Source: a virus
IMG/VR virus record: IMGVR_UViG_3300031673_000040
Coordinates: 1-61,464 of that record
Length of the DNA stretch: 61,464 bases
Direction: 5' to 3' (one strand)
The position numbers and the translations under genes were made by a program. The notes beneath the pieces were generated by a model that had not been told where the DNA came from, made no database searches, and saw nothing but the letters and a program-made list of their open reading frames with translations. Positions 1 to 61,464 of this stretch are shown here, piece after piece (positions within the stretch are counted from its first letter, which is position 1; the number at the start of each line of letters is the position of its first letter).

Positions 1-118
1 TTGTTAGGTGAGGTTATGAACTACTGGCCTATGTTTGTTTAACATAGCAATGATTTTATTCTCAACCCCTTCATCTAATTTAAATGCGTTACCGATGAAA
101 AGACCGTCGTTTATTTTT
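1..118. repeat. Left copy of a 118-bp terminal direct repeat, identical to 61347-61464. Either a circular-closure overlap or a short DTR.
   Basis: Read directly: ttgttaggtgaggttatgaac...gaccgtcgtttattttt occurs at both window ends. The repeat lies inside the 3' end of minus-strand ORF 4-996. Confidence 0.9.
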
Positions 119-996
119 TCATCATAGCCCTCATAACAGGGTTGGCCCTCTTCCCACAAAGAATACATCAAACACAACAAATCTAGACTGCTGTTGCCAA
201 GTTCTTCCAGTTCCGCCACTCTTTCCATCAGCAATCGCTCTCTCTTTTCAATGCCACGGAAAGAGTTTAATCGCTGCTCCAGTTCCGCTATACGCTGGTT
301 GGCGGCGTTGTCGATGATAGCTTCGAGTTCGGCAATCTTCGCCTTCAACTCCACCTCAGACGGTATTTGCGCGTGTAGGTAGAGCTTTCTCCATCCGGTA
401 GTCCATGTTGCGTTACCCCGATATGGAATGATTCGCAATGAAAGGGAAGTTGTATCCTGTACGTAGACAGGCTCCTCCGCATCAGCCACACGTATGCGAT
501 CTTCCAGTTGCTTGTTACGCCGCTCCACTACTTCTACCAAGTCCAGCAGTTCCTGTATGCGCTGGTTGTCGGCGGAGAGTTTGGTATGCTCCCTCTCTAT
601 GCACGCAACAGCTAATTCATTCTGCTGTTGTTTCAGATTGATATTTGATTCCAGCTTGGCAATTTCGTCCAAGTATTCGTTTCGTGTGGCAGTATCTTCC
701 GCGATTATCTGATTGTAAGTGCTTCGTACTTGATTCAGAGTTGCTTCCAGTTCCTTGTTGCGCTGGTTGGCTGCGGAGAGTTGCTGTTCTTGCTTCTCCG
801 CCAAATCATTCAGTTCATCTTTATCCGAAGCCAGGCTATCAATATCCGGCTGCATCACAGCTTTGGCGGCTTGCCAACCAAGTTCACGCTGCCACGCCAA
901 CTGTCTTAACTCCTCAGTTATTGTTATGTCATCAGGATGATAATTAAATTCCCAGTGATGCCACACTAAAAATTCCTCTCGTTGCTTGTCCATCAC
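4..996 (-). CDS. Hypothetical coiled-coil protein (330 aa)
   Basis: Long ORF with an E/L/Q/R-rich heptad-like core (AELEQRLNS, LEDRIRVAD). Same strand as its neighbours. No catalytic motif recognised. Confidence 0.6.
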   Translation of the reverse strand: MMDKQREEFLVWHHWEFNYHPDDITITEELRQLAWQRELGWQAAKAVMQPDIDSLASDKDELNDLAEKQEQQLSAANQRNKELEATLNQVRSTYNQIIAEDTATRNEYLDEIAKLESNINLKQQQNELAVACIEREHTKLSADNQRIQELLDLVEVVERRNKQLEDRIRVADAEEPVYVQDTTSLSLRIIPYRGNATWTTGWRKLYLHAQIPSEVELKAKIAELEAIIDNAANQRIAELEQRLNSFRGIEKRERLLMERVAELEELGNSSLDLLCLMYSLWEEGQPCYEGYDEKINDGLFIGNAFKLDEGVENKIIAMLNKHRPVVHNLT

Positions 997-1055
997 TCTC
1001 TCCTAAATAATGACCCTCACGTTAGCAAATGCTGACAGAATATACTCTGGTCGCA

Positions 1056-1448
1056 CTAGTAAAGACCTTTCTCGACTATTTCACGAAGATCATCCAGGCC
1101 GGGTACTGTCTCCAGTGCGAACTCATCCAGGCGAGTTATACTGAATTTGACGTCTTCCAGGGTTGAATCAGTTGCGTCGCCAGTTTCAATCCTCACGCGC
1201 TGCAATGTGAGATGATCTATGAGTGCAGCAATCAGCCAGGTTTTGTCGTAACCAAGTAGTGGATCTACTTCAAGGGCAAGGGATGGGGTTGTGGCGATAG
1301 GTGGGTCGGGCTTTTCGGGCTTCCATCTGCCGAATGGGTCCCGCTGAAACATGTTTGTCAGTTTCTTGCTGAGGGTTGACGACTCTTCTTGATTCAGACC
1401 ACGGGATGTTCTGAAGGTGATGGAGTAGTGGTGTTCACTCATCGTCAT
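1056..1448 (-). CDS. Hypothetical protein (130 aa)
   Basis: ORF in the leftward operon, directly downstream of a small RHH-like ORF. No motif recognised. Confidence 0.5.
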   Translation of the reverse strand: MTMSEHHYSITFRTSRGLNQEESSTLSKKLTNMFQRDPFGRWKPEKPDPPIATTPSLALEVDPLLGYDKTWLIAALIDHLTLQRVRIETGDATDSTLEDVKFSITRLDEFALETVPGLDDLREIVEKGLY

Positions 1449-1529
1449 ACCTGCTGGGAATGCGGGCGCCGTTGTGTGAGAATAGCTTTGCCAGTAAGGC
1501 TAGGAGCTTGCCCCACAGTCCAGACAACA

Positions 1530-1709
1530 TTATATGCTGTCCTTCGGTGGGAGTGCTCCTGTACGCTTGTACTGTTCGATGGAAGCTGCCAAACTGCGAT
1601 TGGCGAATTCAGTGAAAGACATTCCGTGTGCGTCCATGACAGAACGCATTGCGTCATACGTCCGTTGAGGGACATGGATATTCATTTTCTTTTTCTCGAT
1701 TGCTGCCAT
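1530..1709 (-). CDS. Small ribbon-helix-helix (Arc/CopG-like) DNA-binding protein candidate (59 aa; below the ORF-track cutoff)
   Basis: My translation: MAAIEKKKMNIHVPQRTYDAMRSVMDAHGMSFTEFANRSLAASIEQYKRTGALPPKDSI. It shows the beta-alpha-alpha pattern typical of RHH proteins. SD taggag lies 8 nt upstream of the ATG at 1709. Confidence 0.5.
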   Translation of the reverse strand: MAAIEKKKMNIHVPQRTYDAMRSVMDAHGMSFTEFANRSLAASIEQYKRTGALPPKDSI

Positions 1710-1747
1710 GATACTACTCCTAGATTTATGTTGTGGCTATGAATATA

Positions 1748-1776
1748 ATGTTACGCAAGATGCTTGTAGATTGCAA
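1748..1776 (-). promoter_or_regulatory. Sigma70-like promoter candidate TTGCAA-17-TAACAT upstream of the RHH ORF
   Basis: Minus-strand reading ttgcaa tctacaagcatcttgcg taacat. It lies about 35 nt upstream of the ATG at 1709 and contains the recurring caagcatctt motif. Confidence 0.4.
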
Positions 1777-1804
1777 TAGTCTTTATTAGGATAGACTGCA
1801 CTGG

Positions 1805-1984
1805 TTAACCAAACACAAGTCTCCAGCACCACTTCAAGAAAACCCAAGTGAAAGGTAGTTGGAACGGATCCTCAAGTTTCATATAACGACCTGATGGATC
1901 GCCACGGTATGCAAACAGTTGGATGCTGGTGTCGTACGGGTCACGACAGTTGCGTCCGCTAATTGGGTCAGGAAGGTTTATCAT
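1805..1984 (-). CDS. Possible small ORF (59 aa) downstream of def
   Basis: My translation: MINLPDPISGRNCRDPYDTSIQLFAYRGDPSGRYMKLEDPF... It starts 9 nt after the def stop. The SD is weak. Confidence 0.3.
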   Translation of the reverse strand: MINLPDPISGRNCRDPYDTSIQLFAYRGDPSGRYMKLEDPFQLPFTWVFLKWCWRLVFG

Positions 1985-1992
1985 TTGGGTTC

Positions 1993-2418
1993 CTATATAA
2001 TTGTAATGCCGTTGAGGTGGTCCACTTCGTGTTGTATGCAGTACGCGAACAAGCCCGACGCCTTAAACTTGATGGGCGTCCAGTCTTCATCGAATCCCTG
2101 TACGGTGATTGCTTTGCTCCGTTCCATTGGAACTGTCTTACCCGGAAAGGACAAACATCCTTCTACGCTTGTCGTATTGCGAGCGCTGCGTTTCGAGATA
2201 ACGGGGTTGATTAGAGCTTGCTTCATCCCGGCAACATGAACAACGATAACACGTTTCAAGACGCCTACTTGGTTAGCTGCAAGTCCAATGCCTTTCCCCG
2301 CATACATGAGGGCGAACATTGCGCCGATTAACGGTTTGACGTCTTCACCAGCAGGAACGTCTGCTGCGACGCTGGACAGTTCAGGGTTGCTGCGTCCGTT
2401 TAAGACGTTCAAGTTCAT
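1993..2418 (-). CDS. def: Peptide deformylase
   Basis: All three PDF motifs are present: GIGLAANQVG, EGCLSFPG and HEVDHLNG. Confidence 0.9.
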   Translation of the reverse strand: MNLNVLNGRSNPELSSVAADVPAGEDVKPLIGAMFALMYAGKGIGLAANQVGVLKRVIVVHVAGMKQALINPVISKRSARNTTSVEGCLSFPGKTVPMERSKAITVQGFDEDWTPIKFKASGLFAYCIQHEVDHLNGITII

Positions 2419-2522
2419 TTTTCTTTTGCTCCTTTACTTCATCACGTACGATTATAATATAGTAGCAGAAATACATCGCCACTACCCATGCTGCAACTAC
2501 CTTAACGACTTCCCAATTCATG

Positions 2523-2963
2523 TTAGTATCTTTCGGTTGGTTGTAGGGAATCTACTGGAACGGGTTTTACTACCAAAGCTTTCGTATTCTGCTCACACAG
2601 GTCCGAGTCAGGATAACCACCATACTCGTCATAGTCCTGATGCCATTTGTGGTTCGCTTCAATAGCTTTTCGCAGGAATTCGACTTCCGCAAGCGCTGCA
2701 TTGAGTTCTTTCCCACAGTCTTGGTATAGGTCGAAATTGTACGCTGCTTCATGCAGCTTCTCTGCTATGAAGACTTTGAGCGCTTCGATACGCTTATCTT
2801 GCTTTTGCATCCCAGCTTGGTACGATGTTATTTGGTGCATCGCTAAAGCCAAACGTGACTGGAGCGGGATTAGTTCTTGCAGACGCTGTGACTGCTCTTT
2901 GATTATGGCGGATTGGCGGTTGACGAGCTCTGCCATTTCAAGATAACTTAGGTGTTCAAGCAT
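2523..2963 (-). CDS. Hypothetical coiled-coil protein (146 aa; internal start chosen)
   Basis: Start MLEHLSYLEM is preceded by SD aaggaa. The longer ORF-track version would overlap the SleB-like gene by about 100 nt. Confidence 0.55.
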   Translation of the reverse strand: MLEHLSYLEMAELVNRQSAIIKEQSQRLQELIPLQSRLALAMHQITSYQAGMQKQDKRIEALKVFIAEKLHEAAYNFDLYQDCGKELNAALAEVEFLRKAIEANHKWHQDYDEYGGYPDSDLCEQNTKALVVKPVPVDSLQPTERY

Positions 2964-2974
2964 TTCGATTTCCT

Positions 2975-3445
2975 TTATAGTTGTGCAACAAGATTGTTTG
3001 GTTGTTTTCTTGGTACTTCTTTGTAGAACATGTGCGCGCCTATCCTTACGGTGAATTTCATGCGAGTTGAACGCGCCCATCTGGGATTACTTGTTACAGT
3101 GTGATAATGGTCTGCACCATGCGTTGGGTCTGTGTAGCGCTGGCGGATGAGATGTACAGCCAGTACTCTGATGTTGCGCCAGACATGCCCGGGTCTGGGT
3201 TTCGGGAGATTTTGGTCAGTCCAGGAAAACTGCGCATGTTGGTAGACAATTTCGCAAATCGTTTTGTGCTGGGCATGGGCTCTGTTAAGCGTAACTGCGG
3301 CGACAGCTATTTGTCCTTTGATTGACTGTCCGCGGGCCTCATGGTAAATGTTCTTTGCAAGACAATTCGCTTGATGCTGCGTTGGGTGTGCTTGTGCGGT
3401 TATAGGTAAGAGTGCTAACATTGCGAAACAGTATCGTATGTTCAT
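2975..3445 (-). CDS. Exported SleB-family cell-wall hydrolase (Hydrolase_2-like) with a cleavable signal peptide
   Basis: N-terminus MNIRYCFAMLALLPITAQA-HP is a Sec signal. The core NIYHEARGQS...AVAAVTLNR...QFSW resembles SleB/CwlJ-type hydrolases. Confidence 0.75.
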   Translation of the reverse strand: MNIRYCFAMLALLPITAQAHPTQHQANCLAKNIYHEARGQSIKGQIAVAAVTLNRAHAQHKTICEIVYQHAQFSWTDQNLPKPRPGHVWRNIRVLAVHLIRQRYTDPTHGADHYHTVTSNPRWARSTRMKFTVRIGAHMFYKEVPRKQPNNLVAQL

Positions 3446-3681
3446 TCTTCAACCTCCTTTAGGTAGTTTAACCAGTATTCAATCTCTTCCTGGTCTTTTT
3501 GGTATTGCTTCCTACGCTCCTCCAACTCCTCAGGTGTAAACCCGATTCTTTCCCTTCCTCCATCGTCAGGAGCCAGTCTAGCAAGGGCCGTCTTAAACAA
3601 GCTTTCACGTTCTCTTAATGCCGACTTCCGCGCTCTTTTCAGTCTTTCAGCGTTTGCACGTTGTCTTTGTTCGCGATTCAT
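3442..3681 (-). CDS. Hypothetical basic/acidic helical protein (79 aa)
   Basis: ORF with an ATGA-type overlap to the downstream gene. Charged helical composition. Confidence 0.5.
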   Translation of the reverse strand: MNREQRQRANAERLKRARKSALRERESLFKTALARLAPDDGGRERIGFTPEELEERRKQYQKDQEEIEYWLNYLKEVEE

Positions 3682-3740
3682 CTGTCAGGATCCTTTGCTT
3701 ACGTTTTGCCATGTTATACAGGGCTGTGCAAGATGTCAAG

Positions 3741-3802
3741 CTATCTGTTTTTAAATTTGTCTGTTTTTGATTTTGTCTGTTTTTGATTTTGTCTGTTTTT
3801 GA
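3741..3802 (+). repeat. Iteron cluster A: one degenerate unit plus three tandem 16-bp units TTTTGTCTGTTTTTGA
   Basis: Read directly: ctatctgtttttaaa, then tttgtctgtttttga three times. The same motif recurs at 5521-5600, and inverted at 53621-53640. Confidence 0.85.
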
Positions 3803-3919
3803 AAACGGGTGCGGGTGGGTTGTAGTGCGACTGAGATACAACGGAGAAAGGAATTATAACAAAGGCTTCCTTTCTAAATAATCGTACTAATCCCACCTAA
3901 GATAAGGTGGGACAGTAGA

Positions 3920-4129
3920 TTAGTTTTCTCTTATACAGCGATTTGCGGTTGCTTGTTGGTACGCACCAGTTATCGTTGGACGCGTGTATTCAATTGCTGG
4001 GAAAACTCTGTTGAATCTGCCCCAGCCAAACAATCTTGGACTAAGGCATTTTGCGGAATGCAGAGTTGTTGTAAGTATTCCGCCGATTTGACGACCAGTT
4101 GCAATGTCTACTACAATAAAGCGGCTCAT
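3920..4129 (-). CDS. Hypothetical protein (69 aa; start MSRFIVVD)
   Basis: ATGA overlap with the upstream 31-aa ORF. The ORF-track version is 9 codons longer. Confidence 0.4.
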   Translation of the reverse strand: MSRFIVVDIATGRQIGGILTTTLHSAKCLSPRLFGWGRFNRVFPAIEYTRPTITGAYQQATANRCIREN

Positions 4130-4221
4130 GCTACGCCACCATGACGGATAATCCACAAACGCACATACTGGATGCGAATGTGGGCTTGTTGCTGGTAATC
4201 TGCTGCGCGATCGTTTGTCAT
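4126..4221 (-). CDS. Possible small ORF (31 aa)
   Basis: My translation: MTNDRAADYQQQAHIRIQYVRLWIIRHGGVA. Strong SD aaggagag upstream. Its stop overlaps the next ATG. Confidence 0.35.
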   Translation of the reverse strand: MTNDRAADYQQQAHIRIQYVRLWIIRHGGVA

Positions 4222-4231
4222 GTTGCTCTCC

Positions 4232-4315
4232 TTAGATGTGGATGAACAGGAGTACTGCTAACGTAATGGCGATAAGTACACCACCAAGATAGCATTCAAG
4301 ATCATTGCGATTCAT
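4232..4315 (-). CDS. Possible small membrane peptide (27 aa); first gene of the leftward arm
   Basis: My translation: MNRNDLECYLGGVLIAITLAVLLFIHI. SD ggag lies 7 nt upstream. It is the first ORF downstream of promoter 4356-4384. Confidence 0.35.
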   Translation of the reverse strand: MNRNDLECYLGGVLIAITLAVLLFIHI

Positions 4316-4355
4316 TTCATACTCCAAGATAAGACACTAAACTTGTGTCATACAT

Positions 4356-4384
4356 ATTGTTGCACATTGCATAAGGGTATGCAA
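4356..4384 (-). promoter_or_regulatory. Leftward promoter candidate TTGCAT-17-AACAAT, overlapped by the palindrome TTGCATA-AGGG-TATGCAA (4367-4384)
   Basis: Minus-strand reading ttgcat acccttatgcaatgtgc aacaat. A perfect 7-bp inverted repeat overlaps it. A near-identical element lies at 59290-59318. Confidence 0.5.
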
Positions 4385-4585
4385 TAGTCTAACGCGTTTA
4401 TAGTGCATGTATATATGAATGGCTAAAATCTGGCATTTGTGGCGCTGTATATGCACGTTTGGCGCGTTTGCGACCGCTGGTTGATGTAATGGCATGGGCC
4501 AGCAAATCTACTTACTGTTGCGCGTTTAAACAAACGGGAATAATTAGGATTGGTTGCACGGGTTAGCTGAGTGTTACATAATCCA

Positions 4586-4614
4586 TTGACTTAGAATGTG
4601 CGATATGCTTTAAT
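4586..4614 (+). promoter_or_regulatory. Sigma70-like promoter TTGACT-17-TTTAAT firing rightward into ORF-free DNA
   Basis: Read directly: ttgact tagaatgtgcgatatgc tttaat. Near-consensus hexamers with 17-nt spacing. Confidence 0.55.
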
Positions 4615-4664
4615 ACGCAACGCACATCTCCCTGCGCTTGTTCTGTAAGATAAGATATTTATCT

Positions 4665-4691
4665 GTGGTTATGGTGGTTATGGTGGTTTAT
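4665..4691 (+). repeat. Tandem 9-bp repeat GTGGTTATG x3 (third unit GTGGTTTAT)
   Basis: Read directly: gtggttatggtggttatggtggtttat, followed by tagtgggggg. Confidence 0.85.
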
Positions 4692-4891
4692 TAGTGGGGG
4701 GATGGAGCTGAAAATTGCTGTAGTATCAATGGGTTAGAAATGTAGTGTCCTCAAGTTTTATCCTTAGGATGGTCCGGTAAAAGTTTGTTTGTAATCAGTA
4801 GGTTACGTGACAGATTGCCCTGGGAAAACGTCCTGTCAGATTTGCAAATTACATGGAAGAATTGTGGTAAAAAAGCCTTTTAAATCAAAGG

Positions 4892-4918
4892 GCAAGGGGA
4901 TTATTGTCCCTGCTTTTT
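4892..4918 (+). terminator. Rho-independent terminator candidate
   Basis: Stem gcaagggg/tccctgc (one bulge, one G-U pair) followed by ttttt. Confidence 0.4.
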
Positions 4919-4945
4919 GTCGCTATACACGCGGGACGTGTTGTG

Positions 4946-4979
4946 AAAAATTTTTTTTAAAAAGGTCAAATTTTTGAAA
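4946..4979. other. A/T tract (possible DNA unwinding element)
   Basis: Read directly: aaaaattttttttaaaaaggtcaaatttttgaaa, inside the ORF-free repeat region. Confidence 0.4.
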
Positions 4980-5007
4980 GGGCGACGGTTTATTAGGGCG
5001 GGACTGT

Positions 5008-5200
5008 TTCAAGTTGTTGAATGGTAATGACAATCTTACAACGGTTTTTTTGTTTTTGTGGGGAATTTAAAAATCTGTCGCGACTGTTTGTTAGGATAAA
5101 AGTAGTTTAAGTTATTGAATAGTAATGATAATCTGGTGGTGGTTCTTGTTTACGTGTTTTGGGAAATAATCTGCTCTAGTACGCGAACTGTTACAAAGCA
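5008..5200 (+). repeat. Two to three degenerate ~95-bp direct repeats
   Basis: aagttgttgaatggtaatgacaatct...ttttgtggggaat...atctgtcgcgactgtt aligns with aagttattgaatagtaatgataatct...gttttgggaaat...atctgctctagtacgcgaactgtt. A partial third unit (gcgttttgggaagat) follows. Confidence 0.6.
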
Positions 5201-5261
5201 AAGTGTTAGAGCGGAAATGTCTTGCGTTTTGGGAAGATTTATGATAGTAGATTGTGGATTT

Positions 5262-5270
5262 GGGGGGGGG
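5262..5270 (+). repeat. G9 homopolymer followed by GGGTTGTGGGTTG (G-rich block)
   Basis: Read directly: tttgggggggggatt ... gtgggttgtgggttg (5291-5305). Confidence 0.8.
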
Positions 5271-5304
5271 ATTGTGGAGAAGAAGCGGTTGTGGGTTGTG
5301 GGTT

Positions 5305-5318
5305 GCCGGTTGGCGAAT
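5305..5318 (+). repeat. 14-bp repeat GCCGGTTGGCGAAT, copy 1
   Basis: An identical 14-mer lies at 5775-5788. An inverted 11-mer, cgccaaccggc, lies near 6901-6912. Confidence 0.8.
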
Positions 5319-5520
5319 TTGCGGATTGCTTACGTATTAGGAGCTAATTTCATTTTTAAAAACTGTCACGACTTTAATGCCTCTTAGCTGTCGTCAACGA
5401 TTCATTTCAAGAGCGAAGTCATCCTGTACAGAATGCTCGCGTATATAGAAAGGCAGCGCAAACACTGGTCATCGCCAACTGGCAACTGTGCTAACCCAAC
5501 CAGACTCCGCGGAATTTATT

Positions 5521-5625
5521 TTATCTGTTTTCAATCTAAGGTAGACGGAATCTTGTCCCATAGAACTTTTGTCTGTTTTTGATTTTGTCTGTTTTCAATC
5601 TTGAAGACGCGGTATCTTGAAGACG
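5521..5625 (+). repeat. Iteron cluster B (four TCTGTTTT units) plus a 12-bp direct repeat ATCTTGAAGACG x2
   Basis: ttatctgttttcaatct; ttttgtctgtttttga; ttttgtctgttttcaatctt; then atcttgaagacg at 5598-5609 and 5614-5625. Confidence 0.85.
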
Positions 5626-5654
5626 GGAATATAAGCAGACTCTTATGCCATTTT

Positions 5655-5683
5655 ATCGTCACCGGTTGACGATATCTCGTCAC
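5655..5683. promoter_or_regulatory. Overlapping inverted repeats built from TCGTCA/TGACGA half-sites
   Basis: atcgtca-ccggt-tgacgat, followed by gacgatatctcgtcac. Confidence 0.6.
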
Positions 5684-5692
5684 TCGCCAACT

Positions 5693-5736
5693 GTCATCTT
5701 CTAGTCATCTTCTAGTCATCTTTCCGTCATCTATCA
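5693..5736 (+). repeat. Four tandem 11-bp repeats (one helical turn): GTCATCTTCTA x2, GTCATCTTTCC, GTCATCTATCA
   Basis: Read directly. The array is flanked by the TCGTCAC palindromes at 5655-5683 and 5818-5835. Confidence 0.85.
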
Positions 5737-5774
5737 GAAGCGGAATAACCTTACCTATCACTCAACTATTCTCC

Positions 5775-5788
5775 GCCGGTTGGCGAAT
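5775..5788 (+). repeat. 14-bp repeat GCCGGTTGGCGAAT, copy 2
   Basis: Identical to 5305-5318. Confidence 0.8.
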
Positions 5789-5817
5789 GCGAATGCGTCT
5801 TGCTCGCATCTACAGAG

Positions 5818-5835
5818 GTGACGAGATCTCGTCAC
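5818..5835. promoter_or_regulatory. Perfect 18-bp palindrome GTGACGAGATCTCGTCAC (operator-like)
   Basis: Read directly. Related to gacgatatctcgtcac at 5668-5683. Confidence 0.7.
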
Positions 5836-5929
5836 GCGTAAAGACCCACTAACTCAGAAGGGCTTGTAACCCATTGATTCTATTATGCTTTTCTTGAGCA
5901 CCTTCGCCGGCCAGTACCTTACCTAGGTG

Positions 5930-5946
5930 CTAGAAACGCCGTAAAC
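5930..5946 (+). promoter_or_regulatory. Conserved intergenic box, copy 1 (CTAGAAACGCCGTAAAC)
   Basis: Matches the CTAAACGCCGTAAACG box also found at 16374, 30941, 44121 and (degenerate) 49839. All five copies are in the same orientation. Confidence 0.6.
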
Positions 5947-6113
5947 AGCGTTCTGACGCCTGCCGCTACAAGCGCCGCCAAACGGCGGTTCTATTGGTAG
6001 CACTCGCTAACCGAAACAGCATTGGCACGGTCTTTGCTACGTGTGCGCGTTCTTTTAATATACCAGCGCGTTAGACCTTGTTACAATTTGTTACACTTTA
6101 CATGCACAAGACT

Positions 6114-6142
6114 ATAGCATTTTGCATAGGTTTGGGTATAAT
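6114..6142 (+). promoter_or_regulatory. Weak promoter candidate (-10 TATAAT at 6137-6142) for the 6320 gene
   Basis: The -10 hexamer gggtataatgg is perfect, but the -35 is poor. Confidence 0.3.
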
Positions 6143-6319
6143 GGTAACTGTACCTTGTAGCTGAGGTGCCGCCGCCCAGTGGTCTGATACGCGAAGGCTC
6201 GTCGCGTAAACAATGACCTAATCATGGCCGCCGTTGAATTCGGCATATTTACAACCCACGTTGGCAATATCAGGCTGCAATCGTGCAGTCTGCAAAATAA
6301 ATGAAAGTGAGAAATTACC

Positions 6320-6667
6320 ATGAAAAAGACTACCAAAACCGCAGCCCAAGCCGTAACCGTCGCGTTGCCTGTGTCGCCAGAAATGAAGAGCTTAGTCGAG
6401 CAGATTGGCGGCGCTGTTAGCGTACCTGTACCGGCCCACAAGAAATCGGCCAAACAGTTTATTCGCGAGACGTTGTCAGTTGAAGGCGCGAAGTTAACGG
6501 TTGAAGAAATGTGCAAACAGTCAGGCTGTACCCCGGTGAATATTCGTACAATGCTGTCCGACCTGCGTTCGCCAAAGTATGCAGGCAAAGCCGGCGTCTT
6601 TATCACTAAGTCAGTTCGCGACGGTGATAAGACCTACTACATGAAAGCGACACCAGCTGCACAGTAG
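6320..6667 (+). CDS. Small wHTH-like protein, paralogue A of the DLRSPKY family (DUF3489-like architecture)
   Basis: C-terminal domain FIRETL...LTVEEMCKQSG..VNIRTMLSDLRSPKYAGKAG...YYM. It shares this domain with ORFs 57587-58096 and 50350-51039. SD gtgaga upstream. Followed by a strong terminator. Confidence 0.75.
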   Translation: MKKTTKTAAQAVTVALPVSPEMKSLVEQIGGAVSVPVPAHKKSAKQFIRETLSVEGAKLTVEEMCKQSGCTPVNIRTMLSDLRSPKYAGKAGVFITKSVRDGDKTYYMKATPAAQ

Positions 6668-6683
6668 TAAGAACCACGTATCA

Positions 6684-6712
6684 AAAAGCGCACCAATTCG
6701 GTGCGCTTTTTT
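6684..6712 (+). terminator. Rho-independent terminator
   Basis: aaaagcgcacc aattc ggtgcgctttttt: GC-rich stem followed by a T6 run. Confidence 0.85.
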
Positions 6713-7011
6713 ACGACTGCGCATTTTACATAATATAGTATATGCGTTTAAGCAAATAACTATATGCTAATATACGAGTGATAGTGAGTACTCACTGGCA
6801 CACAGCGCACCATTATGGTGCAGACAGGACGGCGGGCCCGTCTCCCCTAGATGACGGCAGAACCCAAGTTTGGTTCCTTATGCAATCTTATGCAAGCAGA
6901 CGCCGCCAACCGGCGCAACCCATTCCCCACTCCAAATTCCACACACGCCACGCCACCTCGCCAACCGTCAATCCAGGACTGCCATTCGGCGAACTCCCAC
7001 AGAACTTTTCC

Positions 7012-7040
7012 CAACACAAAACCTGTCCATGTGTTATAAT
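7012..7040 (+). promoter_or_regulatory. Extended -10 promoter candidate (TGtTATAAT) upstream of terS
   Basis: catgtgttataatggg has TG one nt upstream of a perfect TATAAT. The -35 is poor. Confidence 0.5.
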
Positions 7041-7082
7041 GGGTTTCAGACTGCAAATTCCACGAACGACGAAGAAAATTTT

Positions 7083-7634
7083 ATGGCCCTGCGTTTAAAC
7101 CTGACGAGTGACGAACTTCAAGAACTCTCATCAAAGGAAGAGATCTACCACGCCCGCGAACACTGGAGAGAGCCAACAACACCTACCATAAGAAAAGTCC
7201 TTGATAAGTATCCGGGCTTCCAGCCTAACAACCTGCAAGCGACGCAAGTAGCACAACTCGTTGGCCTTGGCCTGACTGCAAAAGACATCTCAGCATCCTT
7301 ACTGATAGACCCTGTGCTCTTGAAGTTCTACTATAAGCGCGAACTCGAAGTAGGTTCAGCGCAAGTCAATGCAAAGGTCGCCCACGTCGCCCTAAAGATG
7401 GCACTAACTGGAGAAAGCCCGACCATGACGCAATTCTGGCTCAGTAGACGCGCCGGTTGGAAGGAAACGACTGTCACGGAATCAACTGTTGAAGTCCGCG
7501 ATGTCAGTGAAGCACGTAACAAACTTCTTGGCCCAAAGCCGAAACCGGCAATCGAGGGCGAGTACACAGAGGTTGTACTGGATAAAAAAGTCGAACCTTC
7601 GATCGCCGCACCGTCAACGGACACTCGCCAATGA
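7083..7634 (+). CDS. terS: Terminase small subunit candidate (183 aa; internal start MALRLNLT)
   Basis: HTH-like segment LGLTAKDISASLLID and the C-terminal FWLSRRAGWKE motif, which is common in small terminases. Its position upstream of terL fits. The 71-codon N-terminal extension in the ORF track is Pro/Thr/His-rich and implausible. Confidence 0.55.
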   Translation: MALRLNLTSDELQELSSKEEIYHAREHWREPTTPTIRKVLDKYPGFQPNNLQATQVAQLVGLGLTAKDISASLLIDPVLLKFYYKRELEVGSAQVNAKVAHVALKMALTGESPTMTQFWLSRRAGWKETTVTESTVEVRDVSEARNKLLGPKPKPAIEGEYTEVVLDKKVEPSIAAPSTDTRQ

Positions 7635-7903
7635 TAGATCTCGGAGACAACCACTTCGCAACAATCGTGGTGTTCAAAGACGATACACATGCTGCTATTG
7701 AAGTTGCACACAAGACTCCGTCGGGTGCTGACTGTCTCGAGTTCATCGCTATTACAGACTCCGCTTGGTCAAAAGAATTCAAGCCCGGAACGATCACAAC
7801 TTGGGAGCTGTTGTCCAAGGACCCACTGACACTCAGCCCGAGCCTCCTCTGCGGATGCGGGGATCACGGATTCATCCAAAACGGAAAGTGGGTAAAGGCA
7901 TGA
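7631..7903 (+). CDS. DUF6527-like protein, paralogue 1 (90 aa)
   Basis: C-terminal LTLSPSLLCGCGDHGFIQNGKW. ATGA overlap with terS. Confidence 0.55.
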   Translation: MIDLGDNHFATIVVFKDDTHAAIEVAHKTPSGADCLEFIAITDSAWSKEFKPGTITTWELLSKDPLTLSPSLLCGCGDHGFIQNGKWVKA

Positions 7904-8244
7904 GACTCACAGACTTAGAGCCGCGCTGGTTTAGCGTTGGTGGCACAACTGGAATCGCTGGAATTTCGTTTGTATGCCCACACTGCAAAGCATTAGGGAT
8001 GGTAAATCCGGCTCGTCTAGGCGTGCGGATTGACCATGCAACTCCACATATTATTAGTGTTAGTTATGACCACGACATAACCCATGTACCCAAGTCTGAA
8101 CAGGTTTGGCAGATAACTGGTGATGCGCCGACTTTCGATGGGGAGATTCACGGCGGCTTCGATAGCATCTCGCTTACGCCCTCTGTTGACTCCAGTAAAT
8201 CGGGGCACTGGCATGGGTTCGTCAAGAATGGAGAAATAAAGTGA
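7900..8244 (+). CDS. DUF6527-like protein, paralogue 2 (114 aa; start MRLTDLEPRW)
   Basis: FVCPHCK near the N-terminus and C-terminal SLTPSVDSSKSGHWHGFVKNGEI. ATGA overlap with the upstream gene. Confidence 0.55.
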   Translation: MRLTDLEPRWFSVGGTTGIAGISFVCPHCKALGMVNPARLGVRIDHATPHIISVSYDHDITHVPKSEQVWQITGDAPTFDGEIHGGFDSISLTPSVDSSKSGHWHGFVKNGEIK

Positions 8245-8657
8245 CCTGGCCCTGCCGCCTTATTGAGTGGACTGGCGAAACAAAGAAAGCTGACCTGCGG
8301 GTTGGCGATATGTTCTTCGCTCCGCACTATGCGGACGATGTCGGTTACTGGCCCTTTATCTACTCGCGCGAGAAACTCCTCTCAGACTACTACAAGACAT
8401 GGAATAGCGAGCGACGTCCTATACTTATGTGGATGCCCGGGCAGTTTGTTCTGTGTTTGGATGCAATGTGGGGAAGCCCCAAAGGTCTATACGGCGGACA
8501 CATTGTGACAGGTGACGCCCCAAAGATCACTCTTAATGAAGAAATCATATTCGCGGACGTCTACCGCGGCACCCTTGTTGATGGAGTCTTATCGGAAGAT
8601 CTAAATGGTAGAAAATACAGAGACAACGGCGAGTGCGCTACAACCACAAGTTCCTAA
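8241..8657 (+). CDS. Hypothetical protein, possibly a third divergent paralogue (138 aa)
   Basis: GDAPKITLNEEI...YRGTLVDGVL resembles the C-terminal pattern of the two preceding ORFs. Confidence 0.5.
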   Translation: MTWPCRLIEWTGETKKADLRVGDMFFAPHYADDVGYWPFIYSREKLLSDYYKTWNSERRPILMWMPGQFVLCLDAMWGSPKGLYGGHIVTGDAPKITLNEEIIFADVYRGTLVDGVLSEDLNGRKYRDNGECATTTSS

Positions 8658-9981
8658 AGATGATCCAAGCCAGTATAGCGATGCTGAAATCTTTGCTCTG
8701 CTCCCTTATGTCGAGCGCGAAACGAGGATCGCAGGGCTTACAGACGAAGAATGCGCTGACATTCTCTACGATTGGTCGTGGCACTCAAGACCAAACCAGC
8801 GACCGCCAGCAGAATTTGTCGCCGGGCAGAAAACAACCTGGCTTGTCGTCGCAGGACGGGGATTTGGTAAGACGCGTTGCGGAGCTGAATGGGTACGAAG
8901 TAGAATAAAGACGTCCGAATTCGTCAATATCATTGGTGCAACAGCTTCTGACGCCCGTGATATTCAGATTGAAGGCGAATCGGGCATACTTAGGATTTGC
9001 CCGCCAGACGAAAGGCCGGTTTACGTCGCCTCAAAAAGGCAGCTACAATGGCCGAACGGTGCGATAAGCCTTGTTTTCACCGCCGACGAGCCGGAACGCT
9101 TGCGCGGAAAGCAGCACGGAGGCATCTGGGCTGACGAATTGGGTGCTTGGCGGTACGAAGAGGCCTGGGATCAGGCGCAACTTGGCTTGCGGTTAGGTCA
9201 GAACCCACAAGCAGTCGTAACAACAACGCCAAGACCGACGAAATTGGTCAAGAATTTGATGAAAGATGACTCCACTATCATTACGAGAGGGTCAACTTAC
9301 CACAACAGAAGCAACCTGGCGAAGTCATTCTTCTCCCAGATCATTAAAAAGTACGAAGGAACACGTTTAGGCCGGCAAGAACTCATGGCGGAGCTGTTAC
9401 TGGACAACCCAGGCGCTCTGTGGCATCAAGACATGATAGATTCTTTGCGCGTTAGCCAGTATCCAAGCCTTGTTCGCATTGTAACAGCGTTGGATCCGTC
9501 GGTTGATGATGAAGGGGACAAGGATGAGGCCGGCATTGTTGTTGCGGGGATAGACGGAAACGGGCATTGTTACGTTCTGGACGATTTGAGCCTTCACGCA
9601 TCACCGGATAAGTGGGCGAGAGTAGCGATTAACCAAGGGCACCACAAGCATCTTGGAGACAGACTGGTGGCAGAGGTCAACAACGGCGGAGCTCTTGTAG
9701 AAAGCGTACTTAGAACCGTCGACGCAAGCCTACCTTATACTGATGTACGCGCAAGCCGCGGAAAAAGAACACGCGCAGAGCCTATTTCGGCTCTGTATGA
9801 ACAAGGTAGAGTGCATCACGTAGGCTTCTTTCCGATTCTAGAAGACGAACTGTGCAACTGGGATCCGCTTATAGACGTAAAATCACCAAACAGACTAGAT
9901 GCTCTGGTCTGGGCAATAACAGCACTAACAGACCCGAACTTTGACTCGGGCTTAACCTTTGGATCGATAGGAAGAAAATGA
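8605..9981 (+). CDS. terL: Terminase large subunit
   Basis: Walker A VVAGRGFGKTRCG and Walker B-like IWADELGAW. Nuclease-domain acidic motifs ALDPSVDD and AEVNNGG. Confidence 0.9.
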   Translation: MVENTETTASALQPQVPKDDPSQYSDAEIFALLPYVERETRIAGLTDEECADILYDWSWHSRPNQRPPAEFVAGQKTTWLVVAGRGFGKTRCGAEWVRSRIKTSEFVNIIGATASDARDIQIEGESGILRICPPDERPVYVASKRQLQWPNGAISLVFTADEPERLRGKQHGGIWADELGAWRYEEAWDQAQLGLRLGQNPQAVVTTTPRPTKLVKNLMKDDSTIITRGSTYHNRSNLAKSFFSQIIKKYEGTRLGRQELMAELLLDNPGALWHQDMIDSLRVSQYPSLVRIVTALDPSVDDEGDKDEAGIVVAGIDGNGHCYVLDDLSLHASPDKWARVAINQGHHKHLGDRLVAEVNNGGALVESVLRTVDASLPYTDVRASRGKRTRAEPISALYEQGRVHHVGFFPILEDELCNWDPLIDVKSPNRLDALVWAITALTDPNFDSGLTFGSIGRK

Positions 9982-11324
9982 AAAAGCCCACCCTGTTGCA
10001 GCGTTTCGGCCTCTATCTTGCGAAAAACAATCACGCATCACGCGAATCAGAGATTTACCCGCGCCTTTTCAACATCTTCAGTAAAGGGCGTGCTCTTCCC
10101 AAGCAAGCGCCTATAAAACTGCGAACGCTTACACGAACACCGTACGCCAGACGCGCAATCAACGCAATTAAGGATCCTATCAAGCAGATGCAGTGGGACA
10201 TACGCCCGAAAAAGGGCGTAAAGATGAACAGCGAACTACAAAGGCAGATTGCTGCGGCGACCGCTGTATTCGAAGCTCCAAACAACGACGATGACTTTAT
10301 GACGTTCGCTGAACAGGTGCTGGAAGACTACCTTGGAGTGAGCGCAGGCGTTTACGAACAGCGCTTGACTGGCGATCCACTCCGCCCGATGAACTTGTAC
10401 GCTGTGGACGGGCAGTCAATTCAGATAATTCCCTCGTGGTCAGGTAACATTAAGGAAGACCACTACCAACAAGTGAACGCACTCGCAATCGGCGCAGGAG
10501 ATACAGGCGTTCGCTTTGCTGACGAAAACATGGTGTACTTCCGACCCAACCCAACATCAGAAAGTCCTTACGGCTACGGACCACTTGAGATAACAGCGAG
10601 GAGCATCTCGCGACAACTTGGCGTAGGCGCTTTCGCGGGTGACGCAGCATCCAACGCATCTCCACCGAACATGCTGTACATGGGCGCAGCAGACAACGCA
10701 GCAATTCAGCGCTTTCGCGACTACTGGCGCGACGAGATTGAAGGTCAAGGCATGACGCCCATTGTTGGTGGAGCGGAAACACCTTCCGCTATCAAATTGC
10801 ATTCCGGGGATGACAAAGCACTGTACCTTGAATGGCAAGGGTTCTTGATACACGAAATCGCAACAGGCTTCAACCTGTCCGTTCTCAACTTCAACCCGAT
10901 GCTTAATTTCAGCGGAGACATTGCAGACATTGCGCAGAAGCAAGACTGGCAACATGCTATCCGGCCGTGCGCAAAATCCTTGCAGTCATATTTCACCCGC
11001 CATACTATAAATAAAGGAATGGGATTCTACAGTCTCGAATTCAAATTCGACGGTCTTGATAGAGAGGACGAAAAAGAACTCGCTGAGATCTACAAGATCT
11101 ACTACCAGAACAACCTGACTACGCCGAATGACTTCCGCGTTAACAAACTCGGCATAGAACCTTCCGACAATGACTGGGCAGACAAGACTTATGGCGACAT
11201 GCAAATTGCCATCGGCAATGCACGACGCGGATCTGACGCAGGTAGTGCTGACCTTCTGGACAATCCAGCAGATGTAAAAAAGAAAGAAGCAGCACCGAAT
11301 CGTACCTACCCGAGTAGGGGCTAG
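9978..11324 (+). CDS. Portal protein
   Basis: A 448-aa ORF immediately after terL with an ATGA overlap. Size and composition are typical of portals. Confidence 0.8.
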   Translation: MKKPTLLQRFGLYLAKNNHASRESEIYPRLFNIFSKGRALPKQAPIKLRTLTRTPYARRAINAIKDPIKQMQWDIRPKKGVKMNSELQRQIAAATAVFEAPNNDDDFMTFAEQVLEDYLGVSAGVYEQRLTGDPLRPMNLYAVDGQSIQIIPSWSGNIKEDHYQQVNALAIGAGDTGVRFADENMVYFRPNPTSESPYGYGPLEITARSISRQLGVGAFAGDAASNASPPNMLYMGAADNAAIQRFRDYWRDEIEGQGMTPIVGGAETPSAIKLHSGDDKALYLEWQGFLIHEIATGFNLSVLNFNPMLNFSGDIADIAQKQDWQHAIRPCAKSLQSYFTRHTINKGMGFYSLEFKFDGLDREDEKELAEIYKIYYQNNLTTPNDFRVNKLGIEPSDNDWADKTYGDMQIAIGNARRGSDAGSADLLDNPADVKKKEAAPNRTYPSRG

Positions 11325-11375
11325 AATCAAGGACCCACCAGCCATAACCCAGTCTTAATATCTCAATAAAAGGAC

Positions 11376-11403
11376 TTGCAATTCCTCATATAAAGTGTAC
11401 AAT
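11376..11403 (+). promoter_or_regulatory. Sigma70-like promoter TTGCAA-16-TACAAT
   Basis: Read directly: ttgcaa ttcctcatataaagtg tacaat, in the 147-bp gap after the portal gene. Confidence 0.5.
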
Positions 11404-11471
11404 TAGAACTGCAGAGCAACGCGCAAAATACACATCGTACCCAGTAGGGTTAATCAAACAGGAGTAACGTT

Positions 11472-11702
11472 ATGACCACAGCATCGGTTCTTCAAGCAGT
11501 GGCTCTGACTACTGCAGAAATCGCAGCAGCAGCAGTCGCAGATGCAGCCGCAGGCAAAGTAGGCCCAGACGCAGTAGGCTTACTGGAGTCCGCAAAGCAA
11601 GACATCGACGCAGCAAATCGCAAAATGAATATCGTTGCAGGGCTGATCGGCGCCGGCGCGAATAAAACTGCGATCCAAGCGATGGTAACCGCAATGACCT
11701 AA
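11472..11702 (+). CDS. Hypothetical Ala-rich protein (76 aa)
   Basis: SD caggag upstream. Lies between promoter 11376 and terminator 12077. Confidence 0.55.
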   Translation: MTTASVLQAVALTTAEIAAAAVADAAAGKVGPDAVGLLESAKQDIDAANRKMNIVAGLIGAGANKTAIQAMVTAMT

Positions 11703-11769
11703 GTTTCAAATCCGGGCGCCAGTACGGGCCCTCCTCTTTCCGTAGTTCTTTAACAAGGAGTACACTCGC

Positions 11770-12075
11770 ATGAACAACTTTCACACAGTCGGCGTTCTCG
11801 ATGGATCAAACATATCGAACGACGACCGCGTCACACTCGGCATCCAAAAAGCAGTGGCAAATGTTATCGGCGGAGGTGCAGGCCTCTCAGTTACAACCAC
11901 TGTGACTTTCTCGAAGGAGCTGCCAGCAAACTACGCTGTCGCAGTGACGCCGAATCAAGACGCAACAGCTTACGTCACAAATCGCACTTCGACGGGTTTC
12001 GACGTTGTGCTTTCACCGCGTCTCGCAGCAAACACCCTCGCAGCCGGGGCATTCGACGTATTGGTGGTCGCGTAA
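11770..12075 (+). CDS. Hypothetical virion-associated protein (101 aa)
   Basis: SD aaggag upstream. Beta-rich composition. Followed by a terminator. Confidence 0.55.
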   Translation: MNNFHTVGVLDGSNISNDDRVTLGIQKAVANVIGGGAGLSVTTTVTFSKELPANYAVAVTPNQDATAYVTNRTSTGFDVVLSPRLAANTLAAGAFDVLVVA

Positions 12076-12076
12076 T

Positions 12077-12103
12077 CTAAACGGTCGAAGGCCGACCGTT
12101 TAG
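12077..12103 (+). terminator. Stem-loop terminator candidate
   Basis: ctaaacggtcg aaggc cgaccgtttag: perfect 11-bp stem, followed by ttacgttt. Confidence 0.6.
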
Positions 12104-12123
12104 TTACGTTTAAAGGAGAAAGC

Positions 12124-12408
12124 ATGGACTGGCATCACATCGTACCCTTCGCAGCCCTATTTTCAGAAGAAGTAGCGCCAGCAAATAGGCCGATGCTTAC
12201 GCGTCTTACAGAGCAAGCTCTTGTGGGAGTTTTCGCAGCAGGCGTTACCCTCTACGCGGACAACTTGGTGACACAAGACAAGATTGCTAACTTAACAGAA
12301 CAAGTATCAGAAGTAAAGACAGTCGTCGTGCAGATGCAACGGGATCTTTACATACCCAGGTCTGACGAATCAAACCCGTACAGAGCTCTCCCGTATAAGG
12401 GAAGATAG
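12124..12408 (+). CDS. Hypothetical protein with one hydrophobic helix (94 aa); possible holin/antiholin partner
   Basis: SD aaggag upstream. Hydrophobic segment ALVGVFAAGVTLYA. First gene of the lysis block. Confidence 0.5.
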   Translation: MDWHHIVPFAALFSEEVAPANRPMLTRLTEQALVGVFAAGVTLYADNLVTQDKIANLTEQVSEVKTVVVQMQRDLYIPRSDESNPYRALPYKGR

Positions 12409-12914
12409 TGCTATCTTACGCAACAGACGATATTCGCTTTCGCGCAGCGCTACGTAGAAAGGTTAGAAGCATGAATGTTCTCGAATACACGAAACGCGGA
12501 GCAGACGGCATCTTCGGTGACTTTACATTCGACGGAGAGTCTACTCCATTCATGAAGACGCTAACCCACGCGTATCTTCAAGAAGACGGAAATTACATCC
12601 CTATTGTAAAACCAGGAATCTACACCTGCCAGCGCGGGCAGCACTATCTAGACAATCCACGCGATCCAAGCAATCCAATTCCAATCGTAACATTTGAGAT
12701 CCTAAACGTTCCGGGGCATAGTGGTATTCTTATGCCTCATTGGGGAAACTTCAACAGAGATTCTGCAGGTTGCACTCTTTGCGGCAAGGAAATCATTACC
12801 TACGACCAACTCGGCGATGAGATGCTTACTCAGTCGAAAGTTACTTTCGGACTCTTCATGGCCCGTATGGAAGGTATAGACTCTTTCCCATTGCAGGTTG
12901 TAGACAACTCATAA
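12408..12914 (+). CDS. DUF5675/YkuD-like putative peptidoglycan-acting enzyme (endolysin candidate)
   Basis: IPIVKPGIYTC...VPGHSGILMPHWGNFNRDSAGCTLCG carries the H-x-G-N...G-C signature of L,D-transpeptidase-fold proteins. GTG start; an alternative ATG lies at 12471. Confidence 0.55.
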   Translation: MLSYATDDIRFRAALRRKVRSMNVLEYTKRGADGIFGDFTFDGESTPFMKTLTHAYLQEDGNYIPIVKPGIYTCQRGQHYLDNPRDPSNPIPIVTFEILNVPGHSGILMPHWGNFNRDSAGCTLCGKEIITYDQLGDEMLTQSKVTFGLFMARMEGIDSFPLQVVDNS

Positions 12915-13138
12915 TGGAAACAGGCTTCTCTTGGGTTAAAAAGGGCTTCACTGCAGAAGATGGTGGTATGGACGACGCGCGTGTCGCAGCAATGCTTATC
13001 GTACTCGCATTCGTAGGGGTTTCAATCGGAATGCTCATTGTATCGCCTGCAACATTTACGTTGCGCGATTTCGGTGTAGGTGCCGCTGGAACAGCGACCG
13101 GAATCGGCGCGTGGTTTAAACTTCGTGGGAGCAATTGA
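12914..13138 (+). CDS. Holin candidate (74 aa, two TMDs)
   Basis: Hydrophobic segments VAAMLIVLAFVGVSIGMLIV and FGVGAAGTATGIGAWF with a charged C-terminus. TAATG overlap upstream. Confidence 0.6.
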   Translation: METGFSWVKKGFTAEDGGMDDARVAAMLIVLAFVGVSIGMLIVSPATFTLRDFGVGAAGTATGIGAWFKLRGSN

Positions 13139-13629
13139 TGCCTACTTTTTTGACGCCGTACCTGTTAGGTATAAAGATTGCAATTGCGCTTCTTCTTGCC
13201 GCCGGCATTGTAGGCGGAACACTTTACGCGTCGTCAACCTACTACAATAAGAAAGCAGACGACAAGCAGCTTCTGCTAGATAAGATAGCGCAAACCCAGC
13301 TCTTGCACAACCTTCAAGTGCAAGCGACTTTCGCAGCAAAATTAACAGCAGCAGGAGAACAACATGCTCAAGATCTTGGTAATGTCGATATTCTTGGTAA
13401 TGCCCTTGTTGGGCTGCAAATCCATCCCCCAATATGTCCCCGTACAACAAGAAGCCGCACCGCAGGTAGCACCCGTGAAGACAATGCCTACAGGCTGGCC
13501 CTTGCCAGAGATGACAAAGCTTTGGCAGAATTTAAGCTTGGGATGGACGCAATCGGAAAGCGCTGCGCAACCCTCAACATCGACGCAATCCAGCACAATA
13601 AAGTCTGCGAAGCCGCAATAGCGCGTTAA
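13138..13629 (+). CDS. i-spanin (Rz-like)
   Basis: N-terminal TMD LLGIKIAIALLLAAGIVGGTLYA followed by a coiled-coil periplasmic domain. Contains the embedded lipoprotein ORF. Confidence 0.7.
   Translation: MPTFLTPYLLGIKIAIALLLAAGIVGGTLYASSTYYNKKADDKQLLLDKIAQTQLLHNLQVQATFAAKLTAAGEQHAQDLGNVDILGNALVGLQIHPPICPRTTRSRTAGSTREDNAYRLALARDDKALAEFKLGMDAIGKRCATLNIDAIQHNKVCEAAIAR
13364..13621 (+). CDS. o-spanin (Rz1-like), fully embedded in the +1 frame of the i-spanin gene
   Basis: Lipoprotein signal MLKILVMSIFLVMPLLGC (lipobox LLGC), followed by a Pro-rich mature part. Confidence 0.7.
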   Translation: MLKILVMSIFLVMPLLGCKSIPQYVPVQQEAAPQVAPVKTMPTGWPLPEMTKLWQNLSLGWTQSESAAQPSTSTQSSTIKSAKPQ

Positions 13630-13690
13630 GTCTATATCCTTTAAATAAATCCTTGACGTCGCTAAAACATACCGTATAATAAGGACTATC

Positions 13691-15283
13691 ATGGCACTTT
13701 CAAAAGATCAGCGCGATGCACTCTCGTCGGACGACTTCGCCGTACCGTCAAAGCGCGAATTGCCTATCCATGACGAAACGCATGTGCGCCTCGCTTGGGA
13801 TATGGTAGAGCGCACAGCAGATCTTACGGATTCCGAGAAAGCAACGGCCCGCGCAAGGATTCTGAAGAAAGCAAAAGAACTTGGCATGAGTACAAAGGAA
13901 TGGTCTGCAGGTGCCATAACCGCCTATGCAATCCCAGAATTAAAGAAGCTACCACTTCACGATCGTGAACACATTTTAATGGCTGCGAACGCTATTAACA
14001 CTGTTAAAGGGATAACAGATAACCAGCGTATCGAGGGCCGCATAAACATCGCCGTAGAAGCAGACCGTTATGGTCTTAATGTGAAGGCAGCAAGAAAGAC
14101 GCACCTGCACTTCGAGAGCATGGCGATTGAGATGCCTACTGTTGTTGACCATCCGAACAGGCATCCATTCTCAGGTGTACTCACGCGCTTGGATATTGCA
14201 AGCGATTTTCCTGTAGGTGGTACAACTTCCAAGAAGGTTGTCATACCCACCGCAGTAGCGGAAGCAGCTATACCTTCTTTGCTCGGCATGGCAGTAGACC
14301 ACACAAAAGATTTCAAAGGTCACGATCGTAAGCAAAAGATCGGGATCATAACAGAAGCATTTATTGGTGAAGTAGACGAAGTTTTAGGTACTCCCCTTCA
14401 CATAGCCGGATTTTTCTATGCAGCAGATTTCCCCACAGAAGTCGGGCGTATTCAAGCTGAACGCGAACTCTTAGGCTTCTCTTATGAAGCAGAAGCGTTT
14501 GTAGCCAGTGTGAATTCCGACCCTTGGGTTTGTACCGCTTGCGATTTCACAGGTGCAGCAGTCCTTTATAAGGATAAGGCGGCCTTTACATCAACATCCA
14601 TCCACGCATCAAAAGACACAGGAGAATCTACCATGACCGAAGCAGAAATCAAGGCTCTTCAAGCAAAAGCAGACAAAGCAGATGCTCTCGAAGCAGCAAA
14701 CAAAAAACTCACGGAAGAAGCTGCACTTGCTGCCGAAGCCGCTCTCAAACATCAGACGCAAGCTGCAAGCCTGCAGAAGCTCGTCAAGCCCCACGCTGAC
14801 GCTCTGCGTTCTGCTGCAACCAACATGGTATCAGCAGGTATCGGCGCAGCAAGCGAAAACGGCCATGCTGCTATCCTGAACAAGATGGCTGACCAGATGG
14901 AAGCTCAATCAGTGATGGGTAAGATCCCCAACACGTTTGACAGTTACTTCTACGGAAGCGCTGCTCCTGAAAAGCAAGTTCAAGAAGCCGCTGCAAAATT
15001 GGCCGCTGAGGCAAAGCAAAAGGACGAACTCGCCGCTATGCAAACCAAGCTGGATGACGCTCTGAAAGCGAAAGCCGCTCTCGAAGCTGGTGCAAAAGAT
15101 GAAGGCAAGAAGAAAGCCTTGAACGCGTCCGCTGCCGCCGGCCTCAAGAAATTGGGACTTGCCGAAAGCCCAGAAGGTATCACCGTCGCAGTGTTGGACG
15201 CAGCCTGCAAGAAAGCAGGTATGTCAAGCGTGGATTCAATCTCGCTGAAAATCAACCTTCGCGCAGCCGGCGCGCTCGTTTAA
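13691..15283 (+). CDS. Head scaffolding/maturation protein (possible protease-scaffold fusion)
   Basis: Two N-terminal LPIHD/LPLHD repeats and an Ala/Lys/Glu-rich C-terminal coiled coil. Lies immediately upstream of the capsid gene. Confidence 0.55.
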   Translation: MALSKDQRDALSSDDFAVPSKRELPIHDETHVRLAWDMVERTADLTDSEKATARARILKKAKELGMSTKEWSAGAITAYAIPELKKLPLHDREHILMAANAINTVKGITDNQRIEGRINIAVEADRYGLNVKAARKTHLHFESMAIEMPTVVDHPNRHPFSGVLTRLDIASDFPVGGTTSKKVVIPTAVAEAAIPSLLGMAVDHTKDFKGHDRKQKIGIITEAFIGEVDEVLGTPLHIAGFFYAADFPTEVGRIQAERELLGFSYEAEAFVASVNSDPWVCTACDFTGAAVLYKDKAAFTSTSIHASKDTGESTMTEAEIKALQAKADKADALEAANKKLTEEAALAAEAALKHQTQAASLQKLVKPHADALRSAATNMVSAGIGAASENGHAAILNKMADQMEAQSVMGKIPNTFDSYFYGSAAPEKQVQEAAAKLAAEAKQKDELAAMQTKLDDALKAKAALEAGAKDEGKKKALNASAAAGLKKLGLAESPEGITVAVLDAACKKAGMSSVDSISLKINLRAAGALV

Positions 15284-15325
15284 AACAGCAGTAAGTACAA
15301 TCGCACACAATTTAGGAGAAATGCA

Positions 15326-16324
15326 ATGAAACTCGGAATCGAAGCAAAAGCAATCACCATGGAAGCCGCAGCCGACTATCTCGGTAACGGCGCAATCGAA
15401 ACGCCTGATTTTGAGACCGAAATCACGGACGTTGTTCGTCGTTCAACCTTCGCGTTGCAGCGCTTCGCTGGCATTCCTGCAACAGGTCACCCGCATCGCT
15501 ACTTCGAGCAAATTGCAATCGCTCAAGCAGCTTCGACCGACCCACGCAACATCGCTGCCGTAGCATCCGGTCCAAATCGCGTGGAACGTCCTGCGTTCAT
15601 CAAAGCGATCGCAGCACAAACCAACTTTGGTCTGTTCGACAAAGAGGTTACCGAGCAGCAAGGCCGTTTCACCAACGTCATCGCCAAAGACATCACCGAC
15701 ATCCTGAACTCTGTTCAGATCAAGTCAGCAAAGATGATCTGGAGTGGTGCGGATACCAGTCTGTCCTTGCCCACCAGCACGGACTACATGGGCGCCTTCA
15801 TGCAGGTTACCAATCAACTGCAAATCGCCCTGGGCGCATCTATCATCGACGGCCTGAAAACTGCTGTTGCAAACATGATCGCCAACCAGTCCTTCGAAGT
15901 GATGCCAACAGCTATCTTCCTGTCGCCAGTACTGGGTGACTTGATTGACCAAGAAGCCAAAGCCGCTCACCTGAACCTGAAAGAAGTGGATGTTGTGGCA
16001 GGCGTCAAAGTTTCTGCCCTGTCTACGCAAGCAGGTATCATCCCGCTGGTGCCGGATCCTTACATGCCCAAAACATCGGACACATCGTATGGGTTCGCAG
16101 CCCCAGGTGCAGGTAACAGCAACTATCTCGCCATGATCTGCATGGAGTCGATGGTTGAGCGTCCCGTTATCTCAGGCGCAAACCACAACCCGAACCCTCG
16201 CCTGTTCCAGTTGGGCTTGCTCGGTAACCTGTCCGGCCAGTACGTCGGCTTGAAGTTTGATACAATAATCTTCAAGGGCCCGACCTACGCTCACGTAGCG
16301 GTCGCTGTTACACGTCCAACGTAA
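15326..16324 (+). CDS. Major capsid protein
   Basis: A 332-aa ORF after the scaffold gene, with SD aggaga and a downstream stem-loop. The call rests on position and size. Confidence 0.75.
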   Translation: MKLGIEAKAITMEAAADYLGNGAIETPDFETEITDVVRRSTFALQRFAGIPATGHPHRYFEQIAIAQAASTDPRNIAAVASGPNRVERPAFIKAIAAQTNFGLFDKEVTEQQGRFTNVIAKDITDILNSVQIKSAKMIWSGADTSLSLPTSTDYMGAFMQVTNQLQIALGASIIDGLKTAVANMIANQSFEVMPTAIFLSPVLGDLIDQEAKAAHLNLKEVDVVAGVKVSALSTQAGIIPLVPDPYMPKTSDTSYGFAAPGAGNSNYLAMICMESMVERPVISGANHNPNPRLFQLGLLGNLSGQYVGLKFDTIIFKGPTYAHVAVAVTRPT

Positions 16325-16341
16325 TAGCGTGATTTAGGTTT

Positions 16342-16369
16342 GCTGGGTGATACTAACACATCACCCAGC
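16342..16369 (+). terminator. Stem-loop after the capsid gene (terminator or RNA-stability hairpin)
   Basis: gctgggtga tactaacaca tcacccagc: perfect 9-bp stem, with no clear T-tract. Confidence 0.5.
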
Positions 16370-16373
16370 ACTT

Positions 16374-16390
16374 CTAAACGCCGTAAACGC
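16374..16390 (+). promoter_or_regulatory. Conserved intergenic box, copy 2 (CTAAACGCCGTAAACGC)
   Basis: Identical over 17 nt to 30941-30957. Similarity continues for about 50 nt (GCGTAGCGCGTCTAA...TTTAGTGG). Confidence 0.65.
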
Positions 16391-16431
16391 AAGCGTAGCG
16401 CGTCTAATAACGGGATTTAGTGGGGTTTATA

Positions 16432-16656
16432 ATGGTATTATGGCGAGTTGGTGGCTATCATCACATAAAAGAGTTCACAGTAGTTGTAAGACCCCATGTG
16501 CTTTTTCCAGATTCATCTGATTGGGTCGATGCCTCTGGAAAACCCATACAGTTCAGTATCGTATTTAAGTATGGTAAGACAGATGACTTACCAAGCAATC
16601 TCGCCCAGTACCTACTGGATGCAAAATTAGCGCAGGAATCAAGACTGATACTTTAA
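16432..16656 (+). CDS. Hypothetical protein (74 aa)
   Basis: ATG at 16432; the ORF track uses GTG at 16420. Confidence 0.45.
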   Translation: MVLWRVGGYHHIKEFTVVVRPHVLFPDSSDWVDASGKPIQFSIVFKYGKTDDLPSNLAQYLLDAKLAQESRLIL

Positions 16657-16657
16657 A

Positions 16658-17563
16658 ATGCCTGTCCAAACGACATATCTCGCATCAGCAGACTATCCAG
16701 GCGTAGGCTTGCCTACAGCAACGACAGCAGATCAGGTAAGCAGAGCATCGGACATAATTGACGCCTACCTGCAACGGAATGAAGGCCTGCTGTGGACACC
16801 AGACGCGAATGGAGCGCCCTTGTGCATGACGAGGCAGCAACCTCTAGCAAGTAGGACTCTCGTTGGAGCAATAGCTGCAGGCGATCTTGTACCCGCTGTT
16901 CTAACCGGAGGCCCTGTACTTACCATTGGCGACCCACTCGTGCTTAACAGAACTGGAAATACAGCAGAGATTTGCAAAGTAGAATCAATACAAGACAGCA
17001 CACACGTAATCCTATTAAAAGTCGCGAACAATCACGCAGCAAATGAAACAGTCGAATCGGGTTTGCTTATCGAGCAAACTGTAAGGCTGCCAAAGAATAG
17101 AAGCATCGCGACAGTAAGTAAAGGCCCTATTGCATCTGTTTTCTCAATGATGGGCCGCATTTCTTACTCAAGGCGCGGAGATCCTCCTGGACTGATGCAG
17201 GAGTACGCAATGCTACAAGCAACAACCGCCTTCGGCGGAGCACCTTCGTGGCAGGACATTGTTGTCCAGCCGAGTGATATAGAAAAGAATACAAATCAGA
17301 TCTGGTGCCCGATCGGTATTTTGATGGTTCCTTATTCCGAGGTTAAAGTAGCATACATAGGCGGGTATATCGCTGCTGCACTTCCTTTCCAAGTGAAACA
17401 AGCCTGCGCGAATGTGATTATAGCAATCGGAGAATCTCCAGCAAGCCCAAATATGAAATCGTTTAAGGCAGGCGATACGCAAATGACTCGGTTCCTGGAC
17501 TCTGTTATAGACAACGATACGCGTACCTTACTCGCACCTTACGTTTCGAAACTTTACGGCTAA
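16658..17563 (+). CDS. Hypothetical virion protein (head-tail connector region by position)
   Basis: A 301-aa ORF tightly packed between the capsid and head-tail joining genes. Confidence 0.55.
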   Translation: MPVQTTYLASADYPGVGLPTATTADQVSRASDIIDAYLQRNEGLLWTPDANGAPLCMTRQQPLASRTLVGAIAAGDLVPAVLTGGPVLTIGDPLVLNRTGNTAEICKVESIQDSTHVILLKVANNHAANETVESGLLIEQTVRLPKNRSIATVSKGPIASVFSMMGRISYSRRGDPPGLMQEYAMLQATTAFGGAPSWQDIVVQPSDIEKNTNQIWCPIGILMVPYSEVKVAYIGGYIAAALPFQVKQACANVIIAIGESPASPNMKSFKAGDTQMTRFLDSVIDNDTRTLLAPYVSKLYG

Positions 17564-17564
17564 C

Positions 17565-17906
17565 ATGGCAGACCTTATCTATAACAGGACAGCGATATTC
17601 AGCAGATCAACGCTCGTAACGGACGCGACAAATGGTTCGAGGATGGTGCCTGTGGTAACAGCGAGCAACGTGCCCTGCGCCATACAGTCCGGAAGAACAA
17701 GGCACGCAGGATCGCAAGCAGTTCCGGCCGGTGTGCAGACAATAAACACAAACGACATGTCTGCCTGGGTGCTGATAACAAGGCAGGTACTGGACGTAAA
17801 ACAGAATGACAATGTGGTAGACGATTTGGGAAGGCAGTGGATTGTTGTAACAGCGTACCCAACGTCTTTTGGAAGTCAAGTAGGACTTAACCCGCTACAA
17901 CCATGA
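17565..17906 (+). CDS. Head-tail adaptor/closure protein candidate
   Basis: A 113-aa ORF overlapping its neighbours. The call rests on position only. Confidence 0.5.
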   Translation: MADLIYNRTAIFSRSTLVTDATNGSRMVPVVTASNVPCAIQSGRTRHAGSQAVPAGVQTINTNDMSAWVLITRQVLDVKQNDNVVDDLGRQWIVVTAYPTSFGSQVGLNPLQP

Positions 17907-18343
17907 TAGCGTCGAATCACAATTTAGCAGTCGCGGACTTAAATGCGATACTTAACAGGACGCTTGATTTCGTGCCTGTATTCGATTTCATAGGCGCACA
18001 TGTCGTTGCAGAAGTAAAAGACAGGATACAAAATACAAAGTTGGATCCAGCAGGAAACGAGTGGGCACCTTGGCGCCCTATGACAGAGACTTTACGTACT
18101 CTCGCAGGTAATGTGGAGCAAGGTCTTCTTTGGGACACAGGAGATTTGCTGGACTCTATACATGAAGAGGTAGATGGTTCTTTTACGCTTGCTATAGGTT
18201 CAGATTCAGAGTACGCCGACGCTGTGCAAAATGGAATAGAGGGTAAGCAAGTGGCGCGTGAGTTCCTGGGCTGGACCGACGAGGATATAGTGTTTGTACG
18301 CGAAACAACGTTAATGTATCTTGAAATGGGTGTTTTACTTTGA
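17903..18343 (+). CDS. Virion morphogenesis / tail completion protein (Mu gpG / PF05069-like)
   Basis: NEWAPWRPMTETLR...GLLWDTGDLLDSI...YADAVQNG...REFLGW fits the virion morphogenesis family pattern. Confidence 0.6.
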   Translation: MIASNHNLAVADLNAILNRTLDFVPVFDFIGAHVVAEVKDRIQNTKLDPAGNEWAPWRPMTETLRTLAGNVEQGLLWDTGDLLDSIHEEVDGSFTLAIGSDSEYADAVQNGIEGKQVAREFLGWTDEDIVFVRETTLMYLEMGVLL

Positions 18344-18771
18344 CAGCAATCGCATCCTTGATGGAACAACTGTACACTCTGGTTAGCGGAGTTACGAAGC
18401 TCGCGAACTCGACGGGAACATCTGTAAGTACAACGTACCCAGATCCGACGTCAGTGTCCATCCCATTACCAGCAGCATGGATCGCGTATGCAGGTTCAGT
18501 TCCACAGGATAAGATTCAAGGAGGAGTCGTACCTAAGCAGTTGAGTTTAAAGAATATCTTTGTAGTGATGGTTTACCTGGATAACACTCAAGGGCAAGAT
18601 GCTCTTATAAATGCCCAGTTACCTATTTTAGACGCTGTCGTTGAAGCGATAAGAGGTGTAGAAGCCACAGCAACGAAGTTCAGATTCAATTTTGAAGGGC
18701 AGCGCCTTCACTCTGTAACAGCAGCAAGGCTCGCATACGAGCAGCGATATAGTGTAGTGACTTACAGCTAA
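18340..18771 (+). CDS. Tail terminator candidate
   Basis: A 143-aa ORF upstream of the major tail gene, overlapping the previous stop. Confidence 0.5.
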   Translation: MTAIASLMEQLYTLVSGVTKLANSTGTSVSTTYPDPTSVSIPLPAAWIAYAGSVPQDKIQGGVVPKQLSLKNIFVVMVYLDNTQGQDALINAQLPILDAVVEAIRGVEATATKFRFNFEGQRLHSVTAARLAYEQRYSVVTYS

Positions 18772-18781
18772 GGAGAAGAAA

Positions 18782-18985
18782 ATGCTACAAGAAATTACTC
18801 TGCAACAGGATCACAAAGAGGGCGACGTTCAGCACTATAAAGGGCAGACCGTAATGCTCCCTAAAGAGACAGTGGAGTGGCTTAAAAGCGTAGGTCTCGC
18901 GCAGCGCGCCGAAGCAGTTATCGTGGTTGAAGCGCAAGAAGTAGAGGTAGAGCAACCCGTAAAGAAGAGTAGATTCGAAGAGTAA
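18782..18985 (+). CDS. Hypothetical protein (67 aa)
   Basis: SD aaggagaag upstream. Confidence 0.5.
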   Translation: MLQEITLQQDHKEGDVQHYKGQTVMLPKETVEWLKSVGLAQRAEAVIVVEAQEVEVEQPVKKSRFEE

Positions 18986-19016
18986 CTTAACCACGTAGAT
19001 TATTAAGGAGAAACAA

Positions 19017-20066
19017 ATGTACAATGACGCGAATTACGGCCTCTTCCAAGGCTCTCTGTTTATGCAACGCCGCTCCATCAACGGAGGCCCAATAGGCCCG
19101 ATGTTGCAAGTTGGCGACGCTGACAAGTTCGAAATCTCACCTACACAAACTTTCGACGACATTGCAGAAAGCCGTTCCGGACAACGCATGACCGCAGCCC
19201 ACACTCCGACGAAAACAGACGTCAAAGTGAAAGCGAACCTACTGTTTAGCAGCAAGCAGAACCTTGTTGCTGGCCTCTGGGGTACTGATACGGGCGCTGT
19301 TCCCGCTGGTACTGTTACTGCAGAAGTGCAAAAAGCATACAACAACTCGCTCGTACCATTGGCAAACCTGGGCGTGAGTTCGGTCGTCGCAACCCTTGCT
19401 GGTGTGACGGGAACGATTGCTTCTGTCGCAGTAACCGCAGGCGGCACTGGCTACACCCCGGGTCTGCTCGCAATCACGTTTGCCGGTACTCCAGGCACAG
19501 GCGCCACTGGTTTCGCAGTCGTCAACGCTGCAGGCGTCATAACAGGCGCTTATGTCACTGCTCCAGGATCTGGTTATGCAGCACCAACCGCCACTGTAAC
19601 AGGCGGTGGTACAGGAGCAACCTTGGTCGCGAACATGGGCGCAGCAGCGCTTGTTCTCAACACAGACTACACTGTGGACGCAGCAAATGGATCACTGACC
19701 ATTCTGCCAGGAACAACTCTCGTTCCTGCTTACGTGGACACGTACCAAGTGGGCCCAACTTCGGGCGGACAGGTCAGCATTTCCGTCGCCTACGCTTACG
19801 CTGCTTACACTGGCAAGGTGGAAGCGTTCACGTCCGGCATCCAGTACTACACGATGCGCTTGCAAGGATTCAACATCGCAAACAACAACCAGCCCGTTGT
19901 CTGCAACGTCTACCAAGCAGCTCTGGACATGACCAAGATGTTGAGTCTGATTGAAGCAAAGCACAACTCCATTGAGTTGGATGGTATGCTGTTGCAAGAC
20001 ACTCTACGTCCGTTGCCAACCGCCGCAGCGCCTTACTCGCAATTCTTTAACATCGTAAAGGCGTAA
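19017..20066 (+). CDS. Major tail (tube) protein
   Basis: A 349-aa ORF with SD aaggaga, directly upstream of the frameshifting chaperone pair. Has a central Gly/Thr/Ala-rich repeat (GGTGYTPG ... GSGYAAP). Confidence 0.65.
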   Translation: MYNDANYGLFQGSLFMQRRSINGGPIGPMLQVGDADKFEISPTQTFDDIAESRSGQRMTAAHTPTKTDVKVKANLLFSSKQNLVAGLWGTDTGAVPAGTVTAEVQKAYNNSLVPLANLGVSSVVATLAGVTGTIASVAVTAGGTGYTPGLLAITFAGTPGTGATGFAVVNAAGVITGAYVTAPGSGYAAPTATVTGGGTGATLVANMGAAALVLNTDYTVDAANGSLTILPGTTLVPAYVDTYQVGPTSGGQVSISVAYAYAAYTGKVEAFTSGIQYYTMRLQGFNIANNNQPVVCNVYQAALDMTKMLSLIEAKHNSIELDGMLLQDTLRPLPTAAAPYSQFFNIVKA

Positions 20067-20102
20067 GAAGCAGTTTCCCATAACCCATAGAAAGATATAA
20101 TC

Positions 20103-20591
20103 ATGTCCGATCTCGACGTACTTTTCCCATCGGGCATACCAGTAACCATAAATGGCGAGACCTTAACGGTCTTGCCGTTTACATTTGGTATGCTACCTAG
20201 CGTTACGAAACACCTCGTACCCATCGTCAACGCACTCGCGGAATCAGGTCTTGTAGGCTACGTACTCGACGAAACCACGAAAATGAAATCTATTCAGATT
20301 TCGAAAGACTGGGCGCAACGAATCCCCGCCATTCTCGAAGCGGGTGGGGAGAACGTTATCGCGCTTGCAGCATTGGCGATCAGTAAGCCACGCGCCTTCC
20401 TGGACACAGTGCAACTCGACGAAGGCATCAGTCTCGTCAAAGCTATTGTTGACGTTAACATGGATCTGATAGCAAAAAAAGTCCTGCCGATGATGCCAGT
20501 GGCTCCGGCCCCAGCGCAGGATGGGGAGACATTGTCGGACTCCTCAAAAGTGGAGGACACAGCAACAGCGAAATCGCCGGATACACATTAG
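20103..20591 (+). CDS. Tail assembly chaperone (G-like, zero-frame product)
   Basis: Lies between the major tail and tape measure genes. Contains the slippery heptamer A AAA AAA. Confidence 0.7.
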   Translation: MSDLDVLFPSGIPVTINGETLTVLPFTFGMLPSVTKHLVPIVNALAESGLVGYVLDETTKMKSIQISKDWAQRIPAILEAGGENVIALAALAISKPRAFLDTVQLDEGISLVKAIVDVNMDLIAKKVLPMMPVAPAPAQDGETLSDSSKVEDTATAKSPDTH

Positions 20592-20737
20592 CACAGATTC
20601 GCTTGCATCTTAAAGCGCTTGAAAGAAGGCTGAACAGGCACAAAGTAGAAAGTATGCAAGCAGTCCGACTCGCAGTATGGGCGGATCCAGAAGATCTCTC
20701 AAAAGAAGTTGCACGTTTATTAAGAGGTGACCCTTGA
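20103..20737 (+). CDS. Tail assembly chaperone, -1 frameshift product (GT-like)
   Basis: A shift at 20474-20480 opens a -1 frame running to the TGA at 20735-20737. It encodes ...SPADDASGSGPSAGWGDIVGLLKSGGHSNSEIAGYTLAQIRLHLKALERRLNRHKVESMQAVRLAVWADPEDLSKEVARLLRGDP. Confidence 0.6.
20474..20480 (+). promoter_or_regulatory. Programmed -1 ribosomal frameshift slippery site A_AAA_AAA
   Basis: The zero frame reads GCA AAA AAA GTC (frame checked from the 20103 start). Confidence 0.6.
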
Positions 20738-23700
20738 GCGAAATGTTCATAAAGATGCAGTTGAGCTTGACGGACGTTGCTTCGGGGCCGCTTGCAGCTT
20801 TCATCGAAAAACTAAACTCTGTGGATGGTGTATTGACGCGAGTTAATGCGCGTCTTGCAGGTTTTTCTGAGCAAATGGCGAGCTTGGGAACAGCAGCAAC
20901 TTCTGGCACAGGCGGTGTCTCAGCTCTTGAAGAAACTGTCCTCGCGCTATCAACAAGCCTTATGGCGATGGAAGCTAAGTTGTCGGCAGGTGTGCTCGGC
21001 TTCACGAACCTAGCATCCTCCGCTCTGGAAGCTTCTACAGCAGTTGAGGCATCATCAGCAAAGATAGCAGAAGCCGGCGCAGTCGTCGCGGGCGTCAATA
21101 AAGAGGTCACAGGTCTTAGCGGCTCACTAAAACAGATGGCTGCCTTGTGGGGTGCGTTTGAGGTTAAGAAAGGCTTAATGGGGTCTGTGCATCAAGCAGC
21201 AGTTCTCCAGCAAGCCCAGATGCAACTACGCTCGTATAACCTAGGCTCGCAAAAAGAGCAGGGCGTCTTTTCGGGCGCTCGTAATATGGCAGACAATACG
21301 CCATACATGGACTACAACTCGTCTCTTAAAGCGTACAACGCAGCTTTAGCGGGTACTGCGACACCTTCCGATATATCAAACCACACGTTAGACAAGATCG
21401 TGCCATTGCTCGCAATGGTCTCCAATAACCTCATGCGCCTCGGCATGAAGGGAAACATGGAAGACAATGTACGTAACCTAATGGCGGTAATGGAGGTACG
21501 TCAGCAGGTAAACGATCCAAAAGCAATGGCAGAAACTGCTGGTTTACTGCAAAAAGTCGTAACCGCATCAGGCATGAAACTGAACGTGCAGGACATGGAA
21601 ACTGTCATGCGCCAGATTAAGTATGGCGAAGCAATGCACCTATCAAACGAAGGTCTTTATAAGTTAATGGCTTTCGTAGAGCAGTTGAAGGTGGCAGGCG
21701 GGGGCAGTGGAGGTGCTCGCGGCGTGTCAATGGCGGGAACCGCGATAACCGCGATCATGCGTTGGGCGCTTGGCGGCCGCATGAATAAACAAGCAGCAGA
21801 TGTTCTCGGTCAAATAGGCGTACTAGATCAAGGACATATTCTTCACGATAGCAGCACAACAAGCACAAATGTCGCTCCAGGCGGGCTTATAAACTCACAA
21901 CTACTGCAAGAAAGCCCAATCGACTGGATGCACAAGTACGGGCCCGCCTTCTTGGCGTATACTCAGAAACACGCAGAACAATACTACAAGGGAAAAAGCA
22001 CAACAGACCCAATAGCTCAAGAAGAAGCTCTGCAAAAGCTAGGCGTTATTCTTACGAGTTCACAAGGCGGCCAGAATGTTGGCGACATGCTTATACGGTC
22101 AATGACCCCACGCTCTTACGAACGTATGTCAAACGTAGCCAACCTAGCAAAGAATTCCCTAGGCCCTGAGGCGTTAAATGCTCAGATACAAGCTACTTAC
22201 GTACAGAATGTAGCAAACTATGATGCAGCTTTCCACAAACTCGCCGTAACAGTGGGCAACACTGTTCTACCTGCATTCACAAGCCTAATTGAGAACCTCA
22301 CAGTACTCATCGAGAAAGTTAACACTTTCGCAGAAAACCACTCTTTTATAACACAATTGTCTTTTTGGGGTATCGCAATAACAGGGGTCGCTACAGTGGC
22401 GAAGACAGCTTTCGCACTCTTTGGATCCGGCGCAACACTCCTTCCTTTTATACTTGAAAAGCTATCCGGCGCTGTTCTGCTCCTTGCAGGCAGGGTAACA
22501 CTTCTCGCAGGCGCTTTTACAGCAGGCTGGGAATTCGGTACCTGGATAGACAACCTAAATATCTTCGGAGCAACGTTAAATAAGTGGATCGATCGCCTAC
22601 TCGTTTTCTTAGGCTTAATGTATGAGGCGAAAGGCGACTACCCAACAGCAAGGAGCAAGACACCCTGGAGAACATCGCACTCTAGCGCACCCGGAATATC
22701 AGCACCCTTTATGCCGATATCGGCAGGATCAGATACGGGCGAAAAAGCGCACCCGCATTCAGCGGACATAGCAAAGATGGCAAATTACAGAAACGAACTT
22801 AAGAAAGAGCAAGTTCTCCGCGACCCGAATAATTCCAACTTGCGTAATCTTGAATTAGACAAAGAGTTCTGGCAAAAGAAAATAGCAATCGGTAGGGCAG
22901 GAGCTAAAGAACTCCTGCGTATGAAAACAACAGAGTTAACCCTGGAACTCGCTATCATAAAGGAGAAGCGTAAGGAAGAACTGCAAATAGCGATGCAAGA
23001 TGCACAAGAGAAGCAACGCCTCGCAATGGGCGGCATTCAAGCAAAGGGTGTTGCTGCAAACCAGCAGTATTCCATGGGCATAATAGATAAGAATCAACTG
23101 CTTACGAAACTGAAGGCAATTGAGGACGAAAAATACGCGCTGACAGAAGCAGGTCTCGCTAACGAAGCACTCTTACAGAAAAACAATGCTGTTAAATACG
23201 ACGCTATACTTAACAAAGAATTAGACGCGAAACGCGCTCACGAAGCTGCCATTCAAGCTCTTGACAACAAAACAGCTCTTGAAGCCAACAAGCTCTGGAT
23301 GGGGACCCGCAACGTAATGGAAAGCTCTTTCACAGGTCTGATGGTCAGCTTGGGTAAGGGTACGAAAGGTCTTGCGCGCTCTGTAGACGATATGCTGAAG
23401 TCTATCGAAAGCGGTATGCTCAATCTCATCGCAAAAGATCTTTCTAATCAGCTGATGCAGTCACTTTTCGGCGGCAGCAATACAAGCCCAACCGGCGGCC
23501 CATCATCGGGCGCGTTAGGAGGCTTGGTTGGTGGTATAATGAGTTTGTTTGGCGGAGGAGCAGCGGGAACAGCGACAGCGAGCATGATGATGGGGACGCC
23601 TATGGCGATGGGCGGAGCAGCAGGGTACACGTCAATGATTCCAGGCTTCGCAGTAGGGACAGATTACGTACCTCAAGACATGCTCGCTATGGTACACAAG

Positions 23701-23871
23701 GGAGAGCGGATAACGCCCGCAGCGTTCAACAAACCGAACCTAGCATCAGAAAAGCAGGTTACGAATCACAACTATTTTTCGCTAAATGAACCCGCGAATC
23801 AGAGAACACAGTCTCAGATTGCGGAGCACGTCGCAAGAGCAACGCAGTCAGCTTCTAGGAGAAACATGTAA
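20734..23871 (+). CDS. Tape measure protein
   Basis: A 1045-aa ORF, helical and Ala/Gly-rich, with a C-terminal Gly-rich hydrophobic region. Canonical position. TTG start at 20734 or ATG at 20743. Confidence 0.9.
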   Translation: MSEMFIKMQLSLTDVASGPLAAFIEKLNSVDGVLTRVNARLAGFSEQMASLGTAATSGTGGVSALEETVLALSTSLMAMEAKLSAGVLGFTNLASSALEASTAVEASSAKIAEAGAVVAGVNKEVTGLSGSLKQMAALWGAFEVKKGLMGSVHQAAVLQQAQMQLRSYNLGSQKEQGVFSGARNMADNTPYMDYNSSLKAYNAALAGTATPSDISNHTLDKIVPLLAMVSNNLMRLGMKGNMEDNVRNLMAVMEVRQQVNDPKAMAETAGLLQKVVTASGMKLNVQDMETVMRQIKYGEAMHLSNEGLYKLMAFVEQLKVAGGGSGGARGVSMAGTAITAIMRWALGGRMNKQAADVLGQIGVLDQGHILHDSSTTSTNVAPGGLINSQLLQESPIDWMHKYGPAFLAYTQKHAEQYYKGKSTTDPIAQEEALQKLGVILTSSQGGQNVGDMLIRSMTPRSYERMSNVANLAKNSLGPEALNAQIQATYVQNVANYDAAFHKLAVTVGNTVLPAFTSLIENLTVLIEKVNTFAENHSFITQLSFWGIAITGVATVAKTAFALFGSGATLLPFILEKLSGAVLLLAGRVTLLAGAFTAGWEFGTWIDNLNIFGATLNKWIDRLLVFLGLMYEAKGDYPTARSKTPWRTSHSSAPGISAPFMPISAGSDTGEKAHPHSADIAKMANYRNELKKEQVLRDPNNSNLRNLELDKEFWQKKIAIGRAGAKELLRMKTTELTLELAIIKEKRKEELQIAMQDAQEKQRLAMGGIQAKGVAANQQYSMGIIDKNQLLTKLKAIEDEKYALTEAGLANEALLQKNNAVKYDAILNKELDAKRAHEAAIQALDNKTALEANKLWMGTRNVMESSFTGLMVSLGKGTKGLARSVDDMLKSIESGMLNLIAKDLSNQLMQSLFGGSNTSPTGGPSSGALGGLVGGIMSLFGGGAAGTATASMMMGTPMAMGGAAGYTSMIPGFAVGTDYVPQDMLAMVHKGERITPAAFNKPNLASEKQVTNHNYFSLNEPANQRTQSQIAEHVARATQSASRRNM

Positions 23872-24536
23872 TGTCGTTTTCAGAAGAAAGATTATGCGAT
23901 GGGTACATCTGCTATAACACAGAAGGTGGGCCTGAGTACTCAACAGACGTTGTCGTCCTGAATTCAGGACGAGAACAACGCAATCGCAACTGGCAGTACG
24001 CGAGAGGCGCGTGGAATTTTGGCGACCGCAAATTACCCGACACAGAACTGTACGAAATAATAAAATTCTTTCGCGCCCGTGGAGGTAAGGCTGAAGGTTT
24101 CCGTATGCAAGACTGGGCTGACTATCAAGTGCTTGCGACAGAGGGCATACTCGCCATCCCAGGCACAAACTTAGGGAATGGTAACGGAACAGCAACTATT
24201 TTCCAAATGCAGAAAGCCTACGCTAATGGCCTGGAAACAGACTACCGCATTATCGCAAAACCCGTAACAGGGAAATGCACGTTCTACAAAAATGGTGTAC
24301 TTCTTGTAACTGGTACTGACGTAACTATCGACTACACGACAGGCCTTGTTACCTTCGCTGTGGCTCCCACAATAGGTGCGATTCTGACCTGGGCAGGGCA
24401 GTTTGACGTTCCAGTGCGCTTCGATACGGATACGCTAAAGTCTAGGTTCGACAGCGCAGAGGTCATAGTCCCAGGTACACTCGGCACGAAATACTTCTAT
24501 CTCAGCCAGCTTCCACTCGTAGAGATCCCAGTGTAA
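23871..24536 (+). CDS. Distal tail protein (DUF2460 / RcGTA-like)
   Basis: A 221-aa ORF with an ATGTAATG junction to the tape measure gene. Order and size match the GTA-type tail module. Confidence 0.7.
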   Translation: MSFSEERLCDGYICYNTEGGPEYSTDVVVLNSGREQRNRNWQYARGAWNFGDRKLPDTELYEIIKFFRARGGKAEGFRMQDWADYQVLATEGILAIPGTNLGNGNGTATIFQMQKAYANGLETDYRIIAKPVTGKCTFYKNGVLLVTGTDVTIDYTTGLVTFAVAPTIGAILTWAGQFDVPVRFDTDTLKSRFDSAEVIVPGTLGTKYFYLSQLPLVEIPV

Positions 24537-25387
24537 TGAAAACCGTCTTCGGGTCTTCAGATAGTGGCGCTGCGTTCAAAGCGCACCTCGCTCAAGAAAC
24601 AACTACCCTTGCAACACTTCTCAAAGTGACGCTAAAAGATGGCTCTGTACGTGCGTTTACAGACGCATCTACAGACATTGTTTTCGGCGGGATAACTTAC
24701 TCCACATCAGATGGTTACAATCCGTCGTCAATAACCTCCTCATCTTCAATGAAGGTTGATAATCTTGAGATAGTCAGCATACTACAAGCTCCAGCTATAT
24801 CAGAAACAGATCTTATAAATGGAATCTGGGACTATGCAAGACTTGAGTTATTGCTCGTAAACTACATGGATCTTACTATGGGCTACGTGTACCTCAAGTC
24901 AGGATATCTCGGACAGGTAGTAACAAAGCGTAACGATTTCACAGCAGAACTTCGTGGCTTAACGCAGGCACTACAGCAGCCATTCGGAAGAATGTTAAAC
25001 TCATCGTGTGATGCTAATTTTTGCGATTCACGCTGCACTCTTAATCCAGTGGCCTATACGCATACAGGTGCGTTAACGTCTGTTACAGATGGTAGGTACT
25101 TCGTGGCAACAAGTCTCACGCAAGCAAACGGATACTTTACGAATGGAATCATAACGATGACGAGTGGCGCAAATATAAACATCGCTATGGAAGTGCGCTC
25201 TTTTGCACTCGGCGGAGCACTTGTGCTGCAAGAGCAACTGCCCTTCTTGCCCGCAGTTGGGGATACTTTCTCTATCATTGCAGGCTGTCTAAAGACGCGT
25301 GACGCTTGCCGCATCTTTGGAAACGTTGTACACTTCCGCGGTTTTCCTGACGTACCAGGCCAAGATCGCATGATTTCGGGGACATGA
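24536..25387 (+). CDS. Tail protein (DUF2163 / BR0599-like, RcGTA-like)
   Basis: Cys cluster SSCDANFCDSRCTL...GCLKTRDACR, typical of BR0599-family phage proteins. Conserved gene order. Confidence 0.7.
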   Translation: MKTVFGSSDSGAAFKAHLAQETTTLATLLKVTLKDGSVRAFTDASTDIVFGGITYSTSDGYNPSSITSSSSMKVDNLEIVSILQAPAISETDLINGIWDYARLELLLVNYMDLTMGYVYLKSGYLGQVVTKRNDFTAELRGLTQALQQPFGRMLNSSCDANFCDSRCTLNPVAYTHTGALTSVTDGRYFVATSLTQANGYFTNGIITMTSGANINIAMEVRSFALGGALVLQEQLPFLPAVGDTFSIIAGCLKTRDACRIFGNVVHFRGFPDVPGQDRMISGT

Positions 25388-25821
25388 TGCTAACTCGCGA
25401 CGATATTGTAGCTGAGGCAAGAACGTGGTTAAAGACTCCGTTTCACCACTGCGGCAGAGTTAAAGGCGCAGGTGTTGACTGTGTTGGTCTTGTTGTGGGC
25501 GTAGCGTCGAATCTAGACTTAAATATCGTTGACATGCTAAAGTATCCAAGAGCACCTATGAACGGTATACTCATGCTACAGATTGAAGTGCAAACAGATG
25601 CAATAACATTCGAGGAAATACTTCCGGCCGATTTACTCGTTTTCCACTTCAATGGTCACGAGCCACAGCACGTCGCTATCGTTACTGAGGTAGCTCCAGT
25701 CCGAATAATACATGCGTATATGACCGCCAAGAAATGTATAGAACATGAGCTAGACCAAGTATGGATCGCTCGCCTTATGTACGCCCGTAGATTTAAGGAG
25801 TTATCTTGTCAAGCCAACTAA
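25384..25821 (+). CDS. NlpC/P60-family cell-wall peptidase (tail-associated)
   Basis: HHCGRVKGAGVDCVGLV contains the catalytic Cys. HVAIV contains the His. Confidence 0.8.
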   Translation: MMLTRDDIVAEARTWLKTPFHHCGRVKGAGVDCVGLVVGVASNLDLNIVDMLKYPRAPMNGILMLQIEVQTDAITFEEILPADLLVFHFNGHEPQHVAIVTEVAPVRIIHAYMTAKKCIEHELDQVWIARLMYARRFKELSCQAN

Positions 25822-28800
25822 TAATCGCAGGTGCGGGAGCAGGTATAGGCTTCCTAGTTACTGGGAGCCCAATGGGCGCGAAAGTAGGCTTTATGGTCGG
25901 GATGGCACTCGGCGCACCCACGCACGACGGCCCGAAACTCTCAGACTTGCGCGTAGGAAACTCTAGCGTAGGCATGGCGATCCCATTGATATACGGAACA
26001 GCTCGCGTTACTGGCAATCTTATCTGGTCTACACCATTCAACCAAACGCAGTCGGGATCCAGCGGTAAGGGCGGAGGTCAAGTAAACTACAACTACACCG
26101 TAAACTGTGCAGTCGCAGTTAGAGACGGCCCTATCATAGGCGTGCGGCGTATCTGGATCAACGGAAAACTCTGGTATTCAGTACCTAACATAGCATCACA
26201 GAATAACCTTAACGTTCCAATAGGCGGTATCTGGGTTGGCTACGACGGCACAACCTGGACGCCGCCGTCATCTCCGCCAGGCAGCTATACGCCTTATGGA
26301 ATATCCTTCACAGTGACACCGCAGATAACAGCAACAATCGACGGCGTTGCAACGGACATGCTTGTGCAGATAACAAACGTTTCAACCAAAACATTCTTCG
26401 TCCAAGTCTTCCATGTATTTAATGGCGTAAAGACGGATGTTGGTGCGCTCATAAATTGGGAAGCACTCGCACCGGGCGGTATTTCGAACGCGGAGATTCA
26501 AGCAAGCAACGCAGCGCAAGCAACGAATACCGCAGGAACATGGATGACGTTTCACTTGGGTTCAGAAACGCAAACACCTGACACTCTGATACAAGCGTAC
26601 GAAGGCGACTTAGGCACTGCTGCAAACTTTGCATCTGCCGGTGCGCATACAACAGGGGCAACATCTATTCCAGTGGGCGGAGTTATCGTAAACACCGTGC
26701 ATAAATCTGGGCACTCCATAAAGTACTATCATCACACTGTAAATCCAACAGGTGCGCTTATCGCGAACGACCAGATCAAATTCGCAGGAGACACACATAC
26801 ATACACGATTTTAACAGGGACGAATGGGCCTGGTACGATAACCCTAACAAGCGGCCTTCTTTCTAACATAGCTGCCGGCGCAGAAGTAACTGTGGTAGGT
26901 AATTCGGGTACGAGCAACATGACGCCCGGCTATCAGGGAACGTCATACGTCGTCTTTCAAGACTTCGGTTTGGACATAAGCGGAAACAACCTACCTAATT
27001 TTGAGTTCGAGGTCGTACAAGGCACAACTGCGTTAAGCGACATTGTGTCAGACATCTGCACAAGATCTGGCCTCACATCAGGGCAGTTAGACGTTTCGCA
27101 ACTGGCAGCGGACACCGTAAGCGGATACACAATCGCAGACAGAATGTCAGCGCGTGACGCATTAACGCCTCTCGCACACGCTTATTTCTTTGATGCGGTT
27201 GAAACAGACAATGTAATACGCTTCGTAAAAAGGTCAAACGCAACCGTAGCCGCGACGATTCCGGAAGCAGATTTAGCTGCACACGACTACGGAGCAACGG
27301 TGCCAGAACAACTTAGCGTTACGCGAACGCAAGAACTAGAACTACCCCTTGAGATAACAGTTAAGTTTCCGAATACGAATGCTAACTATCTTATGGGTAG
27401 CCAGTATGCGAGAAAAGTTACGTCGCAGTCTCAGTTAAGGCAGAATGTCTCAATACCTATTGCAATGACTGATAGCCAAGCCCTTCTTATAGCGCAGACG
27501 ATGGTACACGCTGCGTGGGTAAATCGTGATGCCATAGACTTCCAGGTTGGTATGAAGTACGCGTTACTGGATCCAACAGATCTCGTAATCGTGGAGAAAG
27601 GAGCAAACGCGTACGAAGTTCGTCTACACGACAAGGAACACGCAAAACCCGGCATCATAAAGCTCAAAGGCGTTCGCGACGATGTTGACCTTTACGGAAA
27701 CGCAGCCAACCCACTCATAGATACTGTTATAGCTCCGTTGCAGGCGCAAGTGGACCCAGGCTACATTGACGCGCCCATGATTTTCGATGCTCCAGCCCCA
27801 GCAACAGCAAGCGGCTACGAACTCTGGATTGCTGCTTGCAGTGCGAATCCAAATTGGGGCGGTTGTGATGTTTTCTTCTCAACAGACGACCTTAACTATA
27901 CGTGGATAGGTAGGTCTTTTGGTTCAGCAATTGGATCGCTGACAGCTCCACTCGCGTCAGCAGCAGACCCAGACTTAACCAACACACTTAGTGTAGATCT
28001 ACTCGACCCAGCAGCTACCCTGAGCCCCTGTTCAGCAGCAGACCTCATTGCCCTATCAAATCTTGCTTACGTAGACAGCGAACTTGTCGCTTACGAAAAC
28101 GCTGTGTTGACAGGTCTGCAGAATTACAACCTCACAACTTTGCGTCGTGGCGCTTATGGCAGTCTTCCGAGCGCGCATTTAACTGGCGGAGTTTTCGTCG
28201 CCATAGATAAGAACGTAATAAAGTTTCCGTACTTACAGAAGCTTATTGGCACAACTGTTTACTTCCGCTTCCCAAGTTTTAATATAAAAGGTGGCGGAAG
28301 TCAAGATCTCACGCAAGTTAACCCGTACACGCACATCGTCGGCACAGTGATTGGCTTCCCGCCGAATGTAACAAATTTCTCTGCACAGCAGAATGGCGGT
28401 GTTGTCGTGTTCAAGTGGACGGACGTGCAAGATCTGTCGCCTCTCGTCTATGACATTGGCTATGCACCTCAAGGCACAAGTGACTGGTCTCGCTTTGAAA
28501 TTCTTACAGAAGCAGCAAAAGGCACTGAGATGACCAACGCTGCTGTACCGCCGGGTACGTGGGTATTTGGAATCAGAGCGCACGACATAGCTAACAATCT
28601 ATCGCCCGTAATCGCAACTTTTAATCTCGTTGTTAAAGATTTAAATTTGTCGATAATACACGACGTAGAAGAAGTTGGTTGGAACGGCACTCTTGTTGGC
28701 TTGAAAGAACACTACACGGGCTTACTGATCCCCGACAGCCAGAGCACTGGCAGCTTCTACACTGGAGGCACTTACACTGGATGGGAGTGGATTGACCAAT

Positions 28801-29345
28801 GGGTTGTTGATCCCGTCACATATATAGAATACGATACGCCAGTCTTAGATGCAGGGTACGACGAGCAATTGCGTGTCTGGAAAACGCTAGGTCTCGTATT
28901 GGGCGTGGGGCAAACAGGCACGCCGGAAATGCAAGCCTTTATAGACACATGGCTAACAGGTGCAGCAGATCCCGCAGTTTACACGCCTTGGGTGATTGGC
29001 ACTCTTTACATGCGCTATATAAAAGGACGCATTTCTGCCAGCATCACGCAAGGGAACTTGTTTATGCTAACGGATTACACCTTGAACGTAGATATGTCGC
29101 CTGTTACAGAGGTTCCGCCTACAAATATAACAGTGCCTGGCCCCAATACAGTGCTTACGCTGTTCCCAGCACCTTTCCACTACGCGCCTTTCGTCGTACC
29201 CGTTGTGGTATCTGGCGGAACAAGCGCAACAGCATCAGATTTTCATCAAAATGGTTCAGGCCTGTGGGATGGCTGCATCTTCCACGTCTGGAATGGTTCT
29301 ACCGAATCAGGCGGCGTCCTGACTTATACCGCAACTGGCGAATAG
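25806..29345 (+). CDS. Host specificity / central tail protein (lambda J / RcGTA g15-like)
   Basis: A 1179-aa ORF after the NlpC/P60 gene. SD aaggag precedes a TTG start. Confidence 0.8.
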   Translation: MSSQLIIAGAGAGIGFLVTGSPMGAKVGFMVGMALGAPTHDGPKLSDLRVGNSSVGMAIPLIYGTARVTGNLIWSTPFNQTQSGSSGKGGGQVNYNYTVNCAVAVRDGPIIGVRRIWINGKLWYSVPNIASQNNLNVPIGGIWVGYDGTTWTPPSSPPGSYTPYGISFTVTPQITATIDGVATDMLVQITNVSTKTFFVQVFHVFNGVKTDVGALINWEALAPGGISNAEIQASNAAQATNTAGTWMTFHLGSETQTPDTLIQAYEGDLGTAANFASAGAHTTGATSIPVGGVIVNTVHKSGHSIKYYHHTVNPTGALIANDQIKFAGDTHTYTILTGTNGPGTITLTSGLLSNIAAGAEVTVVGNSGTSNMTPGYQGTSYVVFQDFGLDISGNNLPNFEFEVVQGTTALSDIVSDICTRSGLTSGQLDVSQLAADTVSGYTIADRMSARDALTPLAHAYFFDAVETDNVIRFVKRSNATVAATIPEADLAAHDYGATVPEQLSVTRTQELELPLEITVKFPNTNANYLMGSQYARKVTSQSQLRQNVSIPIAMTDSQALLIAQTMVHAAWVNRDAIDFQVGMKYALLDPTDLVIVEKGANAYEVRLHDKEHAKPGIIKLKGVRDDVDLYGNAANPLIDTVIAPLQAQVDPGYIDAPMIFDAPAPATASGYELWIAACSANPNWGGCDVFFSTDDLNYTWIGRSFGSAIGSLTAPLASAADPDLTNTLSVDLLDPAATLSPCSAADLIALSNLAYVDSELVAYENAVLTGLQNYNLTTLRRGAYGSLPSAHLTGGVFVAIDKNVIKFPYLQKLIGTTVYFRFPSFNIKGGGSQDLTQVNPYTHIVGTVIGFPPNVTNFSAQQNGGVVVFKWTDVQDLSPLVYDIGYAPQGTSDWSRFEILTEAAKGTEMTNAAVPPGTWVFGIRAHDIANNLSPVIATFNLVVKDLNLSIIHDVEEVGWNGTLVGLKEHYTGLLIPDSQSTGSFYTGGTYTGWEWIDQWVVDPVTYIEYDTPVLDAGYDEQLRVWKTLGLVLGVGQTGTPEMQAFIDTWLTGAADPAVYTPWVIGTLYMRYIKGRISASITQGNLFMLTDYTLNVDMSPVTEVPPTNITVPGPNTVLTLFPAPFHYAPFVVPVVVSGGTSATASDFHQNGSGLWDGCIFHVWNGSTESGGVLTYTATGE

Positions 29346-29354
29346 GAGAATAAC

Positions 29355-30551
29355 ATGAGTGTAGCATCGTGGTTACAAACAGTCTGGGCAACAATGACTT
29401 CAACAGCGTACAAGAATGTGATTGATGCAAACTTCGCAGTTGCGCAGCGCATGGTAGATAACTTCGCACCGCGAGAGCAAGCAGCACCAAACATGACAAT
29501 CCTGCTGGATGCCGGACATACTTATGACGGAACCACGCTGACAGAGGTTGTTGCACAAAGCACCGCAACCATTGCTACCCCAGCAACAGGCTACATGCGC
29601 ATAGATCGTATTGTGATAGATAGCGCTGGGGTGAATTCTGTGATAACAGGAACTCCTGTAACATCTGCCCCTGTTGCTCCAGCAATAACTTCAGGAGCCT
29701 TCCCTGTGTGTCAAGTCTTATTGGATGCGACCAGCGCACCAGTCACCGCAATTGTCAATTCAATGATAACAGATGAACGGGCGTTGGCGGTTGGGTATGC
29801 TGTGAATGCCGCGAATGCACACTATGCAATCGCAGGCAAGAACGTAGGTATCGCAGCTGATACAAATCTTGAGACTTGGGCTGATAGTCTACCAAGATGC
29901 GGGATGTATGATATTTACTTGTCAGTGGCGCAGGGAAACTTACCTACCAGTTGGTGGCATATTGAGTTGCAGCGTCATTCAGGTGACGCTGCTGGAAACT
30001 TATACCATATCATCACTGCAAAAATCCTGGGTGCAGGATCAGGACTAATGTATACGAATACTTGTTATGGTGGAACTTGGTCAGGCTGGATACAGGTTGT
30101 CACTTCGATTGGCGGATTGATTTCAGCGAATGGTGGCCAGATACAATTCCCCGCAACGCAGAATCCAAGTGCAAATGCAAATACGCTGGATGATTATGAA
30201 GAAGGAACGTGGACTCCCAATGTTGGGGGCACAGCAACTTATGGTTTCCAATCTGGTGAGTATATTAAAATAGGTAGATTTGTCTCGCTCCACTGCGATA
30301 TGACAATCAATGCTATTGGTTCAGGCTCTCAGTATATTATTTCTGGTTCTCCCTTTGCGGGAGGTGGTGGTGCTGGAGCCGTTTCATTCACTTCGGCTTT
30401 AGTAACCAGTATAGTGTCTATTTCTGCTGATTATGCTAATGCAATATATCTATTTAGTAGAACTGCGGCATCAACAAGTAATTCGTATGTAAATGTTCTC
30501 GGTAATTCATCAAGAGTAATATGCAATATGTGCTTTTTGGCTACCAATTAA
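29355..30551 (+). CDS. Tail fibre protein
   Basis: A 398-aa ORF after the J-like gene, with SD taggaga. The C-terminal half is Gly/Ser/Thr-rich. Confidence 0.6.
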   Translation: MSVASWLQTVWATMTSTAYKNVIDANFAVAQRMVDNFAPREQAAPNMTILLDAGHTYDGTTLTEVVAQSTATIATPATGYMRIDRIVIDSAGVNSVITGTPVTSAPVAPAITSGAFPVCQVLLDATSAPVTAIVNSMITDERALAVGYAVNAANAHYAIAGKNVGIAADTNLETWADSLPRCGMYDIYLSVAQGNLPTSWWHIELQRHSGDAAGNLYHIITAKILGAGSGLMYTNTCYGGTWSGWIQVVTSIGGLISANGGQIQFPATQNPSANANTLDDYEEGTWTPNVGGTATYGFQSGEYIKIGRFVSLHCDMTINAIGSGSQYIISGSPFAGGGGAGAVSFTSALVTSIVSISADYANAIYLFSRTAASTSNSYVNVLGNSSRVICNMCFLATN

Positions 30552-30568
30552 ATACAAGGAGAAACACT

Positions 30569-30817
30569 ATGATTACCAAGCAAACAGTATTAGACCAAAT
30601 TGAATTAACTCGCACTGGACATACGCAAGTTCGTATAGCCCTTGAACTTGTCGAGGACGGGAAAGTCATCAGCAGCAAGTGGCATCGCACAGCCATAGCG
30701 CAGGATGGGGATGTAGATGCACAGATGGCAGCAGTCAACAACCATCTTGCACAAATGGGCGAACAGCCTGTCAGTGCAGAAGATATTGCAAAGATAAAAT
30801 CACACCATCAGATTTAA
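30569..30817 (+). CDS. Hypothetical protein (82 aa; start MITKQTVLD)
   Basis: SD aaggaga lies 6 nt upstream of the ATG at 30569. Confidence 0.5.
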   Translation: MITKQTVLDQIELTRTGHTQVRIALELVEDGKVISSKWHRTAIAQDGDVDAQMAAVNNHLAQMGEQPVSAEDIAKIKSHHQI

Positions 30818-30940
30818 TCAGGAGGGCAAATGAACCCAGAGCGCAGAAATACAACACTCACTGAGCAAGACATTGAAAAGCTCCGTTATTGCGCGTTGCT
30901 TACGGTTTGAGCCATGACACTGACATACCTACCACGCAAT

Positions 30941-30957
30941 CTAAACGCCGTAAACGC
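30941..30957 (+). promoter_or_regulatory. Conserved intergenic box, copy 3 (CTAAACGCCGTAAACGC)
   Basis: Identical 17-mer to 16374-16390, with about 50 nt of extended similarity. Confidence 0.65.
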
Positions 30958-31017
30958 CCGCATAGCGTGCCTAAAAGTGGGTATTTTAGTGGTTTGGTGC
31001 GTTAGCGCACACCCAGC

Positions 31018-31046
31018 TTGCTAATGTTAACAATCTACATTAAAAT
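31018..31046 (+). promoter_or_regulatory. Sigma70-like promoter TTGCTA-17-TAAAAT for the replication module
   Basis: Read directly: ttgcta atgttaacaatctacat taaaat, 30 nt upstream of the helicase ATG. Confidence 0.5.
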
Positions 31047-31076
31047 GCTGGCATACAGTCATAACAGGGTTACATA

Positions 31077-32588
31077 ATGCTAGACACCTACAAGTTCAAG
31101 TCTGAACCATTTGTACATCAGCGCGAAGCTCTCGAAATATCAAGCGAACGTGAGTATTATGGTTTACTTATGGAGCAAGGAACGGGGAAGTCAAAGCCCA
31201 TCATTGATAATGCGGCCATGCTGTATTATGCTGGAAAGATAGACTGCCTCATTGTTGTAGCCCCTAACGGAGTTCACAGGAAATGGATACGTGAAGATCT
31301 TCCGCTAAGTCTTCCTGATGATATAACATTTAAATACGCAACGTGGCAGTCAGCATCTACGAAGGCTGTCAAGCAGGTCGAAACACTATTTGAGCCAGGT
31401 CCTTATCTCCGTATCATAGCAATAAACGTCGAAGCATTCAGCGGCGACGCTTCAAAGAAGTCTAAAAGAGTGCCAAAGGGCGTCGCAATTCTCCGCAGGC
31501 TTTTATCTACTTTTGATTGCTTCTTGGCGATTGACGAATCAAGCTACATCAAGTCACACGACTCATCCAGAACAAAGAACATTATTGCCTTGGGTGACGA
31601 TGCAAAGTACAGGCGCATTGCATCGGGCACAGCTTCTCCAGAGTCCCCAATGAACCTGTTTAGCCAGTTCCAGTTTCTTGACGACAGCATTCTTGGGAAG
31701 TCATTCTTTTCGTTCAAGAACCAATACGCTGTTGTACTGCCGCCCTCATCGCCACTTGTTCAAAGCATCGTTAAAAAGCACAGTCTTCGCTTTGCACCAC
31801 AGCTTATCGCTGAGGACCCAATTACAGGACAACCGCAGTATAGGAACTTGGATTTATTGAAGAATCTTATAGCTCCCCATTCGTATAGAAAGCTCAAGTC
31901 AGAGTGCTTCGACCTTCCAGAGAAGCTATACAAAACCCGATACTTCGAGATGGAAAAAGAGCAAGCAAAGATGTACCATGCTCTTAAGACGCGTCAAAAG
32001 GCGGAATTTCTCGGCAACACGACAACTGTCATCCAAAAGATAACCCTGCTTATGCGTCTGTCCCAACTTGTCCGCGGTTACATGCTAGACCACGAAGAGC
32101 GTCTGATACGTTTATTCGAGCCGCACAAGAATCCCGCTATCATCGAAATGCTGGAGGCATTTCAGGACAGGACTGAAAGAACAGTTATCTGGTGTCGATT
32201 TAAGCACGAAGTAATTGACGTTCTCACAGTGCTTGGCGACCGCGCAGTTCCTTATTACGGCGAAACGCCTAATGATGAACGTGAAAGAAACCTAAAACGT
32301 TTTAAAGATGGCGACGTGCAGTTCTTCGTAGGCACTGTGGACGCTGGCGGTATCGGAATCAACATGGCAGAGTGTAACAACGTATTTTTCTTCTCAAACC
32401 AGTTCTCAAGTGGTAAACGCTTGCAAGCAGAAGATCGTTGCCACAGATTTGGATCTGAAGGCTCGCATGTTCTGTACGAAGACTTAGTCTGCCCGGACTC
32501 GATTGACGAGTATATACTAGCTGCCTTGCAGCGCAAGAAGGAAATGTCCGAGTATCTTATGGATTTCGAGGTCGTGTATGGAAACTAA
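31077..32588 (+). CDS. SNF2/DEAD-like helicase
   Basis: Motif I MEQGTGKSK and motif II AIDESSYIK. C-terminal helicase domain with VDAGGIGINM and QAEDRCHR. Confidence 0.85.
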   Translation: MLDTYKFKSEPFVHQREALEISSEREYYGLLMEQGTGKSKPIIDNAAMLYYAGKIDCLIVVAPNGVHRKWIREDLPLSLPDDITFKYATWQSASTKAVKQVETLFEPGPYLRIIAINVEAFSGDASKKSKRVPKGVAILRRLLSTFDCFLAIDESSYIKSHDSSRTKNIIALGDDAKYRRIASGTASPESPMNLFSQFQFLDDSILGKSFFSFKNQYAVVLPPSSPLVQSIVKKHSLRFAPQLIAEDPITGQPQYRNLDLLKNLIAPHSYRKLKSECFDLPEKLYKTRYFEMEKEQAKMYHALKTRQKAEFLGNTTTVIQKITLLMRLSQLVRGYMLDHEERLIRLFEPHKNPAIIEMLEAFQDRTERTVIWCRFKHEVIDVLTVLGDRAVPYYGETPNDERERNLKRFKDGDVQFFVGTVDAGGIGINMAECNNVFFFSNQFSSGKRLQAEDRCHRFGSEGSHVLYEDLVCPDSIDEYILAALQRKKEMSEYLMDFEVVYGN

Positions 32589-32931
32589 AAGTAGAGTCTT
32601 TATTGTGTGCGAACCTACGCGGATCGAAAATGGTCAGCAGATAAAGTCTGTAGATTTGTCACCCGCGGCTAAATGGGGCGAGATAATTATCGTCTTGCAA
32701 ACCAGTCAAGCGATGGTTGCACCTTCTGCAATGATAAAGACAATCAACGACGTGCTACACGACTTTAGCGATGACGACTACATTGTGCCGGTTGGAGATC
32801 CAATCCTGATGTGCGTTGTGGCGAGTATAGCAGCAAGAAATAATAACGGTCGCGTGAGATACCTTAAGTGGGATAGACGCAACCGTGATTATATGGTCAT
32901 TAAGACCGACATTAACAGCATCACATACTAA
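32578..32931 (+). CDS. Hypothetical protein (117 aa)
   Basis: ORF overlapping the helicase stop. Confidence 0.5.
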   Translation: METKSRVFIVCEPTRIENGQQIKSVDLSPAAKWGEIIIVLQTSQAMVAPSAMIKTINDVLHDFSDDDYIVPVGDPILMCVVASIAARNNNGRVRYLKWDRRNRDYMVIKTDINSITY

Positions 32932-32941
32932 GGAGTAAAAG

Positions 32942-33457
32942 ATGGACATAAATAACGAGCAGTTGAAGTTAATCTCTGACTTGGCACACCGCCAGGTGCG
33001 CGAGGAGCGAGAAGTAGCAGACCTGACAGCTTCTCTAAAGCTCGCAACAGAGAAGTTGCGCTATGTGCAGGAAGTACTCCTGCCCAATGCAATGCAGGAA
33101 GCAGGCTTCTCCGAGTTCACGTTGGACTCTGGCGAAGGTATCGAAATTAAGCGCGACATTCACGCAAGCATTTCGGAAGAACGTTTCCCGATTGCAAAAG
33201 CATGGCTTCAAGAAAACGGCTACGACGGTATCATTAAGCACGTTGTGTCGCTGTCTTTCGGCAAGGGTGAAAATGACGCTGCGGAAAAAGCGGTTACCGC
33301 ACTCGTCGCAGAGGGTTTCACGCCTTCTGATAAAGAGTCTATCCATCACAGCACCTTGAAGGCAACAATGAAAGAGCTTCTCGGTAACGGCGTGGATGTA
33401 CCCATGGAAGTCTTCGGAATCCATGAAGTTGTAAAAGCGAAAGTCTCTGTTAAATAA
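32942..33457 (+). CDS. Hypothetical protein with an N-terminal coiled coil (171 aa)
   Basis: SD aaggag upstream. Confidence 0.5.
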   Translation: MDINNEQLKLISDLAHRQVREEREVADLTASLKLATEKLRYVQEVLLPNAMQEAGFSEFTLDSGEGIEIKRDIHASISEERFPIAKAWLQENGYDGIIKHVVSLSFGKGENDAAEKAVTALVAEGFTPSDKESIHHSTLKATMKELLGNGVDVPMEVFGIHEVVKAKVSVK

Positions 33458-33485
33458 CGTTGTTCTTTTTCGAGGTAATATAATC

Positions 33486-34298
33486 ATGGCAAAAGCAAAA
33501 ACCGAAGTCGCAGTTAAAGAGGAAACAGGTGTGGCGACCCTCACCCCATCTCAGTTGGCAATCCAAACAATGCTCGCAGAAAACTCTGGTTCAGGGTTTG
33601 AAGAAGCGGGGATGGAAAGCTTTGCTATTCCTTTCATTTCAATTCTCCAAGCACTGTCTCCGCAGTGCAAGAAATCTGAAGGCGCTTACATCCCAGGTGC
33701 TGAAGAAGGTATGTTCCTGAATTCCGTAACGCAGGAAGTTATGAACGGCGAAACAGGTATCGACTTCATTCCCGTTTACTTCTCACAGCGTTTCATCGCC
33801 TGGGGACTGCGTGAAAAGGGCGGCGGGTTCAAGGGCGAGTATTTGCCTACGGATCCAATTGTTGGTCAAACAACTCGCGATGAAAAAGGTCGTGACATCC
33901 TGAACAGCAACAGCGAAGTACAACTGGTCGATACGCGGACGCATTATGGCCTACTCAAAGCAGACGATGATTGGGCGCCCGCAGTTTTGAGCTTCTCATC
34001 AACCCAGGTTAAGAAGTCCAAGCAGTGGATGTCTCGTATGCAGCAGATCCGCATTCAGGGCCTGAATGGGCCCGTACCAGCACCGATGTTCTCGCGCATC
34101 TGGAACCTGCAATCCATTCCCGAAAGCAACGACCAAGGTTCGTGGATGGGCTACAAGATCGGCAACTCAACGCAGATTGAAGACGAGCAACTCTTGCTCC
34201 GTGCAATGACCTTGAAGGAACAAGTACAAGACGGATTGGCAAAAGCGTCGTACGAAGATCCTACCAAGACTGTCAAAGACGAAGACGAAGACTTCTAA
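33486..34298 (+). CDS. Putative ssDNA-binding / recombination-mediator protein
   Basis: The C-terminal acidic tail KDEDEDF resembles the SSB protein-interaction tip. Lies in the replication module. Confidence 0.4.
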   Translation: MAKAKTEVAVKEETGVATLTPSQLAIQTMLAENSGSGFEEAGMESFAIPFISILQALSPQCKKSEGAYIPGAEEGMFLNSVTQEVMNGETGIDFIPVYFSQRFIAWGLREKGGGFKGEYLPTDPIVGQTTRDEKGRDILNSNSEVQLVDTRTHYGLLKADDDWAPAVLSFSSTQVKKSKQWMSRMQQIRIQGLNGPVPAPMFSRIWNLQSIPESNDQGSWMGYKIGNSTQIEDEQLLLRAMTLKEQVQDGLAKASYEDPTKTVKDEDEDF

Positions 34299-34361
34299 AG
34301 CGTCAAGTAGTGCAACACCCACGGTGCAGGGGCATCGTGGGAACCTACTTGAGAGCTACTA

Positions 34362-35873
34362 ATGGGTCTGGAAACTGATTTCTTTGAGCTATACGGCGGC
34401 CTTAACAGAGCATACGGCACTTACGTTCAAGGGCAAGTAAACGAAGTCAAGAATAAGATGGAGGGTAAGGCCCAGACCGTTTCGGGTACTTACGAACCTA
34501 GACTGTGGATTTCGCACCTAGCAGGTGACAAGGGCATTGGTGTAATTCCCATCACCGACGAAGCGACCTGCAATTGGGGCGCTATAGACATTGACGTCTA
34601 CCCACTCGATTTAGAAGCACTTGAAAAGAAACTGCAACAACTGAATTTTCCACTCGTTGTTCTCAGAACAAAGAGCGGCGGTGCGCACCTGACCATGTAC
34701 TTGAAGACGTACATCAGCGCGTCAACCGTCAGATCAAAACTCACAGAGTTCAGCGTAGCACTCGGCTATGGCGGTGTTGAGATTTACCCAAAGCAAACGA
34801 AACTTGCAAACGGGCGCGACACAGGCAACTGGCTCAACATGCCCTACTTCAATGCTCTTAAGACAACGCGCTATGCAATAAAAGACGGCGCACCTTTGTC
34901 GGTTGACGAGTTTGTTAAGTACGCAAGATCCAAAGCTATATCAGCAAAGCAACTCGCAGAATTCGAGGTAAAACTAAGCGATACGTTCGCTGACGGTCCG
35001 CCATGCCTGCAGATAATGGCAATGAATGGCGTCCCTGAAGGTGCTCGTAATAACGCGCTTTTCGCCATGGGCGTTTACGCCATGCTGAAATACGACGACG
35101 GCTGGGAAGCAGAGCTAGACTTAATCAATCGTAATGTGATGGTTCCGCCTTTGGCAGTGCGTGACGTTCAGATGATTGGGCGTTCACTTAGCAAGAAGGA
35201 CTACTTTTATCCCTGCAACAAGCCGCCATGCGTAAATCTGTGTAATAAAGATCTGTGCAAGAAACGCAAATTCGGTATAGCAGAACTCGACGCAAAAGAC
35301 CTCGGAATAAACCTTGGCGATCTTATAAAGGTAATGACAGATCCGCCTATTTGGTTTATTGACGTTGAGGGTGTTCGTATCGAGCTAGACACAGAGGATC
35401 TGGTAAGTCAGGAGCGATTTAGGAAACTTGTTGTATCTGCAATTAACAAGCTGCCTGGAAAGATTAAACTCGCTGATTACGAAAAGATGATTCGTGATAA
35501 ACTTGAGAATGTGCAGCTACAGGAAGCACCTGTTGAGTCGGGAACAAAGGGACGGATATCTTTCCATATCGAACAGTTTTTCAATGTCACAACACCTGCT
35601 CGTATTAAAGATGAAATCATCCTAGGTAGGCACTGGACAGATCCAAGCTCAAACGTTACGCATTTCCGTGGTGCGGACTTACTACGCTATCTCGAGATGC
35701 AGGGCTTGCGTTTAGATTCAAGACGCGTTTGGATCCTGCTAAAAGACATAAAGGGTGAGCAAGGAAATCTGAAGGTTAAAGGACGTGATGTACCTACCTG
35801 GAGTCTAGTGTTACGCAACGATGAAAATGAGTCTTTTGAAGTACCTGAAATAACTGGAGATACTACGTTTTGA
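34362..35873 (+). CDS. Primase-polymerase (AEP-type) / replication initiation protein
   Basis: GIGVIPI...NWGAIDIDVY contains the DxD motif. KSGGAHL contains the His motif typical of prim-pol domains. Confidence 0.6.
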   Translation: MGLETDFFELYGGLNRAYGTYVQGQVNEVKNKMEGKAQTVSGTYEPRLWISHLAGDKGIGVIPITDEATCNWGAIDIDVYPLDLEALEKKLQQLNFPLVVLRTKSGGAHLTMYLKTYISASTVRSKLTEFSVALGYGGVEIYPKQTKLANGRDTGNWLNMPYFNALKTTRYAIKDGAPLSVDEFVKYARSKAISAKQLAEFEVKLSDTFADGPPCLQIMAMNGVPEGARNNALFAMGVYAMLKYDDGWEAELDLINRNVMVPPLAVRDVQMIGRSLSKKDYFYPCNKPPCVNLCNKDLCKKRKFGIAELDAKDLGINLGDLIKVMTDPPIWFIDVEGVRIELDTEDLVSQERFRKLVVSAINKLPGKIKLADYEKMIRDKLENVQLQEAPVESGTKGRISFHIEQFFNVTTPARIKDEIILGRHWTDPSSNVTHFRGADLLRYLEMQGLRLDSRRVWILLKDIKGEQGNLKVKGRDVPTWSLVLRNDENESFEVPEITGDTTF

Positions 35874-37393
35874 AGATAACCAATAACCAACGCCTTATTC
35901 TTGGACCTCCGGGTTGCGGGAAAACAACAAGGTCGTTAAACCACATTAGCGATGCGCTTGAAAACCGATATGAGCCTGACACGATAGCGTTCGTCAGTTT
36001 TACGCGCAAGGCGATTTTTGAAGCGACGGATAGAGCTTGTACCAAGTTCAATCTGATATCCAACGACTTACCTTATTTCAGAACAGTTCATTCTATGTGT
36101 TTTCGTGCGCTACGCATGTCCAAACAAGATATGATGGAAAGAACAAAGTATAAAGAGCTTGGAGACATTCTTGGTTACAAATTTGAAGGTACATTCGATG
36201 AAAGCGAGACTGGACTGCCTGTTGGGGATGAGCGCGGAGATCGGTTACTGTTTCTTGATAATTTTGCTCGCATAACCTGCAGAAGCCTGCGTGAGACGTG
36301 GGAAACAGCGGACTCGGGTCTCGACTGGTACGAACTCGAACGCCTTAGTAAAACCCTTGCTGCATACAAAGATAAGAAGTGTTTACTAGACTATACTGAC
36401 TTGCTAACGCGTTTCGTTGCGCGAGATAAACCATTACCGATAAAAATGGCAATTGTAGACGAAGCACAGGACTTATCTACGTTACAATGGCAGGTCTTGA
36501 AAGTCGCTTTTCGTGACTGTGAAGAACTGTACATTGCCGGTGACGATGACCAAAGCATTTATCGTTGGTCAGGTGCGGACATCGATACGTTTTTGAGCTT
36601 GGAAGGAGAGCGGGAAGTGCTACATCAGTCGTACAGACTTCCAAGAGCAGTGTACCAGAAAGCCCTGCGTATTATAACGGATGTTCCGAATCGCTTTGAA
36701 AAGCCATTTGCGCCTCGTGACTGTGAAGGAAGCATTGACAGATTGCCAACAATTGACTATGCTGTTATCAAACCAGAAGAATCAACAATGATTCTGGTTC
36801 GAAATGTTTTTCTTTTGGCGCGGGTGCAGAATCTACTGAAAGGGCAAGGGCATCCATTCCTTGGCAGGCACGGGTACTCTAGCATAAAGAGAGAACACGT
36901 AGACGCGATATATTGCTGGGAAGATCTGCAAAAGGGTCGCACAATGCCTCTTAAACGGGTTCAGAACATGTTCGACCACATGCTTGTCGGGAAGTTTCTC
37001 GCACGGGGTGCTAAGGCCAAGATGAATGCTGCTGATAAAGACCTGCGCTTTACTCAAGAAACATTGAAGAAGGAATATGGTCTTCTAAAGTACGATCTGT
37101 GGCACGAAGCGCTTGAGGGTATCGAACTACCAATGCGAGCGTACTACCTGTCTATAATGCACTCGGGAAGAAAGCTTACCGAAGTACCTAAAGTTACGAT
37201 TCAGACGATCCACGGCGTCAAAGGGGGTGAAGCGGACCATGTAATTCTGTTGCCAGATATGTCACGAAGGACGTATGATGATTATGTGAAAAATCCAGTT
37301 GATGAATTAAGAGTAGCGTATGTTGCAGTAACGAGGGCGAAAGAGAAGTTGTCCATTATATCACCAAGCTCGCAACGGGCTTTTCAATACTAA
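35870..37393 (+). CDS. UvrD/Rep-family (SF1) DNA helicase
   Basis: Walker A GPPGCGKTT, motif II IVDEAQDLS, IHGVKGGEADHV and YVAVTRAKEKL. Confidence 0.85.
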   Translation: MKITNNQRLILGPPGCGKTTRSLNHISDALENRYEPDTIAFVSFTRKAIFEATDRACTKFNLISNDLPYFRTVHSMCFRALRMSKQDMMERTKYKELGDILGYKFEGTFDESETGLPVGDERGDRLLFLDNFARITCRSLRETWETADSGLDWYELERLSKTLAAYKDKKCLLDYTDLLTRFVARDKPLPIKMAIVDEAQDLSTLQWQVLKVAFRDCEELYIAGDDDQSIYRWSGADIDTFLSLEGEREVLHQSYRLPRAVYQKALRIITDVPNRFEKPFAPRDCEGSIDRLPTIDYAVIKPEESTMILVRNVFLLARVQNLLKGQGHPFLGRHGYSSIKREHVDAIYCWEDLQKGRTMPLKRVQNMFDHMLVGKFLARGAKAKMNAADKDLRFTQETLKKEYGLLKYDLWHEALEGIELPMRAYYLSIMHSGRKLTEVPKVTIQTIHGVKGGEADHVILLPDMSRRTYDDYVKNPVDELRVAYVAVTRAKEKLSIISPSSQRAFQY

Positions 37394-37403
37394 GGAGTAG
37401 AAA

Positions 37404-38153
37404 ATGTCAAAAGCATTAGTTGTTTTATCGGGCGGGCAGGACTCCACAACCTGCTTATTCTGGGCCCTGTCACGTTTTGACGAAGTTCATGCAATAACTG
37501 TCAACTACGGTCAAAGACACATAATCGAGATAGAAGCTGCGAAAACTGTTGCTTCAATGGCGAAAACTGCGTCACACGAAATCATTGACCTGCCCGGCGT
37601 ATTGCAATCCGTTTCTCCTCTAACGAGTAATGCACCGCTTGAGAAGTATATTAACGCAGGGCAGATGGCGGAAGTCATTGGTGACAGAGTGGAGCTTACT
37701 TTCGTCCCAATGCGCAACATATTTTTCTTTACACTGGCGATGAACAGGGCTGTTGCACTCGGCTGTGCTGCGCTCGTAACCGGCATTTGTCAAGAAGACA
37801 ACGCAAACTATCCTGATTGCACTGAGCAGTTCCGTAACGACTTTGAATGCACTGCGAATTTCTCATTGGGTAGGAATGAAACTAACTGGATAGAAGTCAT
37901 CGCTCCTCTGATGTTCAAATCCAAGAAGGAAACTGTGCTGCTTGCGCGTGACCTGCCCGGCTGTTGGGAAGCTCTTGCGCACACGCATACGTCGTATGAC
38001 GGTAAGTACCCACCGACGGACATGAACCACTCCAACGTCCTTCGCGCAAAGGGTTTTGAAGATGCTGGCTTGCCTGACCCACTTGTTCTTCGCGCTATAA
38101 AAGAGGGTTTAATGGCGGTTCCGGATACACGGAATTACGATGTCATTGCGTGA
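37404..38153 (+). CDS. queC: 7-cyano-7-deazaguanine synthase (QueC family; atypical C-terminus)
   Basis: PP-loop VVLSGGQDSTTC, YGQRH and YPDC. The C-terminal region HTHTSYDGKYPPTDMNHSNVLRAKGF lacks the Cys cluster. Confidence 0.85.
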   Translation: MSKALVVLSGGQDSTTCLFWALSRFDEVHAITVNYGQRHIIEIEAAKTVASMAKTASHEIIDLPGVLQSVSPLTSNAPLEKYINAGQMAEVIGDRVELTFVPMRNIFFFTLAMNRAVALGCAALVTGICQEDNANYPDCTEQFRNDFECTANFSLGRNETNWIEVIAPLMFKSKKETVLLARDLPGCWEALAHTHTSYDGKYPPTDMNHSNVLRAKGFEDAGLPDPLVLRAIKEGLMAVPDTRNYDVIA

Positions 38154-38346
38154 GTGCATAGACGGCCCTTTAAAAGGAGCTGTTTTTAATCTACCGGAAG
38201 GAAGGGCCTCAGCGTTCTTTCATCGCCGGGAAGGGACTGGTCGTTACCTGCCGGTTGGCGACAAGTTCTTGAAGTTTGAATACTGGCGTAAAATGTCTGA
38301 TAAAGAAATAAAGGAGATGCAAAATGTCACGGATAACACAGTTTAG
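38140..38346 (+). CDS. Hypothetical small protein (68 aa)
   Basis: ORF overlapping the queC stop by 14 nt. Confidence 0.4.
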   Translation: MSLRECIDGPLKGAVFNLPEGRASAFFHRREGTGRYLPVGDKFLKFEYWRKMSDKEIKEMQNVTDNTV

Positions 38347-38506
38347 AAGTCTATCTGATCGAGAGCTACTTGCACTCGCAGAGAAAGACGTTCTGCCCAA
38401 CTTCATAGGGACACAGCGCCAGCAGGACATCGTTGTCGAGCTTGTCCAGCGACTCGCAATAGCAGGCCGCCGAGAGCCTAACGTAGGCGGGAAGGGCATA
38501 CTGTGA
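38324..38506 (+). CDS. Hypothetical small protein (60 aa)
   Basis: SD aaggag lies 7 nt upstream. GTGA overlap with queD. Confidence 0.5.
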   Translation: MSRITQFRSLSDRELLALAEKDVLPNFIGTQRQQDIVVELVQRLAIAGRREPNVGGKGIL

Positions 38507-38949
38507 TAACCGCCGAACGTTACCATGACATATCCGCCGGTCATCGCGTGTTTGGGCACGAAAGCAAATGCGCACACCTTCATGGACACAACTATCGTAT
38601 ACACTTCAAGATAGCTGGTGCTCCAACGGAGGACAATCAGGAGGGCTTGGACACTGTGGGTCGTGTTATCGACTTCTCCGTTATCAAAGAAAAACTCTGC
38701 ATGTGGCTCGAAGAGAAGTGGGATCACAAGTTCCTTGCTTGGAAAGAAGACCCATGGGCTGATTACTTGTACCAGATTGACCGTCAAGGCCTTGTCATAA
38801 CGCCGTTTAACCCAACTGCTGAGAACATGGCACACTATCTTATGTTCACTGTCGGACCCGAGCAACTTAAAGGCACTGGTTGCGTTCTCATATCTGTACG
38901 CGTTGAAGAAACGCGTAAGTGTACAGCAACCTCGGAGATATTCGTATGA
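38503..38949 (+). CDS. queD: 6-carboxy-5,6,7,8-tetrahydropterin synthase
   Basis: HRVFGHESKCAHLHGHNY contains the Cys and His-x-His Zn site. The size is typical of QueD/PTPS. Confidence 0.9.
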   Translation: MITAERYHDISAGHRVFGHESKCAHLHGHNYRIHFKIAGAPTEDNQEGLDTVGRVIDFSVIKEKLCMWLEEKWDHKFLAWKEDPWADYLYQIDRQGLVITPFNPTAENMAHYLMFTVGPEQLKGTGCVLISVRVEETRKCTATSEIFV

Positions 38950-39845
38950 GCAAGGAAAAGTACTATCTAAATCATCGTGAGATAGAGCGTCTGGCGTCTG
39001 CGGCAATAGCTCCTCACTTGATTCGTAGGGACTGCCAAACAACTGTTTACGCTGTCCCGAGAGGAGGTGTTCCAGCGGCCTACGCAATGGCCGCCGCCGG
39101 TCTCAATATACGTCTTGTTGACGTACCCGAAGATGCCGAACTGATAGTTGACGACATAATTGCCAGCGGCGCAACACGCGAACGTTATGCGCACCTAAAA
39201 GTACCGTTCGTATCTCTGATAGACCAACGAAAAGAGTCTATTTATTCTGGGAGATGGATTGTCTTTCCGTGGGAAGCAACTGACAAGAAGGATGATTCGT
39301 TTTCCGATAACATAACTCGCCTTTTGCAATTCATTGGCGAAGATCCGAAACGTGGCGGCCTAATTGAAACGCCTCAACGTGTCGTTAAAGCATGGGAAGA
39401 ATGGACGAGTGGCTATGGAAAAGATCCTGCAAAGATCCTTAAGGTATTTGACGACGGCGGCGAGTCTTACGACCAAATCGTCCTTGTCAGAGATATTCCT
39501 TTCTACAGCCATTGCGAACACCATCTCGCTCCTTTTTTCGGTACTGCTCACGTTGGGTACATTCCTAACGGGAGCATTGTTGGTCTTAGTAAGCTGCCTG
39601 AGGTTGTTGATATTTTTGCTAGACGTCTACAGGTACAAGAGCGTCTCACTAATCAGATTGCTGACGCTATTTGGGATAATCTGAAACCCAAAGCAGTGGG
39701 CGTTGTTGTGTCTGCTCGGCACTTGTGCATGGAATCACGGGGCAAGAAAAAGAGCGGTAGTTCCACTGTAACGAGTGCGCTGCGAGGAACAATGCTTACC
39801 GAACCTGACTGTCGTGCGGAGTTTTTCAACTTGATTAAACTGTAA
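38946..39845 (+). CDS. folE: Fusion protein: N-terminal type I phosphoribosyltransferase-like domain + GTP cyclohydrolase I
   Basis: N-terminal part: VPRGGVPAAY...ELIVDDIIASGAT (PRPP loop). C-terminal part: ETPQRVVKAW, FYSHCEHHLAPF and LQVQERLT (GCH-I). ATGA overlap with queD. Confidence 0.85.
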   Translation: MSKEKYYLNHREIERLASAAIAPHLIRRDCQTTVYAVPRGGVPAAYAMAAAGLNIRLVDVPEDAELIVDDIIASGATRERYAHLKVPFVSLIDQRKESIYSGRWIVFPWEATDKKDDSFSDNITRLLQFIGEDPKRGGLIETPQRVVKAWEEWTSGYGKDPAKILKVFDDGGESYDQIVLVRDIPFYSHCEHHLAPFFGTAHVGYIPNGSIVGLSKLPEVVDIFARRLQVQERLTNQIADAIWDNLKPKAVGVVVSARHLCMESRGKKKSGSSTVTSALRGTMLTEPDCRAEFFNLIKL

Positions 39846-39854
39846 CCTGAGGTA

Positions 39855-39883
39855 TTGCATAAGATTACGTGTTGTGCAATAAT
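39855..39883 (+). promoter_or_regulatory. Sigma70-like promoter TTGCAT-17-AATAAT
   Basis: Read directly: ttgcat aagattacgtgttgtgc aataat. Shares the TTGCATAAG core with the leftward operator palindromes. Confidence 0.5.
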
Positions 39884-39900
39884 ACAACTACTCAGGCGCT

Positions 39901-39926
39901 GTGGTGCGAGGAACAGTTCGCACCAC
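39901..39926 (+). other. Perfect 9-bp stem-loop in the folE-ligase gap
   Basis: gtggtgcga ggaacagt tcgcaccac, with no T-tract. Confidence 0.5.
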
Positions 39927-39954
39927 AACCGATGAGTCTATAACCGGAGGAAAT

Positions 39955-40857
39955 ATGAAGCCAATGAAATTTGAAAGTCTTATGGATCGCGATGGTAGCG
40001 TTCACCTGGAGCGCGTGATTTATCCGAAGTACGGCAGTGCAAAGATAGACGGTAATCGCTTGTATGTGGAAGATGGGCAAGCAAAGGCGTCGTCCGGTAA
40101 GCCAACAAAGAACGCGTACATTCGTGAATACCTGAGCAAGCCTGAGTTCGACGGTCTTGACGGTGAGGTGGTTGTCGGATCACCAACAGCAAAGGACGTT
40201 CGGCGTCGCACAAGTAGCGGCGTAAGCACGCTCTTCGGCGAACCTGACTTCACCTTCCTTGTGTTTGACGACAGAACAAACCCTAACTTAGCATTCATGC
40301 AGCGCCTTGAAAATGCTGCCGATCGTGTAAATGCTTTTGACGACAAGCGCATAAAGCTAGTCCCACATCTTCGCATAAGCGACATCTCTGACCTGCTCGG
40401 ATTCGAGAGCAAACTGCTCGAAGTAGGCTGGGAAGGCATCATGCTCCGTGACCCACTTGCGCCCTACAAAGCGGGAAAGACAACGGTTCGCGAGAATTGG
40501 GGCTTCAAACTGAAACGGTTTGAGGACGGCGAAGCAGTTATTATCGGTTCTTACGAAAGGATGCACAATGACAACGAAGCTACCACAAACGAACTTGGCG
40601 GTACCAGTCGTTCGTCGCACGTTGGAAATAAACGACCTGCAGGAGATCTTGGAGGCTTGGAAGTCCGGGATGTTAAAACCGGGGTTGAATTTAGTGTGGG
40701 AACCGGGTTTGACGCCGCAGTTCGTGTGGTTCTCTGGAACGAGCGTGAGACCCTTGAGGGGCGAATTATCACATATAAGCATTTCCCTATAGGTGCGAAG
40801 GACAAGCCAAATCTACCGTCATTCGTTGCATTCAGGGACGAGGATGATATATCGTGA
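39955..40857 (+). CDS. lig: ATP-dependent DNA ligase
   Basis: Adenylation motif SAKIDGNR (KxDG), plus EGIMLR and FKLKRF. SD ggagga upstream of the ATG at 39955. Confidence 0.85.
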   Translation: MKPMKFESLMDRDGSVHLERVIYPKYGSAKIDGNRLYVEDGQAKASSGKPTKNAYIREYLSKPEFDGLDGEVVVGSPTAKDVRRRTSSGVSTLFGEPDFTFLVFDDRTNPNLAFMQRLENAADRVNAFDDKRIKLVPHLRISDISDLLGFESKLLEVGWEGIMLRDPLAPYKAGKTTVRENWGFKLKRFEDGEAVIIGSYERMHNDNEATTNELGGTSRSSHVGNKRPAGDLGGLEVRDVKTGVEFSVGTGFDAAVRVVLWNERETLEGRIITYKHFPIGAKDKPNLPSFVAFRDEDDIS

Positions 40858-41195
40858 TTGGCGCACTTGGCGACCTTGTGTCGCAATACCTTTCAGTACC
40901 AAGAGAAGTCAGAGCGGCGGGTATGCCGAGTGACGAAGTACGCTGCATCGGTTGTAGCACCGTAGCAAAAGGAGAGGTAGAAACGCAAGCTCTGTTTTAT
41001 CACAGTAAAGCAGACACCCATAAACCAAACGGGATAACAGTGTGTAGGAAAGCAGGATCCGTCTTGCAGCCCTGCAAAGCATGTACCTGTAAAAAGCAAA
41101 GGAATAGTCGTGAACGAAACAAACAGCGAAAATCTAAAAGCACTCGGCAGCAGCACAACGTACTCGTACGACAAGCCCAACCCGGAACTCCTTGA
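40854..41195 (+). CDS. Zn-ribbon-like basic protein (113 aa), overlapping queF by 86 nt
   Basis: CIGC ... CKAC Cys pairs. GTGA overlap with the ligase stop. The Lys/Arg-rich tail is read in an alternative frame of the queF 5' end. Confidence 0.4.
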
Positions 41196-41529
41196 GTACT
41201 TTCCGTGCCCATTTGACGACCGCGTCGGCGGCTTGGTTCAGATTGAGGCGCCTGAGTTTACAAGCCTTTGCCCAAAGACGGGACAACCTGACTTTGCGAA
41301 GATCGTCATTGACTACATTCCCGAAGAGCGTTGCGTGGAATCGAAGTCCCTGAAACTGTACCTGGGTTCTTTCCGTATGCACGGCGAGTTCCACGAGTCT
41401 TGTGTTGCGCGTATCCATCGTGACCTGGCTTTGCTTCTGCGTCCTAAATGGTTGCGGGTTCAAGGTCAATTTACGCCGAGGGGCGGCATCAAGTTCTGGC
41501 CTACGGTTGAAAAGAACTGGACTGAATAA
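41110..41529 (+). CDS. queF: NADPH-dependent 7-cyano-7-deazaguanine reductase (unimodular YkvM type)
   Basis: Catalytic-Cys motif [14 protein letters not shown], QueF motif ESKSLKLYL, and TPRGGI. Confidence 0.9.
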
Positions 41530-42602
41530 TGTTCACCCGCACATACGAGCTATCCCTCAATAAAGGATACGTTGCTCATTGGGGACTCGCGGAAGCTGTG
41601 CGGGAACTTATACAGAACGCGCTGGACAGCGAATCACCCTTTGTTTATGAATTCAAGAATGACGGTGACGAGCATACTCTCAAGTTGCGTTCTGAGTTTA
41701 CGACCTTGTCTCCACAAACGCTGCTTCTTGGTTCAACAAGTAAAGCGGACAGCGAGGACAGCATCGGCAGTTTTGGCGAGGGCTACAAAATTGCGCTACT
41801 TGTTCTTACGCGACTGTTCAAACCCGTTAGCATCGCCAATGGAGATAAGTTGTGGGAGCCGCGATTTAAGTACAACTCCAAATTCGAGCAGGAACTTCTT
41901 GTTGTTGAGGAAAGCACACTGGCTTATAAGAATACCGGGCTTACGTTTGAGATACGTGGGTTGACGAGTGACGAGTGCGACGACATACGCGACTCCTGCT
42001 TGCGTATGCAGAGCGACATTGGGGCGATAAAGCAAACGCCATACGGCGACATCCTGCTTGAGCGTCCAGGTAAGCTCTACGTCGGTGGCCTGTTCATTTG
42101 CTCTACAGAACTCATACACGGCTACAACATCAAACCGTCCAACATCAAGTTGGAACGCGATAGGCAAACCGTCTCGTCGTGGGAATTAAGCGCCACGACG
42201 ACGAACATGTGGTACGCGACCGAAGAGTATGAAACGATCGCAAACATGATTAACGAGGGCGTCCCAGATGTTGCAGATGCCCAATGGAGTTCGCCGGCGC
42301 TTGTCAAAGAAGCATGTTACAGACTTTTCCGTGAACAGCACCCCGGTGCAATCATTGCGGAAAATCAAACTCATCTTAAAGAGCTTGTTGCCAAGGGTAT
42401 GGAAAAGGTCGTTTTCATAGGCGGGTCTATGTACGCAAACGTATCCAGTTCAAGAGCATACAGAAGCGAAACCCGTGTTGCTGTGGAGTCGATAAATGAC
42501 CGTCTTGTGCGGTGGCTTGGCGCAAATCGTGGTAAGATGCAAGCCGCTGCGATTGTTGCTTTTAAAGAACTGATTAGCGAATCGAAAGGCTGGCATAAGT
42601 AA
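41529..42602 (+). CDS. GHKL (Bergerat-fold) ATPase-like protein, function unknown
   Basis: N-box ELIQNALDS (ExxxNAxD) and G2-like box IGSFGEGYK (compare Hsp90 IGQFGVGFY). TAATG overlaps with queF upstream and dpdA downstream. Confidence 0.55.
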   Translation: MFTRTYELSLNKGYVAHWGLAEAVRELIQNALDSESPFVYEFKNDGDEHTLKLRSEFTTLSPQTLLLGSTSKADSEDSIGSFGEGYKIALLVLTRLFKPVSIANGDKLWEPRFKYNSKFEQELLVVEESTLAYKNTGLTFEIRGLTSDECDDIRDSCLRMQSDIGAIKQTPYGDILLERPGKLYVGGLFICSTELIHGYNIKPSNIKLERDRQTVSSWELSATTTNMWYATEEYETIANMINEGVPDVADAQWSSPALVKEACYRLFREQHPGAIIAENQTHLKELVAKGMEKVVFIGGSMYANVSSSRAYRSETRVAVESINDRLVRWLGANRGKMQAAAIVAFKELISESKGWHK

Positions 42603-43552
42603 TGCCTACCGTTAACTACTACTTCTCCGGCATTGGTAACTTCTCTGTTGAGCAGAAGGAGAAGCTATCAGGCTTATGCGAGTACCGTCTGCAATCGTGT
42701 CACAAGGAGTACGTGCGACAAACAGCGGACTGGATGTACTACGCGTCGCAGCATAAGAATACAGTTGAAATCATGCTGGACTCTGGTGCATTTACTGCGT
42801 GGAACAAAGGCAAGGTTATTGAGCTTGAACCCCTGATACAGGTGTATGGTGAGATGATTGAGAAGTACGAACATGGCTTGCGTAAGGTTTGGTTGATTAA
42901 CTTGGATAAGATTCCGGGTGAGCGAGGTAGAACAGCAAGCCACGAAGAACTCGAGGAGGCAATGCGTGAATCAGATAGAAATTACGAAATCCTTGTTAAG
43001 CATTTCGGCGATCGTGTACTTCCTGTATTCCATCAAAACGAGCCGAAGGAAAGGTTACGCAATGTCTGCCAAATGGCGGACTACATTTGTATCTCTCCAA
43101 GGAACGACGTCGCGGAAAAGTTCCGTATCTCCTGGGCGGCGGAAGTACATACGCTCCTTCTTAACGAGCCTAAGAGAGTACGAACTCATGGACTTGCGAC
43201 GACAGGGATGCACATGCTCAGAAACGTTGATTGGTTTTCGGCCGACTCTGCTTGGTGGATGCAAACCGCGATTAACGGGTCAATCTTCTACCTGGCACAC
43301 GATGGAGACTTACGCACAATCCAAGTATCGGAGAGAGCTGGTGCTCGTAAAGATGCGGGACAGCATTATACAACAATTCCGAGAGCAATGCAGAAAGTAA
43401 TAGACGACCGTCTTGCTATTCACGGAATCACAATTAAAGAAGTTGCAGAGCACCATACGCCAAGGTTCGTCGCCTGCATCTACGAAGTTCTTGAATGGCT
43501 GAAAGTGGCGAAGCCGAAACCGCTACACCACGTAGGATTATTCGACCTATGA
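42602..43552 (+). CDS. dpdA: DpdA-like DNA-guanine transglycosylase (TGT superfamily)
   Basis: IMLDSGAFTAWNKG matches the catalytic Asp-Ser-Gly motif of TGT/DpdA. Supported by the que gene context. Confidence 0.7.
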   Translation: MPTVNYYFSGIGNFSVEQKEKLSGLCEYRLQSCHKEYVRQTADWMYYASQHKNTVEIMLDSGAFTAWNKGKVIELEPLIQVYGEMIEKYEHGLRKVWLINLDKIPGERGRTASHEELEEAMRESDRNYEILVKHFGDRVLPVFHQNEPKERLRNVCQMADYICISPRNDVAEKFRISWAAEVHTLLLNEPKRVRTHGLATTGMHMLRNVDWFSADSAWWMQTAINGSIFYLAHDGDLRTIQVSERAGARKDAGQHYTTIPRAMQKVIDDRLAIHGITIKEVAEHHTPRFVACIYEVLEWLKVAKPKPLHHVGLFDL

Positions 43553-43809
43553 TATACGTTCTAGCATGTTGCCAAGCCTGTGCAGAAGTTGTTGCTCGAG
43601 ATGCAGGTATCGGCTATAGCAGATGGCAAAGTGTAAACAGCGCGGAAACTCTCCGTGGCCTACGCAACGTAGAGGTGCTATGCTGCACGAATTTAAGCAG
43701 TAGACGTGACTACAACGAACTTTACGAGGAACTTAACGTTCGTGGGATAACATGTAGGGTAATTGTCCATAATGGCTTTAAACAAGAAGGAGTGCAAAAT
43801 GCAACGTAA
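43549..43809 (+). CDS. Hypothetical protein (86 aa; start MIYVLACC)
   Basis: ATGA overlap with dpdA. Confidence 0.5.
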   Translation: MIYVLACCQACAEVVARDAGIGYSRWQSVNSAETLRGLRNVEVLCCTNLSSRRDYNELYEELNVRGITCRVIVHNGFKQEGVQNAT

Positions 43810-44077
43810 AGAAGTATATGAGGCGATAGACAGCGAACGCGAATACCAGATTCGCAAATGGGGAGACAACGCAAAACACGGTCACGAAGTAGGCGCATAC
43901 CTTACGCTGCTTCGCAGACATCTCGCCTTGGCGGAAATTCACTGGTCGCAGAGCGGCACAGACTATTTGGCACTTGACGAACTGCGGCAGATCCTAGCTA
44001 TCGGCGTTTCCTGCGCGGAACAGCACGGTATTAACTTCCGAAGCCCGCACATTTCGGTTGCATCGAAACGCACGTAG
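43799..44077 (+). CDS. Small all-alpha protein, possibly of the MazG-like NTP-pyrophosphohydrolase superfamily
   Basis: SD aaggag upstream. EAIDSEREYQIRKWG...YLTLLRRHL resembles phage dNTP pyrophosphohydrolase N-termini. Confidence 0.35.
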   Translation: MQRKEVYEAIDSEREYQIRKWGDNAKHGHEVGAYLTLLRRHLALAEIHWSQSGTDYLALDELRQILAIGVSCAEQHGINFRSPHISVASKRT

Positions 44078-44120
44078 CGCGCAAGGTTTGCTGGTTGGCA
44101 TACTAGCATCAAAGCAGCAT

Positions 44121-44137
44121 CTAAAACGCCGTAAACG
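44121..44137 (+). promoter_or_regulatory. Conserved intergenic box, copy 4 (CTAAAACGCCGTAAACG)
   Basis: One extra A relative to copies 2 and 3. Lies 42 nt upstream of the mazG-like ATG. Confidence 0.6.
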
Positions 44138-44178
44138 TTAACGTACAGCCCCGCAAGTGGCAGAAAGAGGTGTATATC

Positions 44179-44550
44179 ATGCACATTGTAACTGATATTG
44201 AAAAAAGACACGCTGAGATGGTAACGCTCCTCGGCAAACCTGGCGAAGCTATATGCTTTACACTAACGCCTGAGGACGCGCACATCTGGCACATGGCAAC
44301 CGGCATATCTGGTGAGGCGGGTGAGATACTGGACGCTATCAAAAAGGTCGTAGTCTACCGCAAGCCCATTGACCGCGAAAACGTCATTGAAGAACTCGGC
44401 GACATTGAGTTCTACATGGAGGGCTTGCGTCAAGGACTCAATATAACTCGCGAAGAAGTTCTCGAGTACAACTATCACAAGCTAATGAAGAAGAGATACC
44501 CTAACGGTTACTCTGACCAAGCGGCACAGGCAAGGGCGGACAAGCAATGA
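44179..44550 (+). CDS. mazG: MazG-like nucleotide pyrophosphohydrolase
   Basis: SGEAGEILDAIKK ... EELGDIEFY ... NYHKLMKKRY: the EExxE/D metal-binding helices. Confidence 0.8.
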   Translation: MHIVTDIEKRHAEMVTLLGKPGEAICFTLTPEDAHIWHMATGISGEAGEILDAIKKVVVYRKPIDRENVIEELGDIEFYMEGLRQGLNITREEVLEYNYHKLMKKRYPNGYSDQAAQARADKQ

Positions 44551-45089
44551 GACTAATCGGCCTAGCAGGACCAGCGGGGTCTGGTAAAGACACAATAGCG
44601 GACTACCTTGTCGAAACGTATGACTACGATAAGATGTCATTCGCAGCACCCATCAAAGACGCACTCTGCGCAATGTTCAATTGGGATCCAAGTAAGTTGA
44701 ACGACCGTGAGTGGAAGGAAGCTGTGCTCCCTGATATTGGCAAGAGCCCGCGTCAACTGATGCAAACCCTTGGTACAGAATGGGGGCGCAATCTTGTCAA
44801 CCCTCATTTGTGGCTAATCATCGCAAAAGGTGAAATCGAGTATGCGCAGCATCACGATTTTGATATCGTTGTATCTGATGTCCGTTTTGAGAACGAAGCT
44901 AAAATGATTCGTGAGATGGGCGGCGTTATTTGGCACATAGAACGCGATCCAAAAGCAGCTAAGATGGCACATGCAAGCGAAGCTGGAGTTGAGCGAACGC
45001 TTGACGACGTTCTTTTTCTCAATACCGGGACGATTGAGGCTGCGTACGGTATTGCTGATTTTATCATCGAGGCTTTCCCGACATGCTAG
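44547..45089 (+). CDS. Deoxynucleoside monophosphate kinase
   Basis: P-loop GLAGPAGSGKDT. The size and FENE/DVRF pattern resemble phage dNMP kinases. Confidence 0.65.
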   Translation: MRLIGLAGPAGSGKDTIADYLVETYDYDKMSFAAPIKDALCAMFNWDPSKLNDREWKEAVLPDIGKSPRQLMQTLGTEWGRNLVNPHLWLIIAKGEIEYAQHHDFDIVVSDVRFENEAKMIREMGGVIWHIERDPKAAKMAHASEAGVERTLDDVLFLNTGTIEAAYGIADFIIEAFPTC

Positions 45090-46045
45090 ATACTCTCCAG
45101 TTGGTCTTTGGAGCAGTTGCGACCAAGGATATTCAACCTGTTCTTACGCATGTGCTTATCTACCCCGGGCGACTGCAAGGGGGCGACGGTATAATAACGA
45201 TTGATGCACCGTTTGACTGTGACCTACCTACGATGGCAGTGCCCGGACAGAAATTTCTCAACTCTGTTATAGCGTGTGACGGTACGCCGAAGCTTGCTGT
45301 AACTGACGGCGGAAAAATGTCAATCAAGAAAGGTTCGTTCAAAGCATACCTGTCCACATTGCCAGCCGAAAATTTCCCCATGGATGAAAAGAAAGGTGAG
45401 CCGCAGAAAGTTCCCGATACGTTTTTGCTTGCACTAAAGTCGTTAAGACCATTTGTGTCCAAAGATGCCAGTCGCCCTTGGTCAATGGGCATAAAGTTTT
45501 CTGGATGTTTTTGTTTCGCAACAAACAATATCGTGCTTGCTAGGCTTCCCATCGACTGGACGGCACCCGACATTGTCCTGCCTGCTGTTGCCATAAATGC
45601 TCTTATAGAAATGCGTGAGTTACCTTCAACGATGTATGTTGAAGAAGGCTCTGCTACGTTTGAGTACAACGATGGGTCGTGGTTAAAGACTCGCACAACA
45701 ACCGCCGAGTGGCCGAATGTCGAAGCGATGCTGGAAAAGTTCTTATTTGACCTAGATCCTGTCCCTGAGGGCTTGCTGGCGGCTTTGCGCAAGGTGAAGA
45801 AGTTCTGCACCAACGTCAAGTTCCCACAGGTAACACTTAGCGAGGAAGGGGTATCGTCCGATGACGGCGGCGGTGACATTGCGTCGGTTGAAGGTCTCAA
45901 GTTGCATAAGAGCCTCTTCAACGCAGACATGCTGGAACTCGTTCTCGAAAGTGCAACCCATGTGGATTTCTCGGGGTACCCTTCCGCTTGCACCTTCTCA
46001 GGTGCAGACAATCTTGTTGGATTATTTATTGGAGTAAAACCTTGA
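45083..46045 (+). CDS. Sliding-clamp (DNA polymerase III beta)-like protein
   Basis: The N-terminus LQLVFGAVATKDIQPVLTHVLIY...GIITIDA parallels the beta-clamp N-terminal pattern. A 320-aa ORF upstream of the polymerase gene. Confidence 0.45.
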   Translation: MLDTLQLVFGAVATKDIQPVLTHVLIYPGRLQGGDGIITIDAPFDCDLPTMAVPGQKFLNSVIACDGTPKLAVTDGGKMSIKKGSFKAYLSTLPAENFPMDEKKGEPQKVPDTFLLALKSLRPFVSKDASRPWSMGIKFSGCFCFATNNIVLARLPIDWTAPDIVLPAVAINALIEMRELPSTMYVEEGSATFEYNDGSWLKTRTTTAEWPNVEAMLEKFLFDLDPVPEGLLAALRKVKKFCTNVKFPQVTLSEEGVSSDDGGGDIASVEGLKLHKSLFNADMLELVLESATHVDFSGYPSACTFSGADNLVGLFIGVKP

Positions 46046-46173
46046 AGAAAACAGCAACACCCACATTCCCAAAGTCCAAAGCGCCCACCGGCAAGACGCA
46101 GTGTGACGAGTGCAAACGGTTCATAAAAACCAAAGGTATCGCAGACCACATGAAAAACGTCCATGGCAAGTAG
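46042..46173 (+). CDS. Possible mini zinc-finger protein (43 aa, TTG start)
   Basis: CDECKRFIKTKGIADHMKNVH has CxxC-x12-H-x4-H spacing. SD ggag lies 8 nt upstream. TTGA overlap with the clamp stop. Confidence 0.3.
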   Translation: MKKTATPTFPKSKAPTGKTQCDECKRFIKTKGIADHMKNVHGK

Positions 46174-48073
46174 GCCAGATGATATTGGTATGTTCTGGGA
46201 GGACATACCAACTGAAAAGGGAGCGCGTGGCGATGTATACAGACCACAGCCACCAATACCCGACACCGGATGGAGACCACCATCTGACTTTCCTAACCTA
46301 AGAGATGCTGGCGTAATATGCTTGGACGTAGAAACAAACGATCCCGACCTGCGCTCAAAAGGGCCCGGCTGCCGGCGTGACGGCTACATTGCGGGTATCG
46401 CAGTTGGTACAGATGATGGTTATCGCGGGTACTTCCCAATACGACACAAGCTAGGTGGCAACCTAGATCCTGACCAAGTGAAGACTTGGCTGTCTGACCA
46501 GCTATACGGTACGACAATACCTAAGGTTGGAGCCAACCTGCTTTATGACTTAGATTTCTTAACAGCGGAAGGAGTGGATTGTGGCAATGGGCCGAACTAT
46601 GATGTGCAGAATGCAGAGCCACTTCTTGATGAATACAAGAGGAGCTATGCTCTTGAGATACTTGGGCAAGAGTACTTGGGTGAGGGGAAAACGTCGGAAG
46701 CACTTTACCGTTGGTCATCTGCAGCGTATGGCGGCAAGCCGGAGGCGGGAGAACAGGCTCGTAACATCTGGCGGTGCCCTGTGCAGCTTGTCGGGCCGTA
46801 TGCCGAAGGGGACGTCGATCTTCCATTACGCATATTTGAGAAGCAGAAACAAAGGCTTGAGGCTGAGAACCTTTGGAATGTATTCGATCTTGAGACGCGC
46901 CTAGTCCCAATGCTGCTCGCCATGCGTCAGCGAGGAGTTAGAATTGACTTTGAACAAGCTGATATCGTAGAGAAGCAATTGGGTGTTTTCATTCTTGAGC
47001 TACAAAAGGACCTTGGGAAACTGAACGTAAACTCATCTGATGAGATCTCGAGGCTGTGCGACAAGAACGGCATACACTACCCAAGGACAAAGCCAACCGC
47101 CAACTATCCGAAGGGGCAAGCCAGCTTTCAGAAGGACTGGTTAAAGAACCATGACCACCCGCTTATGCAAAAGATATCTGAGATGCGGACGTATCTCAAG
47201 TACCGCGACACCTTCATAACGTCCTACTTACATGGGAATCAGATCAATGGCCGCATACACACGTCGTTCAATCAGTTACGAAGTGACGAAGGTGGGACTG
47301 TCACAGGACGCTTCTCTTCCTCTAACCCTAACCTACAGAATATACCTAAACGAGGAAAAGGGAAAATCATGCGCTCACCTTTTGTTCCTGAAGTGGATGA
47401 GGATCTTGTACGTTTCGATTGGTCGCAAATTGAATTTCGACTCCTCGTCCATAAAGCTGTTGGGCGAGGGGCGGAAGACGCTGTGCGACGTTACAATCAA
47501 GACCCCACGACAGACTTTCACGAGTTCGTAATCGGCTTAACCGGCTTGGAACGCGACTATGCGAAAAACATCAACTTCGGGTTTGCTTTTGGCATGGGCA
47601 TCGACTTGCTTTGTAAGATACTTGGTGTTGATAAGGAAACCGGGCTCGGTATTATCGACCGTTATCACAAAGGTGTTCCGTTTGTGAAATCGACAGCCGA
47701 CGCTGCATCAAGGGCCGCTAAAAACCGCGAGATGATTGTGACCATTGAAGGCCGGCGTGCTCGCTTCCCAGACGGTGAGTATACGCACAAGGCTTTGAAT
47801 CGCTATACACAAGGCAGCTCTGCTGATATAATGAAACGCTCGATGGTTGAGATATGGGAGTCCGGTATTTGTGATGTGCTGGGCGCGCCTCTGCTAACTG
47901 TACACGATGAGTTGGTATGGTCTGCGCCAAGAACGCCGGCTGCGAAGGAAGCATTGCGCGAAGTCAAGAATATCATGGAGCATACTGTAAAGCTGAAAGT
48001 ACCTACTCCGGTAGCAATGGAGATAGGATCTACGTGGCATAACTGTAAAGAAGTAGCGGGGTATCTTGAATAA
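46163..48073 (+). CDS. polA: Family A DNA polymerase with a 3'-5' exonuclease domain
   Basis: Exo I CLDVETND. TGRFSSSNPNLQNIP, motif A DWSQIEFRLL, motif B RDYAKNINFGFAFGMG and motif C VHDELV. Confidence 0.95.
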   Translation: MASRPDDIGMFWEDIPTEKGARGDVYRPQPPIPDTGWRPPSDFPNLRDAGVICLDVETNDPDLRSKGPGCRRDGYIAGIAVGTDDGYRGYFPIRHKLGGNLDPDQVKTWLSDQLYGTTIPKVGANLLYDLDFLTAEGVDCGNGPNYDVQNAEPLLDEYKRSYALEILGQEYLGEGKTSEALYRWSSAAYGGKPEAGEQARNIWRCPVQLVGPYAEGDVDLPLRIFEKQKQRLEAENLWNVFDLETRLVPMLLAMRQRGVRIDFEQADIVEKQLGVFILELQKDLGKLNVNSSDEISRLCDKNGIHYPRTKPTANYPKGQASFQKDWLKNHDHPLMQKISEMRTYLKYRDTFITSYLHGNQINGRIHTSFNQLRSDEGGTVTGRFSSSNPNLQNIPKRGKGKIMRSPFVPEVDEDLVRFDWSQIEFRLLVHKAVGRGAEDAVRRYNQDPTTDFHEFVIGLTGLERDYAKNINFGFAFGMGIDLLCKILGVDKETGLGIIDRYHKGVPFVKSTADAASRAAKNREMIVTIEGRRARFPDGEYTHKALNRYTQGSSADIMKRSMVEIWESGICDVLGAPLLTVHDELVWSAPRTPAAKEALREVKNIMEHTVKLKVPTPVAMEIGSTWHNCKEVAGYLE

Positions 48074-48534
48074 TGGCATTCTTATGCGTAGCACATCAGG
48101 AAAGCGACCAAAAGGTCTGTGAGAAGTGTGGACTGGTATGGGACATGAACGATAGTAATCCGCCATTCTGCGGTGAGGTATACAGGAAAAGCTCGCGGGC
48201 GCTAAAGCGTAGCCGTCAGACGAAACTCGAAAGCACAATAGAGATAGCGAGCAACATCGGCTCTGGTTTCTTTATATCAATGGTACTTTACAGATTTGTT
48301 GTTTTTCCTTACATGCTTAAGATGGGCGCAGGGCAGCAGGCATTCTGGATTACGCTCTTATTCACAGTTACCTCTGTTATCAGGAGCTATGTATGGCGGC
48401 GTTTCTTCAATGCCGAGCTGCATAAAATAGTACACCAGCGCGTGGGTAGGTTTGTTGCGTGGTGTGCTAGTATCAAGTCACCAAAGAGAACGCAGCAAAC
48501 AGCCATTAAACGTACCAAAAAGCGCAGAGTATGA
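48073..48534 (+). CDS. Membrane protein with an N-terminal Cys pair (153 aa)
   Basis: CEKCG...FCGE, followed by two hydrophobic helices (GSGFFISMVLYRFVVF, AFWITLLFTVTSVI) and a basic tail. Confidence 0.5.
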   Translation: MAFLCVAHQESDQKVCEKCGLVWDMNDSNPPFCGEVYRKSSRALKRSRQTKLESTIEIASNIGSGFFISMVLYRFVVFPYMLKMGAGQQAFWITLLFTVTSVIRSYVWRRFFNAELHKIVHQRVGRFVAWCASIKSPKRTQQTAIKRTKKRRV

Positions 48535-48944
48535 GTGAAAAAACACTACGCCACAGCGTTCGGGATATCTTAAAACCCGGATTTGTTTTACAGGTTGAGA
48601 ACGCAATGGCGACGGGCACTCCCGATACGTATGTCGGTCTTCAGGAATGGCATGGCTGGCTCGAATTGAAGTTCGGTACAGAGGTTCCTGCACGCCCAAC
48701 TACAGGTGTTTTCACTTCTTTGAACAGGGGCCTTGAGGTAGAACAGGAAGCGACGTTGTTTAAAATGTGGCAGCATAGCCCAGGGTCGGCCTGGGTGTAT
48801 GCGAGGTTAAACAAGGACTGTTTTTTGGTGCCCGGCAATCGGGCCTACGATTTCAATGCTTTTACACTTGCAGAGCTCCAACCGTTCGCGTGTGGGTTAA
48901 ACTTCCTCCGCGAACGGTTGGCGGTGCTAGGTAATCTTAAATAA
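48531..48944 (+). CDS. VRR-NUC / PD-(D/E)xK nuclease
   Basis: GTPDTYVGLQEWHGWLELKF contains the D...E-x-K catalytic pattern. Confidence 0.6.
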   Translation: MSEKTLRHSVRDILKPGFVLQVENAMATGTPDTYVGLQEWHGWLELKFGTEVPARPTTGVFTSLNRGLEVEQEATLFKMWQHSPGSAWVYARLNKDCFLVPGNRAYDFNAFTLAELQPFACGLNFLRERLAVLGNLK

Positions 48945-48966
48945 AGACGAAGAGTGTATGCGGGAG

Positions 48967-49734
48967 TCATCTTAAATTTAAGATCTTGTGTAGTTGCAGA
49001 GATAGCTTGTGTCCGTGTTTCATGCAGAGGGTCACAGCGAGCTCCACATTCGCTTGCGTAGCAACTCCATCGCGCATGTGGGTAGTAACATCCTCATGTA
49101 CGTAGTACTCTTCCATAGGCTGGAGATACACTTGACGGTTGGCGAGTACTTTCTCGCTAGGCGGCGCCAGTGCTGCGCTCTTCTCACCTGCTTGTGTGTT
49201 CGTTATGGGTATGCCATGCTCTTCTGTATGATCGTCGAATGTCGATATAAGATACTTGTACGCGTCTGCATTTGCTTCAACCCGCGGATGCAACTTGGGT
49301 GTTTTTGGAGACACCACAATCAATGTCTCAAGGCGGTTGCCAAGCTCCGGACGCAGGTCTTCCTCAAGCAAGCTCTCAGGCCATACAGTGCCCGCTGTCT
49401 CAATCTGCACTTGCATTCCGTTCTCGCGTAGAGCACGAATCAATGGGGCTATCTCTTGCATCATTGGCTCGCCGCCGGTTAGCACAACAAGACGGTTACC
49501 AAACTCGATGCAGTCGCTAACGATGTTTTCTACGCTGACAACTGACGACGACTTCGTGTCGAAATCAGTATCACAGAAAGTGCAGCGCAGATTGCAACCG
49601 CCCAAGCGAACAAATGTGGCGGGTGTGCCAGCAAGCGGACCTTCGCCTTGTATGGTTGGGAACAGTTCACGCAGGAGAAGGAACCCTTCTTCTGGCAGGT
49701 GTGACTTCTTAAGTACTGGGTTATTTCCGAACAT
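48967..49734 (-). CDS. queE: 7-carboxy-7-deazaguanine synthase (radical SAM)
   Basis: GGCNLRCTFCDT contains the CxxxCxxC cluster. Also LTGGEP. SD aaggagga upstream. Confidence 0.9.
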   Translation of the reverse strand: MFGNNPVLKKSHLPEEGFLLLRELFPTIQGEGPLAGTPATFVRLGGCNLRCTFCDTDFDTKSSSVVSVENIVSDCIEFGNRLVVLTGGEPMMQEIAPLIRALRENGMQVQIETAGTVWPESLLEEDLRPELGNRLETLIVVSPKTPKLHPRVEANADAYKYLISTFDDHTEEHGIPITNTQAGEKSAALAPPSEKVLANRQVYLQPMEEYYVHEDVTTHMRDGVATQANVELAVTLCMKHGHKLSLQLHKILNLR

Positions 49735-49838
49735 ATATCCTCCTTATAACTACTTGATTATTAACGTGAATCCGGGGCATTTAAACGCGTTTGTAGCGCA
49801 CGGTTTGCCAGTTGATATACGTACCACTACCAGCATAT

Positions 49839-49855
49839 CTAAACGCGCTTAAATG
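49839..49855 (+). promoter_or_regulatory. Conserved intergenic box, copy 5 (degenerate: CTAAACGCGCTTAAATG)
   Basis: Same orientation as copies 1-4 although the flanking genes are on the minus strand. Lies 16 nt from the terminator hairpin. Confidence 0.4.
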
Positions 49856-49870
49856 AGCGCATACAGTGGC

Positions 49871-49896
49871 AAAAAAGCCCAGATTAACTGGGCTTT
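49871..49896 (-). terminator. Rho-independent terminator of the leftward early transcript
   Basis: Minus-strand reading: aaagcccag ttaat ctgggcttttttgcc. Confidence 0.8.
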
Positions 49897-49915
49897 GTGT
49901 GACATGTTGCATGTT

Positions 49916-50275
49916 TCAGAGTGCTTTAACTTCGTCGAACAGCTTGCGCAGTTCGGCGGTTGCTTTACGCATTTCTTCGGCGGCGCCAGACAGAAGACTT
50001 GTTCCTGTGCTGCCCATGTGTGCTTCCAGGTGCGAGACCCACAGGTGAAAACGAGACTCAAGACTATCTTCTGTTTCCTGTACGACTGTCTCGATACTGA
50101 CTTTAGCGCCTGTGGCAGCATCTGCTGCTGCTTGCTCATCTATCGCCAGTTGTGCTGCTGCGGTTGCTGCTTCATCTGCTGCCAGTTGCTCTGCTGACGC
50201 CGCTCCCGACTTATCTGCTGCCTCTTTTTCCTTCGCTGCTGCGAGTGCTGCTGCTTGTTCTGCTTTCGTAGCCAT
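49916..50275 (-). CDS. Hypothetical Ala/Glu-rich helical protein (119 aa)
   Basis: SD taggag upstream. Followed by the terminator. Confidence 0.6.
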   Translation of the reverse strand: MATKAEQAAALAAAKEKEAADKSGAASAEQLAADEAATAAAQLAIDEQAAADAATGAKVSIETVVQETEDSLESRFHLWVSHLEAHMGSTGTSLLSGAAEEMRKATAELRKLFDEVKAL

Positions 50276-50349
50276 GTTGTACTCCTAAGATTTTGAAAGT
50301 AAACTGCCGCTGGATAGCGGCAGTTTCGTTGCTTGGTGCTGCCAGGCGA

Positions 50350-51039
50350 TTACTTTGCTTTTTCGGCTTTGGCTGGCTTCGCTGCGGGTGCTGCTTTTGC
50401 TTCTGCAGGCTTGGCTTTGTCCGCTTCAAGTTTGGCAACTGCCGCTTCTGCTGCTTTCTTGGCCTTAACGGCGTCTGCTTCTGCTTTCTTAGCTGCGGCT
50501 GCGGCTTCCTTCGCTTTTTCTGTGTCTGCGGCGAGCTTTTCGGCTTCACCAGTAGACAGGTGTCCGTACATACCATCGGCCAGGCGGGTCAGGTTCAGAA
50601 CGTCGCCGGGCTTGCAGTAGGTTGGGGAACGCAGGTCGCTGATTGCAGTAGTAACCGATACTTTGGTGCCTTCGGTCAGTTTGCAGATGTCGTCAACAGA
50701 GTGACGAGCACCCGGAACAGCGAACAGTTCACGGATCAGGGTTTTGACACCCTTCGTGCGGACTTTCGGTGCTGGCTTTTCCTTTGCTACTTTGACGGGC
50801 TTGCAGGCGATTTCATACGCACGAGCCAGTTGTTCATCGGCGGGCAGGGTTGCGACATCAGCGTTGGTTGCAGCGATAGCCAAACGTACATCTTCAGCCA
50901 GCGCAGCGAACTCATCAGCGTTTGTAACGACGACGCCACCGTGTTCCTTGACGAACTCAGCACCCTTTTCCGCCGAGGCGACGAACTGGGTAACACGTTT
51001 TGCGGTAGTGTCGATAACGAGCACTTTATTTTTTGCCAT
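50350..51039 (-). CDS. wHTH-like DLRSP-family protein (paralogue C) with a histone H1/AlgP-like Lys/Ala/Pro tail
   Basis: Start MAKNKVLV with SD aaggag. Domain LIRELF...SVDDICKLTEG..VSVTTAISDLRSPTY. Tail KAKPAEAKAAPAAKPAKAEKAK. An in-frame upstream ATG at 51270 is an alternative start. Confidence 0.7.
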   Translation of the reverse strand: MAKNKVLVIDTTAKRVTQFVASAEKGAEFVKEHGGVVVTNADEFAALAEDVRLAIAATNADVATLPADEQLARAYEIACKPVKVAKEKPAPKVRTKGVKTLIRELFAVPGARHSVDDICKLTEGTKVSVTTAISDLRSPTYCKPGDVLNLTRLADGMYGHLSTGEAEKLAADTEKAKEAAAAAKKAEADAVKAKKAAEAAVAKLEADKAKPAEAKAAPAAKPAKAEKAK

Positions 51040-51274
51040 GATACAGATCTCCTTTATGAGGTTAATTGCTATTGGGTCTCCACCATGTAGTTCTCCTGCT
51101 TTTGCAAACGAGTCGACAATGTGGTGGAGTTCACTGTCTTCTCTTATACACCGTTGCATTCTTGGAGGATCAAGAATAATTTGAATAGAGGGTTTACGTA
51201 CGATTGTGAAGCCACCTATCCTCAGGTAGTACTTCCTTCCTGAATCGTAAAACGCGTAAAATTCCATCATTTGT

Positions 51275-51303
51275 ATAGTACCCTAAATAGGTGTATCTGT
51301 CAA
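51275..51303 (-). promoter_or_regulatory. Strong sigma70 promoter TTGACA-17-TACTAT
   Basis: Minus-strand reading: ttgaca gatacacctatttaggg tactat acaaATG. The in-frame ATG at 51270 lies 4 nt after the -10. Confidence 0.6.
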
Positions 51304-51313
51304 CGGAAACATA

Positions 51314-52150
51314 TTACCGGGCGGTGTGGCAGCATCCTAGCAGGACTGGCTTGCCGCAGTGTGGGCAATACGTGCCTTTAAAGATGCTTATAACTGTTGA
51401 ATCGTGGCCGGTTGGCATGTCCATGCCGTAGAAGACGCGCTGCTCGATATTCGAGAAGTCATGCCCGTAGCGTTTCTTGAGAATACGCTGCCTGCGAGCA
51501 TAGTCCTCGCGCTGCCTTGCGTCGTAATCGACACCAAGCGAACCGAGCCTGCTTGTTATTCCGGAGACAGCTCTTCCATGCCGTTTGGCGATTTGACTGA
51601 GGCTCATGCGATACTCCCATGCGAGCAGAAGTTCCTTGTCCTCTTCCTTCGACCACAGGGCATTCTGACGCGGCCACTTGCCCATCCAGGTTGGGTACTC
51701 GACAGGTTTAAATTCACGACCGGGTTTAGGGCGGTTGCTCTCGTTTGGCTCTGCACTTGAGAAGCGCCCGGTGACGGTGCCTTCGGGTTGATGGGTGCGA
51801 CTGCGCACGAGCTCGATAACACCAAGCGAAACAATACCAGACGCGAGAACCTTAACAATTCTGCTTTTGTCGTATGTACCTAGTTGGAGCCCACGGACAT
51901 TTTCGATAGCTTCCACCTCAGTCATAAGGATAAACTGCGCTTGGCCTTTGCGAAATTTCTCAATGAGGCGGCGTGGAAATACGTGCTTCCACACCGCGCG
52001 GATTTTGTCAAGCTCGATGTAGTTCAAATACTTAAGATTGTACTCTACATCTGCCATATGCTCTTGCGTACAGCACACGATAATAATGCTGCACTTGTGC
52101 CATAACGGTGTACGACGTAAACTTGCGAGATGCTTAAATAGCTCTTCCAT
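51314..52150 (-). CDS. Hypothetical protein with a Myb/SANT-like HTH, a PolA-like TGRFSS motif and a C-terminal Cys/His cluster
   Basis: Start MEELFKHL with SD ggaggg. Contains GTVTGRFSSAEPNESNRPKPG, WSKEEDKELLLAW...SLSQIAKRHGRAVSGITSRL and YCPHCG..LGCCH. Confidence 0.6.
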   Translation of the reverse strand: MEELFKHLASLRRTPLWHKCSIIIVCCTQEHMADVEYNLKYLNYIELDKIRAVWKHVFPRRLIEKFRKGQAQFILMTEVEAIENVRGLQLGTYDKSRIVKVLASGIVSLGVIELVRSRTHQPEGTVTGRFSSAEPNESNRPKPGREFKPVEYPTWMGKWPRQNALWSKEEDKELLLAWEYRMSLSQIAKRHGRAVSGITSRLGSLGVDYDARQREDYARRQRILKKRYGHDFSNIEQRVFYGMDMPTGHDSTVISIFKGTYCPHCGKPVLLGCCHTAR

Positions 52151-52166
52151 ATTCCCTCCGGTTATA

Positions 52167-52385
52167 TTAGTGAGACGTTGTTGGTACATCAGACTCTTCT
52201 GCTGCGAATATTTTGCATTCATTCAAGAGCACATTCATGTCTGCTTGTTCGTCTATTATTGCCATTAAGACTGTTGCTACACCCGAGTAAAAGGCGCCTT
52301 TCAAAACAATTGCATCTTCCTGTGACGTACCTGGTACGATTACATTTGCTTGGAAGTCGTACCACCCTTTTGCGATCTGTGTCAT
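52167..52385 (-). CDS. Hypothetical protein (72 aa)
   Basis: SD aaaggaaag upstream. First ORF after promoter 52408-52437. Confidence 0.5.
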   Translation of the reverse strand: MTQIAKGWYDFQANVIVPGTSQEDAIVLKGAFYSGVATVLMAIIDEQADMNVLLNECKIFAAEESDVPTTSH

Positions 52386-52407
52386 GTGCTTTCCTTTTAA
52401 TAACTAC

Positions 52408-52437
52408 ACTATAGCGCATCTTCGCTATCTGTTACAA
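52408..52437 (-). promoter_or_regulatory. Promoter candidate TTGTAA-18-TATAGT
   Basis: Minus-strand reading: ttgtaa cagatagcgaagatgcgc tatagt. Adjacent to the aagatgcttg motif. Confidence 0.45.
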
Positions 52438-52445
52438 GCATCTTA

Positions 52446-52661
52446 TCACACGTAATGAATGCAGACTTCCTTTTCGGTTGTAAGAAGCCTGCAAGCTGTA
52501 AGACCGCTGTTCTTGTTTACCACATGGAGTTCGCGTAAGCACTCTTTTCGTCCTTCCTTCATGCAGGCGCGAAGGAATGTGAATGCTTTAAGCGTAGCGG
52601 CCTCTAAGGTGCGGTAGTATCCTTTGCGATGCGGAAACTGCACAGTGTAGTGGGCTCTCAT
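52446..52661 (-). CDS. Hypothetical protein (71 aa; start MRAHYTVQF)
   Basis: SD aggag upstream. ATGA overlap with the exonuclease stop. Confidence 0.5.
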   Translation of the reverse strand: MRAHYTVQFPHRKGYYRTLEAATLKAFTFLRACMKEGRKECLRELHVVNKNSGLTACRLLTTEKEVCIHYV

Positions 52662-53341
52662 TTTTGGCGGCTCCTGAATGCTTTCTCCAAGTAAGGGTCC
52701 TTGTCGTCTTGCCTGAGGTACCATTGCACGTAGTCACGAGGCACATCTGCAATAGGTGTCCCTTTCCACTTGCCGAAGGCCATGACGGTTGGGATGCGCG
52801 CGAGCTCCGATATGGTATAGAGCTCTTCCCATGTCTGCGCACCTGTTTTCTCGACTATCTTCATCAGGATAAGCGTGGTGTTCTTTATGTAGGCAAGTGC
52901 GGAGTGGGCGTTGACGAGTCTGTCGCGAGCTGTGTCACGGTACAAGTAGTACATCATCGCCGACAGAGTATGGCTGCCTACGTCTGGGTACAGATAACGG
53001 CACAGCGCGAGAGTGCAAATGCGCTTCGCTTGAGTGAGGGGAACAACAAGGTCCACGTCGAAATCAACTTTGTGGCCGATGACATATTCGCAGTCGGGAA
53101 ACTCAAAAGCGGAGCTTGGCTCGCAATCAAGTAGGTCCTCGTCCATGATATGGTGGACCCCCATTGCGCCGAACGTGATCGGCTTCGTGGGCTTGTAGCG
53201 TTGCTCGAAATCGCTGTCCGGATTTGGGCGTATGGCGTAATTAGGCAGCGGCCGGTCGGCGAGGACGAGATACGCTGCTTCAATAATCTCTGCGTCATCT
53301 ATGCCGGTTGTTTCTGTGTCGAAAACGATTGCTGGTATCAT
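52658..53341 (-). CDS. DEDDh 3'-5' exonuclease (ExoX/DnaQ-like) with a DUF3820-like C-terminal domain
   Basis: Start MIPAIVFDTETTG (Exo I) with SD gaaggag. GHKVDFD (Exo II-like). C-terminal MAFGKWKGTPIADVPRDYVQWYL. Confidence 0.8.
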   Translation of the reverse strand: MIPAIVFDTETTGIDDAEIIEAAYLVLADRPLPNYAIRPNPDSDFEQRYKPTKPITFGAMGVHHIMDEDLLDCEPSSAFEFPDCEYVIGHKVDFDVDLVVPLTQAKRICTLALCRYLYPDVGSHTLSAMMYYLYRDTARDRLVNAHSALAYIKNTTLILMKIVEKTGAQTWEELYTISELARIPTVMAFGKWKGTPIADVPRDYVQWYLRQDDKDPYLEKAFRSRQK

Positions 53342-53620
53342 TTGTTCTCCTTCAGAAAATACAATGGGTATCGTACTTTCCAAAGCCGCCTCTTGCGAAG
53401 CAACCTCAGGGTAGGAAATACGTTTTAGCTTTTCAAAGCTCCTACCTATGATAGCGGTCTCTCTCAACTCCCCGATACTACATGCTCGTTTGCATAGCGA
53501 ACATAGACCATTTAACCCTCGGGGCCAGCGGGGCACCTAGACCGTTCCCATTGAAGTCCGTCGACCTCGCCGGATTTGGCTTTTACTACTAGGCATTTGC
53601 TACCACTCCATAAGACACTA

Positions 53621-53640
53621 ACAAAGATTGAAAACAGACC
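53621..53640 (-). repeat. Isolated inverted copy of the iteron motif (GGTCTGTTTTCAATCTTTGT)
   Basis: Its reverse complement matches tctgttttcaatctt at 5524-5537 and 5589-5601. Confidence 0.7.
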
Positions 53641-53743
53641 TTTGTAATGCCCTACAGGGTGGTTCATCTTTTCAGCTCGAGGCTTAGTAGGATGCTACAA
53701 CACCTAGGGTTTTCGCTATGCGGGATACCCTAAACCCTCGCCC

Positions 53744-54730
53744 TTATGCCAACATCAGCATGGCGTTATCCCATGCTTTTGCCTTGATTGCTGCGGTTTC
53801 TCCAAACTGTGCTTTATCGAAGCGGCCGTCGATCGTCTTGTGCCCAGTGTGGTAGTCGAAGTACTCTGTTGTCGCATTTATCATGCCCCACAGAGTTTTC
53901 TCGGATCCAGGCAGTGTGGAACCCTTTCCATGCCCAGAGTACAGTGCGTGGACGAACTTCATAACGCGGGCGTCAGAAGCACTTTGGTCTTCCACGGATT
54001 CCTTGGGGTCACCAAACGTGTCGATAAGCCACGAGAGTTCTTCGGACTTTGTCAGCTTGCGGTTGGCGAGATGCCTTGCGTCTTCGATGAATACGTCCCA
54101 CGAGTTGCCCGCGAGGCCGAGTTCCTGCTTGACTTTACTCGCATCAAAGATGGTTGAGTGCGGGACGCTAAAGCGTGGGCGAGTGGATCCGTTTGCGTTC
54201 TGAATGGCGACGCGGAGTGTATTGTTGCAGACGACGCGGACGCTGGTGAATTGCGCGACTGTTGCCATGCTACCATCACACGCCGTAGACAGCAGTAAGT
54301 AGCCGTCAACTTTGTCGCCCTTGCCGACCTCATCACTCTTGCCCATTTCAGCCAAAGCCCAGAACTTCTTGCCACCAAACAGTACGCCAGCAGTCGACAT
54401 CTTGAAGCCGCCGGAGTCAATCAAGTCACGATAAAACTCAAGCACCGTTTCGGGCTGTACAACTTGATAGCGATCGCTGACAACAGCAAGTCCTGCGCCG
54501 GTGTCAGAACGGTACAGCACTTTCTTTTCTGGGAACGACATGATGTCGTCGTGGAAGCGATTACTGTACTCAACAACCGAATTTTCGATTGTCCAGTTCA
54601 TGCCAGCTTGTTCGCGCCAGAGTTCCAATGGTGCGTCGGGATCCATTGCGTGTCCGAGTGAGTGCCACGGTGTTTCGCCAACGAATGCCATGTTAGCGCG
54701 GTTGTTGCTCATATCTAATTCGTGTGCCAT
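53744..54730 (-). CDS. DUF932-family protein (phage/plasmid-like protein)
   Basis: A 328-aa ORF. The N-terminal MAFVGETPWH and the overall pattern are recalled from DUF932/TIGR03299 proteins. Confidence 0.65.
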   Translation of the reverse strand: MAHELDMSNNRANMAFVGETPWHSLGHAMDPDAPLELWREQAGMNWTIENSVVEYSNRFHDDIMSFPEKKVLYRSDTGAGLAVVSDRYQVVQPETVLEFYRDLIDSGGFKMSTAGVLFGGKKFWALAEMGKSDEVGKGDKVDGYLLLSTACDGSMATVAQFTSVRVVCNNTLRVAIQNANGSTRPRFSVPHSTIFDASKVKQELGLAGNSWDVFIEDARHLANRKLTKSEELSWLIDTFGDPKESVEDQSASDARVMKFVHALYSGHGKGSTLPGSEKTLWGMINATTEYFDYHTGHKTIDGRFDKAQFGETAAIKAKAWDNAMLMLA

Positions 54731-54809
54731 TTCATTTCTCCTTAGGTTGTCGGTTTACTGTGTCTCCTCAGTGTATGGAACCGGAAGCACCATCCCGGTC
54801 CCATACAGT

Positions 54810-55007
54810 TTAACAGGTTCTTGGAACAGGTGCGTGAAGCGGGAAAACGGGAAACATTGCGCCACGGATGCAGCGGTCGACAGGCTCCATGCCAACATAG
54901 TGCAGGGTTGACGGATACTCTGGGAATGCTGCTTGGGCTTTGCGACGTGTCGGAAAGTCATGTACGACGCCCTTACCATCTGTTACTTTGTGTGATACTA
55001 ATGACAT
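54810..55007 (-). CDS. Hypothetical protein (65 aa; start MSLVSHKV)
   Basis: SD aaggag lies 7 nt upstream. Confidence 0.45.
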   Translation of the reverse strand: MSLVSHKVTDGKGVVHDFPTRRKAQAAFPEYPSTLHYVGMEPVDRCIRGAMFPVFPLHAPVPRTC

Positions 55008-55089
55008 TTGGAACTCCTTTGGTTGTTTATCGTATGCTACAGTAACCATATTATACAAGATTGTGTATTCTTGCAAGCATCTTTTGTAA

Positions 55090-55518
55090 CTATTTGTTGC
55101 GTGGGTAGTACTGGGTTTCTGACAGCATTGCATCCTCGACAGCTTCTGCGGATAGGCGCGTTGCTTCTTTATAGTCATCGGTTGGCGGTGTGTCGAAGTA
55201 GAACAGAACCTGCTTTCCGTTAACATTAAGAGGGAGCGTAGCGCCCTCATTCGGGTTTTCGTTTATCAGCGTACCTACAATCTCGTAGCCTACGCCATTC
55301 GCTTTCTTAAACCCTCTGTTCTTGTAAGAGTAACCATCGTTACGTTGCGTTGCTTTGTGGAGTTCGCCACGAGCGCGTTGCACCGAAGCGTAGCCTTCGC
55401 CATTCGGCCCTCTATCACGGCGGGTTAAGGGCTTCTTCATAAGAGCACCAAAGCAAAGACAAAAGCCGTCAGGTATGCCAGCACCAGAAAGCACCAACTC
55501 GTTATCACAAATTTGCAT
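55090..55518 (-). CDS. Hypothetical protein (142 aa)
   Basis: SD gagg upstream. No motif recognised. Confidence 0.5.
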   Translation of the reverse strand: MQICDNELVLSGAGIPDGFCLCFGALMKKPLTRRDRGPNGEGYASVQRARGELHKATQRNDGYSYKNRGFKKANGVGYEIVGTLINENPNEGATLPLNVNGKQVLFYFDTPPTDDYKEATRLSAEAVEDAMLSETQYYPRNK

Positions 55519-55525
55519 TTAAGCC

Positions 55526-55702
55526 TCATCTGTTAGGGATTACTTTCGCGAAGAGATCGTCCACGCGCTTTACTAAATCCTGCACCACAAGGCGCTCTTC
55601 TTCTGTCCAGCGAGCGACAAGCACCACTTGGTGCAGTTCTTCACGAGCGGTCATTAAGTGCTTTGCGAGTAGCAGTTTATTCGCTTGGTAAGCTGTAATC
55701 AT
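55526..55702 (-). CDS. Hypothetical helical protein (58 aa)
   Basis: ATGA overlap with the thyX stop. Confidence 0.45.
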   Translation of the reverse strand: MITAYQANKLLLAKHLMTAREELHQVVLVARWTEEERLVVQDLVKRVDDLFAKVIPNR

Positions 55703-56409
55703 GTCTGTCTTTCCGCAACAAAGAGTTCCCAAGTTCGCGGGAAGTTCGTTTCGATAAGAGCACCAACAGCTTCGGCGTACTGGCGGATTTCCCATTGGGC
55801 GGCTGGATGTGCGCGAAGGGTTAAGAAAGCAAGCCAGTTCCGCAGGTTGGCATGTGCTCTCATTCGCGAGTAGCGAGCGACCGGTACTGGTAGGCGCGCA
55901 AGTTCTTTAGGGACGCCCATACGCAGGCCGTTCTCATATGCTATCTGGGCTGTGGAATAGGCGCTCTCCAAATAGCGTTGGAATGCTTCTGCTTTTCCGA
56001 CAGTCATCGGCTCACCACTTCCTTTAGCTTGTTTATTCGTCGTTGCTGTGTTCGCACCGAGCATAAGACGCTCCACTGTCGGGATATAGTTCTCATCCGG
56101 CAGTGGTATGTATCGCGCAGACATTTCATTGTAGCTCTGTGTCCGGTGACGGTGCCACTCGCGGAACACAAAGATCGGCGCTTTGACTTCGATAATCATG
56201 CCGGCCATCTCAAACGGAGTCATGTGCTTATTATTGTACAGGTAGGCGAGCAATTTCTCATCACCTGCTTTTTCGCTGTCGCCCCATCCAAGGAAACCCT
56301 TGTCGGTTGACATCCGGGCGGCTTCAATGATGCTTTCATCCTTGCCATACACCTCTACGAGTTGCACGTATCCTGTATCTAATACAGGTACTTTTTTGTA
56401 GTCAGACAT
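55699..56409 (-). CDS. thyX: FAD-dependent thymidylate synthase
   Basis: ThyX signature EWHRHRTQSYNEMSARY (RHRxxSxxxxSxR). Confidence 0.92.
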   Translation of the reverse strand: MSDYKKVPVLDTGYVQLVEVYGKDESIIEAARMSTDKGFLGWGDSEKAGDEKLLAYLYNNKHMTPFEMAGMIIEVKAPIFVFREWHRHRTQSYNEMSARYIPLPDENYIPTVERLMLGANTATTNKQAKGSGEPMTVGKAEAFQRYLESAYSTAQIAYENGLRMGVPKELARLPVPVARYSRMRAHANLRNWLAFLTLRAHPAAQWEIRQYAEAVGALIETNFPRTWELFVAERQT

Positions 56410-56596
56410 TTTATTCTCCGTTATTAAATAGGTCCGGCTTATCGCACCTACATGAGCCAGAACTCATGCAGGGGCCGGGTACGGTGGTTTCTTTTTCCTT
56501 TTACCGGCGGTGTTCTGCGGGCGGTGCTACTCTGAAAGGGAGAGGAAAACGCCACTGGTTCCGTTATTAACCCCACGGTGACCTAGGGTCTGAAAC

Positions 56597-56923
56597 TTAT
56601 TCGAGTGTTGCGAACTGTCTGTAAGCTGGTGCAATGTCGCGTAAGCTCGAAACACCGCCGATTTTATGGTCAAGGCTCCACAAGCGACGTGGTACACTTG
56701 GCATTACACTTCCGTCGGCGAGGCGACTGCGGATACGGCGGGAGCATTCCCGAGCGCCTTGGTGCGGCTTGTATCCAACTTTTTCGCGGTAGCGGGCTTT
56801 CTTCTTTGCGCGGCGGAGCGGTGTGTCCTTCACCTTCGTCGGCAGTACATCAAACATGTTTGTGGAAAGAGCCATCCCTACACCGAACAAGGACAGTATG
56901 TTACGTACTCTTGCATTGCGCAT
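56597..56923 (-). CDS. Hypothetical basic protein (108 aa)
   Basis: SD ggag lies 7 nt upstream. Lys/Arg-rich. Confidence 0.5.
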   Translation of the reverse strand: MRNARVRNILSLFGVGMALSTNMFDVLPTKVKDTPLRRAKKKARYREKVGYKPHQGARECSRRIRSRLADGSVMPSVPRRLWSLDHKIGGVSSLRDIAPAYRQFATLE

Positions 56924-57040
56924 TATATTCTCCAGTTATGTGATGTTTCAAGTGTCAAAATCTGATGCTATAGTGCCATTATACGCTGATTTTAGCGGGT
57001 CTTGCCAGTGCTTTGATGGTACAGTAGCCAGTGCAAAAAT

Positions 57041-57229
57041 CTACTGCGCAAAATGCTTTGAATAAATGCGACCCAACCATTTAACTTGGTTGTCGGACAT
57101 GAACGAAACTTGCTTACCGTCGTTAGAACGCTGCCACATGTCTTCAATGAAGTCTGTCTCAGCATCGTTAAGGTCGTTAGTACCTACCAGACCTGCTACT
57201 TGCTTTAGTGCATTATTCGTCGAAATCAT
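57041..57229 (-). CDS. Hypothetical protein (62 aa; start MISTNNALK)
   Basis: SD ggaggg upstream. ATGA overlap with the upstream gene. Confidence 0.5.
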   Translation of the reverse strand: MISTNNALKQVAGLVGTNDLNDAETDFIEDMWQRSNDGKQVSFMSDNQVKWLGRIYSKHFAQ

Positions 57230-57585
57230 TTGCAGTGCCCTCCGATTTCGAATGGATTGAGCAGGTATTGGCATATTACATGCGCAACCTTACTTCTCCA
57301 CCCAATTGTGTGTAGATAGCTGGTTAGTCGTTCTGTCAGCGTATAGCAGCCATTCGGCGGCCATTGCAGGAACAGGATCGTTCCTAAAATTGCATTGAGA
57401 TAGATAACGTCAGCAAACAGGAAGAGCAGACCGCCCGGCGTAGCCAGTATCTTAACCCACATTGCGAGCGCCTTGGTGTGCCATTGCAAGTAGAGCGCAG
57501 CACACCCAAGATAGAACCACCAGAAGATGTAGGTTATCAAGAGTACAGACCACCAAGTGATCGGGATGCTGAGGTGCAAGACCAT
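57226..57585 (-). CDS. Integral membrane protein (119 aa; three or four TMDs)
   Basis: Start MVLHLSIPITWW with SD aaggag. Trp/Leu-rich hydrophobic helices. Confidence 0.6.
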   Translation of the reverse strand: MVLHLSIPITWWSVLLITYIFWWFYLGCAALYLQWHTKALAMWVKILATPGGLLFLFADVIYLNAILGTILFLQWPPNGCYTLTERLTSYLHTIGWRSKVAHVICQYLLNPFEIGGHCK

Positions 57586-57586
57586 G

Positions 57587-58096
57587 TTATGCTCCTTTTT
57601 TGGTTGGGTTAAGAGCTGCAATGGCTGCTGTCTGCTCAGGACTGTACTGATATAAAGAAAACCCGCGATCTTTGACCAATACAGTTACGAAAGGTCCCTC
57701 CGCGCCACAGTACTTCGGAGAGCGCAGATCCGCCAAGCATGTGCGAATGTTGATTTCGCCTTTCTTTGTCAGTTCGCAGAGTTCTTCAACAGTGAAGCGC
57801 GGATACTTTACTTCATCTGCTTCTATTGAAGGCGTACCGAGCAAGCGACGCAGCATGGGTTTCGCGCCGGTTGACGTACCACCACGCAAGCGTCTGGGAT
57901 GGTTTGATGCCAGTCTGTCCAGCATGTCTACCTCAGGTGGGATAGCGGCGTACGTTGTTTGCTCACCTGCAAGGATTGCAGCACCTTGTTCGGCGAGTGG
58001 CGGCGTCATGTCTGCTTCCTTGTAGACTGCCATGAGTCCTTTGTCTACCTGCTTTGCTGGTTTTGTACCACGAAGTTTGTCTGCTGCTTTGCTCAT
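57587..58096 (-). CDS. wHTH-like DLRSPKY-family protein (paralogue B)
   Basis: C-terminal FTVEELCELTKKGEINIRTCLADLRSPKYCGAEGPFV...YQY. Confidence 0.7.
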   Translation of the reverse strand: MSKAADKLRGTKPAKQVDKGLMAVYKEADMTPPLAEQGAAILAGEQTTYAAIPPEVDMLDRLASNHPRRLRGGTSTGAKPMLRRLLGTPSIEADEVKYPRFTVEELCELTKKGEINIRTCLADLRSPKYCGAEGPFVTVLVKDRGFSLYQYSPEQTAAIAALNPTKKGA

Positions 58097-58365
58097 TTCA
58101 CTTTCCTTTCTTTATAGTTAAGACGATTTACATCTGCTTGTGCTTTACGAAACTTCTTCTTTGCGTCTAAGTAGCGTTCGTGCGCTTTCTCGAGACTTAA
58201 ACGTGCAACCTCACGGTTGGTACTTGCGACCTGCAATGCGTCCTCAGCAGCTACAAGAACGCGACGCAACCTACCTCCAGGTAAGCGGGTAATAAATAGG
58301 GCGCTCATTGTTTTGCTCTTTTTGCTGAGCTCTAGAAGACACTGCTGGTGCGGAAATAGGTTCAT
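58093..58365 (-). CDS. Hypothetical basic helical protein (90 aa; start MNLFPHQQ)
   Basis: SD aggag lies 6 nt upstream of the ATG at 58365. It overlaps ORF 58271-58474 by 95 nt, so one of the two may be spurious or shorter. Confidence 0.4.
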   Translation of the reverse strand: MNLFPHQQCLLELSKKSKTMSALFITRLPGGRLRRVLVAAEDALQVASTNREVARLSLEKAHERYLDAKKKFRKAQADVNRLNYKERKVK

Positions 58366-58474
58366 TGCTTTCTCCTGGATCACTTTCACATGCTGCGGAA
58401 ATTAGTTTTGCGATGTTGCGGAGGTAGTCGTCTGGTACAGGAGTGCCGTCAATGAATTTGGCTTCGAAGATCAT
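58271..58474 (-). CDS. Hypothetical protein (67 aa)
   Basis: ATGA overlap with the stop of the beta-barrel gene. Confidence 0.4.
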   Translation of the reverse strand: MIFEAKFIDGTPVPDDYLRNIAKLISAACESDPGESNEPISAPAVSSRAQQKEQNNERPIYYPLTWR

Positions 58475-58989
58475 AGTTTGTACCTCAGTTGAAGACCTGC
58501 GAAGCCTGTTGCTTTAACTCCGTTGACGGTGGCAGTTGGAACAAGGATGAGATTTACGCCGAACTTATGCACGTCGAAGCGTACTTCCGCTCCTGCCATT
58601 GCAACGACAGGCGCAAGAAGGTAACCTGTCGCGACGTCCACAATTGGCCCTATAGAAATATGCTGTGCCTTGAACAGCATGTACGCATAAGACGCGTAAG
58701 CAGACACCCTTGAGACGCTGTTATTATAGAAGCCTACTTCGTAAACAGAACGCTCGTGTACGCGCTCGTAGCCTAGTCCGAGATTGTATTCATTGAGAGG
58801 CGGAGTCCCTGTGTTCCATGCGCAGATCTCAGAGCTACCCGCGAAAGTGCATACAGGCGTTGTGGGAGGCGAGCCTTTAACATCAGATCTATTCCAATGA
58901 TACGATGTTGTGTTCAGGACGATAAAGTCCGCTGCGTGGGCTGCCGGTACGGCGAGGAGCAATGTTACAGCAAGAAGGTAGTTTTTCAT
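58471..58989 (-). CDS. Exported beta-barrel-like (outer-membrane type) protein, 172 aa
   Basis: Signal peptide MKNYLLAVTLLLAVPAAHA-AD. Alternating hydrophobic strands (LGLGYE, YEVGFYN, AYASYAY, GFAGLQLRYKL). Confidence 0.6.
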   Translation of the reverse strand: MKNYLLAVTLLLAVPAAHAADFIVLNTTSYHWNRSDVKGSPPTTPVCTFAGSSEICAWNTGTPPLNEYNLGLGYERVHERSVYEVGFYNNSVSRVSAYASYAYMLFKAQHISIGPIVDVATGYLLAPVVAMAGAEVRFDVHKFGVNLILVPTATVNGVKATGFAGLQLRYKL

Positions 58990-58990
58990 G

Positions 58991-59245
58991 TTAGGAGTGA
59001 AACTCGAATTCTGCGCCCAGTTTCCTTTGGATGCAGCTAATTGTAACCCCGTTCCCGAGATGCGCCCAGCCGCAGATAAGCAGGAACTCAAGCCAGCCAT
59101 CTGCACGGCGTGGGTAGACCCAGATATGTGCTTTGTGTGCTTGTTGCTGGAAGACTGCTTTCTGTATTACTTGAGAAAGGAGCGATGTTGCATCACTGTC
59201 GCCGACTGCATATTCACGATTGTGAATTGTTATTTTCGTATCCAT
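58991..59245 (-). CDS. Hypothetical protein (84 aa)
   Basis: First ORF downstream of the operator/promoter element at 59290-59318. Confidence 0.45.
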   Translation of the reverse strand: MDTKITIHNREYAVGDSDATSLLSQVIQKAVFQQQAHKAHIWVYPRRADGWLEFLLICGWAHLGNGVTISCIQRKLGAEFEFHS

Positions 59246-59289
59246 TATAAGAACTCCTGTTTATATGCTGGCGGATAGCCAGTGATTAC

Positions 59290-59318
59290 AGTGTGCCACA
59301 TTGCATAAGGATATGCAA
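59290..59318 (-). promoter_or_regulatory. Second copy of the leftward promoter/operator element (palindrome TTGCATA-AGGA-TATGCAA at 59301-59318)
   Basis: Minus-strand reading: ttgcat atccttatgcaatgtgg cacact. Matches the 4356-4384 element at 22 of 24 positions. Confidence 0.45.
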
Positions 59319-59441
59319 GCATCTTATGTAAATAAATTGTATATCGCGTAACCAGCGACGAATGCAGCTCCAGCACAAAAGACGTAGAACAGAAACATCC
59401 CTGTGTTGTAGATGTCATCGTCGAACTGGTCGTCGGGATCT

Positions 59442-60161
59442 TTAGCCACTGATTGCCTCGCGGGTTTCGTTTGTTACTTGCTGGTTGAGAGTTATGCGCT
59501 CACCTGCGGCGCGGCCCTTTGCTGCAATGTCAGAGGCTCCTTTTGATACAATTTCTTGCTGTTTCGAGCTACCGAACTTCTCTGAAACAGCAGCTTTCTT
59601 TTGGTCTACCACGACCAATGCGGTCCCAGTCCCCGCCTGGAATGCCACGTTGCGTTCTTCACGGAGCACGAACATCCGCCTTTGCAAGCTGCCGGCTGCG
59701 GCTTTCCTGTACGTATCAACGTGAACGCCTACGTTGTCGCGCTTACGCTCTTTGTCTATTGCTTCCATGAGATAGCGCAACAACCAACTGGCGAGCATTA
59801 CGTCTTCACGCACACCACAGAACAGAACGCGCTGTACCTTCAGATTATCTGCGTAAGGTGCTCTTATCTGTACAATGTGAAATACAGTATCTGTGAAGGA
59901 TTCAATGCCGGCTGCGAGTAGATTGATCCAGATGGGAACTTTGACGCCGTGCTCCAGTTCCATGAGTTCGCGGTGGAAGTCATAGCCAATGTCTGCGGCT
60001 GTGTTTACGTCAGAGAGTTCGAGGCCGTGCTTGCGCATGAGGGCTTCCGCCTGCCGAAGGGCGGTTTCCGCTTCATTCTCATTACCACGTCCGTCTTGTC
60101 CCATTGCAAGCAGCTTACGGAGTTTCGTTACTACGTTATCATCAATATTCTTCATTGTCAT
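59442..60161 (-). CDS. DUF2786-domain protein (239 aa; start MTMKNIDD)
   Basis: VTKLRKLLAMGQDGRGNENEAETALRQAEALMRKHGL is the DUF2786 hallmark. Confidence 0.6.
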   Translation of the reverse strand: MTMKNIDDNVVTKLRKLLAMGQDGRGNENEAETALRQAEALMRKHGLELSDVNTAADIGYDFHRELMELEHGVKVPIWINLLAAGIESFTDTVFHIVQIRAPYADNLKVQRVLFCGVREDVMLASWLLRYLMEAIDKERKRDNVGVHVDTYRKAAAGSLQRRMFVLREERNVAFQAGTGTALVVVDQKKAAVSEKFGSSKQQEIVSKGASDIAAKGRAAGERITLNQQVTNETREAISG

Positions 60162-60397
60162 TCTCCCGATCTGTGAATTGATTAAAACCGGCGAGAAAGG
60201 TGACTGCTCGAACGAAAGCTGCATATACTGCGATGAATACAATAATCTTAAGTGCGGTTATCATGGCTAACTCCCGGAATATGCTGATTAGATAACCAGT
60301 GCATTCAGTATGGCACAATAAATAATCTTATGCAACTATCTTATCAATCATTTGTGCGTCTGTCAGTGCTTCATTTGCTGCCATAGTCATACTCCTT

Positions 60398-60703
60398 TCA
60401 CGGTTGTATGTTGCGTTCTGTATATCCTTGAGAGAACAATCTTTCTATCCTCTCCAAGCGCTTTATCTCTGCCTGAAGATGCTCAATACGCTCTACGTAG
60501 AATTTGCAGTCCTCAGCAGTTACAATCTCTAAGAGTTCGTGACTTTCAAACCCCTGTGAAAACTGAGGCACCCTTTCTTCTGTAAACTTCATTACTATCT
60601 GTACGCGAAGCTGCTCGTTCTCCTGCTTGGCTGCGGCGAGTTTTATCAGCAGTTCGTCATTTCGATGCTGCAATTCCTGCTCTCTATTCATGCTCATAGT
60701 CAT
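60398..60703 (-). CDS. Hypothetical coiled-coil protein (101 aa)
   Basis: Leu/Glu/Gln heptads. SD aaggag upstream. Confidence 0.5.
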   Translation of the reverse strand: MTMSMNREQELQHRNDELLIKLAAAKQENEQLRVQIVMKFTEERVPQFSQGFESHELLEIVTAEDCKFYVERIEHLQAEIKRLERIERLFSQGYTERNIQP

Positions 60704-60715
60704 ACTCCTTAAATT

Positions 60716-61159
60716 TCACAATACGCTCTCATCTCGTTTCTCCTTCAGTTCTTCTTCGGTTGGTCGGCGGCAGTATTTCCATTTGCTTGCTCCATAATAC
60801 TGATGAGTCCAAGTCCAAGAGGTTACGCCGTTATCGAAACACCAAGCTGCACCATCTATCTCTTTATAAAAATATCTTTTGCTCCACTTAGCACGATCAT
60901 CGCTAACCATCACCCTATCATCAGTCTTGAAGTCAGCGTAGGGTGATACTTCGATGAGGTCCCATACGGAGTTACCTTTGCTTACGGAGAAATACCCATC
61001 TTCTGTGAACTTCAAAACTTCCCCATTTTCAATCTCAATAGCTACAGGATAGTTACCAGTGCAATCAATTCCCAGCACTCTCCTGAAAGCTACACCATGA
61101 AACAGTCCATCCGGCGCACTGCTCTTGTACTGCTTTCCCATTTCTACTTTCTTATTCAT
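60716..61159 (-). CDS. Hypothetical protein (147 aa)
   Basis: Trp/Tyr-rich globular ORF. SD aaggaga upstream. Confidence 0.55.
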   Translation of the reverse strand: MNKKVEMGKQYKSSAPDGLFHGVAFRRVLGIDCTGNYPVAIEIENGEVLKFTEDGYFSVSKGNSVWDLIEVSPYADFKTDDRVMVSDDRAKWSKRYFYKEIDGAAWCFDNGVTSWTWTHQYYGASKWKYCRRPTEEELKEKRDESVL

Positions 61160-61331
61160 GGTTGTTCTCCTTACAATTAGTTAAGTAATACTTCCCTCGC
61201 CAATAGTGCATTGTTACTGTACAGCCAGAATCTTCAACAACTCGCTTAACGCCAAATAATCTAGCAAAAAGTATCGTCCACTGACTAGCTCGCATAGTTG
61301 CCAATGCTGCGATTACAGGACTATCATTCAT
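61152..61331 (-). CDS. Possible small ORF (59 aa; below the ORF-track cutoff)
   Basis: My translation: MNDSPVIAALATMRASQWTILFARLFGVKRVVEDSGCTVTMHYWRGKYYLTNCKENNHE. SD aaggag upstream. Its stop overlaps the next ATG. Confidence 0.4.
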   Translation of the reverse strand: MNDSPVIAALATMRASQWTILFARLFGVKRVVEDSGCTVTMHYWRGKYYLTNCKENNHE

Positions 61332-61346
61332 GGTTAGTCTCCTTGT

Positions 61347-61464
61347 TTGTTAGGTGAGGTTATGAACTACTGGCCTATGTTTGTTTAACATAGCAATGAT
61401 TTTATTCTCAACCCCTTCATCTAATTTAAATGCGTTACCGATGAAAAGACCGTCGTTTATTTTT
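61347..61464. repeat. Right copy of the 118-bp terminal direct repeat (identical to 1-118)
   Basis: Read directly. Confidence 0.9.

Follow-up and report, generated by a model that had tools for sequence, protein, structure and literature searches.

Positions 3682-6319 of the window (the whole stretch of 61,464 nucleotides that was analysed) are the non-coding control centre, hereafter the hub, of an uncultivated phage with a genome of ~61.3 kb, and lie between its two divergent arms. The contig closes into a circle with a 118-nt overlap. An earlier sequence-only reading had described a gene-free region at 4316-6319; this is far from accidental and was borne out by an independent gene caller run on the same contig, which made zero calls between 3681 and 6320, but the gene-poor region in fact extends leftward past 4316, to 3682. 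Three small ORFs at 3920-4315 on the minus strand (69, 31 and 27 aa), read from the ORF list and the sequence, have Shine-Dalgarno sequences and coupled stop/start codons; they were left uncalled by the metagenome gene caller, matched nothing in Pfam or PHROG and gave no tblastx match in relatives, and so are not conserved there. The remaining hub ORFs (5115-5387, 4807-4977, 4337-4495, 5433-5582 and 5531-5683) had no Pfam match, and the sole PHROG match was marginal (E = 0.0094, one 90-aa ORF). As noted previously, ORF 5115-5387 crosses a G-run; the window has nine residues there (G9) and ENA's version of this contig has eight (G8), so that the two assemblies differ by a frameshift.

Intact genes at this position in relatives, which the sequence-only reading had pointed to as the sign of degraded coding sequence, were sought by tblastx against the hubs of four relatives, and nothing but the flanking winged-helix gene was recovered. 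All relatives have gene-poor gaps of 0.9-2.7 kb at the same position. Decay of former genes (pseudogenes or remnants of lost genes) would fit the unusual length of the hub for a phage intergenic region and the one marginal PHROG match of a 90-aa ORF, yet it is very improbable in view of these gaps, the lack of translated similarity to the relatives and of any blastn match among GenBank phages, the retention of the non-coding architecture itself in relative L012, and the dense packing of statistically significant repeats and named binding motifs.

The centre of the hub is a G+T-rich core (4620-5400), delimited by composition extremes, repeats and comparison with L012. Its plus strand contains the genome's G+T maximum (0.68, at 5042-5341), as the earlier description of a G+T-rich strand had implied, and the C+A-rich stretch that follows, at 6897-7196, is the genome's minimum (0.34). 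The core opens with (GTGGTTATG)x3, scored as 2.7 copies with 100% matches at 4665-4688, followed by G6, an IHF site (4724-4736) and a hairpin with a T-run (4885-4920). The A/T tract at 4940-4979, which ranks first for AT content in all 61 kb at window sizes of both 30 and 40 nt, then precedes two degenerate ~88-bp repeats (4982-5066 and 5080-5167; 67% identity, E = 2e-6). The last part holds ATTGTGGA-G9-ATTGTGGA with the G9 run at 5262-5270, GGTTGTG repeats beside it (x2.7), TCGCCAACCG (5307-5316, minus strand) and the box AGCTGTCGT (5386-5394). The tandem repeat, A/T tract, long repeat and G9 run had all been listed before and were recovered independently. G6, T8 and G9 are the genome's only G/C runs of at least 6 or A/T runs of at least 8, all of them in the hub, which also holds the best tandem repeats of the genome. 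Both copies of GCCGGTTGGCGAAT reported earlier are exact, and this element belongs to a TCGCCAACYG family that has eight exact copies where 0.22 would be expected, and the interval 5307-6967 accounts for five of these. L012 shows the same order of core elements at 7770-8400 (by eye and from shared k-mers).

It had been suggested that the region encodes non-coding RNAs, and two candidates can be drawn in the core (about 4620-5400): a ~300-nt transcript that would start from the 4586 promoter and end in the hairpin and T-run (4885-4920), and a G/U-rich antisense RNA pairing with the C+A-rich TerS leader. The stretch 4621-4920 is bracketed by a promoter-like site and a terminator-like hairpin, 5290-5320 has a short inverted similarity to 6903-6930, and the core architecture is kept in L012. 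One or more such RNAs are nevertheless improbable: Rfam gave no match at the gathering threshold or even at E <= 1, folding energies were no better than those of shuffles (z = -0.56, -0.81 and -0.49), the inverted similarity covers only about 27 nt (z = 3), and the relatives are too few for a covariation test.

The iteron cluster described earlier was located at 5519-5598, and further copies of its 16-bp unit form another cluster outside the region first described. The latter, cluster 1 (3744-3802, plus strand), consists of 3.7 copies of TCTGTTTTTGATTTTG and has the best TRF score of the genome (104); cluster 2, delimited by repeat and pattern searches at 5515-5633 (plus strand), consists of three copies of TTTTRTCTGTTTT and adjoining GAAGACG..ATCTTG repeats. 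The two clusters share a 29-nt exact match and together account for all six occurrences of TTTTGTCTGTTTT when up to one mismatch is allowed, with none elsewhere at that stringency. The iteron core GTTTTCAATCT is common to the window and relative L026. The AT-richest windows of the genome are 4940-4979 and 5032-5131. DnaA boxes with at most one mismatch number 17 in 11.6 kb of hubs vs 15 in 122.8 kb elsewhere, a 12-fold enrichment (p = 1.4e-10) that is uncorrected for the differing composition of non-coding DNA; perfect boxes are present in the hubs of L012, L063 and L065, and a search of the window for perfect boxes returned one-mismatch boxes only.

Iterons, the AT tract, IHF sites and DnaA boxes together make an origin function of the hub plausible. 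Iteron-type origins assisted by DnaA and IHF include pSC101, P1 oriR, R6K gamma and P4 (ori plus crr), and the hub is like them in its clustered direct repeats, AT-rich tract, IHF sites, DnaA(-like) boxes and distant second iteron cluster, the 1.77-kb separation of the clusters being reminiscent of the P4 ori/crr arrangement. It is unlike them in that no Rep-type initiator was found by Pfam/PHROGs and the DnaA boxes of the window are imperfect. A stronger version of this idea is that the hub is primarily a theta-type origin, at which a phage initiator (e.g. the AEP primase encoded at 34362-35873, or a winged-helix protein) would occupy the iterons, IHF and DnaA would aid melting of the AT-rich tract at 4940-5130, and the promoters would be secondary or would help to activate the origin by transcription, perhaps by way of an R-loop on the G-rich non-template strand. 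We hold this to be a distinct if tentative possibility, compatible with the main explanation given below and not exclusive of it. Besides the features just listed, a GC skew of up to +0.8 downstream of the candidate promoter at 4586 and the conservation of the ordered G+T-rich core in L012 speak for it; the imperfect boxes, the uncorrected enrichment test, the lack of a clear inflection of cumulative GC skew at the hub, and the failure of the Pfam/PHROG search to identify an initiator or a recognisable helicase loader next to the hub speak against it.

IHF consensus sites (consensus WATCAANNNNTTR) were located by regex scan, and two of the six in the window lie in the hub, with a common core ATCAATGGGTTA: one at 4724-4736 (plus strand), the other, AATCAATGGGTTA, at 5867-5879 (minus strand). 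The latter site is preceded by a GTCAC/TGACG half-site array (5656-5835) with dyads at 5656-5672, 5666-5683 and 5818-5835. The last two correspond to the TCGTCA palindromes of the sequence-only reading, and its phased 11-bp repeats were resolved as four GTCATCT copies at 5693-5736. Of the window's 13 TCGTCAC heptamers, four are crowded into 180 bp here, and two 17-18-bp palindromes are 94% alike. The array is a candidate enhancer or operator for the downstream promoters.

A predicted sigma-54 (-24/-12) promoter, TGGCACGGTCTTTGCT at 6023-6038 (plus strand), heads the rightward arm and is the best-supported part of the hub. It reads TGGCACG-N4-TTGCT, a textbook match at 12 of 12 specified consensus positions with GG and GC doublets 10 nt apart; TGGCACG-N4-TTGCW has no other exact match in the 61-kb window. 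Transcription from sigma-54 promoters starts about 12 nt past the GC doublet; the predicted start here is near 6049. The first rightward gene encodes a winged-helix regulator (6320-6667) and is followed by TerS (7083-7634) and TerL (8605-9981), with a terminator and a second leader before the terminase and structural genes. The motif recurs 40-110 nt upstream of the homologous winged-helix gene in five other phage lineages (L026, L008, L012, L063 and L065), where the 4-nt spacer varies and the flanking elements are invariant, and L008, L012, L026 and L063 also carry opposite-strand copies that point to the other arm. In 678 kb of non-redundant sequence, of which 11.6 kb are hubs, 15 of the 17 matches with at most one mismatch fall within hubs (binomial p = 4e-25), as do all seven exact matches (7/7), against 0.003 exact matches expected there.

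The same motif could in principle be the site of a phage protein, for example the winged-helix protein, that resembles the sigma-54 consensus by chance. It is confined to phages with the winged-helix gene and always adjoins that gene, the protein keeps an invariant recognition helix in the different lineages, and L008 has tandem copies 35-45 nt apart, which is unusual for promoters. We consider such a coincidence highly unlikely: all 12 consensus positions are matched while the spacer is free, a hallmark of bipartite recognition at -24/-12; the element lacks the dyad symmetry that is usual for the sites of winged-helix dimers; and the copies are oriented towards genes with IHF sites beside them, as at classical sigma-54 promoters.

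Classical enhancer-dependent promoters (nifH, Pu of the TOL plasmid, pspA, glnHp2) have upstream dyads, an IHF site and then GG-N10-GC. The hub shows the same order of candidate elements, and in L026, L008, L012, L063 and L065 comparable GTCAC/TGACG dyads likewise precede the sigma-54 motif. An exact IHF consensus is found close upstream of the motif in L008, L012, L063 and L065, and these four have cores identical or nearly identical to that of the window's two hub sites (ATCAATGGGTTA) beside the -24 element; in the hubs of L012, L008 and L065 the IHF core AATCAAYGGGTTA immediately precedes that element. L026 has one-mismatch IHF-like sites only (by eye). The order is most canonical in L065, L063, L008 and L012, where the IHF site abuts the -24 element, and the full arrangement of enhancer and IHF site is canonical in L065 and L063. 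In the window, candidate dyads and an IHF site are present with long, less canonical spacing, the IHF site lying ~145 nt upstream of -24 and the gene start 282 nt downstream. Unlike classical sigma-54 promoters, the one in the window also has other promoter types interleaved and would use an activator that is not phage-encoded: the activator motifs GAFTGA and ESELFGH are absent from all six frames of the window, and the activator would thus be a host enhancer-binding protein. L014 and L064 have consensus sigma-70 promoters at the corresponding position instead, so sigma-54 control of the winged-helix gene is not obligatory.

Of the interleaved elements, a phage-specific promoter module (5934-5997, plus strand) begins with the box AAACGCCGTAAAC and has a degenerate -10 (TATTGG) ~45 nt later. 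The single box reported near 5930 was placed at 5934-5946 and proved to be one of four exact 13-mers, all on the plus strand, in the direction of the right arm (5934, 16376, 30943 and 44124), against 1.6 expected even with two mismatches allowed; alignment of the four modules showed that at 16376 the box is followed by TATAATGG. The long leader of the winged-helix gene (6050-6319, plus strand) contains a TTGTTACAAT repeat, a half-operator TTGCATA (6122), a TATAATGG -10 element (6137-6144) and a conserved pre-start motif ATGAAAGTGAG (6301-6311), the last of which is present in L026 and L064 too.

At the left edge, the operator/promoter element TTGCATAYCCTTATGCAATGTG (4367-4389, minus strand) stands at the head of the leftward arm and contains the palindrome TTGCATA-N4-TATGCAA. 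The operator palindrome (4367-4384) named in the sequence-only reading is real, and a second copy with 22 of 23 positions identical lies at 59301-59323 in another leftward intergenic region. The two sigma-70 promoters proposed in that reading fared less well: the rightward one, TTGACT-17-TTTAAT with a TG extension, can be read in the sequence at 4586-4614 (plus strand), but a consensus scan picks up neither. The scan misses 4586-4614 because its -10 hexamer is without the conserved A at position 2, and the 8 sigma-70 promoter-like sites that it reports across the region do not exceed expectation (6.7). The proposal of a regulatory hub is supported and can now be specified; the accompanying statement that no element matches a nameable motif family did not hold, since sigma-54 -24/-12, IHF consensus and DnaA-box-like sites all match.

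A packaging role had also been considered, in which the hub would be a cos/pac site, TerS, aided by IHF as at lambda cosB, would recognise the 16-bp repeat units or else the TCGCCAACYG sites, and the genome ends would lie near the G-rich block 5260-5330. In its favour, TerS and TerL lie 1-2 kb downstream of the hub, in which direct repeats of 16 bp occur together with IHF sites; TerS has a TCGCCAACCG copy 125 nt ahead of it; and two partial assemblies, made independently, stop at 5287 (L001) and at a point corresponding to ~5330 (L026). The breaks near 5287 and ~5330, however, coincide with the homopolymer that varies between assemblies (G8 vs G9) and that the 5287 break adjoins, and the same Logan sample breaks at ~3785 too, inside the repeated iterons of cluster 1; these are ordinary assembly break points and not evidence of genome ends. 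Further, the contig is circular (118-nt overlap) with no terminal repeat found, and a gene and a terminator lie between the hub and TerS. Examination of the contig ends at 5287, ~5330 and ~3785 gave no support for a packaging site in the hub, which we regard as unlikely. In lambda, the OL/OR operators flank divergent early promoters and cosB comprises R sites plus IHF. The hub is like lambda in being a compact control region between divergent arms with repeated operators, and in having 16-bp repeats and IHF sites upstream of terminase; it is unlike lambda in having no sequence or protein homology and in being ~ten times longer than lambda's intergenic control sites.

The explanation that we favour, and consider probable, is that the hub is a control centre with a compound sigma-54 promoter at right, a leftward operator/promoter at left and, most likely, the replication origin in its centre. 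The right third (5650-6150) would be the compound promoter for the first rightward gene, that of the small winged-helix DNA-binding protein. Host sigma-54 RNA polymerase would sit as a closed complex on the core at 6023-6038 and would fire only once an ATP-dependent activator, presumably a host enhancer-binding protein docked on the upstream GTCAC/TGACG dyad array (5656-5835), makes contact by DNA looping helped by IHF on 5867-5879. The phage-specific promoter (box at 5934) and the TATAATGG sigma-70 promoter (6137) would overlap with it as extra activator- or repressor-controlled inputs. The operator/promoter of the leftward arm would occupy the left edge (4317-4620), perhaps joined there by a sigma-70 promoter that faces right. 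The centre (4620-5650), together with the iterons at 3744-3802, would be a site of protein assembly, marked by two iteron clusters, the genome's most readily melting tract, IHF sites and DnaA-like boxes; most likely it serves as the origin of replication, possibly together with leftward promoter modules. The lack of genes and the motifs, with their statistics and conservation, are observations; binding by sigma-54, IHF and DnaA, the identity of the proteins on the dyads and iterons, and a replication start in the hub are inferences drawn from them.

Sigma-54 promoters need an ATP-driven activator to fire and are for that reason among the tightest bacterial switches. They are rare in phages, and one experimental precedent was found in the literature searched: Pseudomonas phage YuA (Yuavirus), a tailed phage without its own RNA polymerase, whose development depends on host sigma-54 and in which sigma-54 (-24/-12) promoters serve morphogenesis genes (PMC5053324, PMC10914365). 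YuA is not a close relative, and all genes shown in its GenBank record (1-50,000) are on one strand. The record annotates three -24/-12 promoters, all inside the structural module, and none matches TGGCACG-N4-TTGCW with at most two mismatches on the coding strand. The hub, in contrast, has a near-perfect motif between divergent arms, in both directions in relatives, with IHF sites and dyads; sigma-54 use is experimentally supported for YuA and predicted here from sequence. A clade with near-perfect sigma-54/IHF promoters at the point of divergence would show the strategy to be more widespread. The hub would offer a clean system for asking which activator a phage relies on, how late genes are timed without a phage sigma factor or RNA polymerase, and whether origin firing is coupled to transcription. 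It also illustrates that long 'empty' regions of metagenomic phages can be decoded by motif architecture across very distant, non-aligning relatives.

More speculatively, and with little probability in our estimation, throughout this clade of uncultivated phages the switch between arms may be tied to sigma-54 RNA polymerase of the host by a single IHF-bent enhancer inside the origin. The activator may then be a stress-activated host enhancer-binding protein serving as an infection sensor or, more radically, the clade's invariant winged-helix protein bound to the GTCAC dyads, which would amount to a non-AAA+ route to sigma-54 activation. In that case the -24/-12 copies that relatives carry in tandem and in divergent orientation would double as a sink for sigma-54 holoenzyme. 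On the leftward side of the hub, the promoter scan placed a promoter-like TTGACA-17-TAACAT at 3739-3711 (minus strand), with iteron cluster 1 just upstream.

The hub, a gene-free region (4316-6319) between the divergent leftward and rightward arms, is on sequence grounds best filed as a phage control and probable origin region, in which the switch would include canonical sigma-54/IHF promoters. The core of interest is this conserved sigma-54/IHF promoter architecture of an uncultivated phage clade, whose mechanism we infer. The sequence-only reading of the region held up overall: its listed elements were all located where it had placed them, and the absence of genes, the composition and the repeats were likewise recovered.

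The window, a metagenomic phage genome of 61,464 bases, corresponds to ENA contig ERZ27256810 k141_2874615 (61,486 bp), to which it is identical save for one base in a G-run, and a Logan contig from another sample (SRR8554505) matched it at 100% identity across 11.4 kb. Its first 118 bases are the same as its last 118, so the assembly is circular. The rightward arm begins at 6320 with the gene of a 115-aa protein (6320-6667), followed in order by TerS (7083-7634, phrog_309), TerL (8605-9981), portal and structural genes, then by a replication and DNA modification module (SNF2 helicase, AEP primase, UvrD helicase, QueC, GTP cyclohydrolase I, ligase and PolA), and ends at ~48.9 kb. The leftward arm runs from ~49.0 kb through the contig junction to 3442, and the hub therefore lies exactly where the arms diverge. 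TerL has only ~50% identity to its best phage matches, and blastn of the hub DNA against 50,697 GenBank phages, in near and distant modes, returned no match. No prophage copy was found in the genome collection, which gave no host assignment. Genes for QueC, GTP cyclohydrolase I and a radical-SAM (QueE-like) protein are located at 37404-38153, 38919-39845 and 48967-49734; together they suggest synthesis of a 7-deazaguanine DNA modification by the phage, which, if true, could bear on the hub's G-rich tracts. Two leftward-arm genes on the minus strand, at 1993-2418 and 2975-3445, encode a peptide deformylase (PF01327) and a SleB-type cell-wall hydrolase (PF07486), and the arm also carries the gene of an RHH protein (1530-1709).

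An independent gene caller made zero calls between 3681 and 6320, in agreement with the claim that the hub is free of genes. Hub ORFs had no match in Pfam and one marginal match in PHROG, and a tblastx comparison with the matching regions in four relatives recovered the flanking 115-aa gene only, with no intact genes in the relatives' hubs. The sole sizeable ORF (5115-5387) crosses a G-run with nine Gs (G9) in the window and eight (G8) in the ENA copy, a difference that could be sequencing error or real slipped-strand variation; the run (5262-5270) is flanked by direct repeats ATTGTGGA. Of the proposed borders, the gene-free stretch stood and the left limit did not, the gene-poor region truly starting at 3682. 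A second cluster of the 16-bp iteron found in the hub (5515-5633) lies at 3744-3802, beyond the limit first drawn, and the minus strand of 3920-4315 carries three tightly coupled small leftward ORFs of 27 aa (a hydrophobic peptide), 31 aa and 69 aa, all with good Shine-Dalgarno sequences; these ORFs were missed by the gene callers and are absent from the relatives. AT content peaks genome-wide in the A/T tract (4940-4979), in windows of both 30 and 40 nt, and all three long homopolymer runs of the genome (G6, T8, G9) fall within the hub. The G+T content of the plus strand reaches its genome maximum at 5042-5341 (0.68 vs a mean of 0.50) and its genome minimum in the C+A-rich stretch ahead of TerS. 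The best TRF arrays of the genome are located in the hub, and TCGCCAACYG, the core of the previously noted GCCGGTTGGCGAAT, occurs in 8 copies where 0.22 are expected.

The 115-aa protein has few homologs (23 clusters in 5.8 billion proteins), and their contigs share a synteny of left arm, gene-poor gap (0.9-2.7 kb), homolog, TerS, TerL and portal. The closest relative, contig L026, has a TerL 82% identical to that of the window and stops inside the hub. Searches of IMG/VR with the 115-aa protein, TerS and TerL, and a family-alignment search of IMG/VR and 185,579 genomes, yielded no relative near enough for hub alignment. Because the hubs are unalignable as DNA, they were compared motif by motif. 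TerL itself varies in length, with 778 aa in L026 (3150-5486), 756 aa in L008 (11501-13771) and 458 aa in the window; the ~320 extra residues past the Walker region in L026 resemble an intein that carries a LAGLIDADG-type endonuclease.

Repeats in the related contigs L008 and L012 have AAGCAAG-N4-CGTGCCA in common, in either orientation, the reverse complement of which is the sigma-54 promoter consensus TGGCACG-N4-TTGCW. This consensus has one perfect match in the window, at 6023-6038 (+), 282 nt upstream of the 115-aa gene. Motifs with at most one mismatch occur on the same strand 40-110 nt upstream of the homolog in five related contigs (L026, L008, L012, L063 and L065), with extra copies in the opposite direction in L008, L012, L026 and L063; the aligned motifs vary freely in the 4-nt spacer and are constant in the -24 and -12 elements. 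Within 678 kb of non-redundant fetched sequence, of which hubs make up 11.6 kb, 15 of the 17 motif matches, and 7 of the 7 exact ones, lay in hubs (binomial p = 4e-25; 0.003 exact matches expected). Two further related contigs, L014 and L064, carry consensus sigma-70 promoters at the homologous position in place of the sigma-54 motif. No AAA+ activator with a GAFTGA motif was found encoded in the window, which implies an activator from the host. L008 additionally has 3-4 tandem sigma-54-type promoter copies at 9453-9614, spaced by 35-45 nt and all directed toward the left arm, and a divergent pair of the same type around an inverted IHF-site pair (9772/9857). The box TGGCACACAGCGCACC, which follows the winged-helix gene (that of the 115-aa protein), was rejected as a sigma-54 promoter, its GG-GC spacing being wrong. 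A box TGGCACA(CA)GCG followed by a short hairpin, between the terminator of the winged-helix gene and the C+A-rich TerS leader, is kept in the five lineages examined (window 6797-6825, L026 ~2013, L012 ~10494, L014 ~2283, L008 ~10712); its GG-GC spacing does not fit sigma-54.

Near the sigma-54 promoters are sites that fit the IHF consensus WATCAANNNNTTR and have a core AATCAAYGGGTTA in common, at 5867-5879 (-) and 4724-4736 (+) in the window and immediately upstream of the -24 element in L065, L063, L008 and L012. Farther upstream, every sigma-54 lineage carries GTCAC/TGACG dyads; those of the window (5656-5672, 5666-5683 and 5818-5835) have four phased 11-bp GTCATCT repeats among them. Dyads, then an IHF site, then a -24/-12 element is the classical layout of an enhancer-dependent sigma-54 promoter. 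The 115-aa protein is a winged helix with an invariant recognition helix and two paralogs in the left arm (57587-58096 and 50350-51270). A sequence search of the PDB with the family gave no match, and a fold search returned generic ArsR/SmtB/MarR-like winged helices only; we infer that the protein is a candidate binder of the conserved GTCAC half-sites. A motif ATGAAAGTGAG (6301-6311 in the window) stands 7-9 nt ahead of the start codons of the winged-helix gene and neighbouring small genes, and is kept in L026 (1134, 1541, 1828) and L064 (~1874); the motif differs from a classical Shine-Dalgarno sequence, and its frame in the window is not that of the winged-helix gene.

Phages seldom use host sigma-54; an established case is Pseudomonas phage YuA (PMC5053324; PMC10914365), whose GenBank record has three -24/-12 promoters annotated within the structural module. 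The window phage and YuA are not close relatives and differ in genome layout, and the sigma-54 promoters of YuA are much farther from consensus. No other phage with sigma-54 promoters was found in the literature searched.

As for the broader interpretation of the region, its role as a regulatory hub stood, an origin is plausible only, and the suggested packaging and non-coding RNA roles were unsupported. The ordered architecture of the G+T-rich core (4620-5400) is kept in L012, even though the protein of its flanking gene is only ~50% identical. In order, this architecture consists of three short direct repeats, TGGTCC(G/A)GGTAAAA, the A/T tract and two long direct repeats, then G-runs with repeated GCCGG(T/C)GGTTG, AGGAGC(A/T)AAT and AGCTGTCGT, the last also present in L026. 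Given this identical element order, the core is a conserved non-coding module. Folding of both strands was not significant, and tRNA, tmRNA and Rfam searches were without match. Per kb, the clade hubs hold 12-fold more DnaA boxes (one mismatch at most) than the remainder of these loci does (17 in 11.6 kb vs 15 in 122.8 kb; p = 1.4e-10), a significance that holds at clade level only, the window alone showing no genome-wide enrichment. Perfect boxes occur in L012, L063 and L065, and the window has one-mismatch boxes only. Cumulative GC skew was uninformative. The combination of iterons with an AT tract, IHF sites and DnaA(-like) boxes is the hallmark of origins of the theta type, and we tentatively regard such an origin, at somewhat under an even chance, as the likeliest role of the hub centre. 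An alternative or additional reading is that the core holds leftward promoter modules, since a hub minus-strand block of ~27-50 nt resembles the region upstream of TerS (z ~3) and the two repeats of 88 bp contain leftward promoter-like hexamers; the inverted paralogy with the TerS upstream region was too short, at that z, to support nut/put-like leaders. Regarding packaging, contigs of other assemblies break at 5287 and at the equivalent of ~5330, and the sample with the 5287 break also breaks at ~3785. Because the latter falls within repeated iterons and 5287 adjoins the variable homopolymer, these breaks are no evidence for termini, and contig ends were rejected as such.

Two sigma-70 promoters proposed for the hub were not picked up by a consensus scan, which gave no enrichment relative to shuffled sequence. 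The box AAACGCCGTAAAC at 5934-5946 has four exact copies, all on the plus strand in right-arm intergenic regions (also 16376-16435, 30943-30955 and 44124-44136), each followed ~40 nt on by a -10-like element (TATAATGG at 16376). It resembles a class of phage-specific promoters that depend on an activator, the copies at 16376, 30943 and 44124 being probable middle/late promoters that precede a structural operon, the replication module and a further operon downstream. In IMG/VR, an exact 16-mer of this promoter box gave single chance-like matches only. The palindrome at 4367-4384 lies within a 23-nt element that has a second copy in another leftward intergenic region (59301-59323), and this element is a putative left-arm operator/promoter. 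Half-sites of the left-arm operator TTGCATA..TATGCAA also occur as two direct CTTATGCAAT copies in the TerS leader (6877-6897) and once at 6122, so the left-arm repressor may also touch the right arm.

Follow-up and report, generated by a model that had tools for sequence, protein, structure and literature searches.

A complete preQ1 pathway and a DpdA-type transglycosylase interleaved with other genes in the replication module of an uncultured tailed phage

Gene content of the locus

The window analyzed, a stretch of 61,464 nucleotides from an uncultured tailed phage, represents approximately the whole of a ~61.5-kb genome. Profile searches identified a complete preQ1 pathway in the replication module, consisting of QueC, QueD, FolE, a unimodular QueF and QueE together with a DpdA-type transglycosylase (Table 1). 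A sequence-only reading of this DNA had assigned the six enzymes from short motifs. All six assignments were upheld by profile, structure and residue checks, with profile scores well above chance, and every quoted motif was found in the ORF named for it. As that reading had also described, the genes are interleaved rather than compact, with a ligase, a small Cys-rich ORF, a GHKL-like ORF and two small ORFs in between.

Table 1. Features of the Que/DpdA locus
Feature	Position	Strand	Length	Basis
QueC, 7-cyano-7-deazaguanine synthase	37404..38153	+	249 aa	Pfam, TIGR00364, phrog_1550
Two small ORFs between QueC and QueD	38140..38346, 38324..38506	+	68 aa, 60 aa
QueD, 6-carboxytetrahydropterin synthase	38503..38949	+	148 aa	PF01242, phrog_2389
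Gpt/HGXPRT-like phosphoribosyltransferase domain, FolE N-terminus	38946..39290	+		Profile, AlphaFold, Foldseek
GTP cyclohydrolase I (FolE) catalytic domain	39291..39845	+		PF01227, NF006825, PDB
ATP-dependent DNA ligase	39955..40857	+		PF14743, PF01068, phrog_114 (1e-47)
Small Cys-rich ORF	40854..41195	+		Cysteine pattern (CxxC...PCxxC, basic tail)
QueF, unimodular NADPH-dependent preQ0 reductase	41110..41529	+	139 aa	TIGR03139, PF14489, 4f8b
GHKL/sacsin-like ATPase-fold protein	41529..42602	+	357 aa	phrog_6077 (8.5e-95)
DpdA-type 7-deazaguanine DNA transglycosylase	42602..43552	+	316 aa	phrog_887, AlphaFold, Foldseek, hhalign
QueE, 7-carboxy-7-deazaguanine synthase, radical-SAM	48967..49734	-	255 aa	phrog_2076 (1e-45 over full length)
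Terminator-like hairpin, AAAGCCCAG-UUAAU-CUGGGCUUU then U-run, between upstream leftward gene and QueE	49870..49895	-

QueC carries SGGQDSTT at 37428-37451 with the PP-loop SGGQDS intact, and matched Pfam QueC (3.7e-48), phrog_1550 (5e-55) and TIGR00364 (153.1 bits, cutoff 150.3). In an alignment, the phage protein lacks the four-Cys zinc site found at the C-terminus of canonical QueC, so its activity is predicted from conservation rather than precedent. The two small ORFs that follow had no Pfam or PHROG match, were also predicted as genes on the source contig ERZ27256810, and have small-ORF counterparts at the same position in the relative L035. QueD contains the Cx3HGH motif within CAHLHGHNY (38569-38595) and scored 4e-22 against PF01242 (PTPS) and 8e-44 against phrog_2389, while its top NCBIfam match, TIGR03367, fell under the cutoff of that model.

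FolE begins with the ATG at 38946, which is its start on the source contig as well, and is 299 aa in total. Its catalytic domain contains SHCEHH (39507-39524) and QVQERLT (39630-39650) and matched PF01227 (1.2e-69), NF006825 (238 bits, cutoff 174) and GTP cyclohydrolase I entries in the PDB with E-values reaching 3e-51. The first ~115 residues form an extra phosphoribosyltransferase (PRTase)-like domain that carries VPRGG, VDDIIASGAT and FPWE, with Ala at position 73 where the family residue is Asp. A profile of this domain from 26 homologs gave XGPRTs as the top PDB matches (E 1.4e-4). The AlphaFold model of the domain has a pLDDT of 90, and the best 50 Foldseek matches in the PDB were all type I PRTases, nearly all of them purine PRTases. 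The PRTase-FolE fusion recurs in Que/DpdA clusters. This domain, the missing zinc site of QueC and the link between the DpdA clade and QueF described below were absent from the sequence-only reading.

QueF has its motifs at 41254-41295 and, for ESKSLKLY, at 41338-41361, and matched PF14489 (1e-31), TIGR03139 (145.6 bits, cutoff 86.9) and Bacillus subtilis QueF (4f8b, E 3.9e-37). The possibility had been raised that the catalytic Cys was lost; it is present and aligns with that of B. subtilis QueF, as do the QPDF Asp, the NADPH motif and HGEFHE. Judged by these residues, QueF is a true NADPH-type nitrile reductase. Identity as a QueF-L amidinotransferase was ruled out because the catalytic Cys and NADPH-type motif are retained.

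QueE is the final gene of a leftward transcription block that converges with the rightward operon, and it also lies on the opposite strand in the relatives L005 and L035. The CNLRCTFC cluster is at 49573-49596 on the minus strand, and the top five NCBIfam matches were all QueE models, each under its cutoff. The gene had been placed in a terminator-bounded unit, and this held on the upstream side, where the hairpin at 49895-49870 with its U6 folds at -14.1 kcal/mol (z -2.69); it did not hold on the other, as the 22-nt gap 3′ of QueE contained no convincing terminator.

The Cys-rich ORF runs 86 nt into the beginning of QueF and, from its cysteine pattern, is probably a zinc ribbon. It had no family match in Pfam, PHROG or NCBIfam and is absent from the gene calls of the source contig; its cysteines and basic tail are kept in L005 and L035. 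Homologs of the GHKL-like protein (42-46% identical) are neighbors of the ligase in Vibrio phages and in Pseudomonas phages that carry no Que genes, the order ligase-small ORF-GHKL also occurs in Abidjanvirus phages without Que genes, and the GHKL-like gene is missing from the close relative L005. The ligase and GHKL-like genes, which sit side by side in Que-less phages too, are replication-module backbone outside the pathway, in agreement with the earlier view that they are unrelated to it.

DpdA and its linkage to QueF

The ORF at 42602-43552, which had been called DpdA-like, was tested against TGT/DpdA profiles and belongs to the DpdA family with a TGT-like fold. It carries LDSGAFT at 42776-42796 and matched phrog_887 at 4.7e-45. 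The AlphaFold model (pLDDT 91.6) is a TGT-like TIM barrel with TGT, arcTGT and QTRT2 as its best Foldseek matches in the PDB (probability 1.0), and phage DpdAs, including R5C DpdA and nt-1 DpdA2, are among its structural neighbors. An hhalign comparison with the DpdAs of Queuovirinae and of MS1, which we take to be a relative of Streptococcus phage Dp-1, gave a probability of 100% and an E-value of 1e-41, with DSGAF, FHxxE, (T/V)HG and DSxxW aligned.

Que-carrying loci whose DpdA shared 39% identity or more with that of this phage had QueF just upstream of DpdA, within ~1.2 kb, in every case (9/9). None of the 10 DpdA-matching loci with 24-29% identical DpdA and two or more further preQ0-pathway genes, a group that includes Queuovirinae, had QueF. 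The DpdA clade of this phage is consistently linked to QueF. Furthermore, metagenomic relatives whose DpdA is 65-83% identical keep the whole set, QueF included, in the same order, and the published roseophage R5C shares this interleaved layout, again with QueF. We conclude that the six enzymes are correctly identified and intact, that DpdA has the fold and family expected from its name, and that the set is conserved among related phages.

Proposed pathway and alternative explanations

We propose that the phage exchanges guanine in its DNA for free preQ1 after replication, giving protection from restriction, and we assign this reading a probability of about 0.75. FolE would convert GTP to dihydroneopterin triphosphate, followed by predicted conversion to 6-carboxytetrahydropterin by QueD, to 7-carboxy-7-deazaguanine by QueE and to preQ0 by QueC, after which QueF with NADPH would turn the free preQ0 base into preQ1. 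DpdA would then act on replicated DNA, cutting the glycosidic bond of selected guanines and replacing guanine with preQ1 to leave 2′-deoxy-preQ1 (dPreQ1). DNA modified in this way, an established means of evading restriction, would resist host restriction enzymes that must contact G. We infer DNA rather than tRNA as the target, preQ1 as the inserted base, the extent of substitution and the protection itself.

The predicted dPreQ1 is consistent with experiments on other phages. Streptococcus phage Dp-1, which has DpdA and QueF, contains dPreQ1 in its DNA as measured by LC-MS/MS (PMC6884629). Phage QueFs complement E. coli ΔqueF, VH7D DpdA2 inserts preQ1 in preference to preQ0 by about 5-fold, and all characterized DpdAs act on DNA post-replication (PMC10516641). 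The prediction is strengthened because QueF and DpdA are strictly linked in this DpdA clade.

The same machinery might instead yield a base other than plain dPreQ1, which we consider unlikely. A mixture could arise, with dPreQ0 or dADG dominant, through a promiscuous DpdA or limiting QueF, and VH7D DpdA2 does accept preQ1, preQ0 and CDG. Alternatively, preQ1 could receive a methyl, formyl or novel group from an ORF in the cluster without a family match. Despite a full FolE-to-QueF set, Flavobacterium phage immuto carries fdPreQ1 and not dPreQ1 (PMC10516641), and five ORFs here lack a family match (38140-38346, 38324-38506, 40854-41195, and 43495-43809 and 43763-44077 downstream of DpdA); such small ORFs in or near the cluster could modify the base further. 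However, these ORFs are short (60-113 aa), both of those downstream of DpdA are absent from L035, and the ~50 ORFs scanned, all from outside the structural module, included no DpdN-type formyltransferase (PF00551) and no DUF3109/YkgJ-type DpdM. The strict QueF linkage also favors preQ1 as the substrate.

It is far less probable that these are auxiliary metabolic genes whose TGT-like protein acts on tRNA, raising preQ1 and queuosine in host tRNA and tuning phage translation. The DpdA fold is common to tRNA-guanine transglycosylases, GenBank labels homologs 'queuine tRNA-ribosyltransferase', and such a role was historically raised for phages with Que genes but without DpdA (PMC6884629). Against this, every DpdA tested to date modifies DNA (PMC6884629, PMC10516641). 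The phage DpdA, at 316 aa, had no sequence-level match to any PDB TGT, even as a profile, and aligns with phage DpdAs from one end to the other. Bacterial TGT carries a CxCxxC...H zinc motif, which is absent from the phage protein. No queA, queG or queH was found among the scanned ORFs, and ARAGORN found no tRNA gene in the whole window, as the sequence-only reading had noted.

Least probable is a pre-replicative route, in which the PRTase-like domain of FolE would use PRPP to make a 7-deazaguanine nucleotide and the phage polymerase would incorporate the modified dNTP. ToyH and TubE perform such a base-plus-PRPP step in deazapurine antibiotic pathways. The purine-PRTase fold within the cluster and the phage-encoded dNMP kinase, MazG-like pyrophosphohydrolase and family-A DNA polymerase would fit this route, but the conserved DpdA makes a second route superfluous, the scanned ORFs included no ribonucleotide reductase, the close relatives L005 and L036 have the full pathway without the PRTase domain, and the literature places every known 7-deazaguanine DNA modification after replication (PMC10516641).

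Comparison with known systems

The top isolate matches to DpdA were from Dinoroseobacter phages vB_DshS-R5C and R26L and Pseudanabaena phage Pan1 (40-51% identical across the matched region), in which the Que/DpdA genes lie within the replication module as they do here. Like this phage, R5C has, in the same order, primase, helicase, QueD/QueC/FolE/QueF, DpdA and, later, radical-SAM QueE and PolA, with unrelated genes interspersed; its DpdA shares the SPRND motif and its QueC is Cys-less too. However, the three phages have no nucleotide-level similarity to this one, and the PolA proteins of R5C and this phage are only 40% identical. R5C also differs in its longer DpdA (430 aa), in a QueE that shares the strand of the other genes and in a FolE without the PRTase domain. 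DNA modification in R5C, R26L and Pan1 is predicted only, as it is for the R5C-like DpdA clade in PMC11806900.

Streptococcus phage Dp-1 has the same enzyme set, with DpdA, FolE/QueD/QueE/QueC and a unimodular-type QueF. Using MS1 as a stand-in for Dp-1, we found that the MS1 DpdA aligns over 87% of the DpdA described here at only 24.5% identity and has LGGLVG in place of the SPRND of this clade. The MS1 cluster is compact and lies at one end of the genome together with a Vut_1 transporter, whereas this one is interleaved, and MS1 QueC retains the Cys cluster. As a mechanistic model we adopted Vibrio phage VH7D (DpdA2, QueF and DpdM) and Cellulophaga phage phiSM, for which reduction of free preQ0 by QueF and insertion of preQ1 into DNA by DpdA were demonstrated in E. 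coli (PMC10516641). DpdA2 is another subfamily, and nt-1 DpdA2 is a distant structural match (E 1.6e-5). Addition of DpdM in those systems gives mdPreQ1, whereas the scanned ORFs here held no DpdM-like protein.

Queuovirinae (CAjan, 9g, iggy, VpKK5, PaMx25) have a contiguous queE-queC-queD-folE-dpdA cluster adjoining the clamp and PolA, and their DpdA is homologous to this one at 24-26% identity. In both, the cluster lies just upstream of the sliding clamp and family-A polymerase, and the PRTase-FolE fusion also occurs in VpKK5, Bhz54 and PaMx25. Queuovirinae lack the QueF present here and produce dPreQ0 or dG+ (PMC10484667). In the bacterial Dpd system, a dpdA-K genomic island, a TGT-paralogous DpdA inserts preQ0-derived bases in DNA (PMC6884629). 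That island resembles a restriction-modification system, also includes DpdB, DpdC and other genes, and modifies <0.1% of G (PMC10516641); this phage has no such partner genes.

The gene set is of a kind already published (Hutinet 2019; Cui 2023), and the interleaved layout itself is in the literature for R5C, R26L and Pan1. The unreported detail is the guanine-salvage-like, PRTase-like domain fused to FolE, the first enzyme of the pathway.

Enzymes of a predicted route from GTP to preQ1

A complete preQ1-type pathway for modifying DNA with 7-deazaguanines had been proposed from the sequence alone, and our analysis indicates that this finding is real and was correctly interpreted. When the sequence was checked, all of the motifs quoted in the sequence-only reading were found where it had placed them, and profile assignments for QueC, QueD, GTP cyclohydrolase I (FolE), QueF and QueE agree with the identities it gave. 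The published preQ1 route is the best-supported reading for the window: FolE, QueD, QueE and QueC would convert GTP to preQ0, QueF would convert the free base preQ0 to preQ1, and DpdA would exchange guanine in replicated phage DNA for preQ1.

Coordinates of the pathway genes, domains and neighboring features of the window
Feature	Position	Strand	Remark
Peptide deformylase	1993-2418	-	PF01327, 3.8e-40; phrog_2890
Rightward block	~6.3-48.9 kb	+	structural genes, then replication genes
ORF, 332 aa	15326-16324		tblastn query
QueC	37404-38153	+	
QueD	38503-38949	+	
FolE	38946-39845	+	two-domain protein
PRTase-like domain	38946-39290	+	N-terminus of FolE
Cys-rich ORF	40854-41195	+	overlaps QueF start by 86 nt, other frame
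QueF	41110-41529	+	
GHKL/sacsin-like protein	41529-42602	+	357 aa; phrog_6077, 8.5e-95
DpdA	42602-43552	+	316 aa
SPRND segment	43094-43108	+	DpdA residues 165-169
MazG-like pyrophosphohydrolase, dNMP kinase, ThyX	44170-45089; 55699-56409	+; -	
QueE	48967-49734	-	255 aa
Hairpin with U-run	49895-49870		-14.1 kcal/mol, z -2.7
Leftward block	~49-61 kb, running on into 1-5 kb	-	early and accessory genes

The catalytic domain of FolE was the most readily assigned, with a Pfam GTP cyclohydrolase I match at 1e-69 and three NCBIfam models above their cutoffs, including NF006825 (238 bits, cutoff 174) and TIGR00063 (211 bits, cutoff 182). Its SHCEHH and QVQERLT motifs align with solved GTP cyclohydrolase I structures and supply the catalytic Cys and His. 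QueD matches PF01242 (4e-22, 78.8 bits, cutoff 22.4) and phrog_2389 (8e-44) and falls below the cutoff of the TIGR03367 equivalog (67 bits, cutoff 89); the Cx3HGH motif separates QueD from other PTPS types in studies of COG0720, and the window protein combines the PTPS fold with that motif, as CAHLHGH. QueE carries CNLRCTFC (Cx3Cx2C) and matches phrog_2076, 'QueE-like', over its full length (1e-45); its best five NCBIfam matches are all QueE models, each under its equivalog cutoff.

QueC has the SGGQDSTT PP-loop, scores 153.1 bits against TIGR00364 (cutoff 150.3) and matches the Pfam QueC family over its full length (3.7e-48). In the alignment its C-terminus lacks the four-cysteine zinc site (C...CxxCxxC), which is replaced by HTSYDG...MNHSNVLR. 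The cysteines are kept in the QueC proteins of VpKK5 (Queuovirinae), Streptococcus phage MS1 and B. subtilis, and are missing from those of the metagenomic relatives L005 and L035, Dinoroseobacter phage R5C and Bhz54, all four of which have in common with the window an alternative C-terminus, HTSYDG...DHAxxLR...PDPLxLRA. Going by this conservation, the loss of the cysteines is treated here as the mark of a probable variant subfamily and not as a sign of inactivity.

The earlier reading had allowed for a QueF inactivated by loss of its catalytic cysteine; this residue is retained in the alignment with B. subtilis QueF (4f8b), which extends from the N-terminus at E 3.9e-37. An 11-residue segment and ESKSLKLY match 4f8b residue for residue, and the thioimide-forming Cys, the Asp of QPDF, a 13-residue motif and HGEFHE are all identical, while 4fgc, the entry of the C55A mutant, departs from the window protein at exactly the Cys55 position. 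Profile scores agree (PF14489, 1e-31; TIGR03139, 145.6 bits, cutoff 86.9). The other candidate for such a protein is QueF-L, an archaeal amidinotransferase without the NADPH motif (PMC10516641). We took the catalytic Cys (Cys55 in B. subtilis) together with the NADPH motif E(S/L)K(S/A)hK(L/Y)(Y/F/W) as defining QueF, and since the window protein has both, it is assigned as a unimodular, NADPH-dependent preQ0 reductase and not as QueF-L.

DpdA has a predicted TGT-superfamily fold

A failure of the putative DpdA to match TGT/DpdA profiles would have counted against the proposed pathway; the protein in fact matches both PHROG 887, 'queuine tRNA-ribosyltransferase' (4.7e-45), and a DpdA profile. 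Searches of Pfam and NCBIfam gave no match, and neither phmmer nor hmmsearch with a 32-sequence profile found a real match in the PDB, so that the kinship with TGT is visible there only through structure prediction and Foldseek. The AlphaFold model, built with 32 homologues (pLDDT 91.6, pTM 0.89), has the TIM-barrel fold of the TGT superfamily. Its top PDB neighbors are bacterial TGT (3blo), archaeal TGT (1j2b) and QTRT2 (probability 1.0, TM ~0.52-0.55), with generic TIM barrels ranking below them, and its best viral neighbors are phage DpdAs, DpdA2 of nt-1 among them.

In tblastn, DpdA matched 145 phage records annotated as queuine tRNA-ribosyltransferase, with the two Dinoroseobacter phages R5C and R26L and Pseudanabaena phage Pan1 at the top (40-51% identical where matched) and records from Arthrobacter, Streptococcus MS1, Vibrio, Rhizobium and Queuovirinae phages further down; E values against the Queuovirinae and MS1 proteins ranged from 1e-11 to 4e-15. 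When the window DpdA alignment was compared by hhalign with reference DpdAs (MS1, a Klebsiella Queuovirinae phage, VpKK5, Bhz54 and PaMx25), the two matched with 100% probability (E 1.3e-41, 278 columns), bringing the DSGAF, FHxxE, (T/V)HG and DSxxW motifs into register. Judged from these alignments, homology to the 9g-type phage DpdA is detectable; DpdA2 is by definition not recovered with 9g DpdA in PSI-BLAST. D60, D215 and H196 are invariant in the 32 homologues and fall, in the alignment, on the reference motifs DSGAFS, DSSSW and VHGFG, giving the window protein the acidic residues of the exchange site as well as the histidine that has no counterpart in DpdA2 (H196 corresponds to the 'His196' of the literature by alignment only). 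Exchange of guanine for a 7-deazaguanine in DNA is its predicted activity.

A DpdA clade that travels with QueF

Window proteins were searched against every compared locus. Nine Que-carrying loci have a DpdA with at least 39% identity to that of the window, and in every one of them QueF lies just upstream of DpdA, within ~1.2 kb. QueF is absent from the 10 DpdA-matching loci, Queuovirinae included, in which DpdA is 24-29% identical and at least two other preQ0-pathway genes are present. The sole exception to this split is L022, a QueF-carrying locus with a DpdA of 26% identity.

Eight of the nine QueF-linked loci (L001, L005-L008 and L034-L036) contain the segment SPRND found in the window, and the ninth, L014, has SPAND. 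In the alignment the clade reads Y-I-C-V-SPRND-x-x-E where Queuovirinae DpdAs read Y-I-T-LGGLVG, and bacterial homologues of the clade that lack Que genes have SPTNK, SPNNK or SPDNG at this position. In TGT, we take the corresponding GGLxVG segment to line the pocket for the 7-substituent, and for preQ1, with its protonated aminomethyl group, the acidic residue of SPRND could be a suitable partner. This pocket reading is weakened by MS1, presumably a relative of the preQ1-inserting phage Dp-1, because its DpdA keeps LGGLVG at the SPRND position. The R5C-like SPRND clade, always paired with QueF, makes a good candidate for a preQ1-dedicated DpdA. For the R5C-type clade, DNA modification is at present a prediction only (PMC11806900).

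A PRTase-like domain on FolE

FolE is a two-domain protein whose first ~115 residues make up a minimal type I PRTase carrying the motifs VPRGG, VDDIIASGAT and WIVFPWE. The PRPP loop (acidic-acidic-x-x-x-S/T-G-x-T) and the PPi loop (RGG) that mark type I PRTases are supplied by VDDIIASGAT and VPRGG, and the family invariants are P38, R39, G40, G41, D69, D70, S74, G75 and T77. A profile of 26 homologues of the domain matched XGPRTs best (1.4e-4), and the top 50 PDB neighbors that Foldseek returned for its model (pLDDT 90) are all type I PRTases, nearly all of them purine PRTases (HGXPRT, XGPRT). Residue 73 is Ala in the window copy and Asp in at least 90% of the homologues, a position which we take to correspond to the catalytic Asp following the PRPP loop (E. 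coli XGPRT Asp92, human HGPRT Asp137). The alignment shows that the whole phage family is missing the flexible catalytic loop, ~20 residues long, which Gpt has between strands 2 and 3. Because of Ala73 and the missing loop we call the domain PRTase-like and not a proven Gpt, and from its sequence the catalytic activity of the window copy is uncertain.

The family comprises 448 representatives, either stand-alone (105-170 aa) or fused (~290-315 aa); this number comes from an exhaustive search of representatives, whereas a word-index search with the 122-aa domain returned only 2 matches. Fusions to FolE form at least 120 clusters in metagenomes and occur in the isolates VpKK5, Bhz54 and PaMx25, all without QueF. 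Besides the window, the domain is found, fused or stand-alone, in L007, L034, L035, L037, L038, L039 and the unrelated MAG contigs L023, L025 and L027, where stand-alone copies lie within Que/DpdA clusters; L005 and L036 have the pathway without it. Since the domain recurs in Que/DpdA clusters, we regard it as an accessory of the pathway, and one that is tied to its GTP end and not to preQ1. Our literature search found no paper that mentions a PRTase domain in the context of DpdA. PaMx25_38, annotated between queD and folE (L039 6862-7236), was considered as a further member and set aside, as it does not align with the family although tblastn matches that DNA; the true product of this stretch may be an N-terminal extension of FolE in another reading frame.

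A Gpt-like domain in this position could close a guanine cycle. Guanine expelled by DpdA would be joined with PRPP to give GMP, which host kinases would raise to GTP, the substrate of FolE, and the removal of free guanine would pull the reversible base exchange towards insertion of preQ1. Each copy of the window genome contains 29,892 G, such that under heavy substitution over a burst the guanines released and consumed would, by rough estimate, be on the order of the cell's GTP pool. That the domain closes this cycle, and that the pathway thereby largely feeds itself, we consider possible but rather doubtful. If true, the PRTase partner would add precursor recycling to the pathway scheme.

Gene order and neighboring genes

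Four metagenomic relatives, with DpdA identities of 83, 79, 68 and 65%, share the order primase, UvrD helicase, QueC, QueD, FolE, (ligase), QueF, (GHKL), DpdA, clamp, PolA, and R5C has a looser version of it. Three of the four carry QueE on the other strand, past PolA; in L036 it was not found within the stretch compared. The window QueE closes the leftward block and is transcribed towards the rightward operon, an arrangement also seen in L005 and L035. QueE had been described as terminator-bounded, which holds in part: a hairpin with a U-run lies upstream, and nothing resembling a terminator is present at the 3′ end.

The description of the pathway genes as split and interleaved with unrelated genes was borne out, the ligase (39955-40857) and the GHKL gene being non-pathway genes. 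A role for the GHKL-like protein as a pathway partner was rejected, given that its homologues adjoin the ligase in Que-less Abidjanvirus phages and occur, standing alone, in Que-less Vibrio phages, and that the gene is absent from L005. The Abidjanvirus phages PaMx11 and Ab18 have the order ligase, small ORF, GHKL, with homologues 40% and 42-44% identical. The gene is also absent from an ERZ1426850 contig, occupies the same place in L035, and lies between QueC and QueD in L036, where the ligase is 8 kb off. These varying positions of the GHKL gene and ligase indicate that the Que genes are scattered through a plastic replication module. Members of phrog_6077, which have a GHKL/sacsin-like ATPase fold, are widespread (phages of Pseudomonas, Vibrio, Pectobacterium and others), frequently as neighbors of a DNA ligase, and are variously named histidine kinase, RIIA or HATPase in GenBank.

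The Cys-rich ORF at the start of QueF has the pattern CxxC...PCxxC and a K/R-rich tail. Its overlap, cysteines and basic tail are kept in L005 and L035, and the gene calls on the ERZ27256810 contig do not include it. No family match was found for it, and comparison with the small post-ligase ORF of Abidjanvirus gave no convincing homology (18-19% identity). A role as DpdM is not supported, since the ORF lacks a DUF3109/YkgJ match and does not show CxxCxxCC, the cysteine pattern that we take to be typical of DpdM. Across ~50 ORFs, among them every non-structural ORF of 100 aa or longer, no Pfam match to PF00551 or to DUF3109/YkgJ-like proteins was found, which makes plain dPreQ1 the default prediction. 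The known follow-on enzymes are DpdM and DpdN, methyl- and formyl-transferases of preQ1 (PMC10516641).

The window as a phage genome

The window has ~90 ORFs in two blocks and no tRNA genes. Its FolE and DpdA are 100% identical to proteins of a 61,486-nt metagenomic contig (ENA ERZ27256810 k141_2874615), and we therefore regard the window as essentially a whole phage genome. GC content is uniform over the region, giving no sign of recent insertion. Megablast of a 6.1-kb region against 50,697 GenBank phage records gave no nucleotide-level match, and tblastn with the 332-aa ORF found nothing either. No isolate has a family-A DNA polymerase more than 44% identical to that of the window, and the phage has no close cultured relative. 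Among 185,579 species genomes the best match was 42% identical and on MAG contigs, from which no host can be inferred. In L005, the 83%-identical relative, the DNA polymerase (12608-15340) has 910 aa compared with 636 aa in the window, and an HNH gene is close by, which suggests an intein or homing element.

The leftward block includes ThyX, an RNase T-like exonuclease, DUF932 and a peptide deformylase, the last with no evident tie to the Que genes. Genes for a MazG-like pyrophosphohydrolase, a dNMP kinase and ThyX indicate that the nucleotide pool, too, is reshaped by the phage; among the ORFs scanned there was no ribonucleotide reductase.

Implications for phages with deazaguanine DNA

The window system is of a well-described kind and its layout has published precedent. 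The predicted product, dPreQ1, has been measured in Dp-1 and HVTV-1 (PMC6884629), the QueFs of phiSM and VH7D complement an E. coli ΔqueF strain, and the DpdA2 of VH7D places preQ1 into plasmid DNA ~5x better than preQ0 (PMC10516641). New insight could come only from the PRTase-FolE fusion and the QueF-locked DpdA clade. Beyond these, the set of phages with predicted dPreQ1 gains from the window a well-resolved, nearly complete genome. In practice, such modified phage DNA would be expected to resist G-dependent restriction enzymes and possibly Cas9, to alter nanopore signals and to bias the preparation of sequencing libraries.

Follow-up and report, generated by a model that had tools for sequence, protein, structure and literature searches.

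Gene organization of the locus

The window, namely the whole stretch of 61,464 nucleotides that was analysed (IMG/VR record IMGVR_UViG_3300031673_000040), carries an open reading frame in which a phosphoribosyltransferase (PRTase) domain is fused to GTP cyclohydrolase I (FolE). The 7-deazaguanine pathway of phages is depicted as FolE-QueD-QueE-(QueC/QueF/...)-DpdA, and the context of FolE in the window contains QueD, QueE and QueC as well as a DNA transglycosylase (Table 1). Because the queF product has both of its motifs, preQ1 is the likely base in the window, which has about 29,900 G in each genome copy. Just downstream of dpdA there are MazG-like and dNMP-kinase genes. A megablast search of positions 38000-41000 against GenBank phages gave no match, and no close cultured relative of the window was found there.

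The initial annotation had placed the fusion at the coordinates of Table 1; re-reading of the sequence gives the same frame, and all the peptides quoted from it are found in the translation (VYAVPRGGVPAAYAMA, ELIVDDIIASGAT, ETPQRVVKAW, FYSHCEHHLAPF and QVQERLT). The overlap that it described with the queD stop is also there, since the ATG at 38946-38948 and the TGA at 38947-38949 share the letters ATGA; a GGAG motif lies 8 nt upstream of the ATG. Homologues of the fusion begin at this same position, which makes the ATG at 38946 the likely start rather than the GTG further upstream at 38919. A protein identical to the fusion (P0003) is encoded on a contig of 61,486 bp.

Table 1. Positions of the fusion gene, of its domains and sites, and of the pathway genes in the window
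Feature	Coordinates	Strand	Remarks
queC	37404..38153	+	
queD (PTPS family)	38503..38949	+	Translationally coupled, upstream of the fusion
PRTase-FolE fusion ORF	38946..39845	+	299 aa plus stop
N-terminal mini-PRTase domain	38946..39281	+	Residues 1-112; AF2, Foldseek, profile vs PDB
PPi loop P38-R39-G40-G41 (= Gpt S36-R37-G38-G39)	39057..39068	+	96-100% conserved, 271 members
Short turn V58-A64 (VDVPEDA) in place of flexible loop II	39117..39137	+	Split alignments, model
PRPP-binding loop E65-T77 (ELIVDDIIASGAT)	39138..39176	+	D69, D70, S74, G75, T77 conserved
Gln94, end of beta4	39225..39227	+	Lys in 85% of family (Gpt K115, O6-binding)
Hood: W104 (Gpt W134 equivalent, purine-stacking) and F107-P108-W109-E110	39255..39275	+	
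GTP cyclohydrolase I (FolE) domain	39282..39842	+	Residues 113-299; Pfam 1.2e-69, NCBIfam 4.5e-71
queF (unimodular)	41110..41529	+	CPKTGQPD Cys motif plus second motif, read from translation
DpdA-type DNA transglycosylase (phrog_887)	42602..43552	+	
queE candidate (radical SAM, CNLRCTFC)	48967..49734	-	Opposite strand, 5 kb from dpdA

Domains of the fusion protein

The C-terminal part, which had been called a standard FolE, is indeed intact and passes the curated thresholds, with 233.8 bits against Pfam PF01227 (cut-off 27), 238 bits against NCBIfam NF006825 (cut-off 174) and 210.9 bits against TIGR00063 (cut-off 181.6). Its residues C190-E191-H192-H193 (39513-39524), Q229/E232 and H259/C261 are invariant in 70 fusions, and from what is known of E. 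coli FolE we take the C-E-H-H, Q..E and H-x-C motifs to be those for Zn binding and catalysis. FolE is expected to form a decamer.

The earlier reading of the N-terminus as a PRTase also holds, for AF2 models it with a pLDDT of 94.2 as a type I PRTase fold, an alpha/beta core of five parallel strands, with an intact PRPP loop. The elements follow each other in the order beta0, alpha1, beta1, PPi loop, alpha2, beta2, short turn, beta3, PRPP loop, alpha3, beta4 and beta5/hood. The structures closest to residues 1-112 are small xanthine-guanine PRTases of the E. coli Gpt class: the top Foldseek matches in the PDB are XGPRT/HGXPRT entries, i.e. small 6-oxopurine PRTases (probability 1.00, TM 0.55-0.67), and a search of the PDB with the family profile picks out XGPRT chains (E=2e-5). 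At the same time the domain stays below the cut-offs of Pfam PF00156 (16.0 vs 26.3 bits) and of the XPRT model NF006613 (19.8 vs 138 bits), and a precomputed PF00156 match exists in only 2 of 120 fusion clusters. The domain is hence too divergent for the curated models, yet its similarity to PRTases is far beyond chance. Its nearest cellular match is a canonical alphaproteobacterial Gpt with the same DDLVDSGRT...WILFPWE motifs.

The fold is the one of E. coli Gpt/XGPRT (1A95, 4JLS) and of the archaeal small 6-oxopurine PRTases (1VDM, 5BQO), and the domain has in common with the Gpt class the N-terminal strand, the (S/P)RGG PPi loop, the DDxxD(S/T)GxT PRPP loop and the hood formed by a Trp and PW(E/D); the Lys that follows beta4 in the Gpt class is also found in the mini-PRT family. 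In contrast to that class, with about 150 aa, the domain has only about 110 aa, possesses neither a loop II hairpin nor a C-terminal tail, is fused to FolE, scores below the curated HMM cut-offs and, in the window, has its Asp and Lys positions occupied by Ala and Gln. Residues 1-112 are a minimal PRTase derived from the Gpt class; across the family such a domain would most likely bind PRPP together with a 6-oxopurine and form the nucleoside monophosphate.

Conservation of the active-site residues

Residue conservation was computed over 271 family members. In the PPi loop R39 is kept in 96% and G41 in 100% of them, and in the PRPP loop the figures are 99.6% for D69 and D70, 99% for S/T74, 99% for G75 and 99.6% for T77; the window itself has D69 and D70 followed by S74-G75-A76-T77, i.e. 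the two acidic residues and the (S/T)-G-x-T motif. W104 (92%, or 97% when all aromatic residues are counted) and FPWE (95-99% of non-gap positions) align with Gpt W134...PWD. Two positions of the purine site deviate in the window, namely position 73, the N7-contact site (HGPRT D137 / Gpt D92), which is Ala there and Asp in 263 of the 271 members (97%), and position 94, which is Gln there and Lys in 231 of the 271. The roles of the PPi and PRPP loops, the Lys and the aromatic residue in HGPRTs have been described, with the Lys after beta4 forming hydrogen bonds to O6/N7 of the 6-oxopurine (PMC2228302).

The initial annotation rightly called the domain short in comparison with a full PRTase, and the part that has gone, about 25 residues, is the loop II hairpin. 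In split alignments to 1vdm and XGPRT, this hairpin of about 25 aa (Gpt ~58-84, 1vdm 58-94) has no counterpart in the window, and between strands 55-57 and 66-72 the AF2 model shows only a helical turn of three residues. The loop is missing in all fused members. In PRTases loop II closes over the active site, and its deletion costs HPRTs orders of magnitude in kcat.

Distribution of the fusion and its free-standing relatives

A search of other phages in GenBank and IMG/VR shows that the fusion is common and not singular; no earlier description of a PRTase-FolE fusion was found in the literature searched. Of the 406 GenBank phages in which FolE is matched, 34 have the fusion, and their annotation reads simply 'GTP cyclohydrolase'; at least 293 contigs of IMG/VR carry it, as do 703 protein clusters. 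A word-indexed search with the N-terminal 115 aa had returned only 2 matches, and an exhaustive HMMER search was used instead. Conservation of the fusion on over 100 independent contigs, and also in genomes of cultured phages, excludes a frameshift or an assembly artefact that joins two reading frames. As exceptions, the fusion is split at one locus (L039) and is annotated as two CDS in PaMx25. The candidate P0206, which looked like a fusion of PRT and DpdA, was rejected, being a weak local match (pairwise E=3e-4) with no Pfam match and probably a deletion chimera.

The association with DNA modification genes is nearly exclusive: the fusion lies inside Que/DpdA clusters at 78 of 80 IMG/VR loci and then at 21 of 21 further ones, an iterated HMM finds DpdA homologues in 71 of 84 sequences (83 loci and the window), and a DpdA3-like gene is present at two loci (L050 and L051). 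In the E. coli phages of the same subfamily the PRTase domain is absent.

Free-standing relatives exist as well. The mini-PRT HMM finds five of them at E values from 4e-16 to 8e-6, namely CGPG_00045 of Cellulophaga phiST, gp211 of Flavobacterium immuto_2-6A, YP_009169316 of Campylobacter CP220, MaInes_00780 of Brevundimonas MaInes and UTS52039 of Synechococcus BUCT-ZZ01. They have the same motif set as the fusion and each of these phages has FolE, QueD and QueE genes; unlike the fusion, they are separate genes. In phiST, immuto_2-6A and CP220 they are located among the FolE/Que genes or in their vicinity. No published function for them was found in the literature searched. The loop II region varies among them, from about 27 aa in phiST and a short one in CP220 to none in immuto_2-6A gp211, which lies directly 5' of folE; this PRT-folE pair is the unfused equivalent of the window gene. 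The idea that the PRT could be tied to FolE alone, raised by the FolE and PRT pair of MaInes, was dropped when QueC/D/E were found 9 kb away.

Possible functions of the PRTase domain

The initial annotation proposed that the domain salvages guanine, and we keep this as a tentative working explanation to which we give somewhat less than an even chance: the domain would be a minimal 6-oxopurine PRTase that turns the guanine released by DpdA into GMP, clears a competing base and refuels GTP for FolE. As DpdA swaps a 7-deazaguanine base into DNA, one free guanine would leave per site, which the PRTase domain would convert with PRPP to GMP; GMP would be raised to GTP through the host Gmk and Ndk, and the FolE domain on the same polypeptide would commit this GTP to 7-deazaguanine synthesis, so that the purine ring would be returned to the pathway. 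With the guanine removed, a base that can vie with preQ0/preQ1 at the DpdA-DNA intermediate would also be gone. Co-expression would follow from the fusion, as it would from neighbouring PRT and FolE genes in other phages, and a domain without its own lid probably gains an oligomeric scaffold in addition.

The data support the proposal in part. Guanine and xanthine PRTases are the nearest relatives, the link to DpdA clusters is close to exclusive, and the purine contacts are conserved whatever the base: the purine-site residues are constant across clusters with QueC, without QueC, with QueF and with Gat-QueC, which points to a common ligand such as guanine in spite of the different cluster bases. 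Moreover, phiST, immuto_2-6A and CP220 replace all of their G (replacement levels from PMC10516641), and free-standing relatives in phages of this kind, where guanine release should be maximal, fit salvage. On the other hand, the loss of loop II in all fused members counts against it, and catalysis cannot be assumed; in the window the loss of both the N7-contact Asp and the O6-contact Lys weighs in the same direction. In addition, GMP and GTP are two kinase steps apart, so the fusion would give no direct channelling and would not be required, Gpt or Hpt is already present in many hosts, and the domain is found in only a small part of the GenBank phages with a FolE match, the E. coli phages of the same subfamily having none.

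The precedent of TubE (tubercidin) and ToyH (toyocamycin) points to a substrate other than guanine. In these systems the gene of a purine-type PRTase accompanies those for GTP cyclohydrolase I, QueD and QueE, as is the case here; TubE has been shown biochemically to be a CDG-PRPP transferase, and ToyH is its proposed preQ0 counterpart (PMC6112128; bioRxiv 2026.04.15.718813). A domain of this kind would couple PRPP to CDG, preQ0, preQ1 or another 7-deazaguanine in parallel to DpdA, and the modified ribonucleotide could enter DNA via kinase, RNR and polymerase, or have another role; we regard this as an unlikely alternative. The domain resembles TubE in context and in structural neighbours: TubE was aligned by its authors with S. 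solfataricus HGXPRT 4Z1O, which belongs to the PDB family of the top Foldseek matches of the domain. RNR and dNMP kinase genes adjoin the phiST and MaInes relatives, and the genes right after dpdA in the window (see above) are of the same tenor. What is more, in the passage of PMC10516641 that cites Crippen 2019 a nucleoside form of ADG is reported from CP220-infected cells, which would fit a deazapurine PRTase better than salvage, and the reconstitution of DpdA3/DpdL in E. coli failed, for which its authors suggest missing unknown enzymes (PMC10516641). In the window, the D73A and K94Q exchanges reshape the pocket precisely at the N7/O6 edge, where 7-deazaguanines differ.

However, the Asp that reads N7 is kept throughout nearly the whole family, and this acidic residue should repel the carboxylate of CDG. 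Nor does the pocket change along with the base that a cluster makes: a pairing of the A73/Q94 variant with QueF (preQ1) clusters was considered and is not supported, as other QueF clusters carry D/K. DpdA uses the free base, and a PRTase acting on it would drain the substrate of DpdA. As proteins, TubE and ToyH stand alone, have about 190 aa and come from actinomycete antibiotic clusters, in which DpdA is typically absent (bioRxiv 2026.04.15.718813), whereas it is present in the fusion clusters, and the window has this nucleic-acid insertion enzyme, too (Table 1). For the A73/Q94 lineages and the complete-replacement phages in particular, it is unlikely, in our estimate, that the PRTase ribosylates the 7-deazaguanine base itself and thereby opens a nucleotide-level route into DNA; if it does, this would explain both the 100% replacement and the failed DpdA3/DpdL reconstitutions.

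A non-catalytic role would agree with the absence of the catalytic loop II. In such a case the loop-less PRT fold would bind PRPP, GMP, guanine or (p)ppGpp and tune FolE allosterically, so that the GTP drain keeps step with purine supply or with DpdA activity. The domain always stands on the N-terminal side of FolE or is encoded beside it, the full-length AF2 model (pTM 0.84) suggests a fixed arrangement of the two domains, a ppGpp-binding PRT fold (5vog) is among the Foldseek matches, and the C-terminal helix kept by the free-standing mini-PRTs aligns with the first helix of FolE and could be a docking element. PRT folds which bind PRPP or nucleotides and have nucleic-acid-binding functions are represented by PurR and PyrR of B. 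subtilis; unlike these, the domain in the window has FolE as its only partner and its two substrate sites both look catalytic. We consider a sensor distinctly unlikely, since the PRPP/PPi and purine sites are both conserved, which catalysis needs and a sensor of one ligand does not. Moreover, the phiST relative sits 17 kb from folE and retains its loop II, and another free-standing relative (L001) has no que genes within 10 kb. PRTase effectors are known in retron-Eco11 and ShosTA, and no evidence in support of a counter-defence role was found for the domain.

Implications for the phage 7-deazaguanine pathway

A dedicated PRTase is found in at least six unrelated lineages, i.e. Nipunavirus-like siphophages, Cbastvirus, Immutovirus, Eucampyvirinae, a Kyanoviridae cyanophage and a Brevundimonas phage, and this recurrence suggests a missing step of the pathway. 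The fusion of an accessory domain has a precedent in phage 7-deazaguanine clusters, the glutamine amidotransferase-QueC protein (Gat-QueC), which involves other domains and another pathway step and for which a role in G+ formation has been described. The literature searched does not address what becomes of the released guanine or what the modification costs in GTP. The present data may be read in the sense that PRTases of Gpt descent belong to the core accessories of phage 7-deazaguanine DNA modification and have gone unrecognised as such, and also that through them guanine cut out of DNA is rebuilt, in a closed purine cycle, into the base that takes its place. If guanine salvage is true, the modification would largely pay for its own purine and remove a competitor of DpdA; if deazapurines are ribosylated, a second route into DNA, at the nucleotide level, would exist. 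Either outcome would guide the reconstitution of DpdA3/DpdL systems and would put right the annotation of hundreds of genes now labelled 'GTP cyclohydrolase'.

The copy in the window

By its residues, the copy in the window is atypical and a poor representative for the guanine hypothesis on account of D73A and K94Q; its guanine activity may be reduced or its base preference changed. A73 and Q94 occur together in only 3 of the 271 members, two of these being the window and the identical P0003, and two further members have non-D/non-K pairs. The consensus pair D73/K94 is present in the fusions of NP1 and PaMx25, which, like Quinobequin-P09, are culturable relatives that grow on P. aeruginosa. 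The rarity of A73/Q94 could mean that the copy is a weakened relic or, as the initial annotation had considered, an inactive one, which would be kept for the folding or oligomerisation of FolE. Compared with FolE, the domain has also diverged much more rapidly: against the nearest homologues identity is 43-50% within the PRTase domain and about 74-80% overall. Truncated orphans exist, too (L081). We think a relic very improbable, however. The protein P0005, of the same A73/Q94 lineage, is only 50% identical to the window copy within the PRTase domain, and both keep all the other invariant residues, among them PRGG, A64, DD, SGxT, F88, L91, W104 and FPWE; such invariants at 50% identity indicate that the domain is still under purifying selection there, for PRPP binding and for the hood.

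A phosphoribosyltransferase domain fused to FolE

The ORF whose ATG overlaps the queD stop codon (ATGA) is preceded by GGAG 8 nt upstream, and its homologues start at the same position. It encodes a protein of 299 aa that contains all the peptides quoted in the initial annotation, and its larger part is, as described there, a standard FolE (GTP cyclohydrolase I). Residues 121-297 match Pfam GTP_cyclohydroI with E=1.2e-69, three NCBIfam FolE models score above cut-off, and the zinc and catalytic residues C190-E191-H192-H193, Q229/E232 and H259/C261 are all there and do not vary among 70 homologues.

The first ~110 residues, proposed to be a phosphoribosyltransferase (PRTase), stay below threshold in single-sequence searches: 16 bits against PF00156 (cut-off 26.3), E=4e-4 for XPRT NF006613 (residues 4-59) and E=0.0045 for phrog_8995 (residues 66-111). 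A profile of 41 such N-terminal domains retrieves from PDB the XGPRTs of E. coli and Yersinia and the purine PRTase of P. horikoshii (best E 2e-5). The AlphaFold2 model of residues 1-115 has a mean pLDDT of 94.2, and its best Foldseek matches in PDB are all small 6-oxopurine PRTases, namely S. solfataricus HGXPRT, E. coli XGPRT, 1VDM and H. pylori XGHPRT (probability 1.00, TMq 0.55-0.67). In the full-length model (pLDDT 93.9, pTM 0.84) the sole dip, to 75, lies at the 111-120 linker. As judged by profiles and predicted structure, the N-terminal part is thus a PRTase, and the proposed fold is borne out; it is called mini-PRT below.

The mini-PRT differs from Gpt (E. coli XGPRT) in having no loop II, the flexible hairpin of ~25 residues that connects beta2 with the PRPP loop. 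Alignments to small 6-oxopurine PRTases always fall into two pieces (query ~4-60 with Gpt 3-57, query 59/66-113 with Gpt 84-141), none of them contains a counterpart of the hairpin, and the model has only a short turn at this site. In HGPRT, loop II is tied to transition-state formation, while loops I and III bind the two PRPP phosphates and the purine site is made up of loop IV and a strand Lys (PMC2228302).

Coordinates of the fusion, related loci and other genes
Feature	Sequence	Positions	Strand
Primase-like gene	window	34362-35873	+
queD stop/fusion ATG overlap	window	38946-38949	
PRT-FolE fusion	window	38946-39845	+
ATP-dependent DNA ligase	window	39901-40857	+
357-aa protein	window	41529-42602	+
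MazG-like pyrophosphatase, dNMP kinase	window	44170-44550, 44547-45089	+
QueE candidate	window	48967-49734	-
PaMx25 gp38 and folE (RefSeq)	L002, NC_041953	6865-7795	
PaMx25 single ORF	L002, NC_041953	6902-7792	
Free-standing mini-PRT	L001	10001-10537	
Intein-bearing fusion	L022	10001-11740	
Dehalococcoidia/Tepidiformaceae PRT loci	L141; L142; L143	7866-8771; 7956-8924; 7905-8351	
Free-standing Gpt-like PRT	L145	28218-28646	-
Free-standing Gpt-like PRTs	L147; L146; L148; L149	8980-9375; 8992-9405; 7983-8468; 7908-8369	

Distribution of the fusion

The same fusion is common in other phages. By tblastn (coverage at least 80%) it occurs in 34 GenBank phage records, all annotated as plain GTP cyclohydrolase, including the Nipunavirus phages PaMx25, NP1, JG012 and Quinobequin-P09, phages of Stenotrophomonas, Xanthomonas, Variovorax and Sphingomonas, and Vibrio phages VpKK5 and 1.207.B. 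The best 120 clusters of a 5.8-billion-protein set are 287-320 aa each, with a precomputed PF00156 match in 2 of them; searching exhaustively by HMMER with the profile of N-terminal domains gave 703 clusters at E<=1e-10, and the domain is found in at least 293 IMG/VR contigs. PRT and FolE form one ORF inside QueE/QueC/QueD/DpdA clusters in 78 of 80 fetched loci, the exceptions being L039, which a stop codon splits, and L081, a truncated orphan, and they are fused in 21 of 21 further distinct loci. Among 185,579 species genomes at least five loci were confirmed, including one canonical Gpt and one likely phage contig. In PaMx25 both domains lie on a single 297-aa ORF, which RefSeq divides between two overlapping CDS, folE and the hypothetical gp38; this partly explains why the domain went unnoticed.

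Both domains are already known individually and the sequences are in public databases. The accessible literature on phage 7-deazaguanine pathways, including PMC10516641, does not mention a PRTase, and no paper in the searched literature brings together 'phosphoribosyl transferase', QueD, QueE and phage. The loop-less Gpt-type domain with its FolE fusion, and the wider tie of such PRTases to phage 7-deazaguanine DNA modification, appear to be undescribed in the searchable literature.

Several variants were also seen. Fusions of ~580 aa (P0130, P0227 and that in L022) carry an intein with HNH endonuclease that splits FolE at profile position ~70-75. P0206 (264 aa) joins a mini-PRT to a segment weakly like the DpdA catalytic region (HG...SxDSxxW; pairwise E=3e-4) and is probably a deletion chimera of neighbouring PRT-FolE and DpdA genes. 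Dehalococcoidia/Tepidiformaceae chromosomes encode PRT-FolE-like fusions and one free-standing mini-PRT, with no Que/DpdA genes within 8 kb by HMM scan; their divergent FolE part, with CERH in place of CEHH, suggests a different function.

Conservation of the substrate sites

Across 271 family members, conservation is concentrated in the PPi loop (R39, 96%; G40, 99%; G41, 100%), the PRPP loop (D69 and D70, 99.6% each; S/T74 and G75, 99% each; T77, 99.6%), the purine contacts D73 (97%) and K94 (85%) at the positions of Gpt D92 and K115, the stacking W104 (Gpt W134 position; 92%, 97% aromatic) and the hood F107-P108-W109-E110 (95-99% of non-gap positions). Other positions evolve fast, the mean column identity being 39% for the domain versus 54% for the whole protein. 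The conserved positions show that the two substrate sites known from Gpt-type enzymes, one for PRPP/PPi and one for the purine, are under strong selection.

By its Ala73 and Gln94 the window's protein stands apart from the family, since this pair is otherwise found only in P0005 (73% identical overall, 50% in the PRT domain); P0131 has the comparable pair Cys/Gln and P0113 has Ala/Phe, and D73 and K94 are lost together more often than expected (Fisher p=0.002, phylogeny ignored). The domain might be a weakened relic in the window's phage only, which we consider very unlikely: the window and P0005 keep all other invariant residues, and the lineage is thus not simply decaying. An association of Ala73/Gln94 with QueF was rejected because other QueF-containing clusters have D/K. 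Elsewhere Tyr or Phe (L025, L036, L072, L074, L103) or Arg (L054) takes the place of the O6-contact Lys. The Lys-replaced lineage has the order QueD-QueE-[PRT-FolE]-DpdA without QueC, and QueC-less clusters ordered DpdA-QueD-QueE-[PRT-FolE] keep the Lys; the replacement may be lineage-specific or tied to the base made.

Free-standing relatives in phages

Among viral proteins, the one that matches best in structure is the 'phosphoribosyl transferase' from Cellulophaga phage phiST (E=4.4e-7), which shares the motif set GLSRGG, ILFVDDICDSGLT, LIDK and GWIVFPWEK but, unlike the window's mini-PRT, has a loop II of ~27 aa. With this protein tblastn found 34 phage records: 5 Cellulophaga (phiST, phi13:1, phi19:2), 4 Flavobacterium immuto, 15 Campylobacter (including CP220, CPt10, CP21), 2 Brevundimonas, 1 Synechococcus, 2 uncultured and, as weak matches, 5 Vibrio phages bearing the fusion. 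The mini-PRT HMM matches all five free-standing PRTs examined (E 4e-16 to 8e-6), and loop II is absent in immuto and short in CP220.

FolE/QueD/QueE genes occur in all five phage groups. Three of the phages are known for complete replacement with DpdA3, G being reported to give way entirely to dDG (phiST), fdPreQ1 (immuto_2-6A) or dADG (CP220) (PMC10516641). In immuto_2-6A (QueD-QueE-PRT-FolE-...-DpdA3-DpdN-...-QueF) the 131-aa PRT is immediately 5' of folE. The order is QueE-PRT-x-QueD-FolE in Synechococcus BUCT-ZZ01 and RNR-dNMP kinase-FolE-PRT in Brevundimonas MaInes, with QueC/D/E 9 kb upstream; the PRT adjoins RNR 17 kb from the cluster in phiST, and in CP220 a radical SAM gene is found two genes away from it. 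L050 and L051 have the fusion alongside a DpdA3-like gene.

Further free-standing mini-PRTs of ~140-180 aa (P0132, P0137, P0143, P0153, P0002 and that of L001) keep all catalytic-site residues and likewise share a C-terminal helix, alignable with the first helix of FolE and followed by a second, variable one. The L001 copy, the sole member of this group with known context, is flanked by helicase genes; its contig is myovirus-like, and que genes are lacking within 10 kb of the copy.

Proposed function

The most economical reading, held tentatively, is that the mini-PRT is a minimal 6-oxopurine PRTase that would convert guanine released by DpdA, the transglycosylase exchanging guanine for the 7-deazaguanine base, into GMP. 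The mini-PRT is related to guanine/xanthine PRTases and conserves the sites for both substrates, and the purine-site residues stay constant whatever 7-deazaguanine the cluster makes, which suggests a ligand common to all systems. Guanine is freed at each DpdA exchange (the window has ~29,900 G per genome copy) and most where replacement is complete; the free-standing relatives in complete-replacement phages, where guanine should be most abundant, fit this salvage. GMP formation would return purine to the GTP pool drained by FolE, as initially hypothesized, and would also clear away a base that competes for the DpdA-DNA intermediate, a role for guanine inferred from the ping-pong mechanism of TGT-family enzymes.

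A 7-deazapurine PRTase of the TubE/ToyH kind is unlikely, albeit with a precedent: TubE, encoded alongside GCH-I, QueD and QueE, has been proven to be a CDG-PRPP transferase (PMC6112128), and its authors aligned it with the S. solfataricus HGXPRT family, the top of the mini-PRT Foldseek list and thus a common structural neighbour. Neighbours in nucleotide metabolism (RNR, dNMP kinase, MazG), the remodelled N7/O6 edge in the window's protein and the ADG nucleoside reported in CP220-infected cells (PMC10516641) are in its favour. However, the Asp is near-invariant, the purine-site residues do not co-vary with the base made, and DpdA is present in mini-PRT clusters but absent from TubE-type ones. 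That the domain is a non-catalytic sensor tuning FolE is rather improbable: it would agree with the missing loop II and with the way the domain is constantly linked to FolE, physically or genetically, whereas both sites are conserved and distant free-standing copies exist. The finding matters since it points to a probable missing step in an actively studied pathway, either the recycling of purine or a route at the nucleotide level.

Other genes in the window

The DNA ligase gene is inserted between folE and queF. Between queF and dpdA, the 357-aa protein matches phrog_6077 (E=8.5e-95) and has no Pfam match; its N-terminus looks GHKL-type ATPase-like by eye (ELIQNALDS ... GSFGEGYK), and the phrog_6077 HMM found a homologue in 0 of 83 comparison loci. 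It could be a further modification enzyme or an accessory one. The pyrophosphatase and kinase genes follow dpdA and precede those for a sliding clamp and a family A polymerase. The sole QueE candidate, a radical SAM protein with CNLRCTFC, is encoded on the other strand ~5.4 kb past dpdA; QueE adjoins other que genes in nearly all related loci. For the primase-like protein, Pfam gives a single match, to PF22548 (E=3e-9), the 'TOTE conflict system' AEP domain.
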